From NCBI GenBank assembly GCA_947632395.1, contig CANRPA010000001.1, positions 23,922-87,921 of the forward strand: DNA of 64,000 nucleotides, read 5' to 3'. The notes beneath the pieces were generated by a model. The model saw only the letters and a list, made by a program, of their open reading frames with translations. It searched no databases and had not been told where the DNA came from. Both the position numbers and the translations under genes were made by a program. This document shows positions 1 to 64,000 of this stretch, piece after piece. Each line of letters begins with the position of its first letter. Positions within the stretch are counted from its first letter, which is position 1. The DNA is from an uncultured Bacilli bacterium (lineage in GTDB: Bacteria > Bacillota_I > Bacilli_A > RF39 > UBA660).

Positions 1-85
1 TTTTTAAGTTGATAAACATTAATTTGTTTATCAATTTTTAACTATTTTGTTAATTAATTATTGACAAGCAAATATATTTAATGCT

Positions 86-2005
86 ATGATAAAATTAATT
101 TTTATTGGAGGAATGATGATGAATAAAGACGAAATTGAAATTTTAAAAAGACAAGTAAATGATTTACAAACAATTACAGAAATTGAGAAAAAACAAATTT
201 TAAAAAAAATTAATGATGGACAATACTATGATTTTAATACAGGATATGCAACAATAGATAAACCATGGCAAAAATTCTTTAAAATGGATAAATTTTATAA
301 TATTAATAATGATATGACAATTTATGAAGATATATTGAAAAGTAATGAAAATTATTTGGATACATTAGCGTTGGTTTACTTTGGGGGTAAAGTAAATTAT
401 CGAGAACTCTTTAAAAACATAGATAAAACTGCACAATCTTTAGCAGAATATGGGATAAAAAAGGGCGATTTTGTAACTATATGTTGCGCAGGAATTCCAG
501 AAGTTATTTATACAGTCTATGCTTTGGCAAAAATAGGGGCTGTTGCTAATTTAATGGCACCATATTTTGATCATAGTCAGATGTCAGATAGGATTAATGA
601 TTGTGAAAGTAAAACTTTGATTGTTATGGATAGTTTTTATCCACAGATAAGTGATGCAATAAAAAATTCAAGTATTGAAAATATTATAGTAATACCAACT
701 TTAAATTCAAGCCCACTTAGATTTTTACCTAGTAAAGAAAAAATTAAATTAAATTACATTAATGAGCTATGGTGGAACCAATTTATTAAAGATGGAAAAA
801 ATCAAAAAGTACCTCAAACATTCAAATACGAGAAAGATTACCCATTATGCATGGTTTATTCATCTGGAACTACAGGGGCATCTAAGGCAATTGTTTTATC
901 TCATGATAGTTTTCAATATTCTGTATTATCTTATGATGCTAATACAGTTGAGATTAATAGAGGTGAAAAGATGTATCAGATAATTCCACCTTGGTATTCA
1001 ACTGGTTTAAATACATCAATTCATTTACCTTTACATAAAGGTGTTGTTATTTTTCAAGATCCAAGATTTGAAAGAGAAATTTTTGTTAAAAATGTAATTA
1101 AACAAAAAATAGATTATGCAGTTGCTCCAACTAGCATGTATGAAGGATTTTTAGATGAAAAATTAATTAAAGGGAAAAAATTAACTAATTTTGCTAATCC
1201 ATTTGAAGGTGGAGAACCATTATCTAAGGAAGTAAAGAATAAGATAGAAAATAATTTAAAAAAACTTGGATGTGAAACTACAATAAGAGTTGGTTATGGA
1301 CAATGTGAATGTGGAGCACAAGCTACAAGTCAATCTCAACATATTAATCATCCAGATGGTTCGGTTGGAATACCAATTCCAGGGGTTACGATAGGTATAT
1401 ATGATGATCAATTTAATGAACTAAAATACAATGAAAGAGGTAATATATTAATAAATACTCCTTGTGGAATGCTTGGATATTATAATAAACCAGATGCAAC
1501 TAATGAATATTTCCATTATGATAAATATGGTCATAGGTGGAATTGTACTGGTGATATTGGTTATTTAGCAGAAAATGGTGACTTATTTATTGAGGGAAGA
1601 AAAGAAGATTACACTTATGTTGGTGACAAAAAAATATTTAATTTTGATATTGAAAATGCAGTTAGAGCAGAGAAAGATATAAAAAATTGTGATTGTATTG
1701 GTAAACCTAATGGTGATGGAACAAAGAGTTTAGCGTTGCATTTAATATTAAATGATACATATGCTGAATTATATAATTCAAATTCAGAAAAATTAAATAG
1801 TAGATTAAAAGAATTTCAAACTATTATTTTTGATAAATATAATGATATAGATATGGTACCTGAATACTTTAAAATTAGAGCTTCCTTTCCATATAAACCA
1901 TCTGGAAAAAGGGATGTTGAATCACTTGGTTTAGAAGTAGATAACTTTATATTTGTTGATAAATCTCATTTAAAACAAAAAATATTGTCAAAAAAGAAAA
2001 ATTAA
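86..2005 (+). CDS. AMP-dependent synthetase/ligase (acyl-CoA synthetase-like adenylate-forming enzyme)
   Basis: 639-aa ORF containing the AMP-binding signature YSSGTTGASKAIVLSHDSF and a C-terminal lysine-bearing ligase domain. The true start is probably the MMMNKDE triple-ATG near 113-119, which follows a GGAGG ribosome-binding site. Confidence 0.75.
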   Translation: MIKLIFIGGMMMNKDEIEILKRQVNDLQTITEIEKKQILKKINDGQYYDFNTGYATIDKPWQKFFKMDKFYNINNDMTIYEDILKSNENYLDTLALVYFGGKVNYRELFKNIDKTAQSLAEYGIKKGDFVTICCAGIPEVIYTVYALAKIGAVANLMAPYFDHSQMSDRINDCESKTLIVMDSFYPQISDAIKNSSIENIIVIPTLNSSPLRFLPSKEKIKLNYINELWWNQFIKDGKNQKVPQTFKYEKDYPLCMVYSSGTTGASKAIVLSHDSFQYSVLSYDANTVEINRGEKMYQIIPPWYSTGLNTSIHLPLHKGVVIFQDPRFEREIFVKNVIKQKIDYAVAPTSMYEGFLDEKLIKGKKLTNFANPFEGGEPLSKEVKNKIENNLKKLGCETTIRVGYGQCECGAQATSQSQHINHPDGSVGIPIPGVTIGIYDDQFNELKYNERGNILINTPCGMLGYYNKPDATNEYFHYDKYGHRWNCTGDIGYLAENGDLFIEGRKEDYTYVGDKKIFNFDIENAVRAEKDIKNCDCIGKPNGDGTKSLALHLILNDTYAELYNSNSEKLNSRLKEFQTIIFDKYNDIDMVPEYFKIRASFPYKPSGKRDVESLGLEVDNFIFVDKSHLKQKILSKKKN

Positions 2006-2040
2006 TTTTTCTTTTTTTATGTTTCATGCTATAATTATTT

Positions 2041-4299
2041 ATGGTAGAGGAAGTTGATAGTATGGTTATAACAAAAATTACATTTACAGTTATTGTATGT
2101 TTAATAAATATGATAGGTATTTCGATAATTTATTTTTCAAAAGATAGAATAAAAAATGAAGAAAATAAAATATATAAAATACTTTTAATTGCAAACATTA
2201 TTGGATTAGTTTTACATTTGTTTGCTGATTATGTTTCATATAATTATAATTTGATTTCAAATGTTATTTCTACAATAATTTTAAAAAGTTATCTAATATA
2301 TTATTTTTCATTTGCTGTTTTATTACTTGCATATCTATTTGTGATTGCAAAATTTAAAATGAAAAAATTATTTATAAATATATTAAAGGTAATAATGTTA
2401 TTGGTTTCAATTTTAGTTTTTATATTACCACAGCATTTATATATTGATGTTTCAAATATGATTTTTTATACTGATGGTCTTGATGTCCAAACTATATATT
2501 TATTATCTGGAGTTTTAATTATTATCATAATGTTAATTTTAGTGTTTAGGATAAAACAGATGACAAAGAAAAAGACTATTCCATTATTCATTTTCATGAT
2601 AGGTGGAATTATATCAATATATATACAAAAATCAATGCCAGAAATTGTATTGATAGATTGTATTGAATCAATCATTTGTTGTATGATGTATTTTACAATC
2701 GAAAACCCAGATGTGAAAATGATAAATGCACTAGAACTTGCTAAAGATCAAGCAGAAAAAGCAAATCATGCTAAAACAGATTTTTTAAGTAGTATGTCAC
2801 ATGAAATTAGAACTCCTTTAAATGCAATAGTAGGATTTAGTGAATGTATTGATACTGCAGAAACTTTAGAAGAAGCAAAAGAAGATGCTAAAGATATAAT
2901 AATGGCTTCAAAAAATTTACTTGAAATAGTAAATGGAATACTTGACATAAGTAAAATAGAAGCAGATAAAATGGAGATAGTCAACACTGAATATAATTTA
3001 AAACCAATACTTGAAAATTTAACTAAATTAATTATACCTAGAATAGGAGAAAAACCAATTGAACTAAAGACATATTTTGCTCAAGATATACCAGACACTC
3101 TTTATGGTGATAGTGGTAAGATTAAACAAATAATAACAAATATATTAACTAATGCTGCTAAATATACAGAAAAAGGTGAAATAGATTTTAAAGTTAATTG
3201 TGTAAATAACAATAATCAATGTAGTTTAGTAATATCAGTGCATGATACTGGTAGAGGAATAAAAACAGAACAGATAGATAAATTATTTACTAAATTTCAA
3301 AGACTTGATGAAGATAGAAACACAACAGTAGAAGGAACAGGATTAGGACTTGCCATTACAAAAAGATTAGTTGAAATGATGGGTGGTAAGATAGTAGTCC
3401 AAAGTGAATATGGTGAGGGTTCAACATTTACAATATATATTAAACAAGAAATAAGAAATAGTTCAAAAAAAGTTGAATTAGAAAATAAAAATATTACAAT
3501 GGATTTTACAGGAAAAAAGGTACTTGTAGTAGATGATAATGTATTAAATCTTAAAGTAGCAACTAAAATACTTAAAGAATATAATCTAGATATTACTTGT
3601 GTAAATAGTGGATATGAATGTATAGATAAAATAAAAAGTAATGAGAAATATGATATAATACTAATGGATATTATGATGCCAAAAATGGGTGGAGTAGAAA
3701 CACTTAAAATCTTAAAAGAAATACCAAACTTTAATATTCCAACAGTCGCACTTACTGCGGATGCTATACAAGGAAAGGCAAATAAATATTTAGATATAGG
3801 ATTTTGTGATTATCTATCAAAACCAATAGAACATAATGAATTATCTAGAGTTTTATCAACATATTTAAATGGAAATATAATTGATAAGAAAGATGATACT
3901 AAAGAGGAATTGAGTGAAATGAAACAAACTAAAGATATAAATTATTTGAAAAATAATAATATTGATGTAGATGCTAGTATAGAACTTTTAGGTGATTTAG
4001 AAATGTATAATGAAACACTTGAAGATTTTATAAAAGAATCAGTAACTAGACTACCTAAAATGAAAGAATTTATGGATAATAGCGATTGTGAAAATTATGC
4101 TATACTCGCACATGCGATGAAAAGTGATAGTAAATATTTAGGTTTTAAAAAACTAGCTGAATTATCTTTAAATCATGAATTAAAAGGTAAAGAAAATAAT
4201 ATTAATTATATTAGAGAAAATTACAATGAACTTATGGATGAAGCAAATAAAATAATTAATATTGTTAAAACTTATTTAGGAGGAGATAATAATGAATAG
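2041..4299 (+). CDS. hybrid sensor histidine kinase (multi-TM sensor, HisKA, HATPase, REC, Hpt)
   Basis: 752-aa ORF with an N-terminal polytopic membrane region. It carries an H-box (SHEIRTPLNAI), a G-box (GTGLGLAI), a receiver with conserved aspartates (VLVVDDN, ILMDIMMP) and a C-terminal Hpt-like HAMKSDSKYLG motif. A tgcTATAAT extended -10 lies at about 2020-2028. Confidence 0.8.
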   Translation: MVEEVDSMVITKITFTVIVCLINMIGISIIYFSKDRIKNEENKIYKILLIANIIGLVLHLFADYVSYNYNLISNVISTIILKSYLIYYFSFAVLLLAYLFVIAKFKMKKLFINILKVIMLLVSILVFILPQHLYIDVSNMIFYTDGLDVQTIYLLSGVLIIIIMLILVFRIKQMTKKKTIPLFIFMIGGIISIYIQKSMPEIVLIDCIESIICCMMYFTIENPDVKMINALELAKDQAEKANHAKTDFLSSMSHEIRTPLNAIVGFSECIDTAETLEEAKEDAKDIIMASKNLLEIVNGILDISKIEADKMEIVNTEYNLKPILENLTKLIIPRIGEKPIELKTYFAQDIPDTLYGDSGKIKQIITNILTNAAKYTEKGEIDFKVNCVNNNNQCSLVISVHDTGRGIKTEQIDKLFTKFQRLDEDRNTTVEGTGLGLAITKRLVEMMGGKIVVQSEYGEGSTFTIYIKQEIRNSSKKVELENKNITMDFTGKKVLVVDDNVLNLKVATKILKEYNLDITCVNSGYECIDKIKSNEKYDIILMDIMMPKMGGVETLKILKEIPNFNIPTVALTADAIQGKANKYLDIGFCDYLSKPIEHNELSRVLSTYLNGNIIDKKDDTKEELSEMKQTKDINYLKNNNIDVDASIELLGDLEMYNETLEDFIKESVTRLPKMKEFMDNSDCENYAILAHAMKSDSKYLGFKKLAELSLNHELKGKENNINYIRENYNELMDEANKIINIVKTYLGGDNNE

Positions 4300-4669
4300 G
4301 GCAGTAATAGTAGCAGATGATTCTATGATAATAAGAAATATTGTAACTAAAGCACTTGAAGGAGAATATATAGTTCTTCCAGCACAAAATGGAAAGGAAG
4401 CAATAGATTATATAATAAAAAAAGAATATAATATTTGTTGCATGTTACTTGATTTAAATATGCCAGAATATGACGGATTTATGGTACTTAATTATTTTAA
4501 AAATAATAATTTATTTAATAGAATACCAGTTTCAATAATATCAGGTGATGATACAAAAGAAACAATAGAAAGAGCATTTTCATATGGAATAGTTGATCTA
4601 TTAAATAAACCATTTTCAAGTGATAAAATAAAAAATGTAGTACAAAAAATGATAAACATAAATAGTTAA
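4292..4669 (+). CDS. single-domain response regulator receiver (CheY-like)
   Basis: 125-aa ORF overlapping the kinase stop codon. It has the receiver fold motifs (IVADDS, LLDLNMP, conserved K) and no output domain. Confidence 0.75.
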   Translation: MNRAVIVADDSMIIRNIVTKALEGEYIVLPAQNGKEAIDYIIKKEYNICCMLLDLNMPEYDGFMVLNYFKNNNLFNRIPVSIISGDDTKETIERAFSYGIVDLLNKPFSSDKIKNVVQKMININS

Positions 4670-4670
4670 T

Positions 4671-4697
4671 ACTTTACCTTAGGGTAAAGTTTTTAAT
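4671..4697 (+). terminator. rho-independent terminator after the receiver gene
   Basis: Perfect 8-bp stem ACTTTACC / GGTAAAGT with a TTAG loop, followed by a T-run (TTTTAATTT). Confidence 0.6.
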
Positions 4698-4768
4698 TTG
4701 TACATCATTAATAAAACTATATTGTTTAAAATATACAAATATGTTATCATATTTATGGAAGTGATTAC

Positions 4769-6193
4769 ATGAATTTACCAGATTTAAAAGAAGCAAAGAT
4801 AAGAACTAATAAAAAATCTAGAATAATAAAAGATGATTATAAAGTACCAAATGAAATGAAGAATATTGGTAAAAATAAAAAATATTATATAAAGACTTAT
4901 GGATGTCAAATGAATGTACACGATAGTGAAAATATAAGTGCTATATTAGAAGATATGGGTTATGTTAAAACGGAAGATTTGAAAGATGCAGACATAATAT
5001 TACTTAATACTTGTGCGATAAGAGAAAATGCTCATAATAAAATGTTTGGTTTTTTAGGGAGAGTAAAACATTTAAAAGAAACTAAAAAAGATATAATTTG
5101 TGGTATATGTGGATGTATGGCACAAGAAGAAAATGTAGTTGAGTCTATAAAAAATAAATACAAATGGGTAGATATAGTATTTGGAACACATAATTTACAC
5201 AAACTTCCTAATATATTAAAGGAATCTATTGATAAGCAAAAACAAGAGATAGATGTAGTTAGTATAGAAGGAGACATTTATGAAAATATACCTGTAAAAA
5301 GAGATTCAAAATATAAAGCCTGGGTTAATATAATGCTTGGATGTGATAAATTTTGTACATATTGTATAGTTCCATATACAAGAGGAAAACAAAGAAGTAG
5401 AATGCCTATTGATATAATAAATGAAGTTAAAGATTTAGTAAAAGATAATTATAAAGAAGTAACTCTTTTGGGTCAAAATGTAAATGCATATGGTAAAGAT
5501 TTAAATATTGATTATACTATGGGTGATTTACTAGAAGACGTTGCTAAAACAGGGATAGATAGAATTCGTTTTGTAACAAGTCATCCTTGGGATTTCGATG
5601 ACAAAATGATTGAAATAATTGCAAAATACGATAATATTATGCCATATATACATTTACCACTTCAATCAGGATCAGATAGAATTTTAAAATTAATGGGTAG
5701 AAGATATACAAAAGAAAAATATATAAATTTATTTAATAAAATAAAAGAATATATACCTAATGCAGCAATTACTACAGATATAATAGTTGCCTTTCCAGGT
5801 GAGACAGAAGATGATTTTAAAGATACATTAGATGTCGTTAAAACTTGTAAATTTGATTCAGCATTTACATTTATTTATTCACCACGTGAAGGAACTCCTG
5901 CTGCTCGTATGGAAAATACTTTAACAGAAGAAGAAAAAAATAATAGATTATATGAATTAAATGAACTTGTAAACAAATATGCTAATGAAGCAAATCAAAA
6001 ATATTTGAACAAAATTGTACCAGTATTACTCGAAGACATAAGTGAAAAAGAAGGTAATCTTATGGGATATACAGATACTATGAAACTTGTCAATGTAGAG
6101 GCACCTAAATCATATTTAGGTAAAATAGTAAATGTAAAAATAACAGATATAAAAACTTGGAGTTTAGATGGTGAGTTAGTAGAAAAAAATTAA
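4769..6193 (+). CDS. miaB: tRNA-i6A37 methylthiotransferase MiaB (radical SAM MTTase)
   Basis: MTTase N-domain (YIKTYGCQMN), radical-SAM CxxxCxxC (CDKFCTYCIVPY) and a TRAM-like C-terminus. The start is probably internal, at MKNIGKNKKYY. Confidence 0.85.
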   Translation: MNLPDLKEAKIRTNKKSRIIKDDYKVPNEMKNIGKNKKYYIKTYGCQMNVHDSENISAILEDMGYVKTEDLKDADIILLNTCAIRENAHNKMFGFLGRVKHLKETKKDIICGICGCMAQEENVVESIKNKYKWVDIVFGTHNLHKLPNILKESIDKQKQEIDVVSIEGDIYENIPVKRDSKYKAWVNIMLGCDKFCTYCIVPYTRGKQRSRMPIDIINEVKDLVKDNYKEVTLLGQNVNAYGKDLNIDYTMGDLLEDVAKTGIDRIRFVTSHPWDFDDKMIEIIAKYDNIMPYIHLPLQSGSDRILKLMGRRYTKEKYINLFNKIKEYIPNAAITTDIIVAFPGETEDDFKDTLDVVKTCKFDSAFTFIYSPREGTPAARMENTLTEEEKNNRLYELNELVNKYANEANQKYLNKIVPVLLEDISEKEGNLMGYTDTMKLVNVEAPKSYLGKIVNVKITDIKTWSLDGELVEKN

Positions 6194-6298
6194 AAAATTT
6201 TACTTGTTACAATAAAAAAACTTTACAAAAAAATTATAAATTGATATACTTATAATGTATTCCGATTAAGGATAAAAAGGTTAGAAGGGAAGGTAAAT

Positions 6299-6838
6299 AT
6301 GGAACTTAAAGGAAGTAAAACAGAACAAAATTTAATGGCTGCATTTGCAGGAGAAAGTCAAGCTAGAAATAAGTATACTTATTTTGCTAGCAAAGCTAAA
6401 AAAGAGGGCTATGAACAAATTGCTGCTATATTTGAAGAAACAGCAAATAATGAAAAAGAACATGCTAAACTTTGGTTTAAACTACTTGAAGGTGGTGAAA
6501 TTAAAACAACTGCTGAAAATTTAAAAGCTGCTGCTGAAGGTGAAAACTATGAATGGACAGATATGTATGATGGATTTGCTAAAACAGCTAAACAAGAAGG
6601 TTTTGATCATATAGCATTCCTTTTTGAAGGTGTAGCTAAGATTGAAAAAGAACATGAAGAAAGATATAGAAAATTACTTAACAACATTGAGGATAAATTA
6701 GTATTTTCAAGTGAAGGAGACGCAATTTGGGTATGTCGCAACTGTGGACATATAGTAGTTGGTAAAGAAGCACCTCTTGTTTGCCCTATATGTTCTCATA
6801 AGCAAAGTTTCTTTGAAAGAAAAGCTGATAATTATTAA
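6299..6838 (+). CDS. rbr: rubrerythrin
   Basis: Ferritin-like di-iron ExxH motifs (EKEH appears twice) and a C-terminal rubredoxin-like CRNCG...CPIC domain. Confidence 0.85.
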
Positions 6839-6862
6839 AAAATCCACTTTTGGATTTTTTTT
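6837..6862 (+). terminator. rho-independent terminator after rbr
   Basis: Hairpin AAATCCA-CTTT-TGGATTT followed by a T-run. Confidence 0.55.
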
Positions 6863-6897
6863 CTTTTATATAATTTAATTTAATGATATAATATTCC

Positions 6898-7404
6898 ATG
6901 GGTGATTCGATGGTTGTTAAAGGTTATAAATGTTTCAATAAAGATTTTACTAATAGATATGGAATAAAATTTGAAGTTGGAAAAATATATATTTCTATTA
7001 GTCCAGCAATATTTGGAATTAATAGTAAAAGATTTCATTTATGTAAAAATCTTGAAGATACATTTAGATATTTTGATGCAATTAGCGATGATATAAAAAT
7101 ATGCGAAGTAATGGGTAGTGGGCATATAGTAACATATGCAGATGAATATTACGGCTATTATGATATGTATGCTGTTGAAAAACTTGAAATAAAAAAAGAA
7201 CTAACTCATGATGAAATAATTAACTATGGACTAAATTTAAATAGTATAAGTGTTAAAAGATTTATACAAGGATTTAAACTTACAGACGAAGAAATATTTA
7301 TGTTTAAAGAAAAATTTAAAAATGAGCAATCAGTTCTTGATACAATCGCATACTATAAAGAAAATGATAAAGATATATATAAAAGATATGTAAAAGACAG
7401 GTGA
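6898..7404 (+). CDS. hypothetical protein with a conserved KGYKCFNKDF...GIKFEVGKIY...HLCKN N-terminal motif (unknown family)
   Basis: 168-aa ORF. The N-terminal motif resembles a recurring Firmicutes domain of unknown function (KGFKxFxKDxTCRGFQYExGKxY...FHxC). I recognise no catalytic motif. Confidence 0.4.
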   Translation: MGDSMVVKGYKCFNKDFTNRYGIKFEVGKIYISISPAIFGINSKRFHLCKNLEDTFRYFDAISDDIKICEVMGSGHIVTYADEYYGYYDMYAVEKLEIKKELTHDEIINYGLNLNSISVKRFIQGFKLTDEEIFMFKEKFKNEQSVLDTIAYYKENDKDIYKRYVKDR

Positions 7405-7408
7405 AATT

Positions 7409-10213
7409 ATGGATAAAATAATAATAAAAGGAGCAAGAGAAAATAATTTAAAAAATGTTAATTTAGAATTACCAAAAAACAAATTAATAGTAATGACAGG
7501 AGTAAGTGGAAGTGGTAAAAGTTCTTTAGCTTTTGATACTATTTATGCTGAAGGTCAAAGAAGATATGTTGAAAGTTTAAGTGCTTATGCAAGACAATTT
7601 TTAGGTGGTACAAATAAACCAGATGTTGATAGTATAGAAGGACTTTCACCAAGTATTAGTATAGATCAAAAAACAACAAATAATAATCCAAGAAGTACAG
7701 TAGGTACAGTAACAGAAATTTATGATTATTTAAGACTACTTTATGCAAGAATAGGTGTACCATATTGTCCAAATCATAATATACCAATATCAAGTCAAAG
7801 TATAGAAGAAATGACAAACCAAATATTAGGATTAAATGAATCAACTAAAATTAGGGTTTTAGCTCCTATAGTTCATGGTGAAAAAGGTACTCATAAAGAT
7901 TTAATAGAGGACTTAAAAAAAGATGGATATACTAGAGTGATAATAGATGATAATGAATATGAATTATCTGATGAAATAAGTCTTGAAAAAACAAAAAAAC
8001 ATAATATAGAAGTTGTAATAGACAGACTTATAATTAAAGAAGATATAAGGAGTAGGCTTAGTGAAGCAATTGAACTTTCATGTAAACTTGCAAATGGAAA
8101 ATGTGTCATAGATGTAGTTGGTGGAGAAAAAATAATTATGAGTGAGAAATATGCTTGTCCACAGTGTGATTTTTCTCTTCCAGAATTAGAACCTAGATTA
8201 TTTAGTTTTAATGCACCATATGGAGCATGTCCAGAGTGTAATGGCCTAGGATTTAAACAAAAAATAGATGAAGATTTAATAATGCCAGATAAAACCAAAA
8301 GTATATTAGATGGAGGTATAGTTGCACTTAATATGGATGCATCTATATCAAATACTCAGATAGTGACACTCGCTAAACATTATAATATTGATTTAAGTAA
8401 ACCTATAAAAGATTTAAAAAAGGATGAACTAAATTTAATATTATATGGATCAGATGAACCACTTGAATTTAATTATACATCAAATAATGGTAATACTAGA
8501 AAAACAACTGATTATTTTGAAGGAATAATAAACAATTTAGAAAGAAGATATATTGAGACCAAAAGTGGTTGGATTAGAGAATGGTTAGATAAGTTTATGA
8601 TGGAACTTCCTTGTACTACTTGTGGTGGTTCTAGATTAAATGAATCTGTATTGTCAGTTAAAATAAATAAAAAAAATATATATGAAATGACTTGTTTGTC
8701 AATAGAAGATTTATATGATTTTTTAAATAATTTAAAATTAAATAAAGAACAAGAAAAAATTTCTGAATTGATATTAAAAGAAATAAAAGATAGACTTAAG
8801 TTTTTAATAAATGTAGGACTTGGTTATTTAACTTTAAATAGAATGGCAGGAACATTATCAGGTGGTGAAGCTGGAAGAATACGTTTAGCAACACAAATAG
8901 GTTCAAGACTTACAGGAGTTTTGTATGTACTTGATGAACCAAGTATAGGACTACATCAAAGAGATAACACTCGTCTTATAAACTCACTTCTTGAAATGCG
9001 TGATTTAGGAAATACATTAGTTGTAGTAGAGCATGATACAGATACTATGCTTGCTTCAGATTATCTTGTTGACGTAGGACCCCTTGCAGGTATACATGGT
9101 GGTGAGATAGTCGCATCTGGAACACCTGAAGAAGTAATGAAAAATGAAAATAGCCTAACAGGAAAATATTTAAGTGGAAAACTTAAAATAGAAGTACCAA
9201 AAAAAAGACGTAAAGGTAATGGAAAATATATTGAAATAAAAGGCGCTTCAGAACATAATTTAAAAAATATAAATGTCAAAATACCACTTGGCAAATTTGT
9301 ATGTGTAACGGGAGTATCTGGAAGTGGTAAAAGTAGTTTAATAAATGAAATACTTTATAAAGTAGTAGCCGCAAATCTTTATAAAACGAAAGAAAAACCA
9401 GGTAAACATAAAAAGGTACTAGGACTTGAAAATGTCGATAAAGTAATAGATATATCGCAAGCACCTATTGGTAGAACTCCACGTTCTAATCCAGCAACAT
9501 ATGTAGGTGTATTTGATGATATTAGAGATGTTTTTGCGCAAACCAAAGAAGCAAAAATGAGAGGTTATGATAAAGGTAGATTTTCATTTAACATAAAAGG
9601 TGGTAGGTGTGAAGCTTGTTGGGGAGACGGTGTAAAAAAAATAGAAATGCACTTTTTACCAGATGTTTATGTGCCTTGTGAAGTATGTAATGGGACACGT
9701 TATAATAGAGAAACTTTACAAATAAAATATAAAGGTAAAAGTATCTACGATGTACTTGAAATGAATGTAGAAGAAGCATTAGAGTTCTTTAAAAATATCC
9801 CTAAAGTAAGAGATAAATTACAAGTACTTATGGATGTTGGTTTATCATATATGAAACTTGGACAAAGTGCACCAACTCTTTCAGGTGGAGAAGCAGGAAG
9901 AGTTAAACTTGCTAAAGAATTGCAAAAGAAACCTACAGGTAAAAGTTTATTTATATTAGATGAACCAACAACGGGGTTGCACACACATGATATTAAAAAA
10001 TTGCTTGATATATTAAATAGGATAGTTGATAATGGAGATACTGTACTTGTTATAGAACATAACCTTGATGTAATAAAGGTTGCTGATTATATAATAGATT
10101 TAGGCCCTGAAGGTGGTTCTGGTGGAGGAAATATAGTTGCCCTTGGAACTCCAGAGGAAGTATCTAAAGTAAAAAATAGTTATACAGGACAATTTTTGAA
10201 GGGAGTTTTATAA
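7409..10213 (+). CDS. uvrA: excinuclease ABC subunit A
   Basis: 934 aa with two ABC ATPase modules (GVSGSGKSSL appears twice, LSGGE signatures) and zinc-finger CxxC pairs. Confidence 0.95.
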   Translation: MDKIIIKGARENNLKNVNLELPKNKLIVMTGVSGSGKSSLAFDTIYAEGQRRYVESLSAYARQFLGGTNKPDVDSIEGLSPSISIDQKTTNNNPRSTVGTVTEIYDYLRLLYARIGVPYCPNHNIPISSQSIEEMTNQILGLNESTKIRVLAPIVHGEKGTHKDLIEDLKKDGYTRVIIDDNEYELSDEISLEKTKKHNIEVVIDRLIIKEDIRSRLSEAIELSCKLANGKCVIDVVGGEKIIMSEKYACPQCDFSLPELEPRLFSFNAPYGACPECNGLGFKQKIDEDLIMPDKTKSILDGGIVALNMDASISNTQIVTLAKHYNIDLSKPIKDLKKDELNLILYGSDEPLEFNYTSNNGNTRKTTDYFEGIINNLERRYIETKSGWIREWLDKFMMELPCTTCGGSRLNESVLSVKINKKNIYEMTCLSIEDLYDFLNNLKLNKEQEKISELILKEIKDRLKFLINVGLGYLTLNRMAGTLSGGEAGRIRLATQIGSRLTGVLYVLDEPSIGLHQRDNTRLINSLLEMRDLGNTLVVVEHDTDTMLASDYLVDVGPLAGIHGGEIVASGTPEEVMKNENSLTGKYLSGKLKIEVPKKRRKGNGKYIEIKGASEHNLKNINVKIPLGKFVCVTGVSGSGKSSLINEILYKVVAANLYKTKEKPGKHKKVLGLENVDKVIDISQAPIGRTPRSNPATYVGVFDDIRDVFAQTKEAKMRGYDKGRFSFNIKGGRCEACWGDGVKKIEMHFLPDVYVPCEVCNGTRYNRETLQIKYKGKSIYDVLEMNVEEALEFFKNIPKVRDKLQVLMDVGLSYMKLGQSAPTLSGGEAGRVKLAKELQKKPTGKSLFILDEPTTGLHTHDIKKLLDILNRIVDNGDTVLVIEHNLDVIKVADYIIDLGPEGGSGGGNIVALGTPEEVSKVKNSYTGQFLKGVL

Positions 10214-10681
10214 ATGAAAGTAAGTTTTGAATATACAAAAAAAGAATATGAAAAATATTTAATAAGATCAAGAAAAGTAAACAATATAGTGTTATTTATA
10301 ATTGGTATAGCAGTATATTTGTTGTTATCCTATAATAAAATATCTTTAATTTATTTACCTTTGTTTATTATAGTTTGTTTATTTATAATAATTTTAATAA
10401 ATAAATTATATTTAGTATGTTATTTTAAAGTTAATCAAATGTTAAATTATAATACATATGGCAAATATATTTTAGAACTTACACCTAATAAATTTTCACT
10501 TACAGTAAATAACTCAAAAACAGATTATAAATATAATAAAATAAAGAAGATAATAGAAAGAAAAAAATATTTTAAAGTCAAATTTGAGGGATTGAGAGAT
10601 TATTTAGTGTTTGAGAAAATAAAATTTAATGAAGATGATTATAATAAAATAATAAAAATGTTTAAAGAAAAAGTTTTATAG
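10214..10681 (+). CDS. small membrane protein, YcxB-like
   Basis: 155 aa with two TM helices and a lysine-rich C-terminus. The start codon abuts the uvrA stop. Confidence 0.35.
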   Translation: MKVSFEYTKKEYEKYLIRSRKVNNIVLFIIGIAVYLLLSYNKISLIYLPLFIIVCLFIIILINKLYLVCYFKVNQMLNYNTYGKYILELTPNKFSLTVNNSKTDYKYNKIKKIIERKKYFKVKFEGLRDYLVFEKIKFNEDDYNKIIKMFKEKVL

Positions 10682-10899
10682 TTTAACTATAATTCTTTTT
10701 ATTATACATAGTTTTTGTTGTGATAACTACTTATTAATTATAGTCTTTATTTACTAAAAGTCGGTAGTAGTCATCTAAATTTAAGTATGAACTTAAGAAT
10801 TTAAAACTTGTCTTGAATTTTGTTTGTATATACTTATAAAAAACTCTATCTTTTTTTTTATCATTTTGTTATAATTATTATAGTAGAGTGTGATGATAG

Positions 10900-11238
10900 A
10901 TGAATAAAAAAGGACAAGCTTTGGTGGAATTTATAATAGTTTTACCTATACTACTTTTAATACTTATATCTATTATAGATTTTGGTAATATAATACATAA
11001 AAAATATGTATTGGAAAATGACCTAGATACAATAGTTAATATGTATGATGCAAATGAATATGATGAAATAAATAATTATATATCTGATAAAGATTTAAAA
11101 ATAGATTATAAAACTGAAGATAAATTTATTACAATAAATGTAAGCAAAAATGTAAATATATTTTCACCTGTACTAATAGGTATGTGGGGAAGAAAATACG
11201 AAATAAAAACAAGTAGGAGTATATATATAAATGAATAA
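10900..11238 (+). CDS. TadE/Flp-type prepilin-like protein (class III signal peptide)
   Basis: MNKKGQALVEFIIVLPILLL fits the prepilin-peptidase site G/xxxxEF (E at +5) followed by a hydrophobic helix, a TadE-like N-terminus. Confidence 0.6.
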   Translation: MNKKGQALVEFIIVLPILLLILISIIDFGNIIHKKYVLENDLDTIVNMYDANEYDEINNYISDKDLKIDYKTEDKFITINVSKNVNIFSPVLIGMWGRKYEIKTSRSIYINE

Positions 11239-11524
11239 AAAAGGACAAGTACTTGTAATCTTCATAATATTCATACCAATAATAATACTTATCTTCACAC
11301 TTATAGTAGATATAGGAAATATGTATATACAAAAAAGAAATATCAGTAATAACTTAAAATACGCAGTAGAATATTCAAATAAAAATAACACAAATATAGA
11401 GGAAATATTAAATAAAAATTTAGATAAAATTAAGATAGAATATAATGATGAAGAAATACAAATAACAAAAAAATATAATGGAATATTTATAAAAAAAGAT
11501 ATAATTGTAAAGATAAAAGGGTGA
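11231..11524 (+). CDS. TadE/Flp-type prepilin-like protein, tandem paralogue
   Basis: MNKKGQVLVIFIIFIPIIIL has the same leader (K-K-G-Q). Its start overlaps the upstream stop codon. Confidence 0.55.
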   Translation: MNKKGQVLVIFIIFIPIIILIFTLIVDIGNMYIQKRNISNNLKYAVEYSNKNNTNIEEILNKNLDKIKIEYNDEEIQITKKYNGIFIKKDIIVKIKG

Positions 11525-11528
11525 TAGT

Positions 11529-12305
11529 ATGGCATTAAATAAGGCAAAAACAATTTTAGTAACATCAGTTAGTGGAGGAGTAGGAAAAACAACTACAGTA
11601 CTTAATTTAGCAGGTATCTTATCTAATTTAGGTAAAAAAACTTTAATATTAGATTTAGATTTTTCATCAGGTGATATTGCTGCTATGCTTAATATAAAAT
11701 ACGATAAAGATATATATAGTTTATATGAAGATTTAAATAATAAAAAATTTACCAATTTTGAAGATTATGTTGCTAAATATGATGAAAATATAAGTGTACT
11801 TCCATCATTAAAAGATCCTAGATTCGCACATAAAATAGGTGGTAAAATACTTGAGGTAATATTATATAAAGCAAGATTGAAATATGATGTTATACTTATG
11901 GATTCATCACATGTACTTACTAATGTAAATTTATTTGCTTTAGATTATAGTGATGAAATACTTTATATAATAAATAATTCTTCAATGAATTTAAAAAATA
12001 TGAAAACCTTTGTTTCAATATTAAATAATATGGAAAAAACAAATTATAAAATTATACTTAATAATTCTAACGATAGAAATAAAGATTACTATGATAAATT
12101 TGATATAAAAAATATAATAAACAAAAATATAAACTATGTAATACCTAGTAATTTTTATCAAAAAAATATAGATAAATATATAATAGAAGGTAAAATACTT
12201 ACATTAGATAAAAATATATTAAAAAAGCAAAAAAGAGCTATTAAAATATTTAATTTAATAGTAAGTGATATACTTGAAGAAAGTAAGGGAGATAAGAATG
12301 TCTAA
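11529..12305 (+). CDS. TadZ/CpaE-like pilus assembly ATPase (MinD/ParA family)
   Basis: Deviant Walker A SGGVGKTT near the N-terminus. 258 aa, with no receiver domain. Confidence 0.7.
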   Translation: MALNKAKTILVTSVSGGVGKTTTVLNLAGILSNLGKKTLILDLDFSSGDIAAMLNIKYDKDIYSLYEDLNNKKFTNFEDYVAKYDENISVLPSLKDPRFAHKIGGKILEVILYKARLKYDVILMDSSHVLTNVNLFALDYSDEILYIINNSSMNLKNMKTFVSILNNMEKTNYKIILNNSNDRNKDYYDKFDIKNIINKNINYVIPSNFYQKNIDKYIIEGKILTLDKNILKKQKRAIKIFNLIVSDILEESKGDKNV

Positions 12306-13611
12306 ATCTTTTGTACAAGAATTTGAAATAGAAGAAAAAAACAATAAATATACTGATATTCCTGATTATGATGTTTTTACTAATAAAAAATTATTAGATG
12401 AACTTAGGGTAAAAATAATTCAAAATATAATAGATAATAGTAAGGGTAAAATAAATTCAAAAGTAGTTAGAAAAGAAATAGATAAAACGTTAGAAGGATA
12501 TGATTTAAGTTTAGTAGAACGTAGTTATATAAATAACTTAATAGATAATGAAATAAATGGCTTTGGACCACTTACAGAATTAATTGAAGATCCAAGTATT
12601 ACAGAAATAATGGTTAATGGTACTAACGATATATATATAGAATTAGATGGAAAAATAATAAAAGATGATAGTATATCATTTATAAATGATGAACACATAA
12701 TAAGGACAACTCAAAGGCTTATTCAACCTATAGGAAAAACAATTGATATAAATAATCCTATGGTGGATGCTAGACTTTCAGATGGTTCTAGACTTAATGC
12801 TATAATAGAGCCATTAAGTTTAAAAGGTCCAGTACTTACTATCCGTAAATTTAGGAGTGAACTTGAAAGCATAGATGACTTTTTAAGAAACGGAACGCTT
12901 ACTCCAAATATGGCAAGATTCATAGATGCTTGTGTTAAAAGCAAAATGAATATAATAGTATGTGGTGGTACAGGTAGTGGTAAAACAACACTTTTAAATG
13001 TAATGTCATCATTTATTACAGATGATGAGAGAATAATAACAATAGAAGATGCGGCAGAATTAAAATTAGAACAACAACATGTAATTTCACTTGAAACTAG
13101 AGGATCAAATTATGAGGGAACTGGAGAAGTAACAATTAGAGATTTAGTTATTAATTCACTTCGTATGAGACCAGATAGAATAATAGTAGGTGAAGTTCGT
13201 GGTAAAGAAGCATTTGACATGCTTCAAGCAATGAATACAGGTCATGAAGGTAGTATGACAACACTTCATGCTAATAGTCCAAAGGATGCATTAAATAGAT
13301 TAGAGACAATGGTACTTATGGCAGTAGAAATACCAATTAGTGCTATAAGAGAATATATAGAAAATGCGATAGATATCGTAATAAATATTTCAAGACTTAC
13401 TGATGGTAAAAGAAAAATTACAAGTATTAGTGAAGTAGTAGGATTTGAAAATGATGAAATAAAGTTAAATGAAATATTTGCGTTTAATCAAACAGGAGTA
13501 AAGAAAGATGGAGAAGTTATAGGAGAATTTGTTAAAAATAATGTAACTCCAGAAATTTATAAAAGAATAAAATCGCGTGGAATAACTAATTTAGCTGATA
13601 TGTTTGAGTGA
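12265..13611 (+). CDS. TadA/CpaF-family secretion ATPase (VirB11-like)
   Basis: Walker A GGTGSGKTT, an Asp box, a His box and the characteristic CpaF N-terminal domain. Confidence 0.85.
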   Translation: MIYLKKVREIRMSKSFVQEFEIEEKNNKYTDIPDYDVFTNKKLLDELRVKIIQNIIDNSKGKINSKVVRKEIDKTLEGYDLSLVERSYINNLIDNEINGFGPLTELIEDPSITEIMVNGTNDIYIELDGKIIKDDSISFINDEHIIRTTQRLIQPIGKTIDINNPMVDARLSDGSRLNAIIEPLSLKGPVLTIRKFRSELESIDDFLRNGTLTPNMARFIDACVKSKMNIIVCGGTGSGKTTLLNVMSSFITDDERIITIEDAAELKLEQQHVISLETRGSNYEGTGEVTIRDLVINSLRMRPDRIIVGEVRGKEAFDMLQAMNTGHEGSMTTLHANSPKDALNRLETMVLMAVEIPISAIREYIENAIDIVINISRLTDGKRKITSISEVVGFENDEIKLNEIFAFNQTGVKKDGEVIGEFVKNNVTPEIYKRIKSRGITNLADMFE

Positions 13612-15109
13612 GGTGAAAAATATGAAGGAGTTAAGTATAGATTATATAGAAATTACAAATGAAGATGTATTAGTTACTTATACTCCTTCTTTAGATGTAA
13701 TTAACTATTCCTATACCATAGAAAAAAATGGAGTAAAAGAACCTCCAGTATTTGTAAATTTAAATAAACAATTAGACATTACTTTAAATGAAACAGGTAC
13801 ATATAAAATAGAAATAATTTCAATTAATAAATTAGGTGAACAAAAAGTTACTACTGGTAATTATAAAATCGATAAAGAGCCACCAGTAATAAATGTAAAA
13901 AACAAGACATTAAAAACGAAAGCAAAGAAATCTATAAATTTATTAGAAAATGTTACAGCAAGCGATAGTAATGATGGAGATTTAACTAATAGTATTAAAA
14001 CTAATATAGATGATCTTAATTTAAACACACCAGGTATAAAAACTATAGAGTATAGCGTAACAGATAAAGCAGGTAATACAACTACTAGTGTTGCTTATCT
14101 AACTGTTAAAGAAAATAATGAAAATTTAATATTATTTGGACAAATAGGAATAGTTATATTATTTTTAGGATTAGTATTATTTTTAATTAAATATATTAAG
14201 AGCATAAAACTAGAAAAAAGATTTTCTAAGTATACAATTAATTCATATAAAAATAAATCAATTTCACTTTTAGATAATATTCATACAGATTATTTAAAAT
14301 TTATAAATAAATTAAGCAAACTACTTAAAAGATCGCCTATTATGAATAATATGGCAAAAAAATATGAAAAATATGATTGTATGTTTGAAAAATATGATAG
14401 CATGGATTTTGTTTCAAGAAAAGTAGTATTTGGCTTAATTTATATAGCGATTGCAATTACAGTTAGTTTAATAGCATCAACAATACTTACATTTGTTGAA
14501 GTTTTAATATCATTTATATTGGGATTCTATATGTTAGATATAATATATATATTAAAGTATTCTAAATATAAAAAGAAAATAGAAAATGATATGCTAAGTG
14601 CAATAACACTTATGAATAATGCTTTTAAAGCAGGTAAAAGCATTATTCAAGCAGTAGAACTTGTTTCAAGAGAACTTAATGGACCTATATCAAAAGAATT
14701 TGAAAGAATAGGTAAAGAAATAATGTATGGCATAGATGTTGATATAGCATTTAAAAGATTTAAAGATAGGGTAAAAATTAAAGAAGCAGTATATTTATCA
14801 TCTAGTTTATCTATATTAAATAAAACAGGTGGTAATATAATTAAAGTATTCGATAAAATAGAAAAAAATGTATATAATCGAAAAAAATTGCAAAATGAAT
14901 TAAAATCACTAACTAGCAGTTCAAAATTAATTACATACGTGTTGATATTTGTACCAATAATATTTATAGTATTTATAGGAATAATAAATATAGGATACTT
15001 TGAACCATTATTTGAACATCCATTAGGTATATTTGTAATATTAATTAGTCTTATAATTTATATTGCATATATTATAATAGTAAAAAAGGCAATGAAAGTA
15101 AAGGTGTAA
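13604..15109 (+). CDS. TadB-like T2SS-F-family membrane protein fused to N-terminal Ig-like (DUF5011-like) domains
   Basis: The C-terminal ~300 aa have GspF/TadB topology (TM, cytoplasmic helical domain, two TMs). The N-terminal ~170 aa have no signal peptide and carry the motif DKEPPVI...ASDSNDGDLT...TPG...Y.VTDKAGNTTT, which is typical of DUF5011 Ig-like domains. Confidence 0.65.
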   Translation: MSEVKNMKELSIDYIEITNEDVLVTYTPSLDVINYSYTIEKNGVKEPPVFVNLNKQLDITLNETGTYKIEIISINKLGEQKVTTGNYKIDKEPPVINVKNKTLKTKAKKSINLLENVTASDSNDGDLTNSIKTNIDDLNLNTPGIKTIEYSVTDKAGNTTTSVAYLTVKENNENLILFGQIGIVILFLGLVLFLIKYIKSIKLEKRFSKYTINSYKNKSISLLDNIHTDYLKFINKLSKLLKRSPIMNNMAKKYEKYDCMFEKYDSMDFVSRKVVFGLIYIAIAITVSLIASTILTFVEVLISFILGFYMLDIIYILKYSKYKKKIENDMLSAITLMNNAFKAGKSIIQAVELVSRELNGPISKEFERIGKEIMYGIDVDIAFKRFKDRVKIKEAVYLSSSLSILNKTGGNIIKVFDKIEKNVYNRKKLQNELKSLTSSSKLITYVLIFVPIIFIVFIGIINIGYFEPLFEHPLGIFVILISLIIYIAYIIIVKKAMKVKV

Positions 15110-15113
15110 TTAT

Positions 15114-15806
15114 ATGCAAAGTATTATAAAAAAAATATTTAGACAAAAAGATTTAAAAAACATAGATAATAAGATAATTATGTTAGGTCAAAATAGAAAA
15201 ATAAAATTTAATACAGTAGAATTTGTGAGTGCTAGAATAATTACTACAGTAATACTCATTGTTCTTATGCTTATATTTAAGACAAAATATTATTTTATAC
15301 CTATTATAGTTATAATTTATTATAATTTATTTTACTACATATTTATTACAAATGAATTAAATAAAAGAGTGAGAAAATTAGAAAGAGAAGCACTTACATT
15401 TTTTGAAATTTTGACTCTTACCTTAGAATCTGGAAGAAATTTAGAAAATTCAATAGAAATAACAGTAAAAAATGTAGATGGTGAATTATCAGATGAATTT
15501 AAAAGAGTCTTAAAAGAAATACAGTATGGAAAATCACTTATGGAATCACTAGAACATTTAAAATTAAGAATTCCATCAGAGACTATAAATAATATTATAT
15601 TAAATATTACTGAAACAAGTATATTTGGTAATAATATTGTAGATTCAATGAATACACAAGTTGATTATTTAAGAGAAAAAGAAATTATGGAAATAAAAGC
15701 ACAAATAAATAAGATACCAAATAAAGTAAGTATTATATCTGTTTTGTTTGTAGTACCACTTATTTTACTTATAATACTTGGTCCATTTATTGTAAATTTT
15801 TTATAG
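15114..15806 (+). CDS. TadC-like T2SS-F-family membrane protein
   Basis: 230 aa with an N-terminal TM, a helical cytoplasmic domain and C-terminal TMs. It directly follows the TadB-like gene. Confidence 0.6.
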   Translation: MQSIIKKIFRQKDLKNIDNKIIMLGQNRKIKFNTVEFVSARIITTVILIVLMLIFKTKYYFIPIIVIIYYNLFYYIFITNELNKRVRKLEREALTFFEILTLTLESGRNLENSIEITVKNVDGELSDEFKRVLKEIQYGKSLMESLEHLKLRIPSETINNIILNITETSIFGNNIVDSMNTQVDYLREKEIMEIKAQINKIPNKVSIISVLFVVPLILLIILGPFIVNFL

Positions 15807-15819
15807 GAGGATTTAATTT

Positions 15820-17127
15820 ATGAAATATTACATGGTTGGAATAAAAGGGGTTGGTATGAGTGCACTCGCACTTCTATTATCAGATTTAGGCTATGAAATA
15901 GTTGGGTATGATGATGATAAAACTCATAAATATACAGAAGATAAATTAATTAGTAGAGGTATTAAAATATTAAATGGACCTAATAATGAATTAGATAGTG
16001 ATACTATAGTTATACATTCTATTGCTTTAGGTGAGGAACATCCAGAAATAGTAAAGGCAAGAGAAATGGGCTTAAAAATCTATGAATATAAAGATATGTT
16101 AGGTAAACTTAGTAAAAAATATAAGACAATATGCATATCAGGTTGTCATGGTAAAACATCTACAGCATCTATTTTAACTCACATAATGAATGATGTATGT
16201 GATTCAAATTATATAGTTGGTAATGGTGTGGGACATGGAAATGCTGATTCCGATAAATTAATACTTGAAGCAAGTGAATATAAAAGACAATTTTTAACGC
16301 TTAGTCCAGAATATGTAATAATAACTAATATAGAAATGGATCATGCAGATTATTATAAAAATTTAGATGATATGATTTCTGCTTACCAAGAGTTTGCTAA
16401 TAACGCCATTAAAATGGTTTTAGCATGTGGAGATGATTCATATACACATATGCTTAACGTAAATGCTGGTATATTTTTCTATGGATTAAATGAAGACAAT
16501 GATATACAAGCAAGAAATGTAGAATATACAAGTGATGGTACAAATTTTGATGTATTTGTAGAAGATGAATATTTTGGACATTTTGAATTACCTATATATG
16601 GTAAACATATGTTACTTAATATGTTATCAGTAATCGCACTTTGTTTTTACGAAAGAATAGATTTAAAAGAATTATCTAAATCATTAAAAAAATTTGAAGG
16701 CATAACGGGCATATTTAAGGAAGAAACTTTAAATAGTAATATAATAATAAGTGACTATGCTAATCATCCAACAGAAATAAAATATACAATAAAGGCAGCA
16801 AAGCAAAAATATCCAGATAAAAAAATTATTACTATTTTTGAGCCTTATACATTTTCTAAGGTAGAAAAATTTAAAAATGATTTTATAAATGTATTATCAC
16901 TTTCAGATAGGGTATATGTTATGGATATAAATTATGATAATGAAAATCCTATAGACTATCCAAATTTAAATTCAGACGTTATTATAAATGGACTTAAAAA
17001 AGGCGAATATATTAAGTGTGGCATGAGTGATAAATTAATAAAATATAAAGATGTAGTAATGTTATTTATAGGAAGTAAAAATATAAATAATCTTTTAGAT
17101 GAATATAAAAAATTGCTAATAAAATAA
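15820..17127 (+). CDS. murC: Mur ligase family protein, MurC-like (UDP-N-acetylmuramate--L-alanine ligase)
   Basis: N-terminal Rossmann region GIKGVGMSALA, Mur ligase P-loop GCHGKTSTAS and C-terminal DYANHPTEI...FEPYTFSK. Confidence 0.6.
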   Translation: MKYYMVGIKGVGMSALALLLSDLGYEIVGYDDDKTHKYTEDKLISRGIKILNGPNNELDSDTIVIHSIALGEEHPEIVKAREMGLKIYEYKDMLGKLSKKYKTICISGCHGKTSTASILTHIMNDVCDSNYIVGNGVGHGNADSDKLILEASEYKRQFLTLSPEYVIITNIEMDHADYYKNLDDMISAYQEFANNAIKMVLACGDDSYTHMLNVNAGIFFYGLNEDNDIQARNVEYTSDGTNFDVFVEDEYFGHFELPIYGKHMLLNMLSVIALCFYERIDLKELSKSLKKFEGITGIFKEETLNSNIIISDYANHPTEIKYTIKAAKQKYPDKKIITIFEPYTFSKVEKFKNDFINVLSLSDRVYVMDINYDNENPIDYPNLNSDVIINGLKKGEYIKCGMSDKLIKYKDVVMLFIGSKNINNLLDEYKKLLIK

Positions 17128-17132
17128 ATAAT

Positions 17133-17160
17133 TTGACATTTTAATTAATTATGGTATAAT
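17133..17160 (+). promoter_or_regulatory. sigma-A-type promoter (TTGACA-N16-TGgTATAAT)
   Basis: Consensus -35 TTGACA at 17133-38 and an extended -10 TGGTATAAT ending at 17160, about 25 nt upstream of the 17185 ORF. Confidence 0.5.
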
Positions 17161-17184
17161 ACATAGCAAAAAAGGGGTGTTTTC

Positions 17185-17847
17185 ATGGAAAAAAGTATTG
17201 ATAATTATCCAATATTTGTAACAAAGATATCGAAACAAATGAGCAATATTGAATTAAAAGATGCACTATTAAATAGAAGAAACGAGATTACGAGAAAAAA
17301 ACTGATAAACGAAAATTTATGGATTGTTGAAAAAATTATTTTAACTAATTTTGCAGATAGAAACGATAAAGATGAATTAATGAGCGTTGGTGCTAGCGCA
17401 TTAATCGATTATATAGATAAATATGATGAAAAAAATAACAATGATTTTTACGAATCAATTAAAGAATATATAAAAAATGTACTAAACCAATATATAGAAT
17501 ATGGTAAAAATATTGCATCATTAGATGAATTAATTGAAGAAGAAAACAACGAATATATTGGTTTTAATCCAGATTTTGAAGTAGATATCGAAAAAATATT
17601 TTTAGATAAAATATCTGATAATATATTATTTAAAAAATTATCTTTAATGTTAACTGAAAGAGAAAAAGACATTTTAATTAAATATTGCTATGAAAATCAA
17701 ACATTTTATCAAATAGCAAAAAAATATAATTTATCAGTAGCTAAGGTTAGTCAAATGATGCACGTAATAGGTCGTAAAGTTCATGCATGTATACGTTGTA
17801 AAAATATTCAACTTGATGGAAAGAAAAAAAAGATAACAAGAATTTAA
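17185..17847 (+). CDS. sigma-70-family RNA polymerase sigma factor (regions 2 and 4 only)
   Basis: Region-2-like ENLWIVEKII...DELMSVGASALIDYIDKYD...F..Y....I. Region-4 helix-turn-helix LTEREKDILIKYCYENQTFYQIAKKYNLSVAKVSQMM. Confidence 0.55.
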   Translation: MEKSIDNYPIFVTKISKQMSNIELKDALLNRRNEITRKKLINENLWIVEKIILTNFADRNDKDELMSVGASALIDYIDKYDEKNNNDFYESIKEYIKNVLNQYIEYGKNIASLDELIEEENNEYIGFNPDFEVDIEKIFLDKISDNILFKKLSLMLTEREKDILIKYCYENQTFYQIAKKYNLSVAKVSQMMHVIGRKVHACIRCKNIQLDGKKKKITRI

Positions 17848-18815
17848 TTTCTTGTTATTTTTTCTATATTTTTAAAATTTAATTTTGCTATTTGTTTTAA
17901 TTTGTCAAAACCAAATTTATTTATTATTTGTTTTCCAATTTCATCAACATTATTTCCAGCACCCTTTGGAATAGTAAAACCAACATCTTTTGATAATTTA
18001 TCAAATTCATTAATAAATATATATCTACTAATTAAAGAAGCGCATGCAACGGATAAATGCTTGTCTTCACCTTTAGTAAAAAACTCAATATTTCTAACCA
18101 CATTTGGAACATCCTTTAAGTAATTATAATAAAGATATGGTTTAGCAAATTCATCAACTATGATATGATCATAATTCATTATTTTATTACTTAATTTATA
18201 TAAAACTTTATTGTGTAAAAGTGATTTTATTTTATTCATATTAATATCTTCTTTATACTTTTTATTGTATTCATTATATGATTCATTTGATAATACATAA
18301 GATTCATAAGGTATTTTTTTTATAAATTTAGGTACAATATCTAAAATTTGCTCATCAGTAAGTTTTTTAGAATCTTTAACTCCTAATTTTTCTAGAAATT
18401 CGATATCGCATTTAGATACAAAACTTGCAGTAACAACTATTGGTCCAAAAAAATCTCCAGTTCCAACTTCATCAGATCCAATACTTGATGAATAATATAT
18501 ATCTGGCTTAATAGTATTTATTTTTTCACTCTTTTTTTTATCTCCACTAGATTTAACATCAACCTTACCACTATTAATTTTTTCAGTAGTAATCCAAAAA
18601 TCACTTGCTATATCAGCATCTTTTCCTTGAAATACAACTTTACCAGAATTATATAAAGTTACAACAGTATCACCATCTTTTGCTTGCCACTTAGCATACT
18701 CAGGTACTTTATCCCTTTTACACCAATCGAATTCTTCATCCATCATTTCCATAGTTTTTTCACTTACTTTAAATGATATAACATTATTTTTCTGCACACG
18801 TATCACCACTAACAT
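17844..18815 (-). CDS. rnhC: ribonuclease HIII
   Basis: 323 aa with an N-terminal RNase HIII-specific domain and an RNase HII/HIII catalytic core (DEVGTGDFFGPIVV). Confidence 0.8.
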   Translation of the reverse strand: MLVVIRVQKNNVISFKVSEKTMEMMDEEFDWCKRDKVPEYAKWQAKDGDTVVTLYNSGKVVFQGKDADIASDFWITTEKINSGKVDVKSSGDKKKSEKINTIKPDIYYSSSIGSDEVGTGDFFGPIVVTASFVSKCDIEFLEKLGVKDSKKLTDEQILDIVPKFIKKIPYESYVLSNESYNEYNKKYKEDINMNKIKSLLHNKVLYKLSNKIMNYDHIIVDEFAKPYLYYNYLKDVPNVVRNIEFFTKGEDKHLSVACASLISRYIFINEFDKLSKDVGFTIPKGAGNNVDEIGKQIINKFGFDKLKQIAKLNFKNIEKITRN

Positions 18816-18885
18816 TGTACCATATATTTAAAAAAATTTCTTTCTTTTTAATAAAAAATATAATATAATTATTATAGGTGATAGA

Positions 18886-19575
18886 ATGAATGTAGTTGAT
18901 TTAATTATTTTAATAGTTATAGTTATAGGTGGATTAATAGGTGGTAAAAGAGGATTTACAAGGCAACTTATATCATTTGTTGGTATTTTTGCAATATTGA
19001 TATTTTCATTTTTATTGAAAAATCCAGTTAGTGTATTTTTATATAATAATCTTCCATTTTTTAATTTTGGAGGTATGTTTAAGGGAATAACTGTTTTAAA
19101 TATATTGTTATATGAAGTAATCGCATTTTTCATAGTTTTTTCGTTACTTAGTATAATATTTCAACTACTATTGATAATTTCAAAAATATTTGAAAAAATT
19201 CTAAAAATGACAATTATACTTGGTATTCCTTCTACGATATTAGGCTCTATATTAGGTATGTTACAAGCCGTAGTATTTGTCTTTATAGCAATGTATATAC
19301 TAAGTTTACCAACATTAAACTTTGTAGAAGTAAAAAACTCAAAAGTAGGTAACTTTATATTGGATAATACACCAATATTAAATAAAGTATGTGATGATAC
19401 AGTACTTATATTTAATGATATAGTGGATTTAAAAAATGAATACCAGGAAAGTGATAATACAGATCAATTTAATCAAGATGCATTAGATAAAATGATAGAA
19501 AGAAAAATAATAACTAAAGAGAATGCTCAAAAATTAATAGATAAAGGAAAATTAAAAGGTGTTGTCGTAAAATAA
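18886..19575 (+). CDS. cvpA: CvpA-family membrane protein
   Basis: N-terminus MNVVDLIILIVIVIGGLIGGKRGF followed by four TM helices. Confidence 0.75.
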   Translation: MNVVDLIILIVIVIGGLIGGKRGFTRQLISFVGIFAILIFSFLLKNPVSVFLYNNLPFFNFGGMFKGITVLNILLYEVIAFFIVFSLLSIIFQLLLIISKIFEKILKMTIILGIPSTILGSILGMLQAVVFVFIAMYILSLPTLNFVEVKNSKVGNFILDNTPILNKVCDDTVLIFNDIVDLKNEYQESDNTDQFNQDALDKMIERKIITKENAQKLIDKGKLKGVVVK

Positions 19576-19601
19576 TGTAAATTTACATTTAATAATCTCT
19601 T

Positions 19602-19632
19602 TAAAATAAAGGGATTATTATTTTAAGAAAAT
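19602..19632 (+). terminator. rho-independent terminator after cvpA
   Basis: Stem AATCTCTTT / AAAGGGATT (one G-U pair) with an AAAAT loop, followed by a T-run. Confidence 0.45.
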
Positions 19633-19724
19633 AAATTTAAAAATATTATCAAAAATTGTTTAAAAAAAAATATAGTTATGGTAGAATAAATATTGTGGTA
19701 AAGTTGTAATTTAAAAGTAATGGA

Positions 19725-20483
19725 GTGTGCAATATGAATATACTTGATTTAATAATGAATAATATATATTTATATATTTTTATAATAATTGGAATAGTGA
19801 TTGCTATTACAATACTAACAATTATTATTATTAATAGTTCAAAAAGAAAAAAAATTAAAAATACATATGAACAGGCAGAAAAAGTAGAAGAGGCTATAAA
19901 AGGGATAGAGGAAGAAATAGAAAATGAGAAACCTACTGAACTTGAAAGCATAATTCAAAAAATGCAAGAAGATATGGAAGTTAGCCCAGAGGATGTAGTA
20001 AAAAAGTTTGAAGAAGAACAAGAAGAAAAAGCAATCATTAGTTATCAAGAGTTAGTGGATAATGTAAAATCCGGTAAAATACAAGTGATAGATGATGATA
20101 ATTCTGATATAAATTACGTTGAAAGTTTAATAGATAATGCAGAAACTACAGAACCAATAAGTTCTGTAGAAACTGAAACAGAAAAAACAGTAACTCCAGA
20201 AATGGTGAGAGAGGCAATAGAAACTATATCAAATGAAAGAGTTAAAGATGATGTAGTAACCGTTTCTAATAAAAGTACAGAACAAGAGCCTAAAAAATTT
20301 AAACAAAGTAAAATTATATCTCCTGTATTTGGTTATATGGATAGCAACACTGAATATTCAAGTACAAGAAAAGAACATGTATTAGATATAATGAATACAA
20401 GAGATTATGATAAATTAACAGAAGAAATAAAAAAGCAGGAAGAATTTTTACAGGCACTAAAAGAGTTTAGAAATAATTTATAA
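19725..20483 (+). CDS. membrane-anchored acidic coiled-coil protein (hypothetical)
   Basis: One N-terminal TM helix, then a highly acidic, E/K-rich region. No recognisable domain. Confidence 0.4.
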   Translation: MCNMNILDLIMNNIYLYIFIIIGIVIAITILTIIIINSSKRKKIKNTYEQAEKVEEAIKGIEEEIENEKPTELESIIQKMQEDMEVSPEDVVKKFEEEQEEKAIISYQELVDNVKSGKIQVIDDDNSDINYVESLIDNAETTEPISSVETETEKTVTPEMVREAIETISNERVKDDVVTVSNKSTEQEPKKFKQSKIISPVFGYMDSNTEYSSTRKEHVLDIMNTRDYDKLTEEIKKQEEFLQALKEFRNNL

Positions 20484-20595
20484 ACTCTTTTTTCTTTTAA
20501 GTTATTTAATTATTTCATTACATAAATAAACTTTAAAAAATTGTTTACTTGATTTTTTTTAAATATAGTGTAAACTATATGTTGGAAGTGGTTGT

Positions 20596-21867
20596 ATGAA
20601 ATTTTATATTTATACATTAGGTTGCAAAGTAAATACATATGAATCTAATGTAATAAAAGATAATTTAATAAATAATGGATATATAGAATCTACTGAAGAT
20701 GATGCTGATATATATATTATAAATACTTGTACAGTTACAAATACAAGTGATAATAAGTCTTTAAAAACCATTAGGAAAGTATTAAGAAATCATCCCAACA
20801 GCATTACAGTTGCTGTAGGATGTATGACTCAAGTAAATAGTAAACTTTTGGAAGAATTAAATATATCAATAGTACTTGGAAATAGTGGAAAAAGTAAAAT
20901 AGTACAATATATAGAAAAATATAAAAAAGAAAGAAAACCTATTATTGAAATTACAAATATAATGGATGAATCATTTGAAAATATGTGTTTGAATAATTTT
21001 AATAAAACCAGAGCCTTTGTAAAAATAGAGGATGGTTGTGAAAATTATTGTAGTTATTGCATTATACCTTTTGCTAGAGGAAAAGTAAGAAGTAAGGATC
21101 CTAAAGTAGTAATAGATGAAATAAAAAAATTAGTTAAAGATGATCATAAAGAGATAGTATTAACTGGAATACATACAGGACATTTTGGTTCTGATTTAAA
21201 TAATTATACTTTTGCTAAATTGCTTAAAGAAATAGAGAAAATAGATGGGTTAAAAAGACTTAGAATATCTTCAATAGAGGTGACAGAACTGGATGATGAG
21301 TTTTTGGATACATTGAAATTTAGTAAAATACTTGTAGACCATATGCATATACCAATTCAATCAGGATCTAATGAGATATTGAAACTTATGAATAGAAAAT
21401 ATGATAAAGAATATTTTATAGAAAAAATAAAAAAAATAAGAAATATTAGACCTGAAATTTCTATTACAACAGATATAATTGTAGGATTTCCAGGAGAAAC
21501 AGAAGAACTTTTTGAAGAAACAATTGATACAATAGAAAAAATTAAATTTTCAAAAATACATGTTTTTCCATTTTCACTTAGAAAAGGTACTAAAGCAGAA
21601 GAATTACCTAATCATATTGATGATGTGACAAAAAAATTAAGAGTAAAAAAACTAATGGAAATAAGTAAAAAATTAGAAATAGAATATTTTAATAAGTTTA
21701 TAGGAAAAGAAGTAGAATTTTTACCAGAAATGTACAAACAAGGTTTTATAACAGGACATACAGGTAATTATTTATTAGTAAAATGTAGTGGAACTGTAAA
21801 AGATTTAAATATATTCAAAAAAGTTAGAATAAAAGAAGTAGATTATCCATATGTTATAAGTGAATAA
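20596..21867 (+). CDS. mtaB: tRNA t6A37 methylthiotransferase MtaB (radical SAM MTTase)
   Basis: FYIYTLGCKVN MTTase N-domain, CENYCSYCIIPF radical-SAM motif and a TRAM C-terminus. 423 aa. Confidence 0.8.
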   Translation: MKFYIYTLGCKVNTYESNVIKDNLINNGYIESTEDDADIYIINTCTVTNTSDNKSLKTIRKVLRNHPNSITVAVGCMTQVNSKLLEELNISIVLGNSGKSKIVQYIEKYKKERKPIIEITNIMDESFENMCLNNFNKTRAFVKIEDGCENYCSYCIIPFARGKVRSKDPKVVIDEIKKLVKDDHKEIVLTGIHTGHFGSDLNNYTFAKLLKEIEKIDGLKRLRISSIEVTELDDEFLDTLKFSKILVDHMHIPIQSGSNEILKLMNRKYDKEYFIEKIKKIRNIRPEISITTDIIVGFPGETEELFEETIDTIEKIKFSKIHVFPFSLRKGTKAEELPNHIDDVTKKLRVKKLMEISKKLEIEYFNKFIGKEVEFLPEMYKQGFITGHTGNYLLVKCSGTVKDLNIFKKVRIKEVDYPYVISE

Positions 21868-21916
21868 TACTTCTTTTTTTTGATTATAATAAATTCATAA
21901 AATTTAGTAAATCATA

Positions 21917-21945
21917 TTGACAAAATATAAAAACTCATCTATAAT
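21917..21945 (+). promoter_or_regulatory. consensus sigma-A promoter (TTGACA-N17-TATAAT) driving the T-box leader
   Basis: TTGACA at 21917-22, a 17-nt spacer and TATAAT at 21940-45. Confidence 0.55.
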
Positions 21946-21949
21946 TAGA

Positions 21950-22200
21950 TACGTAAACTTTTTGAAAAGTGTTGATTGAGAGAAGTAATAATGTAAACTA
22001 ATTAAAGCGAGTTAGGTATGGTGTAAGCTAACAATAAAGAGCATTATGAATAACACTCATGAACTATTAGCTTGAATATTGAATAGAGTTAATCGGATGC
22101 AACCCGTTAGAAATTGCACGATTTGATAGAATCGGTAAAGAGGTCAATATGACAAATTGGGTGGCACCGCGGAAAAGTAATTCGTCCCAAAGAAAAGGCG
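21950..22200 (+). promoter_or_regulatory. T-box riboswitch leader, probably Asn-specific
   Basis: Stem-I-like GA/AGAGA and AGUA elements (TGATTGAGAGAAGTAA). The conserved T-box sequence AAATTGGGTGGCACCGCGG lies at 22154-22172. Candidate AAC specifier codons sit at 22052-54 and 22062-64. I could not see the terminator helix clearly by eye. Confidence 0.6.
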
Positions 22201-22216
22201 GCTACTACTATAATTT

Positions 22217-22292
22217 GCTCAATTAGCTCAGTCGGTAGAGCGCACGGCTGTTAACCGTTAGGTCGTAGGTTCGAGTCCTACATTGAGCGCCA
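22217..22292 (+). tRNA. tRNA-Asn (GUU)
   Basis: 76 nt. Acceptor stem GCTCAAT / ATTGAGC plus G and CCA. D-arm AGCTCAGTCGGTAGAGC, anticodon loop CTGTTAA (GUU) and T-arm GGTTCGAGTCC. Confidence 0.9.
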
Positions 22293-22299
22293 TTTTAGT

Positions 22300-22375
22300 G
22301 CCTGATTAGCTCAGTCGGTAGAGCGCACGGCTGTTAACCGTTAGGTCGTAGGTTCGAGTCCTACATCAGGCGCCA
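22300..22375 (+). tRNA. tRNA-Asn (GUU), second copy
   Basis: Identical body to the first copy, with acceptor stem GCCTGAT / ATCAGGC plus G and CCA. Confidence 0.9.
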
Positions 22376-22385
22376 TTTAATTAGT

Positions 22386-22412
22386 AACAAGTCTTAGAAC
22401 TTGTTTTTTTAT
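22386..22412 (+). terminator. hairpin plus U-tract between the tRNA-Asn pair and gatC
   Basis: AACAAGT-CTTAGA-ACTTGTT followed by TTTTTTT. Confidence 0.45.
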
Positions 22413-22431
22413 ATTTAAAAGGAGGATTATT

Positions 22432-22725
22432 ATGGTAACTAAAGAAAAACTAAAAGATTATGCTGCAAAACTCATGTTTGATATGGATGATGCAGGATAC
22501 GATAGGACATTAGCAGAATTTGAAACAGTAGAAAAACACATGGCATTAATAGGTGAAATTGAAAACATAGATAATATAGAACCTATGACATTTCCATATG
22601 TTATATATCATGCTCATTTAAGAGAAGATGAAGCAAAAGAATGTCTTACAAGCGAAGAAGTTTTGGCAAATGCTAAAGAAACTAAAGCAAATCAAGTAAA
22701 AGTACCAAAGGTGGTGGGAGAATGA
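22432..22725 (+). CDS. gatC: Asp-tRNA(Asn)/Glu-tRNA(Gln) amidotransferase subunit C
   Basis: 97 aa at the head of the gatCAB operon, coupled to gatA. Confidence 0.85.
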   Translation: MVTKEKLKDYAAKLMFDMDDAGYDRTLAEFETVEKHMALIGEIENIDNIEPMTFPYVIYHAHLREDEAKECLTSEEVLANAKETKANQVKVPKVVGE

Positions 22726-24167
22726 AAACAATAATGGATTTAAGAACTGATTTAGATAATAAATTAGTAACAAGTGAAGAATTATTCAAAAAATCTAATG
22801 AACTTGCACATAAATATCAGGATGAATTTAATCCGTTTGTAACTATAATAGATGAGTATAAAAAAGAAGAAAGTGATTCATTACTTAATGGAATACCTTA
22901 TGCATTGAAGGATAATTTTTCAACTAAAGGAATTCTTTCAACTGCTTCTTCTAATATACTTAAAGATTACGTTCCAGTATATGATGCTACTGCATATAAA
23001 AAATTAAAAGCTGCTGGAGCAGTACTTGTTGGGAAAACCGTACTAGATGAACTTGCTATGGGTGGAACAGGAACTACAGGACACACTGGTATTGTTAGAA
23101 ATCCATGGAATAAAAATCACCAAATAGGTGGCTCTTCTGCAGGAAGCGCTGCAGCAGTCGCACTTGGTATAGTACCATTCGCACTTGGTTCAGATACAGG
23201 AGATTCAATTCGTAAACCAGCTGCATTTGGTGGAGTAGTAGGATTTAAACCAACATATGGTAGAATTTCTAGATATGGTCTTTTTGCTTTCGCATCAAGT
23301 TTAGATCATGTAGGTTGTTTTACTAGATGTGTAAGAGATGCTGCAATTGTTACAGATATATTAAAAGGACAAGATGAACGCGATATGACATCTCTTCCTG
23401 ATGAAACAATAAAATATACAGATATGATAGATAATGATATAAAGGGGAAAAAATTATTTTATATCAAAGAACTAACTGATTTAGATATGTATAAAAATTC
23501 AGGTGAAGAAACACTTGAAATATTAAAGAAATTTAAAGATACAATAGAAAAATGTAAAAGTATAGGTTTTGAAGTAGAAGAAGTATCTTTTGATGAAAAA
23601 TTACTTAAGGCAATATATCCTGCATATATGACAATAAGTTGTGCAGAAGCTACAAGTAATAATTCTAACCTTACTGGAATACCATTTGGTCCAAGAGGTG
23701 AAGGAGATAATATAAATGATATTATGTTTGATGCTAGAACAAAGGGATTTAGTGAATTAATCAAAAGAAGATTTATATTAGGAAGTTATATTTTACAAAG
23801 AGAAAATCAAGAAAGATTATTTAAAAATGCAGGAAGACTTAGAAGAATTATAGTAGATAAAATGAATGAATTATATAAAAAATATGATGCTATGATACTT
23901 CCAGCAAGTGGAGGAATCGCTCCTACGTTTGACTCTGAAATAGATAGAATGTCTCCAAGATATTTAATGTTAGAAAATCATATGGCAATAGGAAATTTTG
24001 GTGGATTTCCAAGCATAACAATACCTAATGGATTTGTTAAAAATATGCCAATTGGAATAAATATAACAGGTAGATGCTTTGAAGATGGACTTACATTAAA
24101 TATAGCAAATAAAATAGAAGAAGCTTTAGGCTTTGGCAAAATAATAAAGGAGGAATATGATGTATAA
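22722..24167 (+). CDS. gatA: amidotransferase subunit A (amidase family)
   Basis: Amidase signature GGSSAGSAAAVA and the Ser-cisSer-Lys region. Confidence 0.9.
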   Translation: MKTIMDLRTDLDNKLVTSEELFKKSNELAHKYQDEFNPFVTIIDEYKKEESDSLLNGIPYALKDNFSTKGILSTASSNILKDYVPVYDATAYKKLKAAGAVLVGKTVLDELAMGGTGTTGHTGIVRNPWNKNHQIGGSSAGSAAAVALGIVPFALGSDTGDSIRKPAAFGGVVGFKPTYGRISRYGLFAFASSLDHVGCFTRCVRDAAIVTDILKGQDERDMTSLPDETIKYTDMIDNDIKGKKLFYIKELTDLDMYKNSGEETLEILKKFKDTIEKCKSIGFEVEEVSFDEKLLKAIYPAYMTISCAEATSNNSNLTGIPFGPRGEGDNINDIMFDARTKGFSELIKRRFILGSYILQRENQERLFKNAGRLRRIIVDKMNELYKKYDAMILPASGGIAPTFDSEIDRMSPRYLMLENHMAIGNFGGFPSITIPNGFVKNMPIGINITGRCFEDGLTLNIANKIEEALGFGKIIKEEYDV

Positions 24168-25581
24168 GGTAGTTATTGGACTTGAAGTTCACTGCGAGGT
24201 AAAAACAAATTCAAAAAACTTTTCTAATTCTAGAAATACATACTCAGAATACCCAAATGAAAACATAGATACAGTAGACATTGGGCTTCCTGGAATTCTT
24301 CCTGTAGCCAATAAAGAGGCATTTAGAAAATCATTAATGATGTCTCTTGCCCTTAATTGTAAAACTCCTGATATAGTAATGTTTGATAGAAAAAATTATT
24401 ATTATCCAGATCTTCCTAAAGGTTATCAGATAACACAAGAAACAAAACCAGTAGGTAGAGATGGTTATGTTATGATTAATGTAAATGGTGAAGATAAAAA
24501 AATATTAATAAATAATATTCACTTGGAAGAAGATACAGCTAGTCTAGATCATTTTGGTAATTATTCATTAATAGATTATAATAGGTCAGGTATACCATTA
24601 CTTGAAACAGTAACAGAACCTTGTATGAATTCAGCAGATGAGGCTATAACTTTCTTAGAGGCTCTTAAAGGAATTTTTCTATATACAGGAGTATCAGAGG
24701 CAAGAACTGATAGAGGACAAATGAGATGCGATGTTAATATATCATTAATGGAAGAAGATGCAACTGAATTTGGTACTAAAGTAGAAATGAAAAATATAAA
24801 TAGTTTTAATAATGTAAGACTTGCTATAGAATATGAAATTAAAAGACAAACTGAGATATTAAAAAGTGGTGGTAAAGTACTTCAAGAAACTAGACGTTTT
24901 GATTCAGAAGACCTAAAAACATATCCAATGCGTTCTAAAGTAGATGCTATAGATTATAAATACTATATAGAACCTAATATACCTCCTATTAAAATTAGTG
25001 ATGATTTAATTGAAGAAATAAAAAAAGAGATACCTATGCTTCAATATGAGAGAGTAGAAAAGTATATGGGTGAATATGGACTATCTAGATATGATTCTGA
25101 AATAATTGTTAAAGATAAAAAAGTTTCAGATTATTTCGAAGAGACAATTAAATTGGGTGCAGATCCAAAATCAAGTGCTAATTGGCTTACAAGTATAATT
25201 TTAGGACATTTAAATAAATATGAAATAACTATAGATGATTTATATTTAACACCTAAAATGCTTTATGAATTAATAAGTATGGTAGATACTGGTAAAATTT
25301 CTTCTAAGCAAAGTAAACAAGTTTTCTTTAAATGTATAGAGGAAAATAAAGAACCTAGTGTTATAGTTAAAGAAATGGGTATGACTCAAATAACAGATGA
25401 CAAAACAATTCGTGATATTGCTATAAGAGTTTTAGATGAACATCCAGAATTAATAGAAGATCATAGAAAAGGTAAAAATACATTTGACTATTTTGTAGGA
25501 CAAGTAATGAAGGAAACAAGAGGTCAAGCAAATCCTAAAGTAACTAGAGATATAATCTTAGAAGAAATGGAGAAAAGATAA
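24157..25581 (+). CDS. gatB: amidotransferase subunit B
   Basis: GatB N-terminus MMYKVVIGLEVHCEV and a C-terminal GatB/YqeY domain. Confidence 0.9.
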   Translation: MMYKVVIGLEVHCEVKTNSKNFSNSRNTYSEYPNENIDTVDIGLPGILPVANKEAFRKSLMMSLALNCKTPDIVMFDRKNYYYPDLPKGYQITQETKPVGRDGYVMINVNGEDKKILINNIHLEEDTASLDHFGNYSLIDYNRSGIPLLETVTEPCMNSADEAITFLEALKGIFLYTGVSEARTDRGQMRCDVNISLMEEDATEFGTKVEMKNINSFNNVRLAIEYEIKRQTEILKSGGKVLQETRRFDSEDLKTYPMRSKVDAIDYKYYIEPNIPPIKISDDLIEEIKKEIPMLQYERVEKYMGEYGLSRYDSEIIVKDKKVSDYFEETIKLGADPKSSANWLTSIILGHLNKYEITIDDLYLTPKMLYELISMVDTGKISSKQSKQVFFKCIEENKEPSVIVKEMGMTQITDDKTIRDIAIRVLDEHPELIEDHRKGKNTFDYFVGQVMKETRGQANPKVTRDIILEEMEKR

Positions 25582-25582
25582 T

Positions 25583-27325
25583 ATGGAAAATAAATATCGT
25601 AGTGTATATTGTGGTAACGTAGATGAATCATATATAGGTAAAGAAGTTAAAGTAGCAGGTTGGATTGCCAATATACGTGATCATGGTGGTGTAATATTTT
25701 TAGATATAAGAGATGAAAAAGGTGTAGTTCAGATAGTAAGTAATGATAATAATATGTTTACAGGTCTTACTAAAGAATCAAGTGTAACAGTTAAAGGTAT
25801 AGTAAGAAAAAGAGATGAAGATGATTATAATGACCATATAAGTACAGGTACTATTGAAATACTTGTAGAAAGTATTGTCGTACTTGGAAAAGCACCTAAT
25901 GAATTACCTTTTGAAGTAATTACCTCAACTAATGTATCTGAAGATATAAGACTTAAATATCGTTATCTAGATCTTAGAAATGATAAAGTTAGAAATAATA
26001 TTAATTTAAGAGCTAAAGTACTTAAATTTTTAAGAAACAAGATGGATTCTATGGGATTTACTGAAGTACAAACTCCAATTATAACAGCATCATCTCCTGA
26101 AGGAGCAAGAGACTTCATAATTCCATCAAGAAAATTTCATGGTAAATTTTATGCTTTACCCCAAGCACCTCAAGTATTTAAAGAAATACTTATGGTAAGT
26201 GGTTTTGATAAATATTATCAAATCGCACCTTGCTTTAGAGATGAAGATTGTAGAAGTGATAGAACATTAGAATTTTATCAGTTGGATTTTGAGATGGCTT
26301 TTGTAGAAGAAGAAGATGTATATAAAGTAGGAGAAGAAATTTTTTACGATACATTTAAAAATTTTTCAAATAAGGAAGTATCACCTAAACCATTTAGAAG
26401 AATTCCATTTAAAGAAGCAATGTTAAAATATGGAACTGATAAACCAGATTTAAGAAATCCACTAGAAATAATAGATATAAGTGAAGTATTTGTAGATAGT
26501 GATTTTAAACCATTTAGAGGAGTATGTGTTAGAGGAATTAAAGTTGATAACATAGGCGATAAATCAAATAGTTGGTTTAATGAAGTAGTAGATTATGCTA
26601 GTAGTATAGGAATGCCTGGAATAGGGTATATAACACTTATGGAAGATGGAAGTTTTAAAGGACCTATCGATAAATTCTTAACTGATGAAGATAGAAAATT
26701 ACTAATAGAAAAAGCTAATTTAAAAACTAATAGTGTATTATTTTTTATAGCAGACAAAAAGGAAAAAGTTGCTGCTAAAAATGCGGGAATGATTAGAACT
26801 GAACTTGGTAGAAAATTAGATTTAATAGATCCAAATAAATTTGAATTCTGTATAATTAATGATTTCCCTATGTTTGAATATAATGATGAAGAAGATAAAT
26901 ATGAATTCTGCCATAATCCATTTAGTATGCCACAGGGAGGAATTAAGGCATATGATAATAATAATATAGATGATATTATTGCTTATCAATATGACTTTGT
27001 TTGTAATGGAAATGAGATGGCATCAGGTGCGGTTAGAAATCACGATATAGAATCATTAAAAAAAGGATTTAGTGTAGTTGGATATGATGAAAACGTACTT
27101 GAAACTAGATTCTCATCACTATATAATGCTTTCAAATATGGTGTACCACCTCATGCAGGAATGGCTCCAGGTATTGATAGAATTATAATGCTTTTACAAG
27201 ATGAACCAAATTTAAGAGAAGTTCAAGCATTCCCAATGAGTGTATCAGGATATGATGCTATGATGAATTGTCCTAGTGAAATATCAGAACAACAATTAAG
27301 GGAAGTACATATTAAAGTAAGATAA
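25583..27325 (+). CDS. aspS: aspartate--tRNA ligase, probably non-discriminating
   Basis: 580 aa. Class II aaRS motifs (FRDE, GLDR), an N-terminal OB anticodon-binding domain and the bacterial insertion domain. Confidence 0.9.
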   Translation: MENKYRSVYCGNVDESYIGKEVKVAGWIANIRDHGGVIFLDIRDEKGVVQIVSNDNNMFTGLTKESSVTVKGIVRKRDEDDYNDHISTGTIEILVESIVVLGKAPNELPFEVITSTNVSEDIRLKYRYLDLRNDKVRNNINLRAKVLKFLRNKMDSMGFTEVQTPIITASSPEGARDFIIPSRKFHGKFYALPQAPQVFKEILMVSGFDKYYQIAPCFRDEDCRSDRTLEFYQLDFEMAFVEEEDVYKVGEEIFYDTFKNFSNKEVSPKPFRRIPFKEAMLKYGTDKPDLRNPLEIIDISEVFVDSDFKPFRGVCVRGIKVDNIGDKSNSWFNEVVDYASSIGMPGIGYITLMEDGSFKGPIDKFLTDEDRKLLIEKANLKTNSVLFFIADKKEKVAAKNAGMIRTELGRKLDLIDPNKFEFCIINDFPMFEYNDEEDKYEFCHNPFSMPQGGIKAYDNNNIDDIIAYQYDFVCNGNEMASGAVRNHDIESLKKGFSVVGYDENVLETRFSSLYNAFKYGVPPHAGMAPGIDRIIMLLQDEPNLREVQAFPMSVSGYDAMMNCPSEISEQQLREVHIKVR

Positions 27326-27330
27326 AAAAT

Positions 27331-27350
27331 TTGATAATTAATTTTATCAA
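27331..27350. terminator. bidirectional terminator between the convergent aspS and 27422-28132 ORF
   Basis: TTGATAA-TTAATT-TTATCAA palindrome flanked by an A-run and a T-run. Confidence 0.55.
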
Positions 27351-27421
27351 TTTTTTTATGGAAATTTTAACTATATATTTTTTATTTAAATTAATAAGAG
27401 TATTTTAAAAAAGAAAAAGAC

Positions 27422-28132
27422 TTATTGTGCTTTATAAGTCTTTTGAAGTACTTTGGGTTTATCTATTAAATTTATAAATTCACCTAAATCTGTATTTCCA
27501 TAGTATGGAGTATATCTTTTTATTTGATTATTATTTATATTAATAATTTCTTTTTTTTCTATATCATATTTTAATATATTTAAACTATATAATTTTTTTA
27601 GTTTCTTTTCTCTTTGTTTTAATTTTTTATTTTTTAAGTATTTTTTTATATCATTATTGTTTGCTTTTCTTTCATCAGTTAGATAAACTTTACATTCATG
27701 AAAACAATCTCTATGTTTTAAATGAGTAGAAATACTACCATATTTATCATCTAGTTTAACTTCATATTTTAAATCAGTATCATTTAATGAAAGTAATGGA
27801 AAAATAAATCCAGTATTTATTTCTTTACCAAAGATTTGATCACCATCTATTATTATTTTTTTATATATTATATCCATTTCGGTTAAAATTGCTTTAAAAA
27901 ATTTGTATGTAATTCTATCTATTATCATCTTACTATCATCATCATCAATTGCAAATTTTTTATTATTTTTGAATGATTTGAAATAATTGTAAAGTACACG
28001 ACTTTCCGCACCACTTAAAGTGTAATTTGGTTTTACAACTGTTATAATATCATATTCATCTATATTAAATTTAATTTTTTTAAAATTAATATTTTTTTTA
28101 AATATAATTTTTCCTTTATAATATTCATTCAT
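27422..28132 (-). CDS. hypothetical protein, translationally coupled to pyrG
   Basis: 236-aa lysine-rich ORF. Its start overlaps the pyrG stop. No recognisable domain. Confidence 0.4.
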   Translation of the reverse strand: MNEYYKGKIIFKKNINFKKIKFNIDEYDIITVVKPNYTLSGAESRVLYNYFKSFKNNKKFAIDDDDSKMIIDRITYKFFKAILTEMDIIYKKIIIDGDQIFGKEINTGFIFPLLSLNDTDLKYEVKLDDKYGSISTHLKHRDCFHECKVYLTDERKANNNDIKKYLKNKKLKQREKKLKKLYSLNILKYDIEKKEIININNNQIKRYTPYYGNTDLGEFINLIDKPKVLQKTYKAQ

Positions 28133-29745
28133 TATTTACCACAACTAGCTTTAATAAATGAGTCAAATAAAGGTGCTGGACGTGTAGGTCTAGATTTAAA
28201 TTCTGGATGAAATTGGCAAGCAATAAAATGTTTTAAATTAGGTATTTCAATTATTTCAACTAAGTTAGCTTTTTCATTTATACCAGAAAATACCATTCCT
28301 TTTTTTTCTAATAATTCTTTATATTTATTATTAAATTCATATCTATGGCGATGTCTTTCAAGAATTTTTTCTTGTTTATAATCTTTATAAGCTAAAGTAT
28401 CTTTTTTTATTGTACATTCATAATTTCCAAGTCTAAGAGTACCACCCATATTTACTATAGATTTTTGATCTGACATTAAGTCTATTATTGGATTTTCGCA
28501 TGTTTGGTTAAATTCAGTGCTTGATGCATCTTTAATACCACATACATTTCTAGCAAACTCAATAACTGCTAACTGCATACCCAAACAAATTCCTAAAAAT
28601 GGAATATCATTTTCTCTAGCATATTTAATTGCTTTAATTTTTCCTTCAATACCACGAGATCCAAATCCACCTGGTACAATAATTCCTTTTGAATTTTTAA
28701 ATACTTCTTTTAAATTATTAGTACTTTCTAAACTTTCTGAATCAACCCAATTAATATTTATTTTAATATTATACTTATATCCAGCATGTTTTAAAGATTC
28801 AACAACTGATATGTAAGCATCGTGTAATTCTACATATTTACCAACTAATGATATTTCAATTTCTTCTTTTAAATTATTTACAGTATTAATTAAATCTTTC
28901 CAATAATCAAGATTAGCTTTTTTTATTGGTAAATCAAATTGTTTTAAAATTATTTCATCTATTTTTTGTTTATAATAATTAATTGGAATTTCGTAAATAT
29001 TTTTTACATCTATTGAGTCAATTACATTACTAACAGGTACAGAGCAGAATAGTGATAATTTATTTTTTATAGCCTCTCCCGTGTCATATGGTGCACGACA
29101 TACTAAAGCATCTGGTTTGATTCCCATATTTCTCAAATCCCTAACACTGTTTTGAGTTGGTTTAGTTTTAAGTTCATTAGAGCCATATATATAAGGAACT
29201 AGCGTACAATGAACAAAGAAAGTATTATTTGAACCTTTTTCATATTGAATTTGTCTAAGTGCTTCTATAAAACTTTGTGATTCAATATCACCAACAGTTC
29301 CTCCAATTTCAGTAATTACTATATCAGCGCCACTAGTAACTCCTGCCTCATATACTTTGTTTTTTATTTCATTAGTAACGTGAGGTACCATTTGAACAGT
29401 CGCACCCAAATAGTCTCCATGACGCTCTTTATCAATAACTGCTTTATAGATTTTACCACTTGTAATATTAGATGTAAAATTTAATTCTTCATCTATAAAT
29501 CTTTCATAGTGTCCTAAATCCAAATCAGTCTCATGACCATCATAGGTAACAAATACCTCGCCGTGTTGAATAGGATTCATAGTTCCTGGATCAACATTAA
29601 TATATGGATCAAACTTTTGCATAAAAACTTTATATCCACGTGATTTAAGTAAAAGAGCAATACTAGAAGCAGTAATACCTTTACCAAGACCAGATACAAC
29701 TCCTCCTGTAACGAATACATATTTTGTCATAAACTTCCTCCTCAC
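28132..29745 (-). CDS. pyrG: CTP synthase
   Basis: 537 aa. N-terminus MTKYVFVTGGVVSGLGKG and a class-I glutamine amidotransferase domain GICLGMQ. Confidence 0.95.
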   Translation of the reverse strand: MRRKFMTKYVFVTGGVVSGLGKGITASSIALLLKSRGYKVFMQKFDPYINVDPGTMNPIQHGEVFVTYDGHETDLDLGHYERFIDEELNFTSNITSGKIYKAVIDKERHGDYLGATVQMVPHVTNEIKNKVYEAGVTSGADIVITEIGGTVGDIESQSFIEALRQIQYEKGSNNTFFVHCTLVPYIYGSNELKTKPTQNSVRDLRNMGIKPDALVCRAPYDTGEAIKNKLSLFCSVPVSNVIDSIDVKNIYEIPINYYKQKIDEIILKQFDLPIKKANLDYWKDLINTVNNLKEEIEISLVGKYVELHDAYISVVESLKHAGYKYNIKININWVDSESLESTNNLKEVFKNSKGIIVPGGFGSRGIEGKIKAIKYARENDIPFLGICLGMQLAVIEFARNVCGIKDASSTEFNQTCENPIIDLMSDQKSIVNMGGTLRLGNYECTIKKDTLAYKDYKQEKILERHRHRYEFNNKYKELLEKKGMVFSGINEKANLVEIIEIPNLKHFIACQFHPEFKSRPTRPAPLFDSFIKASCGK

Positions 29746-29874
29746 AAAAAATACTAGATATGCTCTCTAGCTCACTTTTATTATAGCATTTTAAAAATAT
29801 TAAAAAAAAGACTTTTTTTAAATTTAGTTAAGTGTTATAATTAAAATAGTCACCCCTAAAAGTGATAAAAATCG

Positions 29875-29903
29875 ACATTAGTTGTTCTAATGTTTTTTTT
29901 ATT
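29875..29903 (+). terminator. attenuator-like hairpin plus U-tract in the 5' leader of the symporter gene
   Basis: ACATTAG-TTGTT-CTAATGT followed by TTTTTTTT, located between a TGTTATAAT -10 element and the RBS of the 29928 ORF. Confidence 0.4.
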
Positions 29904-29927
29904 ACATAAATCTAAATAGGAGGTGTT

Positions 29928-31121
29928 ATGAAAAAAGTTTTAAAAAACTATAGACTTCCATTAATATTACTTATATCTATCATAATAGGTTGTATTATAG
30001 GAAGTATACTTGGTGATAAATCCAGTGTGTTAAAACCATTTGGAACGATATTTGTAAATATGCTTTATGTAGTGGTAGTGCCACTTGTATTCTTTACAAT
30101 ATCAAGTAGTATATCAAATATTAAAAGTTTTAAAAAATTAGGTAAAATATTTTTATCAATGTTTATTGTATTTATAATAACTAGTACGATTGCTGCTGTA
30201 TTCATGTTAATAGGTGTTAAAATAATAAATCCTGCAAGTGGAGTTAATATAACATTAACAGAGGGTGTAAAAGAAACCATAGATTTTGGAAGTAAAGTAG
30301 TAGATATGATAACTGTACCAGATTTTTATATGTTATTTTCAAAAAGTAGTATGTTACCACTCATCATATTTTCATGTATAGTAGGCTTTGCTGTTGGAAT
30401 GTTAAAAGAAGAAAAACAAAGTGTAAGCATAGCACTTAATACTATTTCTAAAATAATGATGAAAGTAATTAATATAATTATGTATTATGCTCCAATAGGA
30501 CTTTGTGCTTACTTTGCTTCTTTAGTTGGAGAATATGGAAAAGAAATTATAGGTAGTTATGCTAAAAGTATGATATTTTACTATGTAATGGCAGTACTTT
30601 ATTACTTTATATTTTATACATTGTATTCTTTTATTGCTAAAGGTAAAAGGGGAGTTAAACGTTTTTTCAAACATGCATTTACTCCAACAGTAACAAGTTT
30701 AGGCACTTGTTCATCTATAGCAAGTCTTCCATCTAATATTGAATGTGCTGAAAAAATGAAAATAGATGAAGATGTATCTCATGCTACGCTTCCAATAGGT
30801 GCAACAATGCATATGGAAGGTTCTGCTATGGCATCCATTCTTAAAATTGCATTCTTATTTACTATATTTGGAAAAAGTTTCACAGGTACTAGTACATTAT
30901 TAATAGCAATACTTATCTCAGTGTTATCAGGTGTTGTTATGTCAGGTATTCCTGGTGGAGGTTTAATAGGAGAGATGTTAATAGTATCACTATATGGATT
31001 TCCACTTGAAGCATTCCCAATAATTGCAACTATAGGTTGGATAGTAGACCCACCAGCTACTTGCCTTAATGTAGTGGGAGATATACCAAGTGCTATGTTA
31101 ATAGAAAAACATGTCGAGTGA
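29928..31121 (+). CDS. dicarboxylate/amino acid:cation symporter (DAACS family)
   Basis: 397 aa with about 8 TM helices plus re-entrant loops. Architecture and motifs match the sodium:dicarboxylate symporter family. Confidence 0.7.
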   Translation: MKKVLKNYRLPLILLISIIIGCIIGSILGDKSSVLKPFGTIFVNMLYVVVVPLVFFTISSSISNIKSFKKLGKIFLSMFIVFIITSTIAAVFMLIGVKIINPASGVNITLTEGVKETIDFGSKVVDMITVPDFYMLFSKSSMLPLIIFSCIVGFAVGMLKEEKQSVSIALNTISKIMMKVINIIMYYAPIGLCAYFASLVGEYGKEIIGSYAKSMIFYYVMAVLYYFIFYTLYSFIAKGKRGVKRFFKHAFTPTVTSLGTCSSIASLPSNIECAEKMKIDEDVSHATLPIGATMHMEGSAMASILKIAFLFTIFGKSFTGTSTLLIAILISVLSGVVMSGIPGGGLIGEMLIVSLYGFPLEAFPIIATIGWIVDPPATCLNVVGDIPSAMLIEKHVE

Positions 31122-31135
31122 CATGTTTTTTTACA
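31108..31135. terminator. bidirectional terminator
   Basis: ACATGTC-GAG-TGACATGT flanked by an A-run and a T-run. It overlaps the stop codon of the symporter gene. Confidence 0.5.
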
Positions 31136-31176
31136 AAAAAAGATAACAATAAAATTAATTATAATAATTTAAAATA

Positions 31177-31878
31177 TTAATCATAATAATCAATTAAAAA
31201 ATCATTATTATTTAACTTTTGTAATTTTTTAGTTTTTTCAAAAACTTCTTTTTTTTCATCGGTTAGTTTTTCTTCTGTACAATCTTCAAATACATCATAA
31301 AAAGAAATATCAAATAATAAAGAAATTGTAGTTATATTAAACATAAATACATCTACTGAATAATCTAAATCATTTTTACTTAAATATTCTAAAACTAATT
31401 TATTTAAATTAGTTGGAGTTTTATTAGATTTATAAATAGAGTCATCAAAATCAATAATTTTTATTTTAGATCTTTTATATAAAATATTAAATGGATTTAA
31501 ATCCATATGTATTAGATTATTTTTATGCATATTTAAAATAATTTTTTTAGCATTTTTTAGCATTTTAATTCTTTCATTTAAATTTAAATCATCTGAATCA
31601 CAAATTGGTGAGTAACCATTTAAATATTTTGTGACATAACCAGAAAATTTATTTTTATCATATACTAAAAACTCTGGAAAAATTAAATTTTTATCCTTAA
31701 TAGTAGATACTGTTTCTAAAGTATTAATTTGTTCTTCACTGAAATTCATAATTTCTTTATATAAAAAAATTTTATCATTAAATATACAAGTATAAAGACC
31801 ATTTTTATTACTAAACATATCACTAGAAGGCATAATACTATTAAGTTCACTTTTATTTACTATTTTCATTCGTTTCAC
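31177..31878 (-). CDS. protein-kinase-like / phosphotransferase-fold protein (APH/ChoK/Kdo-kinase-like)
   Basis: Catalytic-loop-like LIHMDLNPFNIL followed by KIIDFDDS (DFG-like). 233 aa, with no clear glycine loop. Confidence 0.45.
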   Translation of the reverse strand: MKRMKIVNKSELNSIMPSSDMFSNKNGLYTCIFNDKIFLYKEIMNFSEEQINTLETVSTIKDKNLIFPEFLVYDKNKFSGYVTKYLNGYSPICDSDDLNLNERIKMLKNAKKIILNMHKNNLIHMDLNPFNILYKRSKIKIIDFDDSIYKSNKTPTNLNKLVLEYLSKNDLDYSVDVFMFNITTISLLFDISFYDVFEDCTEEKLTDEKKEVFEKTKKLQKLNNNDFLIDYYD

Positions 31879-31948
31879 CTCCTAATTATTATACATTTTA
31901 TAAAATAGTTGTCAAGACTAAAAATAACTATTAATTTTATACTTTTTA

Positions 31949-33250
31949 GTGTATAATAGTCACGAAAGAGGGATTGCTATGTTTATTGATGAAGTAATAA
32001 TAGAACTAAATGCAGGTCGTGGTGGAAATGGATGTATGGCATTTAGGCGTGAAAAATATATTGAAATGGGAGGACCATATGGTGGAAATGGTGGACATGG
32101 AGGAAATATAATTTTCAAAGTTGATGAAGGTCTAAATACACTAATAGATTTAAGATATAAAAAAATATATAAAGCAAGTAATGGTGCGCATGGTGAAGGA
32201 AAAGGTTGCAATGGTAAAAATGCAGAAGATCTTATAATAAAAGTACCACTAGGTACAGTGATAACTGATATAGAAACTAATTTAATAATAGGTGATTTAA
32301 CTAGAAAAAATGATGAGGTTATCGTTGCACAAGGAGGTCGTGGTGGTCGTGGTAATATGGCCTTTGCAACAAAAAATAATCCAGCACCTGCATTTTGTGA
32401 AAATGGGGAACCAGGTGAAGTTAGAAAAGTAAAAGTTGAACTTAAACTTCTTGCAGATGTAGGACTTGTTGGTATGCCAAGTGTAGGTAAATCTACATTT
32501 ATAAGTAAAGTTAGTGCAGCTAAACCTAAAATTGCCGCATATCATTTTACAACTTTAACTCCAAATTTAGGAGTAGTAAGGACAAAAGATAATAGATCAT
32601 ATACAGTTGCAGATCTTCCAGGACTTATTGAAGGGGCTTCACTAGGAGAAGGTCTTGGTGATAAATTTTTAAAACATATTGAAAGAACTAGGGTAATCGC
32701 ACATATAATAGATATGTCTGGCTCTGAAGGAAGAAATCCTTATGATGATTATAAAATAATAAATAAAGAATTAGAAAACTTCAATAAAAAAATAATGGAT
32801 AAACCTCAAATAGTAATAGCAAACAAGATGGATATGAACAACTCTTTAAAAAATTTAGAAGAATTTAAAAAACACGTAAAATGTGACGTATATCCTATAA
32901 GTGCGATAAATGGACAAGGCTTAGATGAAGTATTAATATGTCTTGCAGATATGTTAGAAAAGATAGAAAAACAACCTTTATATGAAGAAGAAAAATTTGA
33001 AAGTCATGTACTTTATAAATTTAAAGAAGAACAACCATTTAAAATAATAAAAGAAGGAGATACTTTTGTAGTTAAAGGTGATGAAATAGAAAGAATACTT
33101 AAAATGACATGGTTTGCTAGTGATGAAGCATTTAAAAGATTCTCTAAAAAATTAGTTAAACTTGGTATAGATGAAAAATTAAAAGAAATGGGTATAAAAG
33201 AGGGAGATATAGTAAGAATACTAGATTACGAATTTGAATACAAAGAATAG
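31949..33250 (+). CDS. obg: GTPase Obg
   Basis: Obg fold with glycine-rich N-domain GRGGNGCMAFRRE...GGNGG, a G-domain (GMPSVGKST, DLPG) and an Obg-CT domain. GTG start. Confidence 0.95.
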   Translation: MYNSHERGIAMFIDEVIIELNAGRGGNGCMAFRREKYIEMGGPYGGNGGHGGNIIFKVDEGLNTLIDLRYKKIYKASNGAHGEGKGCNGKNAEDLIIKVPLGTVITDIETNLIIGDLTRKNDEVIVAQGGRGGRGNMAFATKNNPAPAFCENGEPGEVRKVKVELKLLADVGLVGMPSVGKSTFISKVSAAKPKIAAYHFTTLTPNLGVVRTKDNRSYTVADLPGLIEGASLGEGLGDKFLKHIERTRVIAHIIDMSGSEGRNPYDDYKIINKELENFNKKIMDKPQIVIANKMDMNNSLKNLEEFKKHVKCDVYPISAINGQGLDEVLICLADMLEKIEKQPLYEEEKFESHVLYKFKEEQPFKIIKEGDTFVVKGDEIERILKMTWFASDEAFKRFSKKLVKLGIDEKLKEMGIKEGDIVRILDYEFEYKE

Positions 33251-35069
33251 TTCACAGGATGGTAAAATGAATTACGATTTAAAAATAATAAAGAAAAAAT
33301 ATGGCGAAAATATGATGCATTTATGTAGAACTTTATTTCCAAGTATAATAGAAACTCCAGGCTTACTTTTGAGTATACTTGAATCTAAATTTTCATATAA
33401 CAGATATTTATGTGATGATATAATAAAAAATAATTTGCAAAATGAATTTAAAAATTATATTTATGGTTTAGCAGATATGAAAAAAGAGAAAGAAATAACA
33501 GATAAAAGTGTAAAAGAGTTATTAAATTTAGCTGGATATGATTTTTACGAGTGTAAAACAGAAAAAGATATACAAAAATTTAAAAAATACTTTGCTAATG
33601 GAGAAGAGTTATGTACGTTTAATGGTGGAAGATTAAAAAAATGTTATGTATTTTTTGCTGTAAAGAAAAATGTAGATCAAATAAAAAGAGAAAATTTTTC
33701 TATGCCAAAAAGAGAAGATGATTATGGTACATCAGTAATAAGTATACAATTTACTTATGGTGATTTAAATACATTATCAATAAAAAATAGATATAATCAT
33801 AAAGTCGTTAATCCAGATGCAACATTTTCAAACAATCTAGAAAATATAATTCCAGGTTTAACTTATGCTTTTGAAAAAGAATATAATTTAAATATTGAAT
33901 GTAATGACCCTGATTTTTCAATATTTTGCTATAATTATGCAGGTGCTGAAGGAAAAATATATAAATATAATTATGAAATTAATAATATATACTATTGTCC
34001 AGATAACATAATAATAGATAATTTTAAAGTAATAGATAAATATAAAGAAAAAAGCAGATACTTAATTATAGATTACTTTATACTAGATTTAGTAGAGAAA
34101 AAAATATTTACCTATGAAAATGATAAAGAAATAGAAGATAGTTTTATATCATCTATAGGACAGATTAAAACTATTAATATAGTTAAAACAAATGGTATAA
34201 AAAGAATAAATATCAATGATAAAGTAGTAATTAGTATAGATAGTACAAACAAAATAATTGGTTATACAAATAATGAGATAAAAAAAATCGACGATAAATT
34301 CTTATATTATAATATTTATTTAAATCAAATATGTATAAATAATGTAGAACAAATAGGAGATGATTTCCTATTTTGCAATTTAGATTTAAAAGAAATAAAC
34401 TTAGCTAAAACTAAATATATAGGTAATAATTTTTTACGTTCTAATGAAATATTATATAAATTATATTCACCTAAATTAGAAATTATTGGAAATGATTTTC
34501 TATATAGTAATTTAGAAATTAGTATACTAAATTTACCTAGTTTAAAACTAATAAAAAATAATTTTATTAGTTATAATAAAAAAATATCCAAAATATTTTT
34601 ACCAAAAACTGAAGAAATAGGAAATCGTTTTTTAGAACATAATTTAGGTTTAGAAAATATATACTTACCAAATATCATGAAAATAGGTAATAATTTTATG
34701 AAAAAAAACATAATACTAAAAATAATATACTTACCTAAAGTAATCGAAATAGGTAATGATTTTCTTTTTGAAAATATGGGTGTTTCTATAATAAATTTTC
34801 CTTTATTAAGAAGCATTGGTAATAATTTTTTCTTTTACAACACCAATATCGAAGAAATATTCCTTTCAAAAACAGAAGATATAGGAGATTCATTTGTTTA
34901 TAATATAGAACATTTAAAAATAGTTTATTTACCTAAAATAAAAAAAGTTGGGATTGGCTTTTTAATGAACACAAAGAAAATAGATAAGTTAAAAATTAGA
35001 GAAATAGAAAACAATAATATATTATATCTATGTTCAAATAATGAAAACGCAAAAGTGTATACTAAATAA
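33234..35069 (+). CDS. uncharacterised conserved N-terminal domain fused to BspA-type leucine-rich repeats (paralogue 1)
   Basis: The C-terminal ~260 aa are 21-23-aa repeats of the type L..I..IGNNFL.......I.LP. The N-terminal ~270 aa are shared with the next gene. No signal peptide. The likely true start is the ATG near 33267 (MNYDLKII), which follows AGGATGG. Confidence 0.6.
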   Translation: MNTKNSSQDGKMNYDLKIIKKKYGENMMHLCRTLFPSIIETPGLLLSILESKFSYNRYLCDDIIKNNLQNEFKNYIYGLADMKKEKEITDKSVKELLNLAGYDFYECKTEKDIQKFKKYFANGEELCTFNGGRLKKCYVFFAVKKNVDQIKRENFSMPKREDDYGTSVISIQFTYGDLNTLSIKNRYNHKVVNPDATFSNNLENIIPGLTYAFEKEYNLNIECNDPDFSIFCYNYAGAEGKIYKYNYEINNIYYCPDNIIIDNFKVIDKYKEKSRYLIIDYFILDLVEKKIFTYENDKEIEDSFISSIGQIKTINIVKTNGIKRININDKVVISIDSTNKIIGYTNNEIKKIDDKFLYYNIYLNQICINNVEQIGDDFLFCNLDLKEINLAKTKYIGNNFLRSNEILYKLYSPKLEIIGNDFLYSNLEISILNLPSLKLIKNNFISYNKKISKIFLPKTEEIGNRFLEHNLGLENIYLPNIMKIGNNFMKKNIILKIIYLPKVIEIGNDFLFENMGVSIINFPLLRSIGNNFFFYNTNIEEIFLSKTEDIGDSFVYNIEHLKIVYLPKIKKVGIGFLMNTKKIDKLKIREIENNNILYLCSNNENAKVYTK

Positions 35070-35123
35070 AAATATTGAAAAATATTTTTTTAATTGTTAA
35101 AAAAAGTGATATACTTATAGTAG

Positions 35124-36374
35124 GTGAAAACTATTATGGATGATTTAATAAAAATAAAAAATAAATACGGTGAAGAAATGATGCATTTTGCTCGTAAATC
35201 TTTTCCTGTTATATTAGAGACACCTGGTTTACTTTTTAATTTGTTTGAAACACATTTTGGAAATTATAGATATTTATATAATGATATTGTAGAAAATGAT
35301 TATAAAGCAAATTTCATTGAATATATACATAGTTTAATAGATATAAAAATTGAAAGAGAAAATATGAATAAAACACCACAAGAATTATTAAGTGAAGCAG
35401 GATATAATTTTTATGAATGTAAAACTGAAGAAGAGATACAATCATTTAGAAAGTATTATGAAAAAGATGAAGAACTATGTACATTTAAAGAAGGAAACAG
35501 ATTAGATCAATGTTATGTATTTTTTGCTGTAAAGAAAAATGTAGATCAAATAAAAAGAGAAAATTTTGACTATCCTAGTAGACAAGATGAGTATGGAACA
35601 TCTGTTATAAGTATACAATTTGAAAAGGGAAAATATAATACATTATCAATAAAAAATAGATATAACGACAAAATCGCTAATCCAGATGCAACATTTTCAA
35701 ACAATCTAGAAAATATAATACATGGTTTAACTTATGCATTTGAAGAAACTTATAATTTAAGAATATTTCAAAATGAAAATGTAAATTTTGAATTACCCAA
35801 TTATATAAGAGCAGAAGATGGTAGATTTTATAAATATAATTATGCAATAGATAAAGTATATTATTGTCCAGATAATATAATAATAGATAACAACAAAGTA
35901 ATAAGAGATTATAATTTAGAAAAAGAAAGATATTTAATTATAGATTATTTTATATTGGATTTGCACGAAAAAAAACTAAAGTTATATGATTCGTCAATAA
36001 ACGATGCTTTTTTGAATGATTTTATAGGTATAAGCAAAATAAATATAATAAAATTAGGCGATAAAAAAATAATTAATATAGATGATGGTAATATAATAAT
36101 TGAAATAGATAGAGATAATAGAATAGTAAAATATGTTAATAATAAAGTAAAATATGTTGGAGATATGTATTTATATAGAAATTTATATTTAAAGAGTCTA
36201 ACATTAAATGAGTTGGAATTTGCAGGATTATTTTTCTTAAATACAAATTGTGTTTTAGATGAAATAAATATGCCTAAATTAAAAGCAAAAGGAGAATACT
36301 TTTTATATAGTAATCCTACAATAAGAGATAAAATAATATTTAATGATGATAACGAGAGGAGTAAGGCATGTTAA
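35124..36374 (+). CDS. same N-terminal domain with a shorter LRR tail (paralogue 2)
   Basis: About 50% identity to the upstream gene over the N-domain, sharing ETPGLL, YECKTE, CYVFFAVKKNVDQIKRENF, YGTSVISIQF, NPDATFSNNLENII, YYCPDNIIIDN and RYLIIDYFILDL. The likely start is ATG 35136 (MDDLIKIK). Confidence 0.6.
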   Translation: MKTIMDDLIKIKNKYGEEMMHFARKSFPVILETPGLLFNLFETHFGNYRYLYNDIVENDYKANFIEYIHSLIDIKIERENMNKTPQELLSEAGYNFYECKTEEEIQSFRKYYEKDEELCTFKEGNRLDQCYVFFAVKKNVDQIKRENFDYPSRQDEYGTSVISIQFEKGKYNTLSIKNRYNDKIANPDATFSNNLENIIHGLTYAFEETYNLRIFQNENVNFELPNYIRAEDGRFYKYNYAIDKVYYCPDNIIIDNNKVIRDYNLEKERYLIIDYFILDLHEKKLKLYDSSINDAFLNDFIGISKINIIKLGDKKIINIDDGNIIIEIDRDNRIVKYVNNKVKYVGDMYLYRNLYLKSLTLNELEFAGLFFLNTNCVLDEINMPKLKAKGEYFLYSNPTIRDKIIFNDDNERSKAC

Positions 36375-36631
36375 AAAAATTACAAATAATAAATATAGAT
36401 AGATGCAATTACACATTATTAGATAATGATAATAACCAACATAATGTTAGTATAATTTTTTATGAATTTGACCCTAAATTAAATGATTACATATATATAG
36501 ATGAAAAAATAATAAAGGAAGTAAACATTTATAACTTTGGACCTATTAAAGATAAAAAAATAAATGAAGATGAAATAATAAAAATAACAAGAGGTAAAGA
36601 AGAGTATTATTTACAAAGATATTATGGGTAA
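36368..36631 (+). CDS. small hypothetical protein, translationally coupled to paralogue 2
   Basis: 87-aa ORF whose start overlaps the upstream stop by 7 nt. A terminator follows it. Confidence 0.35.
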   Translation: MLKKLQIINIDRCNYTLLDNDNNQHNVSIIFYEFDPKLNDYIYIDEKIIKEVNIYNFGPIKDKKINEDEIIKITRGKEEYYLQRYYG

Positions 36632-36660
36632 AGTGCTTGAAAAAAGCACCTTTTTTTTAT
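36632..36660 (+). terminator. rho-independent terminator
   Basis: GTGCTT-GAAAAA-AGCAC followed by CTTTTTTTT. Confidence 0.55.
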
Positions 36661-36681
36661 ATAATATTTATGGTGATTTAA

Positions 36682-37407
36682 ATGTTATTTACGTCTATCG
36701 AAAATAAAAAAATTAAAAATATTAAAAAACTAAATACAAAAAAATATAGAGATGAATTTAATAGTTTTTTAATAGAAGGAGAACACTTAGTAGAAGAAGC
36801 ATATAAAAAGAATTATTTAAAAGAATTGATAGTAGAAGAAAATACAAATTTTAGTTTAGATGTAGATACTATTTATGTAACAGAAAATATTTTAAAATAT
36901 ATTAGTGGCTTAGATAATCCTCCTAAAGTAATGGGAATATGTAAAAAAATAGAAGAAAAAGAATTAGGTAATAAAGTAATGATACTTGATGATATTCAAG
37001 ATCCTGGTAATTTAGGTACAATAATTAGGAGTGCAGTAGCATTCAATTTTGATACAATAATACTTAGCAAAAATACAGTAGATTTATATAATACCAAAGT
37101 ACTTAGAGCAACTCAAGGTATGATTTTTAATATAAATATAGTGGTTAAAGACCTACAAAGTTTTATACCTGTACTAAAAAAAGAGAAATATAAAATATAT
37201 GGAACAAAGGTAACAAATGGAAAAGATATAAAAAAACTTGAAAAAACTTTAAAATTTGCTATAATAGTAGGAAACGAAGGAAAAGGGATTAGTTCTGATA
37301 TATTAGATAAATGTGACGAGTATATTTATATAGGCATGAATGAGTCTTGTGAAAGTTTAAATGTTGGGGTTGCTGCTAGTATAATAATGTATGAACTAGG
37401 TAAGTAG
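36682..37407 (+). CDS. TrmH/SpoU-family RNA 2'-O-methyltransferase
   Basis: 241 aa with a SPOUT fold and the motifs GNLGTIIRSA, IIVGNEGKGIS and NVGVAASIIMYE. Confidence 0.75.
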   Translation: MLFTSIENKKIKNIKKLNTKKYRDEFNSFLIEGEHLVEEAYKKNYLKELIVEENTNFSLDVDTIYVTENILKYISGLDNPPKVMGICKKIEEKELGNKVMILDDIQDPGNLGTIIRSAVAFNFDTIILSKNTVDLYNTKVLRATQGMIFNINIVVKDLQSFIPVLKKEKYKIYGTKVTNGKDIKKLEKTLKFAIIVGNEGKGISSDILDKCDEYIYIGMNESCESLNVGVAASIIMYELGK

Positions 37408-37414
37408 GTGTATT

Positions 37415-37900
37415 ATGAATTTAGTATATATAGGAAAATTAGTAAATACTCATGGATTAAAAGGTGAAGTAAAAATTATCAGTGATTTTAAATATAAAAC
37501 TGATATATTTAAAAAAAATAATGAAATAATAATAGATAATAATTCTTATATAATAAATTCATATAGACATCATAAAATATTTGATATGGTAACACTTAAT
37601 AATATTAATTCTATAGAAGAAGCAGAAAAATTAAAAGGATTAAATGTATATATAAACAAAAACAATTATAAATTTGATGGATATTTAGATAGTGATTTAA
37701 TAGGGTTGGATGTTTATGATGATGGTAAATATAAAGGTAAAATAGTAGATATATTTAAAACGGTAAAAAATGATTTATTAGTCATAGATGGAATAAAAAG
37801 ACACATGGTACCAAATATTCCAGAATTTATTAAAAATGTAGACTTAGATAAGAAACAAGTAGAGATAAAATATATAGAGGGATTAGATAATGAAAATTGA
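37415..37900 (+). CDS. rimM: ribosome maturation factor RimM
   Basis: N-terminal IGKLVNTHGLKGEVKI followed by a PRC barrel. Confidence 0.85.
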   Translation: MNLVYIGKLVNTHGLKGEVKIISDFKYKTDIFKKNNEIIIDNNSYIINSYRHHKIFDMVTLNNINSIEEAEKLKGLNVYINKNNYKFDGYLDSDLIGLDVYDDGKYKGKIVDIFKTVKNDLLVIDGIKRHMVPNIPEFIKNVDLDKKQVEIKYIEGLDNEN

Positions 37901-38558
37901 TATTTTAACGCTTTTTCCAAGTATGTTTGATGGATTTATAAATGAGTCAATAATTAAAAGAGCTATAGATAAAAAGTTAGTAGAAATTAATATTTACAAT
38001 ATAAGAGATTATTCTCTTGATCCACATAAGAAAGTAGATGATTATGGTTTTGGAGGAGGTGCTGGAATGGTACTTATGCCTCAACCAATATTTGATGCAG
38101 TAGATGCAATAAAAACTAAAGATTCTAAAATAATTCTTATGACACCTCAAGGAGAAAAATATAATCAAGAAAAAGCATATGCGCTTACACATGAAAAACA
38201 TTTAATAATTATTTGTGGGCATTATGAGGGATTTGATGAGAGAATTAGAAGTATAGTTGATATGGAATTGAGTATAGGTGACTTTGTTCTTACCGGTGGT
38301 GAGATACCTGCAATGGCTATAAGTGATAGTATAATAAGATTAATAGATGGTGTAATAGAAGAAGAATCACATATAAATGATTCGTTTAATAACAATTTAC
38401 TTGATTATCCAGTTTATACTCATCCAAGTGATTTTAGAGGAATGAAAGTACCAGATGTATTACTTTCAGGACATCATGAAAACATAAATAAATGGAGAAA
38501 AAATGAACAGATAAAAAGGACTAAAGAAAGACGACCAGACTTATTAGAAAAGAGATGA
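37890..38558 (+). CDS. trmD: tRNA (guanine37-N1)-methyltransferase
   Basis: MKIDILTLFP, SPOUT knot motifs GGGAGMVL and ICGHYEG. Confidence 0.9.
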   Translation: MKIDILTLFPSMFDGFINESIIKRAIDKKLVEINIYNIRDYSLDPHKKVDDYGFGGGAGMVLMPQPIFDAVDAIKTKDSKIILMTPQGEKYNQEKAYALTHEKHLIIICGHYEGFDERIRSIVDMELSIGDFVLTGGEIPAMAISDSIIRLIDGVIEEESHINDSFNNNLLDYPVYTHPSDFRGMKVPDVLLSGHHENINKWRKNEQIKRTKERRPDLLEKR

Positions 38559-38562
38559 CTTT

Positions 38563-39018
38563 ATGAGCGAAAAACATTATTTTATACATAGAGAAGGAAA
38601 TACAAACGAATTAATATATTTAGACTATAATAAGTTAAAAGGATTTGATTTTTTACCTAAAAACAATATTAAATATGATGGAATTATAGTTAACAAAATG
38701 GTTGTAATAAAGTCATCTATGATAGAAAAAGTATTAAAAAGAAAAATCAAAAGAAAGTTAGAATTATACTTAAAGTTAATAATGAATTTTATAGATAGTG
38801 ATGATTCAACATCATCCGGAACTCTTAGAGAAGCACTTAATGATTTAACAAGATATAAAAATATAATAGATAAAAAGTATAAAAAATACTTAGATGAAAA
38901 ATATTTAAAAATTCTATTAAGGAAGATAGCGCTTTTAGAATATGAAATAAAATCAAAATTAATTATTAATGAATATGAAATTGAACCCGAAGAAAAAACT
39001 ACACATCGAACTAGGTAG
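38563..39018 (+). CDS. hypothetical protein
   Basis: 151-aa lysine-rich ORF occupying the position where rplS usually follows trmD. Confidence 0.35.
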   Translation: MSEKHYFIHREGNTNELIYLDYNKLKGFDFLPKNNIKYDGIIVNKMVVIKSSMIEKVLKRKIKRKLELYLKLIMNFIDSDDSTSSGTLREALNDLTRYKNIIDKKYKKYLDEKYLKILLRKIALLEYEIKSKLIINEYEIEPEEKTTHRTR

Positions 39019-39026
39019 GTGGAAAT

Positions 39027-39833
39027 ATGGTTATATATAAATTAGGTATAAAAGATAGAAAAACATTTGATTTAAGTAGCATAATCACAATAGATGCAAA
39101 AAATAGTCTAACAATGATTGATAAGTTTACAAGTAATTTTGATAGTGAACAAGATTTAAAGAAATATTTGTTAGATAAAAAAATAATAAACAACGAAGAT
39201 TATTATAGTAAAATAAATATAATATATCAAAATAATAAAGTGAATAAAACATTACCAGTGGTTTATTCAAAAGGAAGTAAAATGATAAATATTTTATCAG
39301 TAATAAATAGATTGAATCATTTAATATTTGATGAAGCCAACAAAGAATTTATAAAAGAATTATTAGATTATTATGACTATAATATAGAAAACAACCCTCA
39401 GGCAGGAAATATGTTCAATTTAAAATTAATTTTAAGCGATTTAGAATATTTTGGTAAAGATGCATTAGTTTTTGATAGAAAAATAATAGAAATTACAATA
39501 CAAAGAATTGTAGATGTAGCAGCTCATAAATACGATAAAAAAACTAAGTCACAAAAATTTAATTATAGAGGTTTAAGAGATTTAGCAATGATTATATATA
39601 AATTTGAAGAGTTAGAACAATTAAGAAAAATTAAACACAATTTAGAAGAAGATAACAGTGTTATTAAAGAAAAAAATATAGATAAATTTATATTAAGTAG
39701 TGAAGGAGATCCTGATTTTCCATTTAATTCAGAAGAAGAAAAACAATATTTACGACTTCAAGAACAAGAATATGAGGAATGGTTGGAAAAAATAGAAGAA
39801 GAAACTAAAGAACGTGAAAAAATATTAAAATAA
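39027..39833 (+). CDS. hypothetical protein with an acidic coiled-coil C-terminus
   Basis: 268-aa ORF with no recognisable domain. Confidence 0.35.
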   Translation: MVIYKLGIKDRKTFDLSSIITIDAKNSLTMIDKFTSNFDSEQDLKKYLLDKKIINNEDYYSKINIIYQNNKVNKTLPVVYSKGSKMINILSVINRLNHLIFDEANKEFIKELLDYYDYNIENNPQAGNMFNLKLILSDLEYFGKDALVFDRKIIEITIQRIVDVAAHKYDKKTKSQKFNYRGLRDLAMIIYKFEELEQLRKIKHNLEEDNSVIKEKNIDKFILSSEGDPDFPFNSEEEKQYLRLQEQEYEEWLEKIEEETKEREKILK

Positions 39834-39891
39834 ATAATTGACTTATCAATTTTCTTATATTATAATTTATTTAGAATATGGAGATGTGATT

Positions 39892-40035
39892 ATGGCAAAA
39901 AGAGGCAGACCTAGTAATAAAACATTGCAACAAAGAAAAAAGACTAAACAAAAAAGTGAATTATCTATATTAGTAGCAGTTTTATTTTTAATAATTATCA
40001 TAGTTATAGGATATTTTGTGATGAATAAAGGGTAG
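39892..40035 (+). CDS. small membrane protein with an N-terminal AT-hook-like KRGRPS motif
   Basis: MAKRGRPSNKTLQQRKKTKQK followed by one TM helix. The RBS GGAGATG precedes the internal ATG of the 39838 ORF. Confidence 0.3.
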   Translation: MAKRGRPSNKTLQQRKKTKQKSELSILVAVLFLIIIIVIGYFVMNKG

Positions 40036-40122
40036 TAACTCTTTTTTTCTTTTTTTAAAAAAATACTTTTTCAAATATTGAATATATGCTATAATTAGTA
40101 TGTATGTTTAAAGGAGGATTAT

Positions 40123-42750
40123 ATGACAAAATATGTATATGCCTTTAAAGAAGGCAACAAAGACATGCGAAATTTATTAGGTGGTAAAGGTGCAAACCTT
40201 GCTGAGATGACAGGAATAGGACTTCCTGTACCTCGCGGTTTTACAGTAACTACAGAAGCTTGTATTAAATATTATGATGATGGAGAAGATATTTCAAAAG
40301 AAATAAAAGATGAAATATTAGAACATTTATCATCATTAGAAAAAGAAACAGGTAAAACTTTTGGTGATAAGGATAATCCATTACTTGTATCAGTTAGAAG
40401 TGGTGCTCGTGCATCAATGCCTGGTATGATGGATACTGTACTTAACTTAGGTCTTAATGATGAAGTTGCTAAAGGATTTGCTGAAGTAACTAAAAATGCT
40501 AGATTTGTATATGATAGTTATCGTAGATTTATTCAAATGTTCGCAGATGTAGTTATGGGATTCCCAAAAAGTTCATTTGAAAGAAAATTTGATGCCATTA
40601 AAGAAGAAAAAGGTGTAAAGTTTGACACTGAACTTTCTGCAGAAGATTTAATGGAAGTTGTTGAAATATACAAAGGAGAATATAAAAAACATGCTGGAAG
40701 TGATTTCCCACAAGATCCTAAAGTACAATTAATGGAAGCAGTAAAAGCAGTATTTAGAAGTTGGAATAATGATAGAGCAATAACTTATCGTAGACTTAAT
40801 GATATTCCATCAAGTTGGGGAACTGCTGTAAATGTACAAGAAATGGTTTATGGAAATCGTGGAGAAACTAGTGGTACAGGAGTAGCATTCACAAGAAATC
40901 CTGCAACTGGAGAAAAGAAACTTTTTGGGGAATATTTAATGAATGCTCAAGGTGAGGATGTTGTTGCTGGTATTCGTACACCACAAACAATTGATACATT
41001 AAAAGAAACTATGCCAGATTGTTATACAGAATTTGTTAAAATATGTGAAACTCTTGAAAATCATTACAAAGATATGCAAGATATGGAATTCACTATTGAA
41101 AATGGAAAACTTTTTATGTTACAAACTCGTAATGGTAAAAGAACTGCACAAGCAGCTTTAAAAATTGCCGTTGACTTAGTAAATGAAGGTATGATTACAA
41201 AAGAGGAAGCATTACTTAAAGTTGAACCAAAACAATTAGATCAATTATTACATCCAAACTTTGATGCAGAATCACTTAAAAACGGAAAAGTAATAGCAAA
41301 AGGACTTGCAGCTAGTCCAGGCGCTGCTACAGGTAAAATTTACTTTACTGCTGAAGATGTAATGGAAGCACATAAAAAAGGTGAAAAGGATATATTACTT
41401 GTTAGACTTGAAACTTCACCAGAAGATATTGAAGGTATGAATATCGCACATGGTATATTAACTATTCGTGGAGGTATGACAAGTCATGCTGCAGTTGTAG
41501 CTCGTGGAATGGGAACTTGTTGCGTATCTGGATGTGGAGAACTTGTAATAGATGAAGAAGCTAAAACAGTTAGAACTCCAGATGGAAAAGTTTATCATGA
41601 AGGAGACTGGATGAGTTTAGATGGTTCTACTGGTAACGTATATGGAGAACAAATTAAAACAGTCGCACCAGAAATAAGTGGTGATTTTGAAACATTTATG
41701 GGTTGGGCTGATAGTGTTAGAAGACTTAAAGTTAGAACTAATGCTGATACTCCAAGAGATGCCATTCAAGCACGTAAATTTGGTGCAGAAGGTATTGGAC
41801 TTTGCCGTACAGAACACATGTTCTTTGAAGAAGAAAGAATATTTAATTTTAGAAGAATGATTTCAGCAGATACAGTTGAAAAAAGAGAAGAAGCACTTGA
41901 AAAAATATTACCATATCAAAGAAAAGATTTTGAAGGATTATTTGAAGCTATGGAAGGTGATCCAGTAGTAATTCGTTATTTAGATCCACCACTACATGAA
42001 TTCTTACCTCATACAGATGATGAAATTAGACCTTTAGCAGAATCACTTGGTATGAGTTTTGAAGCATTAAAAGAACGTATTGAATCACTTAAAGAATTTA
42101 ACCCAATGATGGGACATCGTGGTTGTAGACTTGCAATTACTTATCCGGAAATTGCTAAAATGCAAACTAGAGCTGTAATTGAAGCTGCAATCAATGTAAA
42201 TAAAAGAGGAATGCATATAACTCCTGAAATAATGATTCCACTTGTTGGAGATGTTAATGAACTTAAATATGTTAAAAAAATAGTATGTGAAACTGCAGAC
42301 AAAGTAATAGCAGATGCTAAAGTAGATTTACATTATGAAGTAGGAACTATGATAGAAATCCCACGTGCTGCAGTAACAGCTGATGAAATAGCAAAAGAAG
42401 CAGAATTTTTCTCATTTGGTACAAACGATTTAACTCAAATGACATTTGGATTCTCAAGAGATGACGCAGCTAAATTCTTAAATGAATATTATACAAAAGG
42501 AATTTTCGAAAACGATCCATTTGCTAAATTAGATCAAAATGGAGTAGGAAAACTTATTGAAATGGCTGCATCACTAGGTCGTAAAACTCGTCCTAATATC
42601 CATATGGGTATTTGTGGAGAACATGGTGGAGAACCATCAAGTGTTGAATTCTGCCATAGAGTAGGACTTGATTATGTATCTTGTAGTCCATTTAGAGTTC
42701 CACTAGCTCGTCTTGCTGCTGCACAAGCTGTAGTTAAAGAAAAAAAATAA
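40123..42750 (+). CDS. ppdK: pyruvate, phosphate dikinase
   Basis: 875 aa. PEP-utilising mobile-His domain GGMTSHAAVVARGMG, an ATP-grasp N-terminal domain and a TIM-barrel C-terminal domain. Confidence 0.95.
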   Translation: MTKYVYAFKEGNKDMRNLLGGKGANLAEMTGIGLPVPRGFTVTTEACIKYYDDGEDISKEIKDEILEHLSSLEKETGKTFGDKDNPLLVSVRSGARASMPGMMDTVLNLGLNDEVAKGFAEVTKNARFVYDSYRRFIQMFADVVMGFPKSSFERKFDAIKEEKGVKFDTELSAEDLMEVVEIYKGEYKKHAGSDFPQDPKVQLMEAVKAVFRSWNNDRAITYRRLNDIPSSWGTAVNVQEMVYGNRGETSGTGVAFTRNPATGEKKLFGEYLMNAQGEDVVAGIRTPQTIDTLKETMPDCYTEFVKICETLENHYKDMQDMEFTIENGKLFMLQTRNGKRTAQAALKIAVDLVNEGMITKEEALLKVEPKQLDQLLHPNFDAESLKNGKVIAKGLAASPGAATGKIYFTAEDVMEAHKKGEKDILLVRLETSPEDIEGMNIAHGILTIRGGMTSHAAVVARGMGTCCVSGCGELVIDEEAKTVRTPDGKVYHEGDWMSLDGSTGNVYGEQIKTVAPEISGDFETFMGWADSVRRLKVRTNADTPRDAIQARKFGAEGIGLCRTEHMFFEEERIFNFRRMISADTVEKREEALEKILPYQRKDFEGLFEAMEGDPVVIRYLDPPLHEFLPHTDDEIRPLAESLGMSFEALKERIESLKEFNPMMGHRGCRLAITYPEIAKMQTRAVIEAAINVNKRGMHITPEIMIPLVGDVNELKYVKKIVCETADKVIADAKVDLHYEVGTMIEIPRAAVTADEIAKEAEFFSFGTNDLTQMTFGFSRDDAAKFLNEYYTKGIFENDPFAKLDQNGVGKLIEMAASLGRKTRPNIHMGICGEHGGEPSSVEFCHRVGLDYVSCSPFRVPLARLAAAQAVVKEKK

Positions 42751-42846
42751 TAAATAGTTTATAAAGTCCTTTTACATTTATTTAAATAATTGTAGTAAAT
42801 AATGATGTTAAACGATTTTGTGAAAATAATATAAATTCAAATTAGA

Positions 42847-42880
42847 CCAAGATTTTTTAATAATCTTGATCTTTTTTTTG
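42847..42880 (+). terminator. rho-independent terminator after ppdK
   Basis: CAAGATT-TTTTAAT-AATCTTG followed by ATCTTTTTTTT. Confidence 0.5.
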
Positions 42881-43061
42881 CAAAAAATTGTGTTTTTTGC
42901 GATAAATTTAAGATGTACTAAATAGGTATAAAAGTTTTTTTCAAATTTTTAATGTTTTTAAGATATCATGCTAGTTTTTACACTACTTTTATGATACAAT
43001 AAATTTATAAAATAACATTTTAAAAATATTGAGTTTATAAAATTTTTTATGGAGGTTCATA

Positions 43062-44891
43062 ATGAATTTATTTAAAAAAACATGGAATTTCATAGTTAAA
43101 CATAAAAGTATTTTTGTGATATTATTGTTGCTTTTGAGTATAATCATTTTTATTATATTTTTAACGAATAATAAAAATAATAATAAAAATAATAACGAAA
43201 ATAGCAATTTATGTTTATTAAATTTTAATACTAATGGTGGTACAGCAATCAATAGTCTAAAAGTTGAATGTGGTAGTAAAGCAATTAAACCAGCCACTCC
43301 TATTAAAGAAGGATTTGAATTTATTGGCTGGTATATAGATGGGGAATTAGTAAATTTTGATAATTTAATTATAGATAAAAATATTATTTTAGAAGCACAA
43401 TGGAAAGTTAAAGAAAACGTAGAAACAATTATTGTTCATTTTGACTCAGATGGTGGTACTACTATTAATGATATAGAAATTACTAAAGGAACTAAAATAA
43501 ATCCACCATTAAATCCTACAAAAAACGGATATAAATTTAAGTATTGGATATTTAATAATCATGAATATAATTTTGAAAATATAGTTGAAGAGGATATTAC
43601 TTTAAAAGCGGTTTGGGAACAATCTAAAACACAAGATTCTAATAATACATCAAATAATGAAGAAGAAAATAATCAAAATTTAAATAATGTTGATTCAAAA
43701 CCTAATGATTCTAATAGTACTAATAATAGTACATCAAAAAAATCTTGTACATATTCATTAATAAAAAATTATCCAACAAGTATTTCAATTATGAAAGATA
43801 CTACATATCAATTTGATAATTCTTTTAGCAAGTGGGATAATTTTAGTTCAAGTTTGTGTAATATAACTTATAAAACCAATAATTCCAAAATATTAACTAT
43901 AGATTCTTCTGGTTTAGCATTTGGTAAAAAAGTTGGTAAAACAAAAATAACTATATGTATAGTAGATGTCCATAACAATAAAGAATTGGATTGTTTTGAT
44001 ATAGATGTTGAAATAACTAATAATTTTGATAAGGAAGCAGAAAAGTTATATAATGAAATGGTAGGGTATTATTGGTATTTAGAAGGAAGTAATAATTCTT
44101 TTTTGAAAGTTTCTGCAGGTGATTATGGTGAATACTCTTTAAAGTGGGAAGGGGAATTCTTGACAATAGAAGATAATAAATTTCTTACATCAGAGCAAAC
44201 AGGCGTCTTTTATCGTTTCCCTTGGCCACTTTATCAATTAGAAACTAGTTCATATTTATTAATTAAAAATAATCTTGTACATGTTTCTAATGATAAACTT
44301 TATATAACTTTAGGTTCTAAAACTTATACTTTTGTTAAATCTAGAGAAAAAAGAACAATTAAAGGTACAATAAGTTTTGAAGAAAAGAATAAAAAGGTCC
44401 CTCAAAATTCAATGGTTTATGTTAATATAATAAAAAGTAATCCTTATGCATCGTATGACTTTCATTTAATTCAATCAAACGATGGTTTAAAACAGTGTGA
44501 AGTCATTAAAACTTCAGTATCAAGTGATGGAGATACCTATGGATTTAGGTGTTATGCTAATGTTGAAGGTACAACTGATATTACTATTAAAGATAGTATT
44601 GGTGGTTCTGAAGCTAAGATTACCATCGAAACATATTATCAACCAGTTCTTGGTATAAAATTTGAAAAGAATGAAATTACTATGAAAGTTGGAGAAACTA
44701 TACAATTAAATACATTTATATCGCCACATTATGCATCAATACCATATGTAACGTGGAGAAGTAATAATTATAATGTTGAAGTTGATACGTTTGGAAACAT
44801 TACAGCACATTCTCCAGGTGAATCAATAGTAACAGTTAGAACTAATGACGGTGGCTTTGAAGATACGTGTAAAATAATAATTATAGAATAA
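43062..44891 (+). CDS. cell-surface protein with two InlB-B-repeat (Listeria-Bacteroides repeat) domains and a C-terminal Big_2 domain
   Basis: N-terminal signal/TM, an Asn-rich linker, GFEFIGWYIDG...LEAQW and GYKFKYWIF...LKAVW repeats, and a C-terminal Ig-like Big_2 motif (ITMKVGETIQL...VTWRS...G.ITA.S.G...VTV). Confidence 0.6.
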   Translation: MNLFKKTWNFIVKHKSIFVILLLLLSIIIFIIFLTNNKNNNKNNNENSNLCLLNFNTNGGTAINSLKVECGSKAIKPATPIKEGFEFIGWYIDGELVNFDNLIIDKNIILEAQWKVKENVETIIVHFDSDGGTTINDIEITKGTKINPPLNPTKNGYKFKYWIFNNHEYNFENIVEEDITLKAVWEQSKTQDSNNTSNNEEENNQNLNNVDSKPNDSNSTNNSTSKKSCTYSLIKNYPTSISIMKDTTYQFDNSFSKWDNFSSSLCNITYKTNNSKILTIDSSGLAFGKKVGKTKITICIVDVHNNKELDCFDIDVEITNNFDKEAEKLYNEMVGYYWYLEGSNNSFLKVSAGDYGEYSLKWEGEFLTIEDNKFLTSEQTGVFYRFPWPLYQLETSSYLLIKNNLVHVSNDKLYITLGSKTYTFVKSREKRTIKGTISFEEKNKKVPQNSMVYVNIIKSNPYASYDFHLIQSNDGLKQCEVIKTSVSSDGDTYGFRCYANVEGTTDITIKDSIGGSEAKITIETYYQPVLGIKFEKNEITMKVGETIQLNTFISPHYASIPYVTWRSNNYNVEVDTFGNITAHSPGESIVTVRTNDGGFEDTCKIIIIE

Positions 44892-45066
44892 ATAGTACAA
44901 TATTAGTAATTTTTATTTAATAATGTAATAAAAAAAGTGAAACAAATCTATTTTTGACAGATTTAACATAAATAGCAATTTAAAATATTGCAATTTAAAA
45001 TATTCTATTTACTTTTAAAATGTTTTATGATAGAATTTTGTATATAAAAGAAAGGTATGATTTTAG

Positions 45067-45549
45067 ATGAAATTTTTTAAAAAAATTAGTTTAGTAGTTA
45101 TGGTTGTTGCATGTTTACTTTTAACTGCATGTGGAACGAAAAATAAGGAACAAAATATTGAAGGTACTTTAGATGAAATAATGACTAAAGTTTATGCAGA
45201 TATACCAGAAAGTGAAAGACCAATGTCCTTAACTAATATTGAAGTAAATGAAGACAATATTGAAGGATTTTTAGGTACTAGTGATATTGAATATGATAGC
45301 ATTTTAGCTTCTGAACCAATGATAAGTTCAATTGCTCATTCTGTTGTTTTAATTCGTACAAAAGAAAATGCTGATATTGAAGCAATTAAAACAAAAATTA
45401 AAGAAAATATTAATCCTCGTAAATGGATATGTGTATGGGTTGAACCAGAGGATGTAATAATTGAAAGTAAAGGCAATTTAATTATAGTTATTTTAGTTGA
45501 AAATGAAGAACATAGAAATGCAATTATAAAAGAATTTAGAAGTCTTTAA
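45067..45549 (+). CDS. small lipoprotein
   Basis: Signal peptide with a lipobox LLTAC|G. 160 aa. Confidence 0.55.
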   Translation: MKFFKKISLVVMVVACLLLTACGTKNKEQNIEGTLDEIMTKVYADIPESERPMSLTNIEVNEDNIEGFLGTSDIEYDSILASEPMISSIAHSVVLIRTKENADIEAIKTKIKENINPRKWICVWVEPEDVIIESKGNLIIVILVENEEHRNAIIKEFRSL

Positions 45550-45577
45550 TTAGACTTTTTTTCTTATAGGAGGATTC

Positions 45578-46957
45578 ATGGTATTTTCAAGTGTAATTTT
45601 TATATATTATTTTTTACCCATACTTATTGTTTTATATTTTTTGGTTGCAAGTAAATTTAAAAATTTTATTTTATTTTTATTTAGTTTAATATTTTATTTT
45701 TTAGGAGAACCTAAATATATAATTATTTTAATTTCTTCTTGTATAATTAATTATTATTTATCTAAATTATTAGTAAAAAATAAGCATCGAAAATTAATAT
45801 TATTTATAGGTATATCTTATAATGTTATTCAACTTTTAATTTTTAAATACATTGACTTTTTTATAATTAATTTTAATAGTGCTTTTAATTTAAATTTTCC
45901 TTTAACTAAAATTATTATGCCGATTGGGATTAGTTTCTTTACATTTCAAAATTTAGGTTATATAGTTGATGTCTATTTAAAAAAGCATGAGCCATCCAAG
46001 CATTTACTTGATTATATGACATATGTATGTTTATTCCCACAATTAATAGCGGGACCTATTGTAAGATATATGGATATTCAAAATGAATTAACTAATCGTA
46101 AAAGTTCATTTGAAAACATTTCAAAGGGAATAAAAAGATTTATAATTGGTTTGTCTAAAAAGGTTTTAATTGCTAATGTATTAGGGGAATTTGCAAAATT
46201 AATTATTACTCAAACAGTTTTAGCATCGTGGATAAAGCCGATATCATTTACGTTACAAATATATTTTGATTTTTCAGGATATAGTGATATGGCAATTGGT
46301 CTTGGTTTAATATTTGGTTTTAATTTTAAAGAAAACTTTAATTATCCATTGATTGCTAAATCTATAACAGACTTTTGGAGAAGATGGCATATTTCTTTAT
46401 CAAGTTGGTTTAGGGATTATGTATATATTCCTTTAGGAGGAAGTAGAGTAAATAAAATTAAATGGGTTAGAAATTTATTTGTTGTTTGGTTTTTAACAGG
46501 CTTTTGGCACGGCGCTAACTGGAACTTTATTTTATGGGGATTATATTTTTTTGTAATTTTAATTATTGAAAAAATCTTCTTAAAGAAGTATTTGGATAAA
46601 ACAAAAGTTATTAAATACATTTATACTATATTTATAGTAATTATCAGTTTTTTAATTTTTAGTACAGATTCAATTTCAAATATTTTATTAGAACTTAAAA
46701 ATATGTTCTTTATAAATAAAATTCCTTTTACTGATGAAGTAATTATTTATTATTTAAGAAGTTATATGGTTATTTTTGTGATATCTATAATATGCGCAAC
46801 ACCATTAATAAAAATAATAAGCAACAAATTAAAAGAAAGTAAATTAAAAAATATATATTTCTTTTTAGAACCATTTGTTTATCTTTGTTTACTAATTTTA
46901 TCAACTGCATTTTTAGTAGATGCTTCATTTAATCCTTTTTTATATTTTAGATTTTAG
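45578..46957 (+). CDS. MBOAT-family membrane-bound O-acyltransferase (AlgI/DltB/PatA-like)
   Basis: 459 aa with about 10 TM helices, a conserved His in WHGANW and the MBOAT core FRDYVYIPLGGSR. Confidence 0.8.
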   Translation: MVFSSVIFIYYFLPILIVLYFLVASKFKNFILFLFSLIFYFLGEPKYIIILISSCIINYYLSKLLVKNKHRKLILFIGISYNVIQLLIFKYIDFFIINFNSAFNLNFPLTKIIMPIGISFFTFQNLGYIVDVYLKKHEPSKHLLDYMTYVCLFPQLIAGPIVRYMDIQNELTNRKSSFENISKGIKRFIIGLSKKVLIANVLGEFAKLIITQTVLASWIKPISFTLQIYFDFSGYSDMAIGLGLIFGFNFKENFNYPLIAKSITDFWRRWHISLSSWFRDYVYIPLGGSRVNKIKWVRNLFVVWFLTGFWHGANWNFILWGLYFFVILIIEKIFLKKYLDKTKVIKYIYTIFIVIISFLIFSTDSISNILLELKNMFFINKIPFTDEVIIYYLRSYMVIFVISIICATPLIKIISNKLKESKLKNIYFFLEPFVYLCLLILSTAFLVDASFNPFLYFRF

Positions 46958-46967
46958 GTGATTTATT

Positions 46968-48032
46968 ATGAGAGAAAAAATAACAGTAATTATATTTACA
47001 ATTTATATATTTTTGTTTTCTATTTTAGGAATAGTACTCCCTAAAGATAAGTATAGTACCACTGAAAGAAGAAAGTTAAAAGAATTTCCTGAGTTTATAT
47101 TAGATAATACTTATATTAACAAATTAGATGATTATTTACTTGATCATTTTCCATATAGAGATTATTTTAGAAGTGTAAAAGCTAATTTTAATTATAAAAT
47201 TTTATCTAAATTAGATAATAATAAAATAGTTATTAAAGATGATTATATTTTTAAATTAAATTATCCTACAAACAAAAAATCAATCGAATATTATAAAAAA
47301 ACTATCAATAAATTATTAACACATTTTACTGAAAATAATAAAGTTTATATGACTATTGTTCCTGATAAAAATTTTTATTTAAAAGATGAAATTTTATTAA
47401 AACTTGATTACGATTATTTAGAAAATGAAATAAAAGAATTAGATATTAATTATATCGATATAAAAAATCTTTTAACTTTAGAAGATTTCTATAAAACTGA
47501 TACTCATTGGAAACAAGAAAAACTTGAAAAAATAGTTAAAGAATTAAATAATAAAATGGGAACATTATATCAAGAACAAGATTATAAAGAAAATGTCTAT
47601 TCTAACTTTTATGGCGTATATTATGGTGAATCTGCAATTAATAAAAAACCAGATATTTTAATTTACTTAACTAATCCTTTACTAGATTCTTTAAAAGTAA
47701 CTTATTTAGAAAATCCTAGTTTAACAACAATATATAATTTAGATAAATTAAATTCTAAGGATAGTTATGAAGTATTTTTAGATGGCGCGAGTGCATTTAT
47801 TGAAATTACAAATGAAAATAGTCTTACAGACAAGGAATTAGTCATTTTTAGAGATTCTTTTGGTAGTAGTATAACACCACTTTTAACTCCATATTATAAA
47901 AAAATAACTTTAATAGATAATCGTTATATTGATAGTAATCATTTTCTTGAAAAAATAAAATTTGAAAATCAAGATATATTATTTTTATATAGTACATTAT
48001 TAATAAATGAAAGTTATACTTTAAAAGGGTAG
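46968..48032 (+). CDS. DHHW-family protein (AlgJ/AlgX-like partner of MBOAT)
   Basis: N-terminal TM anchor, a DTHW motif (KTDTHWKQE) and a position immediately downstream of the MBOAT gene. Confidence 0.55.
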   Translation: MREKITVIIFTIYIFLFSILGIVLPKDKYSTTERRKLKEFPEFILDNTYINKLDDYLLDHFPYRDYFRSVKANFNYKILSKLDNNKIVIKDDYIFKLNYPTNKKSIEYYKKTINKLLTHFTENNKVYMTIVPDKNFYLKDEILLKLDYDYLENEIKELDINYIDIKNLLTLEDFYKTDTHWKQEKLEKIVKELNNKMGTLYQEQDYKENVYSNFYGVYYGESAINKKPDILIYLTNPLLDSLKVTYLENPSLTTIYNLDKLNSKDSYEVFLDGASAFIEITNENSLTDKELVIFRDSFGSSITPLLTPYYKKITLIDNRYIDSNHFLEKIKFENQDILFLYSTLLINESYTLKG

Positions 48033-48059
48033 ACGATTGACAAAATTATAATTTCATGA

Positions 48060-48075
48060 TATCTTTATAAAGATA
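48060..48075. promoter_or_regulatory. perfect 16-bp palindrome TATCTTTATAAAGATA (candidate operator)
   Basis: It lies between TTGACA (48037-42) and the RBS of the deacetylase gene, and overlaps the predicted -10 position. Confidence 0.4.
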
Positions 48076-48103
48076 GAATTAAGGATGAAGTAAGGAGAAG
48101 GTT

Positions 48104-49363
48104 ATGAAGAAAAAAGTCATATTAATCGTATTATTTTTAATATTAATAAGTTCCCTAACAGTAACTGTTATATTATACAATAAAAATGAAAGAGATAAAA
48201 AAATAGCAGAACAAAAGCGTATTGAAACAGCAATTAATAATATAAAAAAGCATTATAGTAACAATGTAATAACTACAATTGACACTAAATTATATAAAAA
48301 GGACAATGAAGAATATAAGGTAAGTGGAGAAATAAGTAAAGATATTAAAATAACACTTAAAGAAGAGACAATTGATGAAAATACTAAATACTTTTATATT
48401 CCAGAATTAGATTCATATATATCATATAATGATGTAAGTCCAAGTGAGGAAAAAGTAAAAGATGATAGATACAAATATTATATTTCCTTTAATAAAAATA
48501 TAAAAACTAAAGATTCTACTAGTTTTTATGATAAAGATGGAAATCTATTATATACATTAAATAAACCATTTGAATTTAAAGTACTTGTTATGGATACTGA
48601 TAAATATGGAGTTGTATTTAATGATGAATTAGTATATATAAAAACTGATGATGTAGAAGAAGTAATAGATGCTGATAATGGTCAAAGTAATAGATCAAAA
48701 ATTAAAACTCTTTTTTACCATTTTCTATATGATCCACAAAAAGCCGTATGTGATCAAATAATATGTCTTACATTAGATCAATTTGAGGCACAATTAAAAT
48801 ATTTAAATGAAAATGATTATTTTACACTTAAAATGGAAGAACTTGAGATGTATTTAGATGGTAAAATAAATATACCTCAAAAAAGTATTGCGCTAACGAT
48901 TGATGATGCTACAATTATAGATGAGCAAGCCTTAAGATTACTTGAAAAATATGAAATAAATGCTACAGCATTTGTAATAACAGGTTGGGTAGATCTTAAT
49001 ACAGTAAGTTCACCTTATTTGGATTTAGAATCACATACTGATTTAATGCATAATCAATACGAATGTAAAGGAATGGGATTACAAGGTGGAGGAATATTAT
49101 GTCTTCCTGAAAGTAAAGTTTTAGAAGATTTAAGAACTAGCCAAGAAAAACTTGGTGGAAGTAAATATTTTGCATATCCATTCTTCGATTACAATGAAAG
49201 AGCAATTAGACTTTTAAAAGAAGCCGGATTTACAATGGCATTTATAGGTCAAGCAAGCACATATGGTGATTCTTATCCTAAATCAACAGATAAAATGAAA
49301 ATACCAAGATTAGGAATATTTTCAGACACAACTTTAGATGAATTTATTTCATATGTACAATAA
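48104..49363 (+). CDS. polysaccharide deacetylase family protein (NodB domain), membrane-anchored
   Basis: N-terminal TM and a C-terminal NodB domain with the motifs LTIDDAT and ESHTDLMH. Confidence 0.7.
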   Translation: MKKKVILIVLFLILISSLTVTVILYNKNERDKKIAEQKRIETAINNIKKHYSNNVITTIDTKLYKKDNEEYKVSGEISKDIKITLKEETIDENTKYFYIPELDSYISYNDVSPSEEKVKDDRYKYYISFNKNIKTKDSTSFYDKDGNLLYTLNKPFEFKVLVMDTDKYGVVFNDELVYIKTDDVEEVIDADNGQSNRSKIKTLFYHFLYDPQKAVCDQIICLTLDQFEAQLKYLNENDYFTLKMEELEMYLDGKINIPQKSIALTIDDATIIDEQALRLLEKYEINATAFVITGWVDLNTVSSPYLDLESHTDLMHNQYECKGMGLQGGGILCLPESKVLEDLRTSQEKLGGSKYFAYPFFDYNERAIRLLKEAGFTMAFIGQASTYGDSYPKSTDKMKIPRLGIFSDTTLDEFISYVQ

Positions 49364-49377
49364 ATATTTATATTTAC

Positions 49378-49404
49378 AGTAACAAGTTAAAAAAACTTGT
49401 TACT
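49378..49404 (+). terminator. rho-independent terminator after the deacetylase gene
   Basis: GTAACAAGT-TAAAAAA-ACTTGTTAC followed by TTTTATT. Confidence 0.55.
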
Positions 49405-49453
49405 TTTATTGTTAAAAAAAATAAAGTATGTTAGAATAATAGTAGGTGATAAT

Positions 49454-49627
49454 ATGAATGGCTTAAGTAAGAAAGATAAAATAATAGTTTTAATTTTGTA
49501 TTTAATTTTAATTGCATTAATAGTTCTTTTAGTATTTAGTATAGAAAACCAAAGACAAACAATAATTGATAATAATACAACAAATTATTATAGTTATAAT
49601 AATAATTTTAATGATGAATTTATGTAA
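49454..49627 (+). CDS. small single-TM protein
   Basis: MNGLSKKDK followed by a TM helix. AGGTGA RBS. Confidence 0.3.
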   Translation: MNGLSKKDKIIVLILYLILIALIVLLVFSIENQRQTIIDNNTTNYYSYNNNFNDEFM

Positions 49628-49642
49628 TATTGAGGAAATTTT

Positions 49643-50179
49643 ATGAAAAAAATTAAAAGTTCAACTCAAAAAAAATGGATAATTGAAATAATACTATTAT
49701 CATTTGTAATATCAGTTACATTTAGTTTAATATCAGAAACTGCTATACCAAATGTGGGGATAATAATAGGAATATTTATATGTTTAATATTTATAATAAT
49801 AGGAATTATCTTTGATATGGTTGGTGTTTCCGTTACAGCAAGTGATGAAAGTATATTTCATTCAATGTCTAGTCGCAATGTAAAAGGTGCTAAAATGGCA
49901 GTAAAATTAAAAAAGAATGCATCTAAAGTATCTAGTTTTTGCAATGATGTAGTTGGAGATATATGTGGTATTATATCAGGTTCTACTGGAACAGTAATTA
50001 CATTAAAAATAGTGGAAAAGTTTAATTTTAATAATCTTTCAACAACAATTATAATAATGGGAATTATATCTGCAATTACTATAGGTGGTAAAGCAATTGT
50101 TAAAGAATTTGCTATTAAAAGAAGTAATGAAATTTTATTTAGATTTGCAAAAATATTAAATATATTCGATAGAAAGTAG
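49643..50179 (+). CDS. membrane protein with a DUF21/CNNM-like transmembrane domain (no CBS/CorC domains)
   Basis: 178 aa. The profile TASDESIFHSMSSRNVKGAKMAVKLKKN...VVGDICGIISG resembles the DUF21 N-domain of CorC/CNNM transporters. Confidence 0.4.
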   Translation: MKKIKSSTQKKWIIEIILLSFVISVTFSLISETAIPNVGIIIGIFICLIFIIIGIIFDMVGVSVTASDESIFHSMSSRNVKGAKMAVKLKKNASKVSSFCNDVVGDICGIISGSTGTVITLKIVEKFNFNNLSTTIIIMGIISAITIGGKAIVKEFAIKRSNEILFRFAKILNIFDRK

Positions 50180-50186
50180 GTAATAT

Positions 50187-51119
50187 ATGAATAAACGTGG
50201 TTTTACACTTGTAGAACTTTTAGGGGTAATTGTTATTTTAATAATTGTAATCGCTTTAGCATACCCTAGCGTAATATTAGTAATAGATTCTGGTAAAGAG
50301 ACAAGTGAACAACAACAAATAAATGATATACTTATGAGTGCTTATGATTATTCAATAAAAAATACTGAATATTTACCTGATAAAGATGATACAACTTACA
50401 TAACTTTATCACAATTAAAAAATGATGGTTTACTAAAAATAAGTATAATTAATCCAATATCAGAAGAGGAATATTTTGATGATTTAGTTATAAGTATAAA
50501 AAATATTGGATCTGAATATGCTGAAAAAAGTAAATATTCAAAAAAAACAGGTGATTATTTATATACTTTAGAAATAGAAAAAACACAAGAGCAAGATTAC
50601 ATAATAAAAAAACCTACCATAGAACTTATAGGTCTTGATTCTAACTCAAATGATAATTATGTATCTACTATAGATGTAAATACAGATTATGAGGAAGCTA
50701 GATATAAAGCAACTGATAAAAATGGTAAAGATTTAACTGATAAAGTAATAATTAATATACTTTATGATGGTAAAGCAGTAAAAGATATTGATACTACGAA
50801 GGCAGGAATATATTATGTAAATTATACAGTAGTAGATGATGAAGGTTATGCTTCAATGGTCACAAGAAGTATTATCATAACAGATGATATGGAACCAGTT
50901 TTAACTGTTCCAACTTCAACAACAATAAGCATAAATGATAGCTCATTTAATTTACTAGATAAATCAGAAGTTAAATGTTCAGATAATAGTGGTAAATGTG
51001 ATATTACATATACAGGTGAAATAAAATTTGGAACTGCTGGCAAATATGTAATAGTATATACAGCAAAAGATCCAAGTGGTAATACTACCAAAGCAGAAAG
51101 AGTAATAACAGTTCAGTAA
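50187..51119 (+). CDS. type IV pilin-like protein (prepilin-type N-terminal cleavage/methylation domain) with two C-terminal DUF5011-like Ig domains
   Basis: MNKRGFTLVELLGVIVILIIVIALAYPS is a canonical class-III signal peptide (G|FTLVE). The tail contains two repeats of D..P.I......V..G..Y....A.D..G.DLT....G.Y...Y...D..GN. Confidence 0.7.
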   Translation: MNKRGFTLVELLGVIVILIIVIALAYPSVILVIDSGKETSEQQQINDILMSAYDYSIKNTEYLPDKDDTTYITLSQLKNDGLLKISIINPISEEEYFDDLVISIKNIGSEYAEKSKYSKKTGDYLYTLEIEKTQEQDYIIKKPTIELIGLDSNSNDNYVSTIDVNTDYEEARYKATDKNGKDLTDKVIINILYDGKAVKDIDTTKAGIYYVNYTVVDDEGYASMVTRSIIITDDMEPVLTVPTSTTISINDSSFNLLDKSEVKCSDNSGKCDITYTGEIKFGTAGKYVIVYTAKDPSGNTTKAERVITVQ

Positions 51120-51263
51120 TTACTCTTTTTATTTTTTAAAATTTAAAATAATATAAATTTTCTAAAGAATAAAAGGAAATTATAATGAAATTAAGTAAAA
51201 ATATATATGATTTTAAATATAATATATTTTTTATATAAAATAAGTGATTTTCATTTGTTTTCT

Positions 51264-51296
51264 TTGACTTTATTTTTCAAAATATGCTATAATGTG
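51264..51296 (+). promoter_or_regulatory. sigma-A promoter TTGACT-N18-TGcTATAAT upstream of parE
   Basis: Read directly from the sequence. Confidence 0.45.
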
Positions 51297-51310
51297 GTAG
51301 GTGAATAGAT

Positions 51311-53221
51311 ATGGTAAAATATGATGAAAGCTCAATTAAAATATTAGAAGGTCTTGAAGCAGTTAGAAAAAGACCAGGAATGTATATTGGTTCAACTGAT
51401 AAAAGAGGACTTCATCATCTCGTTTGGGAAATCGTTGATAATGGAATAGATGAAGTTATTAATGGTTTTGGTAAAAAAATTAAAATAATATTACATAAAG
51501 ACCACAGTGTAAGCGTAGAAGATGAAGGACGTGGTGTTCCAGTTGGAATGCATTCATCAGGTAAAAGTACACCTGAAGTAATATATACAGTACTTCATGC
51601 AGGTGGTAAATTTGAAACTAGTGGATATACAGTATCTGGAGGTTTACATGGAGTAGGCGCAAGTGTAGTTAATGCCTTAAGTAAATGGATGGAAGTAACT
51701 ATAAAAAGGGATGGTTATGAATATTTTATTCGCTTTAAAAATGGTGGAGAAGTAGACATTCCACTTACAAAAAGAGATAAAACTAGTAAAACAGGTACTA
51801 AAGTTAGATTTATGCCAGATGACTCTATATTTTCAACAACTAATTTTTCATTTACTACTATATGTGAAAGAATGCAGGAAAGTGCTTTTTTACTTGAAGG
51901 TCTAACTATAGAAGTTACTGATGAAGAGGACAATAAACATGAAACTTTTTGTTATGAAAATGGACTTAAAGCATTTGTAGAGTATATTAATGAAGATCAA
52001 AATGAATTACACAAAGCAATGGTATTATCAGGAATTAAGGAAAAAATAGATGTTAAAGTAGCATTTCAATATACTGAAAGTTATTCAGAAAATATAATTT
52101 CTTTTGTAAATAACGTTAAAACCATTGATGGAGGAACACATGAGGTTGGATTTAAGACTGCAATTACAAGAGTATTTAATGAATATGCAAGAAATAATGG
52201 TTATCTAAAAGCAAAAGATAAAAATTTAGAGGGACCAGATACAAGAGAAGGTCTTACTGCAGTAATAAGTTTAAAAATACCAGAAGAATTATTACAATTT
52301 GAAGGTCAAACTAAGGGAAAACTCGGCACACCAATTGCTCGTACTGTTGTAGATAGTATAGTATCAGAAAAATTAGCTTTTTTCCTTGAAGAAAACAAAG
52401 CAATTGCTACTTCAATAATAAATAAAATGTTAAAAAGTAGAAATGCGAGAGAAGCTGCACGTAAGGCACGTGATGAAGCTCGTAATGGTAAAAAGAAAGA
52501 TAAAGGAGAAAGAACTATAAGTGGTAAACTTACACCCGCACAAAGCAAAAATTCTAGTATTAATGAATTATTTCTTGTTGAGGGAGATTCTGCAGGTGGA
52601 AGTGCAAAAACTGGAAGAGATAGAAAATATCAAGCAATACTACCACTTAGAGGTAAAGTTTTAAATACTGAAAAATCATCTTTAGAAGAAGCGTATAAAA
52701 ACGAAGAAATTAATACTATGATATATGCTATAGGAGCTGGAGTTGGTTCTGATTTTAATATAAAGGACAGTAATTATGATAAAGTAATAATAATGACAGA
52801 TGCAGATGTAGATGGATCCCATATTCAAATATTACTTTTAACATTTTTCTATAGATATATGAAACCTTTAATAGAAGAAGGACACTTGTATATAGCTATG
52901 CCACCTTTATATAAAATAGAATGTGGTAAAGAAGGAGAGTATGCTTGGACTGAAGAAGACAGAAAAAATTTACTTGAAAAATATAAGGGAAAACAAACTA
53001 AAACACAAAGATATAAAGGTTTAGGAGAAATGGATGCTACACAACTTTGGGAAACCACAATGGATCCTAAAACTCGTAGTTTAATCAAAGTAAGTATAAA
53101 TGATGCAGCACTTGCTGAAAAACGTGTTAGGGTACTTATGGGTGATAAAGTAGAACCTAGAAAAGAATGGATAGAAGAAAACGTTGAATTCTCATTAGAG
53201 GATAACTATAAAATTAATTAG
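51311..53221 (+). CDS. parE: type II topoisomerase B subunit, probably topoisomerase IV ParE
   Basis: GHKL ATPase (LEGLEAVRKRPGMYIGST, HHLVWEIVDN) and a TOPRIM domain. I assigned ParE because the partner gene is ParC-like. Confidence 0.65.
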   Translation: MVKYDESSIKILEGLEAVRKRPGMYIGSTDKRGLHHLVWEIVDNGIDEVINGFGKKIKIILHKDHSVSVEDEGRGVPVGMHSSGKSTPEVIYTVLHAGGKFETSGYTVSGGLHGVGASVVNALSKWMEVTIKRDGYEYFIRFKNGGEVDIPLTKRDKTSKTGTKVRFMPDDSIFSTTNFSFTTICERMQESAFLLEGLTIEVTDEEDNKHETFCYENGLKAFVEYINEDQNELHKAMVLSGIKEKIDVKVAFQYTESYSENIISFVNNVKTIDGGTHEVGFKTAITRVFNEYARNNGYLKAKDKNLEGPDTREGLTAVISLKIPEELLQFEGQTKGKLGTPIARTVVDSIVSEKLAFFLEENKAIATSIINKMLKSRNAREAARKARDEARNGKKKDKGERTISGKLTPAQSKNSSINELFLVEGDSAGGSAKTGRDRKYQAILPLRGKVLNTEKSSLEEAYKNEEINTMIYAIGAGVGSDFNIKDSNYDKVIIMTDADVDGSHIQILLLTFFYRYMKPLIEEGHLYIAMPPLYKIECGKEGEYAWTEEDRKNLLEKYKGKQTKTQRYKGLGEMDATQLWETTMDPKTRSLIKVSINDAALAEKRVRVLMGDKVEPRKEWIEENVEFSLEDNYKIN

Positions 53222-53230
53222 GAGTAAAGT

Positions 53231-55774
53231 ATGAAAAAAAATAATGAAACAGTAGAAGTATTAGGACGAATTTATGATTACACTCTTGAAGAAATTATGG
53301 GTGAAAGATTTGTAGAATATGCTAAAGATATAATTCAAAATCGTGCTATACCAGATGTTAGAGATGGTCTAAAGCCTGTCCAAAGAAGAATTCTATATGC
53401 TATGTTTAGAGATAAAAATACTTATGATAAAGCACATAAAAAAAGTGCTACTGCTGTTGGAAATGTAATGGGACATTACCACCCACATGGAGACTCTTCA
53501 ATATATGAGGCTATGGTTCATATGAGTCAATGGTGGAAGCAGAATGAGTGTTATATAGATATGCATGGTAATAATGGTTCTATGGATGGTGATGGACCTG
53601 CTGCTATGCGTTATACAGAAGCACGTTTATCTAAAATAAGTGGTGAATTACTAAAAGATATAGATAAAGATACAATAGAGTGGGCACCAAACTTTGATGA
53701 CACGTTATATGAACCAATAGTTTTACCTGCAAAATATCCAAATTTACTTGTAAATGGTGCTAAAGGAATATCTGCTGGATATGCAACTGAAATCCCACCA
53801 CATAATCTTGGTGAAGTAATTGATGCAACAATCAAGAGAATTGATAGCCCAAATTGTAGAATAGAAACAATTTTAGAAATAATAAAAGGTCCTGATTTTC
53901 CAACAGGAGCTATAGTTGAAGGTAAAAAAGAAATTATCGAAGCATTAACTAATGGTAGAGGAAGAGTAATAATTCGTTCTAAATATGAAATAATTGAAGA
54001 CAAAAAAAATAAACAAGTAATTATTCATGAAATACCTTTTGAAGTTAATAAGGCTTTATTAGTAAAAAAAATATCTGATATAATCTATGATAAGAAAATA
54101 GATGGTATGATAGAAGTAAGAGATGAATCAGATAGAGAAGAAAAAGTTAGAATTGCTATAGATCTTAAAAAAGATGCAGATGTAGATAATATATTAAATT
54201 ATTTATTTAAAAATACAGAACTTCAAATAAGTTATTCATATAATATGGTAGCTATTGTAAATAGAAGACCAATGATAGTGGGAATTATAGAAATAATTGA
54301 TGCATATATTGCTCATCAAAAAGAAGTGATAACAAGACGTACTAAATTTGATTTAGAGCACGCAAAAGCACGTATGCATATCGTTGAAGGCCTTATAAAA
54401 GCACTCGATATTTTAGATGAAGTAATACATACAATAAGATCTAGTAAAAATAAAAGTGATGCTATAAAAAATTTAGTTGAACAATATAAATTTAGTGAAC
54501 TTCAGGCAGATGCAATAGTTAATTTACAACTTTACAGATTAACTAATACTGATGTTGGAGTCTTAAAAGAAGAACAAGCTAACTTGTTTAAAGCAATAGA
54601 AATTCTTGAAGTAATACTTAAAGATGAAGAAAAATTAAAAGGAGTTATGAAAGCAGAACTTAGAAGCATAAAAAATGAGTATGCTACTCCTCGTAAAACT
54701 GAAATAAGAGACGAAATAACTGAAATAAAAATTGATACGACAGCTATGATACCTAAAGAAGATTGTATAGTTGTAGTTACTCGTGATGGTTATGTAAAAA
54801 GAGTATCAAAGAGAAGTTATGCTGCAACTGAAGATAAAACAGGATTAAAAGATCAAGATTATATTATTGGAATGTATGAAGTAAATACCATGAACACAAT
54901 TTTAATGTTTACTGATATTGGTAATTATTTATTTGTTCCAGTATATGAAATACCTGATATGAAATGGAAAGACTTAGGTAAACATATAAGTAACATAATT
55001 AAAATAAATCCAGAAGAAAATATTATTGCTTCAATTGCTGTAACTGATTTTAATACAGATAAATATATTACTGTATTTACTAAAAATGGTATGATTAAAA
55101 GAACTTTAATTAGTGATTTAAAAGCAAGTCGTTATACAAAACCAATGCCATATATAAAACTAAAAGATGGAGATACAGTTAGTAATATAGTTTACAAAAA
55201 AGGTACAGATGTATTCATTACAACACACAATGGTTTTGCTTTAAGATTTGATATAAATGAAGTACCAATTCTTGGAAGTAGAGCAGGTGGAGTTAAAGGT
55301 ATAAGCCTTAAAAATGATGTTGTAGTAAGTGGTAATGTAATAGAATCTGATGAATTTATATCAATAATTACATGTAAAAATACGGGAAAAAGGGTAAAAC
55401 TTTCTGAATTTGAAAGAATATCAAGAGCACGCAAAGGTATACAAATAATAAGAGATGTTAAAACTAATCCATATTACATATTAAAATCATTTGTAACTAA
55501 TTCTAAAAATAATATAGGATTGAAATTTAAAGAAGATATAGAATTAATTAAATTAACTGAACTTCCAATATTAGATAGATATTCAACAGGATCAAGTCTT
55601 TCTAAACATAATATAGTAGATGTATTTATAGAAAAAAAATTAGAAAATCCTAATAATGAAAAAATAGAAGAAGATCATGAAGAAATAAAAAAAGAAGATA
55701 TATCACTTGAAAATATAGATAATAGAATAATGACAATAGATGATTTTTTAGATGATATGGATATAGAAAAATAA
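53231..55774 (+). CDS. parC: type II topoisomerase A subunit, probably topoisomerase IV ParC
   Basis: QRDR HPHGDSSIYEAMVHMSQ.W....MHGNNGSMDGD.PAAMRYTEARLS matches the Firmicutes ParC pattern (HGNNGS) rather than GyrA (GHGNFGS). 847 aa with an acidic tail. Confidence 0.65.
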   Translation: MKKNNETVEVLGRIYDYTLEEIMGERFVEYAKDIIQNRAIPDVRDGLKPVQRRILYAMFRDKNTYDKAHKKSATAVGNVMGHYHPHGDSSIYEAMVHMSQWWKQNECYIDMHGNNGSMDGDGPAAMRYTEARLSKISGELLKDIDKDTIEWAPNFDDTLYEPIVLPAKYPNLLVNGAKGISAGYATEIPPHNLGEVIDATIKRIDSPNCRIETILEIIKGPDFPTGAIVEGKKEIIEALTNGRGRVIIRSKYEIIEDKKNKQVIIHEIPFEVNKALLVKKISDIIYDKKIDGMIEVRDESDREEKVRIAIDLKKDADVDNILNYLFKNTELQISYSYNMVAIVNRRPMIVGIIEIIDAYIAHQKEVITRRTKFDLEHAKARMHIVEGLIKALDILDEVIHTIRSSKNKSDAIKNLVEQYKFSELQADAIVNLQLYRLTNTDVGVLKEEQANLFKAIEILEVILKDEEKLKGVMKAELRSIKNEYATPRKTEIRDEITEIKIDTTAMIPKEDCIVVVTRDGYVKRVSKRSYAATEDKTGLKDQDYIIGMYEVNTMNTILMFTDIGNYLFVPVYEIPDMKWKDLGKHISNIIKINPEENIIASIAVTDFNTDKYITVFTKNGMIKRTLISDLKASRYTKPMPYIKLKDGDTVSNIVYKKGTDVFITTHNGFALRFDINEVPILGSRAGGVKGISLKNDVVVSGNVIESDEFISIITCKNTGKRVKLSEFERISRARKGIQIIRDVKTNPYYILKSFVTNSKNNIGLKFKEDIELIKLTELPILDRYSTGSSLSKHNIVDVFIEKKLENPNNEKIEEDHEEIKKEDISLENIDNRIMTIDDFLDDMDIEK

Positions 55775-55786
55775 AGTACGAAGAAA

Positions 55787-55810
55787 TTCGTATTTTATTT
55801 ATTATAAAAA
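55787..55810. terminator. terminator between the convergent parC and 55817-56353 genes
   Basis: TACGAA-GAAA-TTCGTA followed by a T-run. Confidence 0.45.
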
Positions 55811-55816
55811 ATATTA

Positions 55817-56353
55817 TTAAACATTATAATTGTTAATTCCGTATTTTTCTTCTTCAGTATCAAAAAATAAATAATTTTTTATTGGGTTAAATGTTAAATA
55901 TCCTAGAACAATATAAGAAACAATAATTAAAACTAAAGATATAATATTTCCTTTATCGCATGGCTTACTTTTCAAAATGTAATAACTAATTATTTGACTG
56001 ATAATAATTGAAATTAACATAACACCTATATTTAAAAACATTTTAGGACCTATTTTATGATAAAATGGTAAATAAATAATTAAGAATATAGGTATAATAG
56101 TAAATGCTGAAATAAATAGTGATACAAAGAAATTATTATATTTTATTTTTAACTTATTTAAAATTATGTAATCAATTATTCCATAAAATATAACACTCGT
56201 AAAAATTAATTTCATATGTTCCCAAATAGATTCATTTACTGGAAAAAATATAGATGTTATTTTACTAGGTATTAATTCATATACAAAGTGAAATAAAAAA
56301 CATAATATGAATATTCCTATAACACTTATAATTTTATCTTTTTTTAAACTCAT
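55817..56353 (-). CDS. polytopic membrane protein (hypothetical)
   Basis: 178 aa with about 5 TM helices. Confidence 0.4.
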   Translation of the reverse strand: MSLKKDKIISVIGIFILCFLFHFVYELIPSKITSIFFPVNESIWEHMKLIFTSVIFYGIIDYIILNKLKIKYNNFFVSLFISAFTIIPIFLIIYLPFYHKIGPKMFLNIGVMLISIIISQIISYYILKSKPCDKGNIISLVLIIVSYIVLGYLTFNPIKNYLFFDTEEEKYGINNYNV

Positions 56354-56392
56354 AAAAAACTCCTTTCTATAAATACTAATAATGGTGATAAT

Positions 56393-57322
56393 ATGAAAAT
56401 AAGACTTGGCTATGCATGCATTCCAATTACAATAGATGAAACATCCTCACATACTTTAACATATACAAATTATAAAAAATTAGGAAAACTTGCTAATGAA
56501 AAATTGGATAAAGTAATAAAAAGTAATTTTGATTCATTAGAGAAAATATTAAAATACAATATAAGAAATGATATAAAATTTTTTAGAATGACTTCAGAGT
56601 TATTACCACTCTTTAATCATCCAAATGTTCATTATGATTTTTATAATCAATATAAAGATTATTATAAAAAAATAGGTAACATAGTAAAAGAAAATAATAT
56701 TAGATTAGATATGCATCCTAGCGCTTATACTGTATTGAATAGTGTAAATCCAGATGTAGTAACATCTACAATTAATATACTCAAAAATTATCAAAAAATG
56801 TATGAGTATATGCAAATAGAATCTATTTTGGTATTACATGTAGGAAGCAAAGTTAATGGTAAAAAAGAGGGTATTAAAAGATTTATAGATAATTTCAATA
56901 AATTAGATGAAAAAACAAAGAACTTAATAGTAATAGAAAACGATGACAAAAGTTATAACATAACAAATGTTTTAAATTTATGTAAAAAAATAAATAGACC
57001 TATGGTTCTTGATTATCATCATTTTAAAGTAAATAAAAATAATGAAAAAATAGAAGACTATATAGAAAAAATATTTAATACTTGGGATAGTATTCCTAAA
57101 ATACATTTTTCTAGTCCAAAGAATAAAAAGGACAAAAGAAGTCATCACGATTATATTAATGTTGATGATTTTATAGATTTTATAGAAAAAATAAAATTTA
57201 TTAATAGAGATTTTGATATAATGATTGAAGCCAAGAAAAAAGATGAAGCATTATTTAAATTAATAAGAGAATTAAAATATAAAACTAATTATAAAATTAA
57301 AGGAACTACAATCATTTTATAA
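56393..57322 (+). CDS. uvsE: UV DNA damage endonuclease
   Basis: Strong UvsE family motifs IRLGY, LENDDKSY, DYHHF, IHFSSPK, RSHHDY and DIMIEAKKKDEAL. Confidence 0.85.
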   Translation: MKIRLGYACIPITIDETSSHTLTYTNYKKLGKLANEKLDKVIKSNFDSLEKILKYNIRNDIKFFRMTSELLPLFNHPNVHYDFYNQYKDYYKKIGNIVKENNIRLDMHPSAYTVLNSVNPDVVTSTINILKNYQKMYEYMQIESILVLHVGSKVNGKKEGIKRFIDNFNKLDEKTKNLIVIENDDKSYNITNVLNLCKKINRPMVLDYHHFKVNKNNEKIEDYIEKIFNTWDSIPKIHFSSPKNKKDKRSHHDYINVDDFIDFIEKIKFINRDFDIMIEAKKKDEALFKLIRELKYKTNYKIKGTTIIL

Positions 57323-57375
57323 AGTTAGTTAAAAGATAAAATGCAAGTTTTCATAAATATATATAAAATAAAGAT

Positions 57376-57402
57376 AAATGCAAGTTTTTCTTGCATTTTT
57401 TA
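57376..57402 (+). terminator. rho-independent terminator after uvsE
   Basis: ATGCAAG-TTTTT-CTTGCAT followed by TTTTTTTAT. Confidence 0.5.
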
Positions 57403-57449
57403 TATAAAAATGTATAATAAATAAATGAAAAAAAGGAAATTTAATTTTT

Positions 57450-59216
57450 TTGTCGTTTATTAATAGTAGAGGTGTTAGAATGTTAGATACAAATATAATA
57501 AAGGAAATTAGAAATAACCTTGATATAGTTGATGTAATATCTACATATGTTCAACTAACACCTAAGGGAAAAAATTATTTTGGAGTTTGTCCATTTCACG
57601 ATGATCATTCTCCAAGTATGAGTGTATCTCGTGAAAGACAAATATATACATGTTGGTCTTGTGGCGCTACAGGAAACGTATTTAAGTTTATACAAGATTT
57701 TGAAAATATATCTTTTCCTGAAGCACTAAAAAAATGTGCTGACATGGCAGGAATTAGTATACAAATTGGACAACCTAAAAAAATAAATAAAAATCAAGAT
57801 TTATATGATATATATTCACTTAGTCAAAAATTTTATCAAAATAATATAAATACTGAAAAAGGTAAAAAGGCAAAGGAATACTTACATAATAGAAACTTGG
57901 ATGATTCTACAATAAAAGAATTTGGCATAGGTTTATCATTGAATGAAAAAGATATGTTAACTAAATTATTAAAATCTAAAAATTACGATGATAAAACATT
58001 GATAAGAAGTGGTCTAGTAAACGAAAATGATTATGTATTAAATGATGTATATAGAAATAGAATTATGTTTCCATTATATGATTTAAATGGTAAAGTTATA
58101 GGATATAATGGTCGTGTATATAATGGAGAAAAAGAAAATAAATATGTAAATTCAAAAGAAACTGATATATTTAAAAAAAGAGAACTTCTTTATAATTATC
58201 ACCGTGCTAAAGAAGAATGCAGAATTAAAAAACAGGTCATAATAATGGAAGGACCTATGGACGTTATAAGAGCGTACACTGTAGGGGTAAAAAATTGTGT
58301 AGCCACACTTGGTACTGCATTTGGTAGTGAACAAGCCATGTTAGTTAGAAAACTTTCTACTGATGTAATTCTTTGTTTTGATGGTGATGAAGCAGGACTT
58401 AAAGCAACAAAGGGTGCAATAGTAGAACTTACTAAACTTGGAATAACACCAAAAATAGTAAGACTTGAAAATAATAATGATCCAGATGAATACATTATAA
58501 CTCATGGTGGAGATGAATTTAAAAGCAAAATTAATAATCCAATGAATATAATGGAATTTAAAGAATCATTATTGAAAAAAGAATTTGATTTAAATAATAC
58601 TGAAGAACTTGCAAAGTATATAAATGATATGATAAAGGAAATAAATAATATAGATGATGATATACTTAGAGAAGTTAGTATAAAAAAATTAAGTGAAGAA
58701 ACTAAAATTGATATAAATTTAATTAGAAGTAAAATATTAAAAAAAGAAAATAATAATACACAAATAGTAGTAAAAAAAGAAATAAACAAAACTAATAAAT
58801 ATGTAAAATCGGAAATTAATTTACTTTATTACATGTTACAAAGTACAGATGTAATAAAAATGTATGAGAAAAAAATTACGCATATGCCAACCGAAATTTA
58901 TAGGCATTTAGCATTTAAAATAGATTGTTTTTATAAAGAAAATGGTTTTATAGATATAGCAGATTTCATAACATATTTAAATGATGATGAAAAATCTCTT
59001 AAAGTATTAGGCGATATAACATCCCTTGAATTACCAAATAAAATTAATTATGATGAGATTGAAGATTATTTGAATAACATAAGAGAATATAATGAAAAAG
59101 AACAATTAAATATTTATAAAAACAAAATGAAAGAAGAAAAAGATTATAAGAAAAAAATAGAACTTGCCAATAAAGCAATTGAAATAAAAAGAAGGAGAGA
59201 AGAACATGATGGATGA
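57450..59216 (+). CDS. dnaG: DNA primase
   Basis: CHC2 zinc finger [13 protein letters not shown]...CWSCG and a TOPRIM domain. The likely start is ATG near 57480 (MLDTNII), which follows GAGGTG. Confidence 0.9.
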
Positions 59217-60288
59217 GATAAAAACTTTTGAAGAAAGGAAAAATGAATTAGTAAAAAAAGGAAAAGAAAAAGGATTTATTACATATGAAGAACTTGCTAA
59301 TTCATTAAAAGGATTAGATTTAGATGCAGATAGTCTAGATGAATTATATAATGCATTTAATGAAAATAATATAGCTGTTATATCAGAAAATGACGATGAT
59401 AGTGATTCATCACCAGAAAAGATTTTACTTGATGATAACACACTTACTAAAGATTTAACAATTAATGATCCAGTTAGAATGTATTTAAAGGAAATAGGAC
59501 AAATAAAACTTTTAACTCTTGAAGAAGAAGGTGAACTTGCTGATAGAATAATGGAAGGGGATGAATCTGCAAAAAATACTTTAGCAGAGGCTAACCTCCG
59601 TTTAGTAGTAAGTATAGCAAAAAGATATGTTGGACGTGGTATGCTATTTCTTGATTTAATACAAGAGGGTAATATAGGTCTTATGAAGGCAGTAGATAAA
59701 TTTGATGTAAGTAAAGGATATAAATTTTCAACATATGCAACTTGGTGGATTAGACAAGCTATAACTCGTGCAATAGCTGACCAAGCTCGTACAATCCGTG
59801 TTCCAGTACATATGGTAGAAACAATAAATAAACTAGCCCGTGTTCAAAGACAACTTACTCTAGAACTTAATCGTGAACCAAGTGAAGAGGAACTTGCTAA
59901 AAAAATGGGTACAACTGTTGAAAAAGTTCGTGAAATATATAAAATAAGTCAAGATCCTGTAAGTTTAGAAACTCCAATAGGTGAAGAAGATGATTCACAT
60001 TTAGGCGATTTTATTAAAGATGAAAATAATTTAAGTCCAGAAGAGTATGCTACTAATGAAATGTTAAAGGATGAAATAAGTCAAGTACTTGAAACTTTAA
60101 CAGAAAGAGAAGAAAATGTAATAAGACTTAGATTTGGCCTTGAAGATGGTAAACCAAGAACACTTGAAGAGGTAGGTCAAATGTTTGGAGTAACAAGAGA
60201 AAGAATTAGACAAATAGAAGCAAAAGCACTTCGTAAATTAAGACATCCTTCTCGTTCTCGTAAACTCCGCGATTATATGGGTAATTAA
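59206..60288 (+). CDS. sigA: primary sigma factor SigA/RpoD
   Basis: Regions 1.2, 2, 3 and 4 ([62 protein letters not shown]). Confidence 0.95.
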
Positions 60289-60923
60289 TGATTTTATCAA
60301 AGAGACTTGAGGTAGTAGCAACCCTAGTGGATGTTGGTAGTAGGGTAATAGATGTTGGTTGTGATCATGCTTATTTAGATATCTATTTAACCAAAAACAA
60401 TAATAACAAATGTATAGCAACTGATATAAATAAAAATGCTTTAGAAAATGCTATTAAAAATATAAAAAAATATAGACTAAGTAAAAAAATAGAAACTAAA
60501 CTCACAATAGGACTTTCAAATATAGACGTAAAAAAAGATGATAATATAGTAATATGTGGTCTTGGTACACATACTATTATAGAAATATTACAATCAAATA
60601 TTTTAAGTGATACTTTAATAATTTCATCAAATAATGATATAGAAAAACTAAGAAGAGAAGTAGTATCCATGGGATATTATATAGACAGTGAAATTTTCTT
60701 ATTTGATAAAAATGTGCCTTATATAATAATAAAATTTAAAAAAGGTCAAAAAAAATATAAAAATATAGATTATACTTTTGGACCAATATTAAAGCACAAT
60801 GTAGAATATAGAAATTATATTAATAATAAATATAAAAAAATAATTAAATCTGTATCTATTAAGAAAGTAAATATAAGATTAAAATATAGAATATTGTTAC
60901 TAAAATTAAAATTATGTCATTAA
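60288..60923 (+). CDS. trmK: tRNA (adenine22-N1)-methyltransferase TrmK (YqfN)
   Basis: LSKRLEVVATLVDVGSRVIDVGCDHAYLDIYL matches the TrmK N-terminus, in the conserved dnaG-sigA-yqfN order. Confidence 0.8.
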   Translation: MILSKRLEVVATLVDVGSRVIDVGCDHAYLDIYLTKNNNNKCIATDINKNALENAIKNIKKYRLSKKIETKLTIGLSNIDVKKDDNIVICGLGTHTIIEILQSNILSDTLIISSNNDIEKLRREVVSMGYYIDSEIFLFDKNVPYIIIKFKKGQKKYKNIDYTFGPILKHNVEYRNYINNKYKKIIKSVSIKKVNIRLKYRILLLKLKLCH

Positions 60924-60952
60924 AAAAAGGTAGATTAAATCTACCTTTTTAT
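60922..60952. terminator. bidirectional terminator
   Basis: GGTAGAT-TAA-ATCTACC flanked by an A-run and a T-run. Confidence 0.5.
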
Positions 60953-61299
60953 TGAAAAAATGTAGGGCCACTATTTTGTATAGTATCTATATTAGTATTT
61001 TCATTGTTTATAACATTGCTAGAATTTAAGTTTTTATTGTTATTTTCTTTTTTTACTGGTTGAACTCTTTTAAATTCACTCATAACTTTGAACATTGTTT
61101 TGGCATTACCAACTATTGGTTTTACTTGTTTTACAAGTGGTATTGCTTGATTTGCAATATTTAAAACCTTTTGCGTTCCATCAACTATACCACCAAAAGT
61201 AAGACCTGTTCCTCCAAATAATCTTTTAAATAATCCGAGTCTAGGAGTTGCTGCAGTAGCACTTGGTAATGCGTAAAAATATGGATTATAGTAATTCAT
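60949..61299 (-). CDS. Gly/Asn-rich small protein (hypothetical, possibly YqfQ-like)
   Basis: 116 aa, with an RBS GGAGGATATCATG on the minus strand. No recognisable domain. Confidence 0.35.
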   Translation of the reverse strand: MNYYNPYFYALPSATAATPRLGLFKRLFGGTGLTFGGIVDGTQKVLNIANQAIPLVKQVKPIVGNAKTMFKVMSEFKRVQPVKKENNNKNLNSSNVINNENTNIDTIQNSGPTFFQ

Positions 61300-61417
61300 G
61301 ATATCCTCCTATATAATATTTCTAAATTATTATATGAAATTTATAAAAAAAGTTTTACAAATTGTAAAAATATGGTATAATTAATTTATAGAATAAAGGA
61401 ATGGTAGGTGTGTATGC

Positions 61418-63124
61418 TTGAAAACTAATAATATTGTAAAAAAAATATTAAATGCAATAGTTAATTTTTTCATGACGATTTCTTTATTTGTCTATAAATT
61501 TATTAAATATGTTTGGTATGGTCTACTATGGCCTTTAGTATTTATAGTAATTTTAATATGTAAATTAATTATTAAAAGAAGAGAAAAAAGAGTCGAAAAA
61601 CTGAAGAAAAATGCTGAGAAAATATATGAAAAAGAAAACAAAAAGAATAATAAAAAAGATAACGAGAAAATAAATTATAATGAACATAAAGATTTAAAAT
61701 CAAAGAAAAAAGGTTTAGGTTATTATATAAATGAAGCATTATCTGCAATTATTTCTATACCTAAAAACATTAAGAAAAAATTTGATAATATTGCAGTTGT
61801 TAAGCAAGCAAAAAATAAAAAAGCATTTGACACTAAAACCATGCTTGTAGATTTCGGTGTTGATGAAAGTCAAGATAAAGATAAAAAAGAAAATGTTGTT
61901 ACATGGGAGTATATAGCAATCAATGAAAATGGCAAAAAAATAAAAGGATATTTTGATGCTGTTTCAAAATCAAATGTTCAATCATTTTTAGTAAATGAAG
62001 GATTAGCTGTCTATAGTATTAGAACAAGTAAAATGATTCAATTTTTACATGGTAAAGTAAAAAATACTGAAGTAAGAATAAAAAATAAAGATTTAATATT
62101 TTTACTTTCGCAATTATCAACATATCTAAAATCTGGTATTACACTTGTTGACTCATTAAATATTTTAATAAGACAAGTTACTAAAAAATCATATAAAAAT
62201 ATTTTAAGAGAAGTTACATATGATCTTACAAGAGGAGAATCTTTTTCATCAGCTTTAGATAAAAGAGGTAGGTCATTTCCAAAACTTTTAATAAATATGG
62301 TTAAAGCATCAGAACTTACTGGTGAATTGCCTGAAACACTTGATGATATGGTTGAGTATTATACTGAAGTAGAGTCTGCAAGAAGAGAAATGATAAGTGC
62401 TCTTACATATCCATCAATGGTATTTATATTTTCACTTGCAGTTGTTACATTTGTTATGATATACGTTGTTCCAAGATTTGTAGAAATATACAATACAATG
62501 GATTCTAATCATATTCCTGCATTTACACTAACAGTAATAAATGTAAGTCATTTCTTGGAGGAAAATGTAATTTGGATAATACTAGCATTTATATTATTTA
62601 TTTTAATACAAGTGTATCTGTATAAAAATGTTAAAGTAATTAGAATATTCTACCAGTGGTTATTTATGCATATACCTATTATTAAAAATGTTATTATATA
62701 TAATGAAGTTACAATGTTCTCTAAAACCTTTGCTTCATTACTGTCACATAATGTATATATAACAGATAGTATGGAGATTTTAAATAGAGTTACAAATAAT
62801 GAAATATATAAAATGATGATATTAGATACTGTAGCAAATCTTGCTAGAGGTGATAAGATATCAACTGCATTTAAGGATCAATGGGCTTTCCCAGTACCAG
62901 CATATGAAATGATAGTAACTGGTGAAAGAACAGGGGAACTAGCAGAAATGATGTCAAGAGTTTCTACATATTATCAAAGTTTACATAAAAATATGGTTAC
63001 AAGAATTAAGTCACTTGTAGAACCAATATTAATAATTTTCTTAACATTCACAGTAGGTATTATATTATTAGCAATTATTATACCAATGTTTACAATGTAT
63101 AGAGAAGTACAAAGATTAGGGTGA
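61418..63124 (+). CDS. pilC: type IV pilus platform protein PilC (T2SS-F family) with a ~140-aa N-terminal TM plus Lys-rich extension
   Basis: The PilC N-domain begins at WEYIAINENGKKIKGYFDA, followed by two GspF repeats and 3 TM helices. The upstream extension is reached from a TTG start after GGTAGGTG. An alternative internal start is MLVDFG. Confidence 0.7.
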   Translation: MKTNNIVKKILNAIVNFFMTISLFVYKFIKYVWYGLLWPLVFIVILICKLIIKRREKRVEKLKKNAEKIYEKENKKNNKKDNEKINYNEHKDLKSKKKGLGYYINEALSAIISIPKNIKKKFDNIAVVKQAKNKKAFDTKTMLVDFGVDESQDKDKKENVVTWEYIAINENGKKIKGYFDAVSKSNVQSFLVNEGLAVYSIRTSKMIQFLHGKVKNTEVRIKNKDLIFLLSQLSTYLKSGITLVDSLNILIRQVTKKSYKNILREVTYDLTRGESFSSALDKRGRSFPKLLINMVKASELTGELPETLDDMVEYYTEVESARREMISALTYPSMVFIFSLAVVTFVMIYVVPRFVEIYNTMDSNHIPAFTLTVINVSHFLEENVIWIILAFILFILIQVYLYKNVKVIRIFYQWLFMHIPIIKNVIIYNEVTMFSKTFASLLSHNVYITDSMEILNRVTNNEIYKMMILDTVANLARGDKISTAFKDQWAFPVPAYEMIVTGERTGELAEMMSRVSTYYQSLHKNMVTRIKSLVEPILIIFLTFTVGIILLAIIIPMFTMYREVQRLG

Positions 63125-63129
63125 TGTAG

Positions 63130-63900
63130 ATGCCTTTTAGCATATTATTATCGTTCTTTATATTAGGAACAATATTTGGATCATTTTATAATGTTGTTGG
63201 ATATAGATTACCAAAGGGGGAGTCTATTCTATATCCAGCATCACATTGTCCTAAGTGTAATCACAAATTAACACCTTTAGAATTGATACCAATTTTATCT
63301 TTTTTATTTCAAGGTGGAAAATGCAAAAATTGTAAAGCTAAAATATCTTGGTTTTATCCAATATTTGAATTTAGTAGTGGAGTATTATTCGCATTATCAT
63401 ATCAAATATTTGGTTTTTCATTAGAGTGTTTGCTTTCAATAGTATTTATTTCCATGCTGCTTATAGTAATTATAAGTGATTATCAAACTATGACTATACC
63501 AGATAGTGTATTAATAGTTTTTTCATTATTTATAATAATAATAAAGTTTTTTATTGTAGGATTTAAAGGTGTTGGAATATCACTATTGAATGGACTGGCA
63601 GCATTTATATTTATGTTTTTACTAAAGTTGTTTGGTGATTTTTTATTTAAGAAAGAATCAATGGGTGGTGGAGATATAAAATTAATGGCAGTTTTTGGTT
63701 TAACCTTAGGATTTCCAATGACGATAGTATCAATTTTTATGTCAGCATTTATAGGTCTACCAATATCACTTATAATATTACATAAGAATTCATCACATGA
63801 AATTCCATATGGACCATTTTTATCGATATCAGCAATTATCGTAATTTTATCTAAATTGGATATAAATACAATAATTAAATTTTTAACGTTTGGAAAATAG
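63130..63900 (+). CDS. pilD: prepilin peptidase (A24 family, PilD)
   Basis: N-terminal zinc-binding CPKC...CKNC tetracysteine domain and catalytic Asp-containing TM segments (ISDYQT..., GGGDIKL). Confidence 0.85.
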   Translation: MPFSILLSFFILGTIFGSFYNVVGYRLPKGESILYPASHCPKCNHKLTPLELIPILSFLFQGGKCKNCKAKISWFYPIFEFSSGVLFALSYQIFGFSLECLLSIVFISMLLIVIISDYQTMTIPDSVLIVFSLFIIIIKFFIVGFKGVGISLLNGLAAFIFMFLLKLFGDFLFKKESMGGGDIKLMAVFGLTLGFPMTIVSIFMSAFIGLPISLIILHKNSSHEIPYGPFLSISAIIVILSKLDINTIIKFLTFGK

Positions 63901-64000
63901 ATAATATCTATTTTTTTATTATATACTAAAAAAAATAAGTCTTTTGACTTATTTAAATATATTTCTTTTTGAACTAAATATAGATTTTTTTCGTTCATTT

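Follow-up and report, generated by a model that had tools for sequence, protein, structure and literature searches.

An intact Tad (type IVc) pilus-assembly operon lacking flp and tadV in cis in an uncultured RF39-type Bacilli bacterium

Introduction

Tad (type IVc, T4c) pilus systems carry separate single-domain platform proteins, TadB and TadC, as a signature, and the characterised systems use a dedicated prepilin peptidase, TadV (PMC10191384). In Micrococcus luteus, neither Flp nor the peptidase is encoded with the tad-1 cluster, Flp being provided by a separate locus, and an unlinked tadV is described as typical of actinobacteria (PMC4322843). The RF39 group has been described as an uncultured clade with reduced genomes (PMC11680825).

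Here, we describe a tad locus from an uncultured RF39-type member of the Bacilli, whose genome measures ~1.2–1.3 Mb. The analysis covers a DNA stretch of 64 kb, called the window in the following, to which all positions refer. A preliminary description had assigned a Tad/Flp-type locus with two TadE-like prepilins, a TadZ-like protein, TadA, an Ig-fused TadB and TadC, and both the open reading frames and the profile matches agree with this assignment. Positions 10900–15806 contain a real and intact Tad (type IVc) pilus-assembly operon, which is core-chromosomal and evolves under purifying selection, and the pilin Flp is most likely supplied in trans from an orphan flp gene elsewhere in the host genome.

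Gene Content, Integrity and Conservation of the Operon

The operon is composed of six co-oriented and tightly packed genes in the order tadE1-tadE2-tadZ-like-tadA-tadB-tadC, all with intact open reading frames (Table 1). The pairs tadE1/tadE2 and tadZ/tadA each overlap by 8 nt, and the remaining junctions measure 4–13 nt. For tadA, an alternative GTG start at 12265 would give 448 aa, the gene callers taking the ATG at 12298, and for tadB an alternative TTG start at 13604 would give 501 aa. A spacing of 13 nt separates tadC from murC, no terminator-like site was found between the two, and the sole perfect match of the promoter scan is located at 17133–17160, after murC. The murC gene is probably co-transcribed with the tad genes; it is not a pilus gene. 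In the gap upstream of tadE1, in which the DNA has only 21–25% GC, the promoter scan was uninformative and no Rfam match, and hence no riboswitch, was found.

Table 1. Features of the tad locus and of the second type IV filament system in the window.
Feature	Position	Strand	Description
Intergenic leader or promoter region	10682..10899 (218 bp)	+	Upstream of tadE1; no pilin coding potential
tadE1	10900..11238	+	TadE-family prepilin, 112 aa; MNKKG/QALVEF, Glu at +5; PF07811 TadE E=2.9e-10
tadE2	11231..11524	+	Second TadE/TadG-like prepilin, 97 aa; MNKKG/QVLVIF, no Glu at +5
tadZ-like	11529..12305	+	Single-domain MinD/ParA-type P-loop protein, 258 aa; AAA_31 E=4e-17
tadA/cpaF	12298..13611	+	Secretion ATPase motor, 437 aa; T2SSE E=1e-61; TIGR03819 321 bits
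tadB	13622..15109	+	Platform, 495 aa; one T2SSF (PF00482 E=1.4e-14, aa 334–458) and N-terminal Ig-like module
tadC	15114..15806	+	Second platform protein, 230 aa; one T2SSF (PF00482 E=6.3e-18)
murC	15820..17127	+	Mur ligase domains; co-oriented, after tadC
Type IV pilin	50187..51119	+	N_methyl, MNKRG/FTLVEL; C-terminal Bact_surface_Ig-like domains
pilC/comGB-like platform	61418..63124	+	Two T2SSF stretches, PF00482 E=1.3e-45; T4a/Com-like system
pilD-type prepilin peptidase	63130..63900	+	Bifunctional class; A24_N_bact E=1.4e-33; Peptidase_A24 E=1.2e-16

The same gene order is present in about 60 (60+) RF39-like Bacilli genomes, often followed by murC, and two closer relatives, L087 and L089, contain the same set of six genes, likewise without flp, next to a different left flank. 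Comparing the window with L087 at dS ~0.5–0.65, dN/dS is 0.11–0.28 across all six tad genes (0.22 for tadE1, 0.24 for tadE2), with tadA at 0.11 falling below murC. Together, the gene order and a dN/dS of 0.1–0.3 for every gene show that the locus did not arise by chance.

The Motor, the TadZ-Like Protein and the Platform

The ATPase belongs to the TadA/CpaF family, as expected for a T4c system. Its best PDB match is Caulobacter crescentus CpaF 8rkd (E=9e-104, 351 bits), the top PDB matches are CpaF structures (8rkd, 8rjf and 9e24, E ~1e-103), close homologues are named "CpaF family protein" in their source records, and across RF39-like genomes the identity amounts to 60–94%. The preliminary description had allowed for a VirB11-type conjugation ATPase at this position, which would place the locus in a mobile element. 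The TIGR03819 model ("conjugal transfer-associated TadA") and the NCBIfam models for VirB11 (230 bits, cut-off 250) and TrbB (222 bits, cut-off 305) match the protein below their thresholds. However, VirB11 structures reach ~110 bits (E ~1e-30) against the 351 bits for CpaF, relaxase, VirB4 and VirD4 are all absent from the neighbourhood, the locus has uvrA on one side and murC on the other, in core-genome synteny, and its GC content equals that of its flanks. The conjugation and mobile-element reading is refuted.

The tadZ-like product contains AAA_31/CbiA/ParA domains with MinD as best NCBIfam and PDB match, and only its position and superfamily make it TadZ-like. An N-terminal receiver-like domain is absent, and the match to TIGR03815 (CpaE_hom_Actino) reaches 18 bits, with the cut-off at 154. 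In all RF39 relatives the protein has a length of 238–275 aa, compared to ~390–400 aa outside RF39. The Walker A motif reads SGGVGKT in the window lineage, in which Ser replaces the Lys that marks the deviant Walker A, and KGGxGK[TS] in most relatives. This exchange, together with the absence of flp in cis, would be compatible with a decaying, non-functional Tad remnant left after loss of the pilin. Such decay is very improbable, as six open reading frames are intact, dN/dS stays at 0.1–0.3 at the divergence given above, TadA is 89% identical to that of L087 and constrained more than MurC, and several species of the flp-less clade have kept the module; the dN/dS analysis largely refutes it.

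The platform consists of two proteins with a single T2SSF domain each, TadC being paralogous to the C-terminal half of TadB, whereas the PilC-like protein at 61418 has two such domains. The N-terminal part of TadB contains a Bact_surface_Ig-like module (PF16403 E=1.5e-7, aa 116–162), which the positive-inside rule locates outside the membrane. This long TadB (~500 aa) is limited to one clade, in which the tadC-murC adjacency is kept, and elsewhere TadB is short (~335 aa).

TadE-Like Prepilins and the Location of Flp

The size of ~85–100 aa initially given for the TadE-like proteins has to be corrected, as the precursors of TadE1 and TadE2 comprise 112 and 97 aa and the mature proteins 107 and 92 aa. 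All TadE1 homologues analysed (220/220) are tagged PF07811, and 99 of 100 orthologues have Glu at +5. The AlphaFold model of TadE1 (pLDDT 93.6), with a long N-terminal helix (residues 3–50) and a small beta-sheet, predicts a pilin-like lollipop fold. TadE2 is a paralogue of TadE1 (phmmer E=1e-9) with weak profile matches below the gathering scores (PF13400 Tad E=1e-3, PF07811 E=0.04), and its position +5 is hydrophobic in 102/102 orthologues. The locus accordingly contains the TadE/TadF-type minor pilins with a G/XXXXE[FY] site found in T4c systems, TadE2 lacking Glu5 and remaining sub-threshold.

No Flp-like open reading frame of at least 20 aa is present in the 218-bp gap upstream of tadE1, as the preliminary description had reported. 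A six-frame scan of the window for G-x4-[EQ]-hydrophobic identified only TadE1 and the type IV pilin at 50187 as pilins. A third match at 30957 is situated within a long open reading frame and does not resemble a pilin. With an HMM made from the Flp proteins of 24 relatives, TadE1 and TadE2 were the sole matches in the window, and the gap gave none. Extending the search by ~13 kb beyond the window, ~5.7 kb on the left and ~6.9 kb on the right, where flp or tadV might have been located just outside, revealed neither gene; no Flp of the T4c type (50–80 aa, G/XXXXEY) is encoded in any frame of window or extension, and a DUF192 gene was not found there either.

In relatives, by contrast with the window clade, 26 of 63 loci carry a canonical flp (G/QALVEY, 63–78 aa) immediately before tadE1, and the product of this gene has a C-terminal Cys pair. 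This Flp family has 3,954 database matches, many of them already tagged PF04964, and by hmmscan it scores below the Pfam gathering score (18.8 vs 32.2 bits). Furthermore, ~16 of 80 metagenome loci centred on flp hold the gene as an orphan at a housekeeping site, where a DUF192 gene usually accompanies it; in a very common human-gut species flp is located between cysS and hrcA-dnaK, with tad genes absent within 10 kb. The left flank cysS-Zn_peptidase-DUF192-flp is common to orphan loci and to two loci with adjacent flp (L020 and L021), which places the break exactly between flp and tadE1. The flp-less state is distributed clade-wise: an adjacent flp is missing in the entire window clade (the window, L087, L089, L006 and L007) and in a 14-taxon clade. 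No one genome could be shown to hold both an orphan flp gene and a tad operon lacking flp.

Two options had been left standing by the preliminary description, namely that the TadE-like proteins are the polymerised subunit or that the pilin is encoded elsewhere, and the second is better supported by the adjacent and orphan flp genes of relatives. The lengths and motifs of TadE1 and TadE2 are unchanged between flp-adjacent and flp-less loci, so there is no sign that they took over the role of major pilin; both are most likely minor pilins, TadE2 being a candidate tip or priming subunit. It is unlikely, if worth considering, that Flp was truly lost in the clade and that a fibre or short pseudopilus is built from TadE-like proteins, with TadE1 (Glu5) polymerising and TadE2 capping. 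The absence of flp and DUF192 from 77 kb around the locus, the continued purifying selection on the operon in clades without adjacent flp, and the confident pilin-like model of TadE1 with its Glu5 argue for it. Yet apart from the constancy of both proteins in lineages with and without flp, orphan flp genes are common in the group, and the TadE/F-like proteins of the flp-less M. luteus cluster were undetected in sheared fibre preparations (PMC4322843).

Prepilin Peptidase and a Second Type IV Filament System

That a dedicated prepilin peptidase is lacking holds for the tad locus, but an intact PilD-type enzyme is encoded at the right end of the same window. This gene had been overlooked, and so had the further type IV filament system to which it belongs. 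The enzyme contains the CPKC...CKNC cysteines, the ISDYQ aspartate and the GGGD motif, and its gene is the only A24 match in window and extensions, where no dedicated TadV/CpaA without N-terminal methylation domain was found; a TadV-type query (from L076) hits only the pilD-type gene in the window. None of the RF39 tad or flp loci examined has a linked TadV-type peptidase. The PilD-type enzyme is the most likely candidate for processing TadE1 and TadE2 in trans, although the use of a dedicated TadV by characterised Tad systems (PMC10191384) speaks against it.

Locus L091, 100% identical to window positions 60001–64000, continues past the window edge with a 585-aa PilB-like T2SSE ATPase and two G/F pseudopilin genes. 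With a PilD/ComC-type peptidase, a two-domain platform, a PilB/ComGA ATPase and N_methyl pilins of the G/F(T/S)LxE type, this is a T4a/Com-like set (pilC, pilD, pilB, the pseudopilins and the pilin at 50187), separate from the tad locus. The Ig module of the 50187 pilin is 29% identical (E=5e-5) to the N-terminal module of TadB, and this pilin is a possible substrate of either filament system.

In a hybrid arrangement, the Tad motor and platform would assemble or display PilD-processed, Ig-headed G/FTLxE pilins such as that at 50187–51119, instead of or besides Flp. In 9 of 101 related loci, G/FTLxE prepilin genes occur on the same strand inside the tad operon or at most 100 bp from it, and L006, a member of the window clade, has one 72 bp upstream of tadE1, at the position of flp. 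The homology of the two Ig modules and the PilD type of the sole peptidase found also point in this direction. We regard the arrangement as quite improbable, however, since a separate T4a/Com-like set exists for such pilins, the association is confined to a minority of loci, and the window pilin lies 35 kb away from the tad operon.

A further speculation, rather improbable as a whole, combines a permanent loss of Flp with one PilD-type peptidase serving both systems: CpaF and TadBC would polymerise TadE-like proteins or display Ig-headed G/FTLxE pilins, the Ig module of TadB would be part of this adaptation, and DUF192 would be an unrecognised Flp accessory factor in monoderms.

Proposed Mechanism and Implications

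The reading that we favour, and consider reasonably probable, is that of a functional, vertically inherited Tad operon for which Flp and the peptidase are provided in trans and in which TadE1 and TadE2 act as minor pilins. TadA/CpaF would power the TadB-TadC platform in a single membrane, and the single-domain, MinD-like TadZ is probably a scaffold or localiser. TadE1, with Glu5, and TadE2, without it, would lose their 5-residue leader after the Gly and then prime or cap the fibre, the leader peptidase acting in trans being most likely the PilD-type enzyme. The fibre subunit would be an Flp of the 63–78 aa type with its C-terminal Cys pair, encoded by an in-trans gene. A rearrangement may have split flp, usually along with the DUF192 gene, from tadE1, so that flp would now be located elsewhere in the genome.

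RF39-type Bacilli are widespread gut bacteria, and almost all of them keep a minimal six-gene Tad operon in their genomes of ~1.2–1.3 Mb. The near-universal retention and a motor constrained more than MurC suggest that the operon is central to the way these bacteria live. It may serve in attachment to the host, to mucus or to other cells, or in DNA uptake, and roles of this kind have been reported for Tad pili of Micrococcus luteus and the genome-reduced Liberibacter (PMC4322843, PMC8513845).

The preliminary description had implied that the locus is unusual, which is not supported in view of the canonical and orphan flp genes of relatives and of the known flp-less M. luteus cluster with its unlinked peptidase (PMC4322843). 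Because relatives carry the genes elsewhere, absence of flp and peptidase in cis is ordinary for Gram-positive bacteria. For annotation, this means that a new pilin type should not be deduced from the lack of flp or tadV in a Gram-positive tad operon, as the pilin gene can be located at a distant housekeeping site. Moreover, the DUF192-flp pairing, the tad-embedded N_methyl pilins and the Ig-fused TadB could extend the parts list of the Tad machine of monoderms, which is poorly known.

Comparison with Known Tad Systems

The tad-1 cluster of M. luteus resembles the window locus in being Gram-positive and in containing TadA, TadB, TadC and, as prepilins, only TadE/F-like proteins (G/XXXXE[FS]), with flp and tadV absent from the cluster (Angelov et al., 2015; PMC4322843). 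It differs in lacking TadZ, in its TadE/F proteins of ~150 aa and in its TadV-type peptidase without methyltransferase domain (PMC4322843), whereas the window has a single-domain TadZ-like protein, prepilins of 97–112 aa, an Ig-like TadB and a PilD-type enzyme as the sole peptidase found. With the canonical Tad/Cpa (T4c) systems of Aggregatibacter actinomycetemcomitans and Caulobacter crescentus, the locus shares TadA/CpaF, single-domain TadB and TadC, TadE/TadF-type minor pilins (G/XXXXEF) and a P-loop protein of the TadZ/CpaE class. In contrast to these, its TadZ has no receiver-like domain, flp and the peptidase gene tadV are not in cis, and the secretin (RcpA/CpaC), RcpB/C, TadD and TadG are missing, the lack of the latter set fitting a monoderm.

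The cluster of the uncultured gut clade TANB77 is also of the Tad type, belongs to a Firmicute with reduced genome and contains TadZ/CpaE-like, TadA and TadB/C-like proteins, its pilins being poorly recognisable (PMC11680825). Unlike the RF39 locus, it has CpaB, a fused TadC-TadB, a 640-aa TadA and six pilin-like genes of 143–237 aa in cis (PMC11680825); the RF39 locus is the smaller of the two, with pilins of recognisable TadE/Flp types. The flp-adjacent loci of sister RF39-like Bacilli, such as L008, L014, L017 and L020, contain the orthologous genes tadE1-tadE2-tadZ-tadA-tadB-tadC(-murC) with TadA 64–83% identical (best tblastn segment), and they carry a DUF192 gene on the minus strand and flp on the plus strand directly upstream of tadE1, both of which the window clade lacks at this site.

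The tad operon and its conservation

The six co-oriented reading frames between a small YcxB-like gene and murC (see table) are a genuine, conserved Tad operon of a kind that is already known. All reading frames, their order and their tight packing agree with the preliminary description, and the junctions are overlaps of 8 nt or gaps of 4–13 nt. TadE2 is a clear paralogue of TadE1 in sequence comparison. TadB and TadC contain one T2SSF domain each, compared with two in the PilC protein of the same window, and such single-domain platforms are a T4c signature (Pelicic review, PMC10191384). The best solved relatives of TadA are the C. crescentus CpaF structures (E about 1e-103, 351 bits), whereas VirB11 proteins reach about 110 bits and the scores against the NCBIfam VirB11 and TrbB models fall under their cut-offs. 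This excludes the conjugative VirB11 named earlier as the competing identity, and the assignment as Tad ATPase stands. T4SS genes were absent near the tad locus, its GC content of 21–25% agrees with that of the flanks, and the locus is chromosomal.

Exact copies of tadE1 with its neighbouring genes occur on metagenome contigs. Close TadA homologues number in the thousands; the best 120 of them listed are 80–100% identical, come from Bacilli or Firmicutes MAGs and are named "CpaF family protein" in the sources. A scan at one genome per species yielded 63 RF39-like loci, with source titles including Bacilli, Mollicutes and Tenericutes MAGs, Ca. Coprosoma, CAG:822 and CAG:710, complete genomes of 1.20 and 1.34 Mb, and TadA proteins 60–83% identical to that of the window. 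The order tadE1-tadE2-tadZ-tadA-tadB-tadC is kept in almost all of them, followed by murC in the clade whose TadB is long and Ig-fused. Between the window and L087, the locus of the nearest species (GCA_947624135.1; dS 0.5–0.65), dN/dS is 0.11–0.28 across the six genes, by which a reading as decaying pseudogenes is rejected; judged by these substitution ratios the operon is functional. A search of the literature on RF39 with pili or Tad found no description of an RF39 tad locus, and the locus is of value chiefly for what it hints about the biology of RF39 and for the side observations reported here.

Coordinates and selection of the features discussed (window positions unless a relative's locus is named; a bar marks prepilin cleavage after Gly; dN/dS for the window versus L087)
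Feature	Position	dN/dS	Characteristics
uvrA	7409–10213		left of tad locus
YcxB-like gene	10214–10681		small; between uvrA and tad leader
tadE1	10900–11238 (+)	0.22	112 aa, MNKKG|QALVEF, PF07811 TadE E=2.9e-10
tadE2	11231–11524 (+)	0.24	97 aa, MNKKG|QVLVIF; Tad/TadE matches sub-threshold only
TadZ-like gene	11529–12305 (+)	0.19	258 aa, MinD/ParA-type P-loop protein
tadA	12298–13611 (+)	0.11	T2SSE ATPase
tadB	13622–15109 (+)	0.28	N-terminus (13622–14150) with Ig-like module, then one T2SSF domain
tadC	15114–15806 (+)	0.18	one T2SSF domain
murC	15820–17127	0.15	right of tad locus
sigma-70 consensus	17133–17160		perfect; sole one of the region
sigma-factor-like gene	17185–17847		small
paralogous ORFs	33234–35069; 35124–36374		611 and 416 aa, function unassigned
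surface-protein-like ORF	43062–44891		609 aa
type IV pilin	50187–51119		C-terminal Ig module
pilC	61418–63124		568 aa, two T2SSF domains
pilD-type peptidase	63130–63900		directly after pilC; CxxC pairs, ISDYQ and GGGD aspartates intact
tad-linked G|FTLxE prepilins	L006 5450–6454; L062 4679–6454; L053 6077–6532; L054 3209–6433; L013 2840–4095; L020 9321–9839; L008 11525–12883
DUF192, flp	L008 5854–6246 (-), 6268–6459 (+)
DUF192, flp	L165 5598–5951 (-), 6001–6198 (+)

The murC start lies 13 nt past tadC, no terminator-like site separates the two genes, and the region's only perfect sigma-70 consensus follows murC and precedes the sigma-factor-like gene. Since the tadC-murC neighbourhood is kept throughout the long-TadB clade, transcription of the pilus operon may extend into this essential cell-wall gene. 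Apart from that perfect promoter, a promoter and terminator scan is uninformative in such AT-rich DNA, giving fewer promoter-like sites than shuffled sequence and no terminators.

The TadZ-like protein and Ig-fused TadB

The product of the third gene had been described as a TadZ/CpaE-like ATPase, which holds for its position; membership of the family does not, since the protein is MinD-like by sequence, lacks a receiver-like N-domain and has an altered Walker A motif (SGGVGKT, not KGGxGK[TS]), and we therefore name it TadZ-like by position. It is 238–275 aa long in all RF39 relatives versus about 390–400 aa in Chloroflexi and Bacillaceae relatives. The usual motif S-x-KGG[VT]GK[TS] is carried by 62 of 66 relatives' TadZ-like proteins; Ser replaces the signature Lys (SVSGGVGKT) in this species and its nearest relative (L087/L088), where the protein may be a non-catalytic scaffold.

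The Ig-like module of TadB is homologous to that of the type IV pilin encoded from position 50187 (29% identity over 118 aa, E=5e-5) and is predicted by the positive-inside rule to lie outside the membrane, though it has no signal peptide. The fused TadB of ~500 aa is confined to one clade. Another candidate adhesin of this small genome is the product of the surface-protein-like ORF, in which a Big_2 domain accompanies Listeria-Bacteroides (Flg_new) repeats.

Absence of flp from the window and its sites in relatives

The preliminary description reported no Flp reading frame in the gap upstream of tadE1, and this is borne out. The 218-bp leader contains no ORF fit to be a pilin and, in any frame, no Flp-HMM match at E<10 that could represent a degraded relic; an Rfam E-value scan of 10500–11100 for riboswitches or other RNA elements gave only noise below threshold (SNORD27 and a MIR family). 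Two independent six-frame scans of the window, one with a class-III signal-peptide regex and one with an HMM trained on the Flp proteins of relatives, returned nothing pilin-like besides TadE1, TadE2 and the type IV pilin. A canonical flp or TadV gene just outside the window had also been considered; extension through overlapping contigs sharing TrmK and response-regulator genes revealed no flp, DUF192 or TadV in ~5.7 kb on the left, which holds housekeeping genes, or in 6.9 kb on the right, which holds pilB and pseudopilins.

In 26 of the 63 loci an ORF of 63–78 aa lies immediately 5' of tadE1 (for example MKLNNKG|QALVEYLLIIAVISVIAVSVVKLLGGYLQDSITKSSCNLVDKVYVEGNKPGEGTCQ) and, being small, with a hydrophobic helix and a G/XXXXEY site, bears the Flp hallmarks. 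Of the 3,954 database members of the family many are already tagged PF04964, and the relatives' Flp scores a sub-threshold 18.8 bits in hmmscan. In the TadA tree the flp-less state is distributed by clade, one comprising the window, L087, L089, L006 and L007 and another 14 taxa including the complete chromosome L019 (OZ007025.1), which indicates several independent separations or losses. That Flp was simply lost in the window's clade is compatible with this pattern, and we regard it as unlikely. Orphan genes document separation: a Flp-seeded metagenome scan gave 80 loci, 52 with flp adjoining tadE1, 9 on contigs too short to decide and 19 flagged as orphans. Three of the latter were artefacts of overlapping ORF calls, leaving ~16 true orphans that lack a tad gene within 6 kb. 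The orphan Flp P0167 is indexed in 474 collection blocks; in every place listed, its gene is flanked by cysS/Zn-peptidase on one side and hrcA-grpE-dnaK on the other, and tad genes are absent within 10 kb. Two flp-adjacent loci, L020 and L021, have the same left flank (cysS, Zn-peptidase, DUF192, flp) followed by tadE1; the gene order agrees up to flp, which places a rearrangement break between flp and tadE1. As read from gene order, this shared flank directly shows the joint origin of flp-less tad operon and orphan flp. Orphan flp and flp-less tad contigs of one genome gave no overlap by megablast or shared flank proteins, the sole result being the cysS/Zn-peptidase flank that orphan contigs have in common with L020 and L021. 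Supply of Flp in trans to the window's tad operon is the explanation we consider probable.

Most RF39-like flp loci (21 of 26 from genomes, 14 of the roughly 16 orphans) have a DUF192 gene (PF02643, E=5e-10; about 95–120 aa) as the divergent neighbour of flp. Two MAGs, one from Dehalococcoidia (L070) and one from Terriglobales (L083), likewise carry such a gene beside their tad loci, and none was found in the window; no literature tying DUF192 to Flp pili was found. The obg neighbourhood is the site of the orphan flp-DUF192 pair in some relatives, and 3' of obg the window contains the two adjacent paralogous ORFs, with similar N-termini (KYGENMMHLCRTLFPSIIETPGLL and KYGEEMMHFARKSFPVILETPGLL).

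Prepilin processing and a second filament system

The claim that no dedicated prepilin peptidase is present is correct for the locus; the window as a whole encodes an intact PilD-type enzyme. The tad locus has no A24 peptidase, and none was found in the RF39 tad and flp loci retrieved, which together span about 1.5 Mb. A TadV-type gene lies beside tad in the non-RF39 Bacillota Paludifilum and Salinithrix. The contig L091 is 100% identical to window positions 60001–64000 and continues past the window edge, where (L091 13662–16494) two G|F pseudopilin genes and a convergent gene for a PilB-like ATPase lie; this ATPase has 585 aa and ends in a long acidic repeat tail. The pilD apparently missing from L091 was a gene-calling artefact, a spurious reverse-strand ORF having been called in identical DNA. 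Together, pilC, pilD, the ATPase and the pseudopilins give the genome a second filament system, of T4a/Com-like type. PilD would be the most economical candidate for cutting the MNKKG| leaders; a TadV encoded elsewhere in the genome is a possible alternative.

In 9 of 101 related loci, the tad operon contains or directly adjoins same-strand prepilin genes of type IVa style (G|FTLxE, N_methyl), many of them encoding large C-terminal domains (up to 1,074 aa), an arrangement that hints at cross-talk of PilD-type substrates with the Tad machine. These genes favour a hybrid of a Tad machine with PilD-type-processed pilins, a reading we hold to be very improbable.

Length and motif of TadE1 and TadE2 do not differ between loci with and without an adjoining flp. 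Glu at mature position +5 is present in 99 of 100 TadE1 orthologues and 0 of 102 TadE2 orthologues. Such a pattern would suit two minor pilins conserved as a pair. Tip pseudopilins that lack this Glu exist in other type IV filaments, and by this analogy TadE2 is putatively at the tip. The TadE1 model (pLDDT 93.6) is pilin-like, with a long N-terminal helix and a small sheet, and had no significant neighbour in the PDB.

Comparison with known Tad systems

Among characterised systems, that of Micrococcus luteus comes closest; there, tad-1 contains TadE/F-like prepilins only, flp lies in tad-2, tadV is unlinked, as the authors call typical of actinobacteria, and Flp fibres need both tad-1 and tad-2 (PMC4322843). 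A Gram-positive tad locus without flp and peptidase, the feature singled out at first, thus has direct precedent. Compared with canonical diderm Tad systems, the RF39 locus lacks the secretin, RcpB/C and TadD, as expected for a monoderm, and differs in its single-domain TadZ-like protein, its Ig-fused TadB and the PilD-type peptidase.

Follow-up and report, generated by a model that had tools for sequence, protein, structure and literature searches.

The gene at positions 13622 to 15109 of the forward strand codes for a 495-residue TadB-like platform protein in which two Ig-like domains precede five transmembrane (TM) helices with one T2SSF domain. Positions refer to the window, i.e. the whole 64,000-nucleotide stretch of DNA analysed here. 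In the reading that we favor, to which we assign a probability of about two in three, the protein is a normal five-helix TadB subunit of a monoderm Tad-type (type IVc) machine, whose N-terminus is extended by a modular Ig ectodomain that lies outside the cell and likely serves as a structural accessory.

The first possible start codon on the list of open reading frames is the TTG at 13604, which yields a 501-residue reading. The gene likely begins at the ATG at 13622 and not at this TTG; a ribosome binding site (GAGGTG) is found 7 nt 5' of the ATG, and an identical 495-residue entry (P0001) is present in a public protein collection. According to Pfam, the 501-residue reading contains PF00482 (T2SSF) once, at residues 334-458 (54.6 bits, cut-off 25.2), and PF16403 (Bact_surface_Ig-like, formerly DUF5011) at residues 116-162 (31.8 bits, cut-off 27). 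The latter match bears out the first-pass annotation, which had described an N-terminal DUF5011-like Ig domain in a TadB homologue and both of whose quoted peptide segments are found in the translations. No specific NCBIfam model covers the protein, and a sequence search of the PDB returned no solved TadB-type platform, all matches being due to the Ig part. The AF2 model of the full-length protein has a pLDDT of 79.1. A signal peptide, already reported as missing, is absent under both start readings (13604 and 13622) and from every family member. Since the stop-to-stop frame begins at 13595, within the 3' end of tadA, there is no room for one further upstream.

The fusion is genuine and has been retained in hundreds of related species. 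More than 100 protein clusters (90% identity) show 51-80% identity to the query, nearly all of them 488-500 residues long, and most contain both PF16403 and PF00482 in the precomputed Pfam column. Relatives were obtained from genome contigs by a profile scan with the family alignment, while a single-protein query gave nothing; 518 of the 599 candidate stretches in species-representative genomes code for a relative. At all 80 loci that were fetched the gene is a single uninterrupted ORF without an N-terminal hydrophobic segment, and in 65 of them the gene order is TadE1-TadE2-TadZ-TadA-TadB-TadC-MurC, the others being partial versions of the same order. The question whether the fusion is conserved or the product of a frameshift in this strain is thus answered in favor of conservation, and a separate upstream gene followed by a standard TadB, the arrangement that would have spoken for an artefact, occurs at this position in none of the 80 loci. 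That a secreted Ig protein and a standard TadB were joined by an assembly, frameshift or gene-calling error has a negligible probability, given that the same single ORF recurs in 80 independent genome loci and in more than 100 clusters from different assemblies, and that tadA ends 8 nt into the frame, so that neither a separate gene start nor a signal peptide would fit. Both this explanation and a hidden upstream signal peptide were rejected on the grounds of the single ORF in all loci and the frame boundary at 13595.

The N-terminal part consists of two Ig-like domains. Ectodomain 2 (residues 85-165, 13874..14116, forward strand) is the PF16403/DUF5011 domain matched by Pfam. Its PDB sequence matches include ZmpB (7js4, 9e-12) and 2kpn, and Foldseek superimposes it on 2kpn, 7jrl and 9fbo with an rmsd of 2.1-2.5 Å. 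Ectodomain 1 (residues 1-84, 13622..13873, forward strand) is a divergent beta-sandwich that has no Pfam match and no sequence similarity to other proteins of the 64-kb window; AF2 places its strands between residues 8 and 83 with a pLDDT of about 90-96. This domain had been missed before, so that the ectodomain is a tandem of two. Modelled by itself, the ectodomain folds into two beta-sandwiches with a pLDDT of 91.6. It is net acidic (15 K+R, 24 D+E), and the solved structures nearest to it, ZmpB, chitinase Ig domains, Rib domains, InlK and cadherins, come mostly from extracellular or surface proteins. Compared to surface proteins with PF16403, i.e. C. perfringens ZmpB (7JS4/7JRL) and the Big_3 domain of B. 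cereus bacillolysin (2KPN), the similarity amounts to profile E-values of 9e-12 to 1e-6, the above rmsd range and 25-29% identity. However, those proteins have signal peptides for secretion, and their domains serve as spacers in enzymes or adhesins, whereas here the domain belongs to the N-tail of a polytopic membrane protein.

Within the family, the ectodomain is modular and more variable than the core: mean pairwise identity is highest in the T2SSF region (0.69) and reaches only 0.37-0.42 in the ectodomain. Ectodomain 2 (PF16403) is present at 80 of 80 loci, and ectodomain 1 is missing in L012, L015, P0107, P0112, P0115, P0116 and P0263. TadB variants with both domains, with domain 1 only (P0257), with domain 2 only (P0263, L012, L015) and with neither were found. 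In about 48 close relatives of 304-349 residues, the alignment starts at their residue 2-21 and at profile position 168-180; a TM helix opens these proteins, and a K/R-rich linker comes after it. TM1 of the TadB-like protein aligns with the N-terminal TM of these canonical-size relatives.

Five hydrophobic segments are seen in the TadB-like protein, three of which form helices between the ectodomain and the T2SSF domain. As had been stated before, the Ig part is N-terminal to the first of them, with ectodomain 2 ending at residue 165 and TM1 spanning residues 169-191 (14126..14194, forward strand; Kyte-Doolittle maximum 2.78). TM1 is predicted to be a reverse signal-anchor running from outside to inside. 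Its helix extends without a break into the juxtamembrane motif SIKLEKRFSKYTINS, which is strongly conserved and together with a K/R-rich linker makes up the predicted cytoplasmic stretch of residues 192-267 (14195..14422, forward strand). Hereby, the TM1-TM2a loop contains on family average 16.9 K+R as against 6.6 D+E, and the 15 residues flanking TM1 contain on average 1.6 K+R before and 4.9 after the helix. A helical hairpin, TM2a/TM2b (residues 268-313, 14423..14560, forward strand), is indicated by hydropathy and by AF2 helices at 260-284 and 291-336; the same type of hairpin is found in TadC of the same locus and in canonical TadBs. It is followed by the helical T2SSF domain (residues 314-438, 14561..14935, forward strand), which is the ATPase-facing part of the protein and predicted to be cytoplasmic, and by TM3 and TM4 (residues 439-489, 14936..15088, forward strand) with a short K-rich, likewise cytoplasmic C-terminus.

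The same five segments and the same charge pattern are seen in silico in the TadBs of Alkaliphilus (318 residues) and Rhizobium (317 residues), where a TM helix stands at the start and a K/R-rich linker follows. Because of this order, the N-terminus of a canonical TadB is already predicted to lie outside. By sequence, the TadB-like protein is a canonical five-helix TadB core carrying a 165-residue add-on at its outer end. The Ig domains are thus most likely extracytoplasmic, a placement strongly supported in silico by the positive-inside rule, helix parity and analogy. The first-pass annotation had seen a dilemma between an unusual membrane topology and a cytoplasmic Ig domain; this choice is not needed, as the domains are added at the end of TadB that is predicted to be outside anyway. 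The opposite orientation, in which the N-terminus is inside, TM1 is reversed or does not span the membrane, and the Ig domains bind TadA or TadZ, is very improbable. It would agree with the lack of a signal peptide in any family member and with the rarity of long N-tail export. However, it would put the K/R-rich linker and, by the parity of three helices, the T2SSF domain outside, in conflict with the positive-inside rule and with the cytoplasmic location of platform Cyt domains, which was determined experimentally (PMC10191384). Moreover, the same TM1 opens canonical TadBs, and the closest structural relatives of the Ig domains are mostly extracellular or surface proteins.

In the preferred reading with the Ig domains outside, what is still unusual is that a long, folded N-tail would be exported although there is no signal peptide, which is uncommon in bacteria. 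Hereby, TM1 would act as the reverse signal-anchor, and the acidic 165-residue tail, which probably folds fast, would be moved to the outside with no cleavable signal peptide. The classic case is reportedly E. coli ProW, for which Whitley et al. are said to have described in 1994 the export of a periplasmic N-tail of about 100 residues without a signal peptide. ProW likewise is a polytopic membrane protein whose long N-tail is translocated without a cleavable signal peptide, a process that depends on YidC (PMC3225971). It is, however, an unrelated protein, and the tail discussed here is longer and made up of two folded beta-sandwich domains.

The gene lies between a TadA/CpaF-type secretion ATPase (12265..13611; PF00437, 209 bits; TadA family TIGR03819 with 321 bits, below the cut-off of 373) and a TadC-like second platform protein of 230 residues (15114..15806) with one T2SSF domain (PF00482, 65.4 bits) and no ectodomain. 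Upstream, likewise on the forward strand, a TadE-like pseudopilin (10900..11238; leader MNKKG|QALVEF; PF07811, 40.5 bits) and a TadE/TadG-like one (11231..11524; leader MNKKG|QVLVIF; weak PF13400/PF07811 matches below cut-off), both conserved in synteny, are followed by a TadZ/CpaE-like ParA/MinD ATPase (11529..12305; PF13614, PF01656 and MinD-type NCBIfam matches). The locus thus contains TadZ and the TadE pseudopilins expected of a Tad system, with weak matches only for the second TadE, and may make a filament. It is of the monoderm type, without secretin, RcpC/CpaB and TadD. Neither an Flp-like ORF for a major pilin nor a TadV-type prepilin peptidase (without methyltransferase part) is found in the Tad locus or in the 64-kb window. 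Apart from the ectodomain, which is predicted to lie outside, the Tad machine has no extracytoplasmic non-pilin component here.

Compared to the TadB/CpaG platform subunits of Tad (type IVc) pili, such as Aggregatibacter TadB and Caulobacter CpaG, the protein has the same single T2SSF domain, the same gene position directly 3' of the TadA/CpaF ATPase and 5' of a second single-domain platform gene, and the same layout of an N-terminal TM, K/R-rich linker, hairpin, cytoplasmic bundle and two C-terminal helices. It differs in the 165-residue tandem Ig ectodomain before TM1 and in belonging to a monoderm-type locus without Flp and TadV. Literature on DUF5011 with pilins, on TadB topology and on RF39 pili yielded no description of the TadB-Ig fusion, which appears to be a modest departure from a known machine that has not been described before.

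With respect to function, the K/R-rich linker and the T2SSF domain would remain in the cytoplasm, where the latter engages the TadA ATPase, while the Ig tandem would be positioned on the external side of the membrane, next to the exit of the filament from the TadB/TadC platform. There it would most likely act as a structural accessory, either a guide or a spacer for the growing filament, or a module that contacts the wall or a ligand. A possible parallel are the RcpC/CpaB proteins of diderm Tad machines, whose N-terminal TM anchor likewise bears beta-rich domains outside the cytoplasm, adjacent to the platform; the analogy concerns position alone, and no homology is claimed. RcpC/CpaB has been proposed as a pilus guide (PMC12307814; PMC13170226). 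In contrast to the present domains, which are fused to the platform and of which about three copies are expected, RcpC/CpaB is a protein of its own and assembles into a dodecameric ring. The expected number of three TadB copies per machine follows by analogy from the CpaG/CpaH platform, a trimer of heterodimers (PMC13170226), and three copies with six Ig domains could not form a closed ring like that of RcpC/CpaB. In a further-reaching version, which we regard as unlikely, these gut Bacilli, which have a cell wall and small genomes, would rely on the platform itself for whatever the machine needs outside the cell: three ectodomains, each a folded 165-residue N-tail that reaches the outside in an unusual way, with no signal peptide, would surround the emerging filament as a tripod or guide, or dock Ig-bearing pilins. 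They would be a fused, minimal functional counterpart of the periplasmic alignment complex of diderm machines (RcpC/CpaB, PilNOP).

One could also think of the ectodomain as a sensor, which passes ligand or surface contact via TM1 and the juxtamembrane motif to regulate pilus assembly. The continuous helix of TM1 and the strongly conserved motif would fit such a role, as would the modular occurrence of the ectodomain across relatives. Yet no ligand-binding signature was found in the ectodomain, and the motif is equally conserved without it: P0279, the one Ig-less relative checked, retains SIKLEKR..KYSINS. The motif is thus a core feature of TadB, and sensing appears quite improbable.

The type IV pilin at 50187..51119 (forward strand) carries, as had been noted, the same type of Ig domain twice, with PF16403 matching in two stretches (57.4 bits) at about 50664-50879 and 50883-51116, C-terminal to the pilin module. 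Its leader (MNKRG|FTLVE) is that of a class III signal peptide, being short and basic, ending in Gly and followed by a hydrophobic alpha1 with Glu at +5; the N_methyl motif is matched at residues 2-26 (PF07963, 27.7 bits, cut-off 21.2; TIGR02532, 17.4 bits, cut-off 16.3). The family is conserved, with 300 matches of the same architecture and invariant Cys264 and Cys271 in Ig2. In having a pilin module with extra C-terminal modules, the protein resembles modular type IV pilins such as Streptococcus sanguinis PilB (PMC8179133), although the grafted modules of this predicted pilin are two PF16403 Ig-like domains and not vWA or lectin modules. The other system, T4aP/Com-like, includes a PilC/GspF-type platform protein (61418..63124, forward strand; TIGR02120 GspF, E 6e-80, residues 163-561) with two Cyt domains and a 160-residue N-terminal extension (TM and Lys-rich). 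Adjacent to it lies a PilD-type bifunctional prepilin peptidase (63130..63900, forward strand; PF06750 and PF01478), the only one seen in the window.

The similarity between the Ig domains of TadB and pilin, claimed from a direct alignment, withstands profile comparison. BLASTP aligns the TadB N-terminus with the pilin at E 4e-5 (29% identity over 118 residues; first pilin repeat, E 0.003), and a search through the window's ORF fragments in all six frames with an HMM of the TadB Ig domain finds the pilin only (E 4.8e-7, both repeats). Likewise, hhalign matches the TadB ectodomain family to the pilin family tandem to tandem (probability 97.3%, E 2e-11, 115 columns), the last strands of ectodomain 1 aligning with the end of pilin Ig1.

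This similarity had been taken as a hint that the two pilus systems are functionally linked. Such coupling could consist in docking of the Ig-pilin, or of pilins generally, to the TadB ectodomain by Ig-Ig contact, with the Tad machine handling the 50187 pilin or both systems being physically linked. Besides the tandem-to-tandem match, this idea draws on the Tad locus lacking a major pilin and peptidase of its own, on the leader MNK[KR]G common to the TadE-like proteins and the pilin while the sole peptidase of the window is of PilD type, and on the fact that prepilin peptidases are known to serve more than one system (PMC6668835). Furthermore, the lineage conserves the one protein as well as the other, and in one relative the two (P0049 and P0228) lie on the same 229-kb contig. 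However, the homology holds at the level of the family only, as the pilin scores 57 bits with the generic PF16403 model and 24.6 bits with the TadB-specific profile, and such domains are very frequent in surface proteins: about 60 of the best 150 library matches are proteins of 600-7440 residues with 5-40 repeats of this type. In addition, the PilC-type platform and PilD 10 kb from the pilin are its natural partners, the conserved neighborhood of the pilin is unrelated to the Tad genes, and some TadB variants lack domain 2 or have no Ig domain at all. The shared domain therefore does not support the suggested link, and we consider coupling of this kind distinctly unlikely. Real hints of cross-talk, though only hints, are of another kind, i.e. 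the missing Flp and TadV and the common leader.

Among the core components of type IV filament machines, the platform proteins are understood least; they have been described as having nearly nothing outside the membrane, i.e. three helices and a small loop (PMC10191384). An external Ig module would provide a handle for labelling or purifying the machine, and the Ig-tail of TadB would be a natural test case for signal-peptide-free export of long N-tails. For the present, the practical weight of this is limited. The Ig-bearing TadB also marks a conserved protein, predicted to be exposed on the surface, of a gut lineage that is abundant and uncultured. If all members of a clade have a platform with a folded module outside, this could reveal how monoderm Tad machines cope with the cell wall when alignment proteins are missing.

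The Tad-type genes of the window, which has a G+C content of 25%, form a compact operon on the + strand comprising genes for a TadE-like protein (10900-11238), a second TadE/G-like protein (11231-11524), a TadZ of the ParA/MinD type (11529-12305), a TadA/CpaF-type ATPase (12265-13611), the Ig-bearing platform protein TadB (13604/13622-15109) and a TadC of 230 aa (15114-15806), with murC directly after tadC on the same strand. The ORF list puts the TadB start at TTG 13604. Because a GAGGTG ribosome-binding site lies 7 nt ahead of ATG 13622 and a 495-aa protein in a public collection (P0001) is identical to the reading from this ATG, we adopted the 495-aa numbering. As stated in the first-pass annotation, the fusion has no signal peptide, which holds for either start; the stop-to-stop frame opens at 13595 while tadA, in another frame, runs to 13611, and hence there is no space for one. 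With the GTG start given in the ORF list, tadA shares 41 nt (12265-12305) with tadZ; its translation may in truth begin 12 codons further on, at an in-frame Met (MSKSF...).

Pfam assigns the N-terminal region of TadB to PF16403 (Bact_surface_Ig-like, formerly DUF5011) with 31.8 bits (cut-off 27), and the protein has one T2SSF domain (54.6 bits). AlphaFold2 predicts two beta-sandwich domains for the N-terminal 170 residues (pLDDT 91.6; 79.1 for the full-length protein), and in this model residues 1-84, which lack a Pfam match, form another beta-sandwich (domain 1) ahead of the PF16403 domain (domain 2). The Ig domain is indeed common to TadB and the pilin-like protein at 50187-51119, in which, as initially claimed, it occurs twice: alongside a prepilin N_methyl motif, Pfam detects two stretches of PF16403 (57.4 bits in total). 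BLASTP aligns the TadB N-terminus with the second (E 4e-5) and the first (E 0.003) pilin repeat, and when all six-frame ORF fragments of the window were searched with an HMM made from the Ig domains of 34 TadB family members, only the pilin matched (E 4.8e-7, both repeats). The similarity is also significant by profile alignment of the TadB ectodomain family with the pilin family (hhalign: 97.3% probability, E 2e-11, 115 columns), which pairs the last strands of domain 1 and the whole of domain 2 with the final part of pilin Ig1 and the complete Ig2. Searched against the PDB, the TadB family profile matches solely through its Ig part, and all matches are extracellular proteins, namely C. perfringens ZmpB (7JS4, 9e-12; 7JRL, 7JRM), the Big_3 domain of B. 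cereus bacillolysin (2KPN), Moritella chitinase 60 and internalin K. Foldseek returned the same set for the ectodomain, plus Rib, FN3 and cadherin tandems, with single-domain superpositions of 2.1-2.5 Å at 20-29% identity. Among 81 family members, domains 1 and 2 have mean pairwise identities of 0.37 and 0.42 and the T2SSF domain one of 0.69; the ectodomain is conserved, yet less so than the motor-facing core.

A homologue search with TadB returned 1688 proteins. The best 120 of these are clusters (proteins grouped at 90% identity) with 51-80% identity to TadB, nearly all of 488-500 aa; in the precomputed Pfam column most carry PF16403 and PF00482, the remainder PF00482 alone or with PF02494. 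A one-genome-per-species scan found TadB relatives in 518 of 599 candidate stretches. In all 80 loci fetched, the Ig and TadB parts share one uninterrupted ORF with a non-hydrophobic N-terminus, and a separate upstream gene next to a standard TadB, for which a synteny check had been proposed, was not seen. The full order TadE1-TadE2-TadZ-TadA-TadB-TadC-MurC is present in 65 of the 80, and the partial versions in the other 15 are attributed mainly to contig ends. The Ig-TadB fusion is real. The relatives' records are gut MAGs sampled from humans, rabbits, mice and ruminants and filed as uncultured 'Bacilli', 'Tenericutes' or 'Mollicutes'. With a 1.26-Mb circular and a 1.49-Mb chromosome-level assembly among them, they would fit RF39, a reduced-genome order (PMC12306168). 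The Bacilli-type Tad operon also turned up in several loci (L004, L035, L038, L048 and others) whose MAGs bear the labels Bacteroidaceae, Muribaculaceae or Ignavibacteriales, probably through mis-binning of contigs or mislabelling of records.

By hydropathy, TadB has five segments in the membrane, namely TM1 at aa 169-191, the two arms of a hairpin at aa 268-288 and 293-313, TM3 at aa 439-461 and TM4 at aa 469-489. On family average, the 15 residues before TM1 contain 1.6 K+R versus 4.9 in the 15 after it, the TM1-TM2a loop has 16.9 K+R versus 6.6 D+E, the short TM2a-TM2b and TM3-TM4 loops have almost no K or R, the C-terminus is basic and the ectodomain is net acidic (15 K+R versus 24 D+E). 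This pattern of charges is the one that the positive-inside rule predicts when the N-terminus lies outside. Helix parity also places the Ig tandem outside, since three helices separate it from the T2SSF domain; experiments have located such Cyt domains of platform proteins in the cytoplasm (review PMC10191384). We thus infer with good support that the Ig tandem projects from the outer side of the membrane, with the linker and the T2SSF domain facing TadA.

For the predicted topology we take the comparison with ordinary TadBs to be decisive. A tblastn search of plasmids with the TadB core (aa 165-495) led to annotated Tad loci in Alkaliphilus and Rhizobium, whose TadBs (318 and 317 aa) have the same five-segment layout, with a TM helix at the very start followed by a K/R-rich linker. 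When 1.84 billion representatives were searched exhaustively with the profile, the best 150 matches included 18 full-length fusions (478-508 aa) and about 48 proteins of 304-349 aa that begin exactly at TM1, their residues 2-21 aligning to profile positions 168-180. Among the relatives inspected, the fusion family's juxtamembrane motif, SIKLEKR..KYSINS, is intact in the Ig-less P0279, which reads MKSSDIILYTILIMMLIIVIWLIYSYFKSIKLEKRLAKYSINS, and recognisable in P0263. Domain 2 alone occurs in the latter (415 aa) and in loci L012 and L015, and domain 1 alone in P0257 (417 aa), so that relatives with both domains, either one or none are on record. Because canonical-size TadBs start at TM1 and intermediate forms exist, TadB would combine an ordinary topology with a modular ectodomain grafted on an end already outside. 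The choice between an unusual topology and a cytoplasmic Ig domain, posed by the first-pass annotation, is therefore not forced. The remaining oddity is the export of a folded N-tail without a cleavable signal peptide, in which a 165-residue pair of domains would cross the membrane with TM1 acting as reverse signal-anchor. Such export of long N-tails is rare in bacteria, the textbook case being ProW, whose tail has 100 residues as compared to the longer, two-domain tail of TadB. The YidC dependence of ProW is noted in PMC3225971.

The pilin at 50187-51119 (leader MNKRG followed by FTLVE, pilin module, two Ig modules) belongs to the modular type IV pilins, of which Streptococcus sanguinis PilB is a described example (PMC8179133), and its family is conserved, with 300 matches of the same architecture. 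Across 32 members, Ig2 carries an invariant C-x-DNSG-x-C pair (aa 264-271; window 50976-50999), probably a disulphide loop; TadB reads ASD..DGDLT at this position, without cysteine. The pilin gene lies outside any pilus operon, in a conserved neighbourhood (window 45578-51119; locus L082) where an envelope-polysaccharide block (MBOAT, deacetylase, glycosyltransferases) and a gene for a CNNM-like 178-aa membrane protein precede it and parE-parC follows. Its natural partners are a PilC/GspF-type platform protein of 568 aa (61418-63124; TIGR02120, E 6e-80) and a PilD-type peptidase (63130-63900). This platform protein has a 160-residue N-terminal extension, consisting of a hydrophobic segment (about aa 20-52) and a very Lys-rich stretch, before its usual body with two Cyt domains, where the GspF match runs from aa 163; both platform proteins of the window thus carry N-terminal add-ons, different in kind.

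The shared domain had been taken as a hint of a functional link between the two pilus systems, a reading that found no support: the pilin scores 57 bits with the generic Pfam model versus 24.6 bits with the TadB-specific profile, and PF16403 repeats are very common, about 60 of the best 150 profile matches being proteins of 600-7440 aa with 5-40 repeats, so that shared PF16403 alone says little. Hints of cross-talk that differ in kind are the lack of an Flp-like major pilin and of a TadV peptidase in the Tad locus, including window 10681-11524, and in the 64-kb window as a whole, the leader MNK[KR]G common to TadE1, TadE2 and the pilin, and, in a relative, the presence of Ig-TadB and Ig-pilin on a single contig of 229 kb. 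The common leader, together with the PilD-type enzyme as the only prepilin peptidase seen in the window, suggests that one peptidase serves both systems, and cases of one such enzyme shared by different systems are known (PMC6668835). With the pilin's own platform and peptidase at hand, we nevertheless regard a functional link as improbable.

The role of the ectodomain can be inferred weakly. In the most economical reading it is a structural accessory, in which the Ig tandem beside the filament exit would guide or space the filament, or contact wall or ligand. Around the platform of the Tad machine, CpaB is a separate, TM-anchored periplasmic protein (PMC13170226), and its Pseudomonas homologue RcpC is described as a dodecameric conduit (PMC12307814). 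As this monoderm Tad locus has no CpaB/RcpC-like protein, the ectodomain would be the sole non-pilin part outside the membrane; the likeness is one of position and not an equivalence, since the three TadB copies expected would be too few for a closed ring. Compared with that of a structural accessory, a role as sensor is less likely, as the conserved juxtamembrane motif is also found in relatives without ectodomain.

In the literature we found no description of an Ig-bearing TadB or of a platform protein that bears a folded domain on its outside, and public records name the relatives 'type II secretion system F family protein'. The Ig-bearing TadB, whose machinery is otherwise ordinary and whose function is a predicted one, is lineage-wide and modular, and its ectodomain is, by prediction, probably exposed at the surface.

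Follow-up and report, generated by a model that had tools for sequence, protein, structure and literature searches.

An asparagine-specific T-box leader upstream of tRNA-Asn genes and gatCAB-aspS in uncultured gut Bacilli

An Asn-specific T-box leader stands directly ahead of two tRNA-Asn genes and the gatC, gatA, gatB and aspS genes in the window, our term for the 64,000-nucleotide stretch of uncultured Bacilli DNA that was analysed. We consider it likely that the promoter, the T-box, the two tRNA-Asn genes, a leaky terminator and gatCAB-aspS form one transcription unit under the control of tRNA-Asn charging. T-boxes are textbook sensors of tRNA charging that govern synthetase, biosynthesis and transporter genes, and bacterial tRNA genes are thought to be controlled mainly at their promoters, through growth rate and the stringent response. 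A riboswitch gating specific tRNA genes, and those of its own ligand, would represent a new cargo class with a feedback topology undescribed for riboswitches, that of a ligand driving its own production. It would also be a direct case in which the charging level of a tRNA species tunes the supply of that same species.

The promoter and leader comprise the following features.

21917 to 21945, + strand: sigma-70-type promoter, TTGACA-17 nt-TATAAT
21963 to 22192, + strand: T-box leader (Rfam RF00230) with Stem I carrying the specifier loop, the Stem II/IIA-B region, Stem III and the antiterminator
22052 to 22054, + strand: specifier codon AAC (Asn), in the context GAA-U-AAC-A at 22048-22055, from the sequence and the Rfam alignment
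22157 to 22190, + strand: antiterminator, with lower helix 22157-61/22186-90 and upper helix 22169-72/22182-85, from the Rfam alignment

The window's leader is a genuine Asn-specific T-box. An earlier note, made from the letters of the sequence, had read a consensus promoter and a T-box leader here, and both readings hold: the promoter agrees with consensus at 12 of 12 positions, and 21963-22192 matches the full RF00230 model (1-219) at 124.6 bits (gathering score 93; E = 3.6e-27). That gathering score was reached by 18 of 19 relatives tested, and TTGACA-N17-TATAAT lies immediately 5′ of the T-box in 17 of the 20 loci of the window's subclade. The T-box sequence, AAATTGGGTGGCACCGCGG, occupies 22154-22172. 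The specifier codon, left unnamed in the note, is AAC, complementary to the GUU anticodon of both tRNAs encoded downstream, and GAA-N-AAC-purine is found at the equivalent position in 62 of 62 related leaders. Within the 7-nt antiterminator bulge UGGCACC (22162-68), UGGC (22162-22165) matches the GCCA-3′ end of tRNA-Asn, and the UGGC or UGGU bulge matches G73-CCA for all tRNAs of these loci. Across 19 subclade sequences, 98.2% of antiterminator cells are paired, compared with 41-64% in slid controls. Leader identity between the window and relatives is 0.77-0.93, as against 0.43-0.73 at 4-fold sites of gatC, and it also exceeds that of the junction and the upstream spacer. As judged from these sequence comparisons, the window's leader is under purifying selection.

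Two tRNA genes follow the leader.

22217 to 22292, + strand: tRNA-Asn(GUU) copy 1 (ARAGORN; Rfam tRNA 72.4 bits), acceptor stem GCUCAAU/AUUGAGC, G73, encoded CCA
22300 to 22375, + strand: tRNA-Asn(GUU) copy 2 (ARAGORN; Rfam tRNA 71.8 bits), acceptor stem GCCUGAU/AUCAGGC, G73, encoded CCA

Two details of the earlier note needed correction at this point. The genes are not identical: 6 positions differ, and these make up three compensatory pairs of the acceptor stem (3-70, 4-69, 5-68). Moreover, copy 1 starts not about 16 nt downstream but 24 nt 3′ of the end of the Rfam T-box match and 44 nt 3′ of the T-box sequence. The layout supports placing the tRNA-Asn genes inside the T-box transcription unit, with no space for a working promoter of their own, and we infer that leader and tRNAs are co-transcribed. 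A perfect TATAAT hexamer at 22208-22213, within TACTATAAT (22205-22213), could instead mark a junction promoter, as the note had suggested with its internal -10; expression of the tRNA genes would in that case escape the T-box, whose role would shrink to read-through into gatCAB or to none at all. We regard this arrangement as extremely improbable and rejected the internal -10 promoter. The promoter scan is silent at this site, which lacks a -35 element (the position reads TCCCAA), and a start 6-9 nt past 22213 would fall about 2-5 nt inside the mature tRNA (+1 at 22217) and truncate the acceptor stem. Nor is the motif conserved, given that relatives carry TACTATTTA or TACTATTAT at the site and TACTATTTA is not -10-like. 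In the relatives with a canonical terminator, described below, the tRNA +1 lies only 5-15 nt beyond the U-tract.

Downstream of the array lie a further hairpin and four protein-coding genes.

22386 to 22410, + strand: hairpin AACAAGU/ACUUGUU (22386-22405) plus U7 ending at 22410, between the tRNA array and gatC
22432 to 22725, + strand: gatC (TIGR00135, 53 bits versus a cut-off of 47.1), with ribosome-binding site AGGAGG at 22420-22425
22722 to 24167, + strand: gatA (best NCBIfam match TIGR00132, 441.9 bits, under the equivalog cut-off of 481.1)
24157 to 25581, + strand: gatB (NF004012, 581 bits versus a cut-off of 338)
25583 to 27325, + strand: aspS, bacterial-type aspartyl-tRNA synthetase (NF001750, 720 bits versus a cut-off of 443)

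This succession of a hairpin with U-tract and then gatC-gatA-gatB-aspS is as the note had described it. The hairpin has a 7-bp stem (dG -5.2 kcal/mol, z -1.9) and falls short of the G+C criterion of the terminator scan; in relatives, the element reads ACAAGYC/GRCUUGU followed by U6-7, with compensatory changes. The segment 22386-22410 is probably a leaky intrinsic terminator between the array and gatC. From the T-box to gatC, including the interval between the post-array hairpin and gatC, the promoter scan found no promoter-like sites. The gatCAB-aspS genes constitute the indirect route to Asn-tRNA(Asn), which is to say an Asn supply pathway matching the specifier. The AspRS is presumably non-discriminating, a reading taken from operon context only, and a tblastn search with AspRS found no AsnRS or LysRS-type paralogue within the window.

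A general pattern scan of genome contigs, seeking a tRNA of any kind behind a T-box, gave 119 loci, 64 of which consist of a T-box and then 1-4 tandem tRNA-Asn genes; two more such loci (L019, L101) were found via Rfam. The placement of tRNA genes inside a T-box unit, which the note had called unusual, is so relative to the searchable T-box literature, yet the layout is strongly conserved, occurring in at least 64 species-level genomes and always with Asn specificity. It is therefore no accident of the window's genome. The hosts are low-GC uncultured gut Bacilli with chromosomes of roughly 1.3-1.5 Mb, and on every contig that is long enough the array is followed by gatC-gatA-gatB-(aspS), with GatC identities of 33-94%. 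Scan matches pairing a T-box with Arg, Leu, Ser, Lys, Gly, Thr, Asp, Pro, Ala or Sec tRNA in high-GC taxa were rejected: all 17 of those tested were without a T-box, so we take them for chance matches of the 12-mer.

In 43 relatives, T-box and first tRNA are separated by a canonical terminator (median dG -15.7 kcal/mol) with a U5-7 tract (median longest U run 6). Its stem is paired in 90% of cells versus 31-51% in slid controls, and 5 pairs show compensatory change. A strong terminator in this position implies that, in these genomes, the switch gates the genes of its own ligand. Stem I with its specifier, the UGGN bulge and the antiterminator are shared with canonical T-box leaders (B. subtilis tyrS, glyQS; RF00230), and the 43 relatives also share the mutually exclusive terminator hairpin and U-tract. 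The difference is that the regulated genes here are those of the ligand tRNA itself, and that the window's subclade lacks the U-tract. Cargo and context vary among relatives. In locus L072, a T-box and terminator precede tRNA-Asn, tRNA-Glu and a strong terminator without gat genes, making tRNAs the sole cargo, and in L056 the order is T-box 1, four tRNA-Asn genes, T-box 2 and gatC. The leader of many relatives is embedded in a tRNA operon, behind tRNA-Ile and tRNA-Glu, and lacks its own promoter.

We propose the following mechanism for the unit as a whole. The T-box would sense tRNA-Asn charging by pairing its AAC specifier with the GUU anticodon and its UGGC bulge with a free GCCA-3′ end. When uncharged tRNA-Asn builds up, the antiterminator would be stabilised and RNA polymerase would proceed into the tRNA-Asn genes, with part of the polymerase presumably reading through the second terminator into the genes for AspRS and GatCAB, through which Asn-tRNA(Asn) is made indirectly. 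The tRNAs would then be freed from the precursor by RNase P and 3′ trimming. In this way the switch would scale the entire Asn-decoding module, tRNA as well as charging and amidation enzymes, its own ligand included. A plausible physiological logic is high Asn demand, with Asn accounting for 7.1% of codons in the window's ORFs; regulation would track the ratio of charged to uncharged tRNA, and tRNA and enzymes would therefore rise together. Co-transcription, read-through ratios and processing steps are, like this logic, deduced from the arrangement of the parts. The operon encodes all macromolecular parts of the tRNA-dependent Asn pathway (tRNA-Asn, AspRS and GatCAB), which makes it a compact, testable module, and the natural variants form a ready series of controls: tRNA outside or inside the switch, tRNA-only cargo, a double switch, and a terminator with or without U-tract.

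Some points weigh against this mechanism. The positive feedback envisaged in the note would follow logically from the layout, but induction of more uncharged ligand is a positive loop that brings no obvious benefit unless the enzymes are limiting. T-box-independent tRNA-Asn genes also exist in related low-GC metagenome contigs (L122, L123, L175, L200, L221), which could not be assigned to the same genomes as the T-box units, and the T-box-linked copies may for this reason be a supplementary pool only.

The window's own junction differs from that of the 43 relatives at the terminator position.

22176 to 22206, + strand: weak hairpin at the terminator position, without U-tract, competing for the antiterminator 3′ strand (UUCGUC)

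The note had recognised no canonical terminator helix by eye, and the window indeed holds no canonical intrinsic terminator, that is, a stable hairpin plus U-tract, before the tRNAs. The best hairpin, 22176-22206, has a dG of -5.5 kcal/mol and a z of -0.55, no better than shuffles. Folding of the junction, which the note had proposed as a way to find mutually exclusive structures, did yield a competitor of the antiterminator, but a marginal one (-5.5 versus -6.3 kcal/mol) that is not followed by a U-tract. The longest U run between antiterminator and tRNA is 2-3 in all 20 subclade loci and 3 in the window. The homologous 7-bp helix is nonetheless retained in the subclade, where it is paired in 87.6% of cells versus 24-51% in slid controls, with wobble-only changes; the hairpin reaches significance in 13 of 19 relatives (z -1.8 to -4.3), and its median dG over the window and these 19 relatives is -8.3 kcal/mol. 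With no U run longer than 3 and a weak hairpin, classical intrinsic termination at the window's T-box is doubtful. Attenuation in the window is probably weak, or dependent on extra factors, or replaced by another output.

One account of these features is that the subclade T-box no longer attenuates, leaving tRNA-Asn and gatCAB-aspS to constitutive expression from the promoter and the leader as a relic or as an element kept for a non-switching reason. The absence of the U-tract from all subclade loci and the near-equal stability of the window's alternative hairpin and antiterminator fit this account, as do the promoter-driven, T-box-free tRNA-Asn genes or arrays of L122, L123 and L221. We nevertheless consider it unlikely, if still the most serious alternative to charging control. 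A relic should decay, and the conserved and intact leader argues against one: conservation of the leader exceeds that of neutral-like sites across species with GatC identities of 67-94%, every subclade leader has kept AAC, UGGC and the antiterminator, and Rfam scores in the subclade (L045, 148.6; L046, 147.3; L020, 144.1) are as high as those of the canonical class. Retention of a hairpin that sequesters the antiterminator 3′ strand also speaks against loss of switching.

The U-tract-free subclade raises the question of how a conserved T-box acts without a terminator or ribosome-binding site. In translational T-boxes, such as those of actinobacterial ileS, a sequestrator hides the ribosome-binding site and transcription is not terminated (PMC7778990). 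The window's subclade resembles these in having an alternative helix that is not an intrinsic terminator, and differs from them in that a tRNA, rather than a ribosome-binding site and ORF, lies downstream.

A switch without a terminator can be envisaged in which, when no uncharged tRNA is bound, the T-box 5′ strand (22150-22170) pairs with 22198-22221, comprising the end of the leader and the start of tRNA copy 1. Formation of the acceptor stem and RNase P cleavage would be blocked, and control would fall on tRNA maturation or stability rather than on transcription. This helix is the minimum-energy fold of 22150-22223 (-15.6 kcal/mol), and the best fold of several relatives joins AUUGGGUG to (U)GCUCAAU, the 5′ acceptor strand of copy 1. 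Duplexes formed by the T-box strand with the tRNA 5′ end are also stronger than those of background 12-mers (median empirical p about 0.05; window -7.8 kcal/mol), and the motif UUACUAUUU is conserved in the subclade. Over 19 subclade sequences the helix is 80% paired versus 23-53% in slid controls, although this control is biased, the helix having been taken from the fold of the window itself. Compensatory changes are absent from the helix, its z is only -1.0, and its pairing is rich in A-U and G-U, of low complexity and possible in several registers. In AT-rich surroundings, pairing is to be expected between a G-rich T-box strand and any acceptor strand rich in pyrimidines, the native cloverleaf is expected to outcompete the helix, and the pairing reaches tRNA copy 1 only, neither copy 2 nor gatCAB. 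We therefore rate it as a long shot, improbable on present evidence; if true, such a processing-type output would be a third T-box mode besides transcription termination and translation initiation. A broader speculation, which we also think distinctly unlikely if a little less so, would make the T-boxes of this lineage dedicated regulators of tRNA genes in an autocatalytic, potentially bistable loop, with the window's subclade using a terminator-free platform that acts on pre-tRNA folding or RNase P processing.

Charging control of a single transcription unit, our preferred reading, has partial precedents. A T-box-controlled aspS-gatCAB ('NT') operon has reportedly been described in Clostridium acetobutylicum by Saad et al. 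(2012, J Biol Chem 287:20382; 2013, PNAS 110:12756). The window shares with it an Asn-responsive T-box over the AspRS and GatCAB enzymes; unlike that operon, the loci described here place 1-4 tRNA-Asn genes between switch and enzymes, in some genomes as sole cargo, and follow the order gatCAB-aspS rather than aspS-gatCAB. To our knowledge, the C. acetobutylicum operon contains no tRNA gene. Its specifier loop is said to hold an overlapping GAA/AAC pair, whereas the window's loop reads GAAUAAC without such overlap and a few relatives have GAAGAAC. In the thrU-tyrU-glyT-thrT-tufB operon of E. coli, tRNAs are co-transcribed with a translation-related protein gene and released by processing, and tRNA genes likewise lie upstream of translation-related protein genes in our loci. 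We know of no riboswitch in mixed tRNA-mRNA operons of that kind, nor of one whose tRNAs are substrates of the co-encoded protein; here, in contrast, one and the same tRNA serves the co-encoded enzymes as substrate and the leader as ligand. Tandem T-boxes, with several leaders in series before one gene, are known from examples such as B. subtilis thrZ. L056 shares two serial Asn T-boxes on one predicted transcript, but the four tRNA-Asn genes between them would give each switch its own cargo. In full-text literature searches, and in the Wels 2008 survey and the TBDB paper, we found no report of T-box-regulated tRNA genes; an earlier mention in Saad 2012, Saad 2013 or Vitreschak 2008 is possible. 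As a cargo class, tRNA genes are absent from the T-box surveys examined.

The tRNA-Asn bodies themselves merit a further remark. Every copy in the window and its relatives carries G1-C72, as well as G46 and U47, which are archaeal-type elements. According to Bailly et al. 2006 (PMC1635274), amidation of Asp-tRNA(Asn) by bacterial GatCAB needs U1-A72, and G1-C72 is an antideterminant. The window's tRNA-Asn thus lack the U1-A72 pair expected of a bacterial GatCAB substrate, a point against the proposed charging control. We considered whether G1-C72 is a peculiarity of this lineage and rejected the idea, as the same tRNA body occurs stand-alone and is common in many low-GC metagenome contigs.

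The unit at 21917-27325 (+ strand) bears out the order proposed in the earlier note, in which a T-box leader runs into tandem tRNA-Asn(GUU) genes, a hairpin-U tract and then gatC-gatA-gatB-aspS; all of these elements are present at 21963-27325.

Features of the window locus
21917-21945, + strand: promoter TTGACA-17-TATAAT, 12/12 consensus matches
21963-22192, + strand: T-box leader, full-length RF00230 (124.6 bits vs threshold 93, E = 3.6e-27)
22217-22292, + strand: tRNA-Asn(GTT) copy 1
22300-22375, + strand: tRNA-Asn(GTT) copy 2
22386-22410, + strand: hairpin of 7 bp, then U7 (dG -5.2 kcal/mol, z -1.9)
22420-22425, + strand: ribosome-binding site
22432-27325, + strand: gatC, gatA, gatB, aspS

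The leader scored as a T-box against Rfam RF00230, the check that the earlier note had proposed, and this T-box and the two tRNA-Asn genes are the only Rfam matches in the 64 kb. Two details required correction. The tRNA genes had been called identical, whereas they differ at six positions; these form three compensatory acceptor-stem pairs, which argues that both copies are functional. The spacing between T-box and tRNA, put at about 16 nt, is 24 nt from the end of the Rfam match to copy 1. The window has a G+C content of 25.3%, with mtaB upstream of the unit and ordinary chromosomal genes elsewhere (uvrA, ppdK, parE/parC of Gram-positive type, dnaG, pyrG). It encodes two MiaB-family radical-SAM methylthiotransferases (20596-21867 and 4769-6193), and the one adjoining the T-box promoter upstream scores as MtaB (ms2t6A37 tRNA modification); the closest relatives among the matches listed, L032 and L085, likewise have mtaB upstream (L-numbers denote related loci or contigs from our genome and metagenome scans). 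Window GatA (22722-24167) best matches TIGR00132 at 441.9 bits, under the NCBIfam equivalog cut-off of 481.1, and GatC is divergent (53 bits vs a cut-off of 47.1).

The specifier loop reads GAA-U-AAC-A, and the specifier codon, which the earlier note had left to be identified, is AAC (22052-22054), which a GUU anticodon reads. In the antiterminator, the bulge UGGCACC (22162-22168) supplies a UGGC complementary to the G73-CCA encoded by both copies. The leader therefore appears to be built for exactly the tRNA species encoded just downstream. A GAA-N-AAC-purine context is found in 62/62 leaders of loci among the matches listed. In L018, L022, L056, L066, L090, L104, L111 and L119 the specifier context is GAAGAACA, where GAA (Glu) and AAC (Asn) overlap, recalling the Clostridium acetobutylicum T-box, reportedly a two-codon switch. 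The window context, GAAUAACA, is without the Glu codon. The specifier is AAC although 89% of window Asn codons are AAT.

Recurrence was assessed by scanning 185,579 species, one genome each, with a pattern that required a T-box sequence and, downstream at the spacing of a tRNA, any standard T-arm. At least 119 loci were returned, and in at least 64 a T-box precedes one to four tandem tRNA genes, all tRNA-Asn(GTT) save one Asn-Glu pair; two further T-box/tRNA-Asn loci (L019, L101) were recognised via Rfam. The T-box exceeded the Rfam gathering score in 18 of the 19 T-box/tRNA-Asn loci tested. Where the contig extends, the array is followed by gatC-gatA-gatB, usually with aspS, and GatC identity to the window protein falls from 94% to 33% (loci among the matches listed). 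The loci come from uncultured gut bacteria of low G+C content that carry the labels Bacilli, Tenericutes, Mollicutes, Erysipelotrichaceae or Candidatus Coprosoma and whose complete chromosomes measure ~1.3-1.5 Mb; among the matches listed, L032 (rabbit gut) is the closest relative, sharing 93% identity with the window across leader and tRNAs. Conservation of the architecture is well supported by these sequence comparisons. Matches placing T-boxes before other tRNAs in high-GC taxa were rejected as chance, since 17/17 tested were without a T-box. The first array tRNA of L009, L019, L063, L089, L097 and L100 has a mismatched acceptor stem with halves from different tRNA-Asn variants, most likely tandem repeats collapsed in short-read assembly, so tRNA copy numbers in MAGs are lower bounds.

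The junction between T-box and first tRNA takes two forms. In the first, found in at least 43 loci, a strong hairpin (median dG -15.7 kcal/mol) overlaps the antiterminator 3' strand and is followed by U5-7, with the first tRNA starting only 5-15 nt past the U-tract. In 32 distinct aligned sequences the terminator is 90% paired, with compensatory changes at five pairs, vs 31-51% when the 3' partner is slid by 1-3 columns. The first-form T-box thus has the predicted structure of a textbook transcription attenuator, with tRNA-Asn the first thing gated. In most first-form genomes tRNA-Ile(GAT) and tRNA-Glu(TTC) end ~25 nt upstream of the leader (L061 4086-4560 and ~30 others among the matches listed, e.g. 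L016, L022, L040, L104). Because the sole good promoter at those loci lies upstream of tRNA-Ile, the riboswitch would act as a checkpoint within a tRNA operon. Of the tRNAs upstream of the leader in L100, the first is itself called tRNA-Asn.

The second form comprises at least 20 loci, the window included. In the 20 listed, U runs ahead of the tRNA reach 3 at most, and 17 of these loci conserve a consensus promoter of their own. The second-form hairpin, of UUCGUC/GACGAA type, is shorter and has a median dG of -8.3 kcal/mol; its 7-bp helix is 87.6% paired vs 24-51% for slid controls, and its changes are wobble only, as expected because one strand doubles as the antiterminator strand. It is stabler than shuffled sequence in 13/19 relatives (z -1.8 to -4.3). 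The window hairpin is no stabler than shuffled sequence (dG -5.5 kcal/mol, z -0.55) and its U run is at most 3, in keeping with the earlier note, which saw no canonical terminator by eye. Second-form leaders are 0.77-0.93 identical to the window, above the junction (0.47-0.75), the upstream spacer (0.62-0.77) and gatC 4-fold degenerate sites (0.43-0.73). This identity, Rfam scores equal to those of the canonical first form and an antiterminator that is 98% paired argue that the second-form leader is no relic. The OFF state in the window genome is uncertain: termination may be weak or aided by a factor, expression may be leaky or constitutive, or the switch may act by something other than termination. 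As a lead only, the T-box 5' strand may pair with leader sequence and the 5' end of tRNA copy 1; this pairing is the minimum-energy fold of 22150-22223 (dG -15.6 kcal/mol) and is 80% conserved in the window's subclade, but it is without compensatory changes, has a z-score of -1.0 and was derived from the window's own fold.

At nearly all loci listed a second hairpin with U6-8 ends a few nucleotides short of the ribosome-binding site of gatC, and in window relatives this hairpin is ACAAGYC/GRCUUGU with compensatory changes; in some genomes UCUUUUUUUU directly follows the CCA of the last tRNA. A promoter scan found no promoter-like match after this hairpin and the space is too short for one, so gatCAB-aspS expression would depend on partial read-through, and more tRNA than mRNA would be made. 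In L028, L111 and L104, within the 40-60 nt that follow the last tRNA, the terminator hairpin between array and gatC contains GGTCGTAGGT...CCTAC and looks like a tRNA-Asn T-arm remnant, as though the terminator derived from a tRNA copy that had decayed.

In the likeliest mechanism, uncharged tRNA-Asn would bind specifier and bulge and hold the antiterminator, RNA polymerase would enter the tRNA-Asn genes, and a fraction would go on to transcribe gatCAB-aspS. The tRNAs, which are preceded by a nearly invariant U at -1 and have an encoded CCA, would be freed by RNase P and 3' trimming. Because the T-box would read the charged-to-uncharged ratio, raising the tRNA jointly with the charging and amidation enzymes would yield more Asn-tRNA and leave the signal undisturbed. 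Demand for Asn appears high: it is the fifth commonest amino acid, at 7.1% of codons in the 49 window ORFs of at least 150 aa, and its predominant AAU codons are read by the single GUU tRNA.

Natural variants indicate that selection acts on the switch-plus-tRNA module itself. L072 (21-530) has promoter, T-box, terminator, tRNA-Asn, tRNA-Glu and a strong terminator, and its cargo would be tRNAs only, since gat genes were not found within its 8 kb sequence. L056 (4325-5177, - strand) has promoter, T-box 1, terminator, four tRNA-Asn, 12 nt, T-box 2, terminator and gatC; the specifier of T-box 2 is likewise AAC, placing two Asn T-boxes in series on one predicted transcript. L055 has T-box, tRNA-Asn and aspS. 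The tRNA lies outside the switch in L223 (7364-7908) and L126 (tRNA-Asn, tRNA-Ile, tRNA-Glu, T-box, gatCAB), and in L127 (1837-3280), L176 and L208 a promoter-driven tRNA-Asn lies ~1.1 kb upstream of a separate T-box, aspS and gatCAB.

In C. acetobutylicum, control of AspRS and GatCAB by a tRNA-Asn T-box is known and is reported by Saad (2012, 2013). In contrast to that system, what is new here is that the ligand's own tRNA genes are cargo, that the switch is embedded in tRNA operons in relatives, and that one subclade is without the U-tract. Regulation in the relatives is shown by sequence logic, and in the window the mechanism is putative. A full-text literature search and the accessible portions of T-box surveys yielded no report of T-box-regulated tRNA genes, a gap that may arise because all hosts are uncultured; the available text of a 2008 survey records no T-box before amidotransferase genes (Wels 2008).

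When metagenomes were scanned with the body sequence of tRNA-Asn, just 6 of the 102 evaluable contigs had a T-box ahead of the gene. Stand-alone, promoter-driven tRNA-Asn occurs in many low-GC contigs: the gene is identical to window copy 2 in L122 and L123, is linked to 5S rRNA in L175 and L200, and forms a tandem array without a T-box in L221. T-box-controlled copies may therefore supplement a constitutive one. Every tRNA-Asn of the window and related loci has G1-C72, G73 and encoded CCA, together with the archaeal-type elements G46 and U47, and the same G1-C72 body is widespread among other metagenome contigs of low G+C content. Bacterial GatCAB, by contrast, has been shown to need U1-A72 as identity pair and to reject G1-C72, an antideterminant (PMC1635274). 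Either the GatCAB of this lineage would recognise tRNA differently, or the pathway assignment is provisional. Unrelated to the T-box finding, metagenome contig L134 carries ~25 tRNA genes, a tmRNA and a partial match to OLE RNA (RF01071, 107 bits) at 108-5419.
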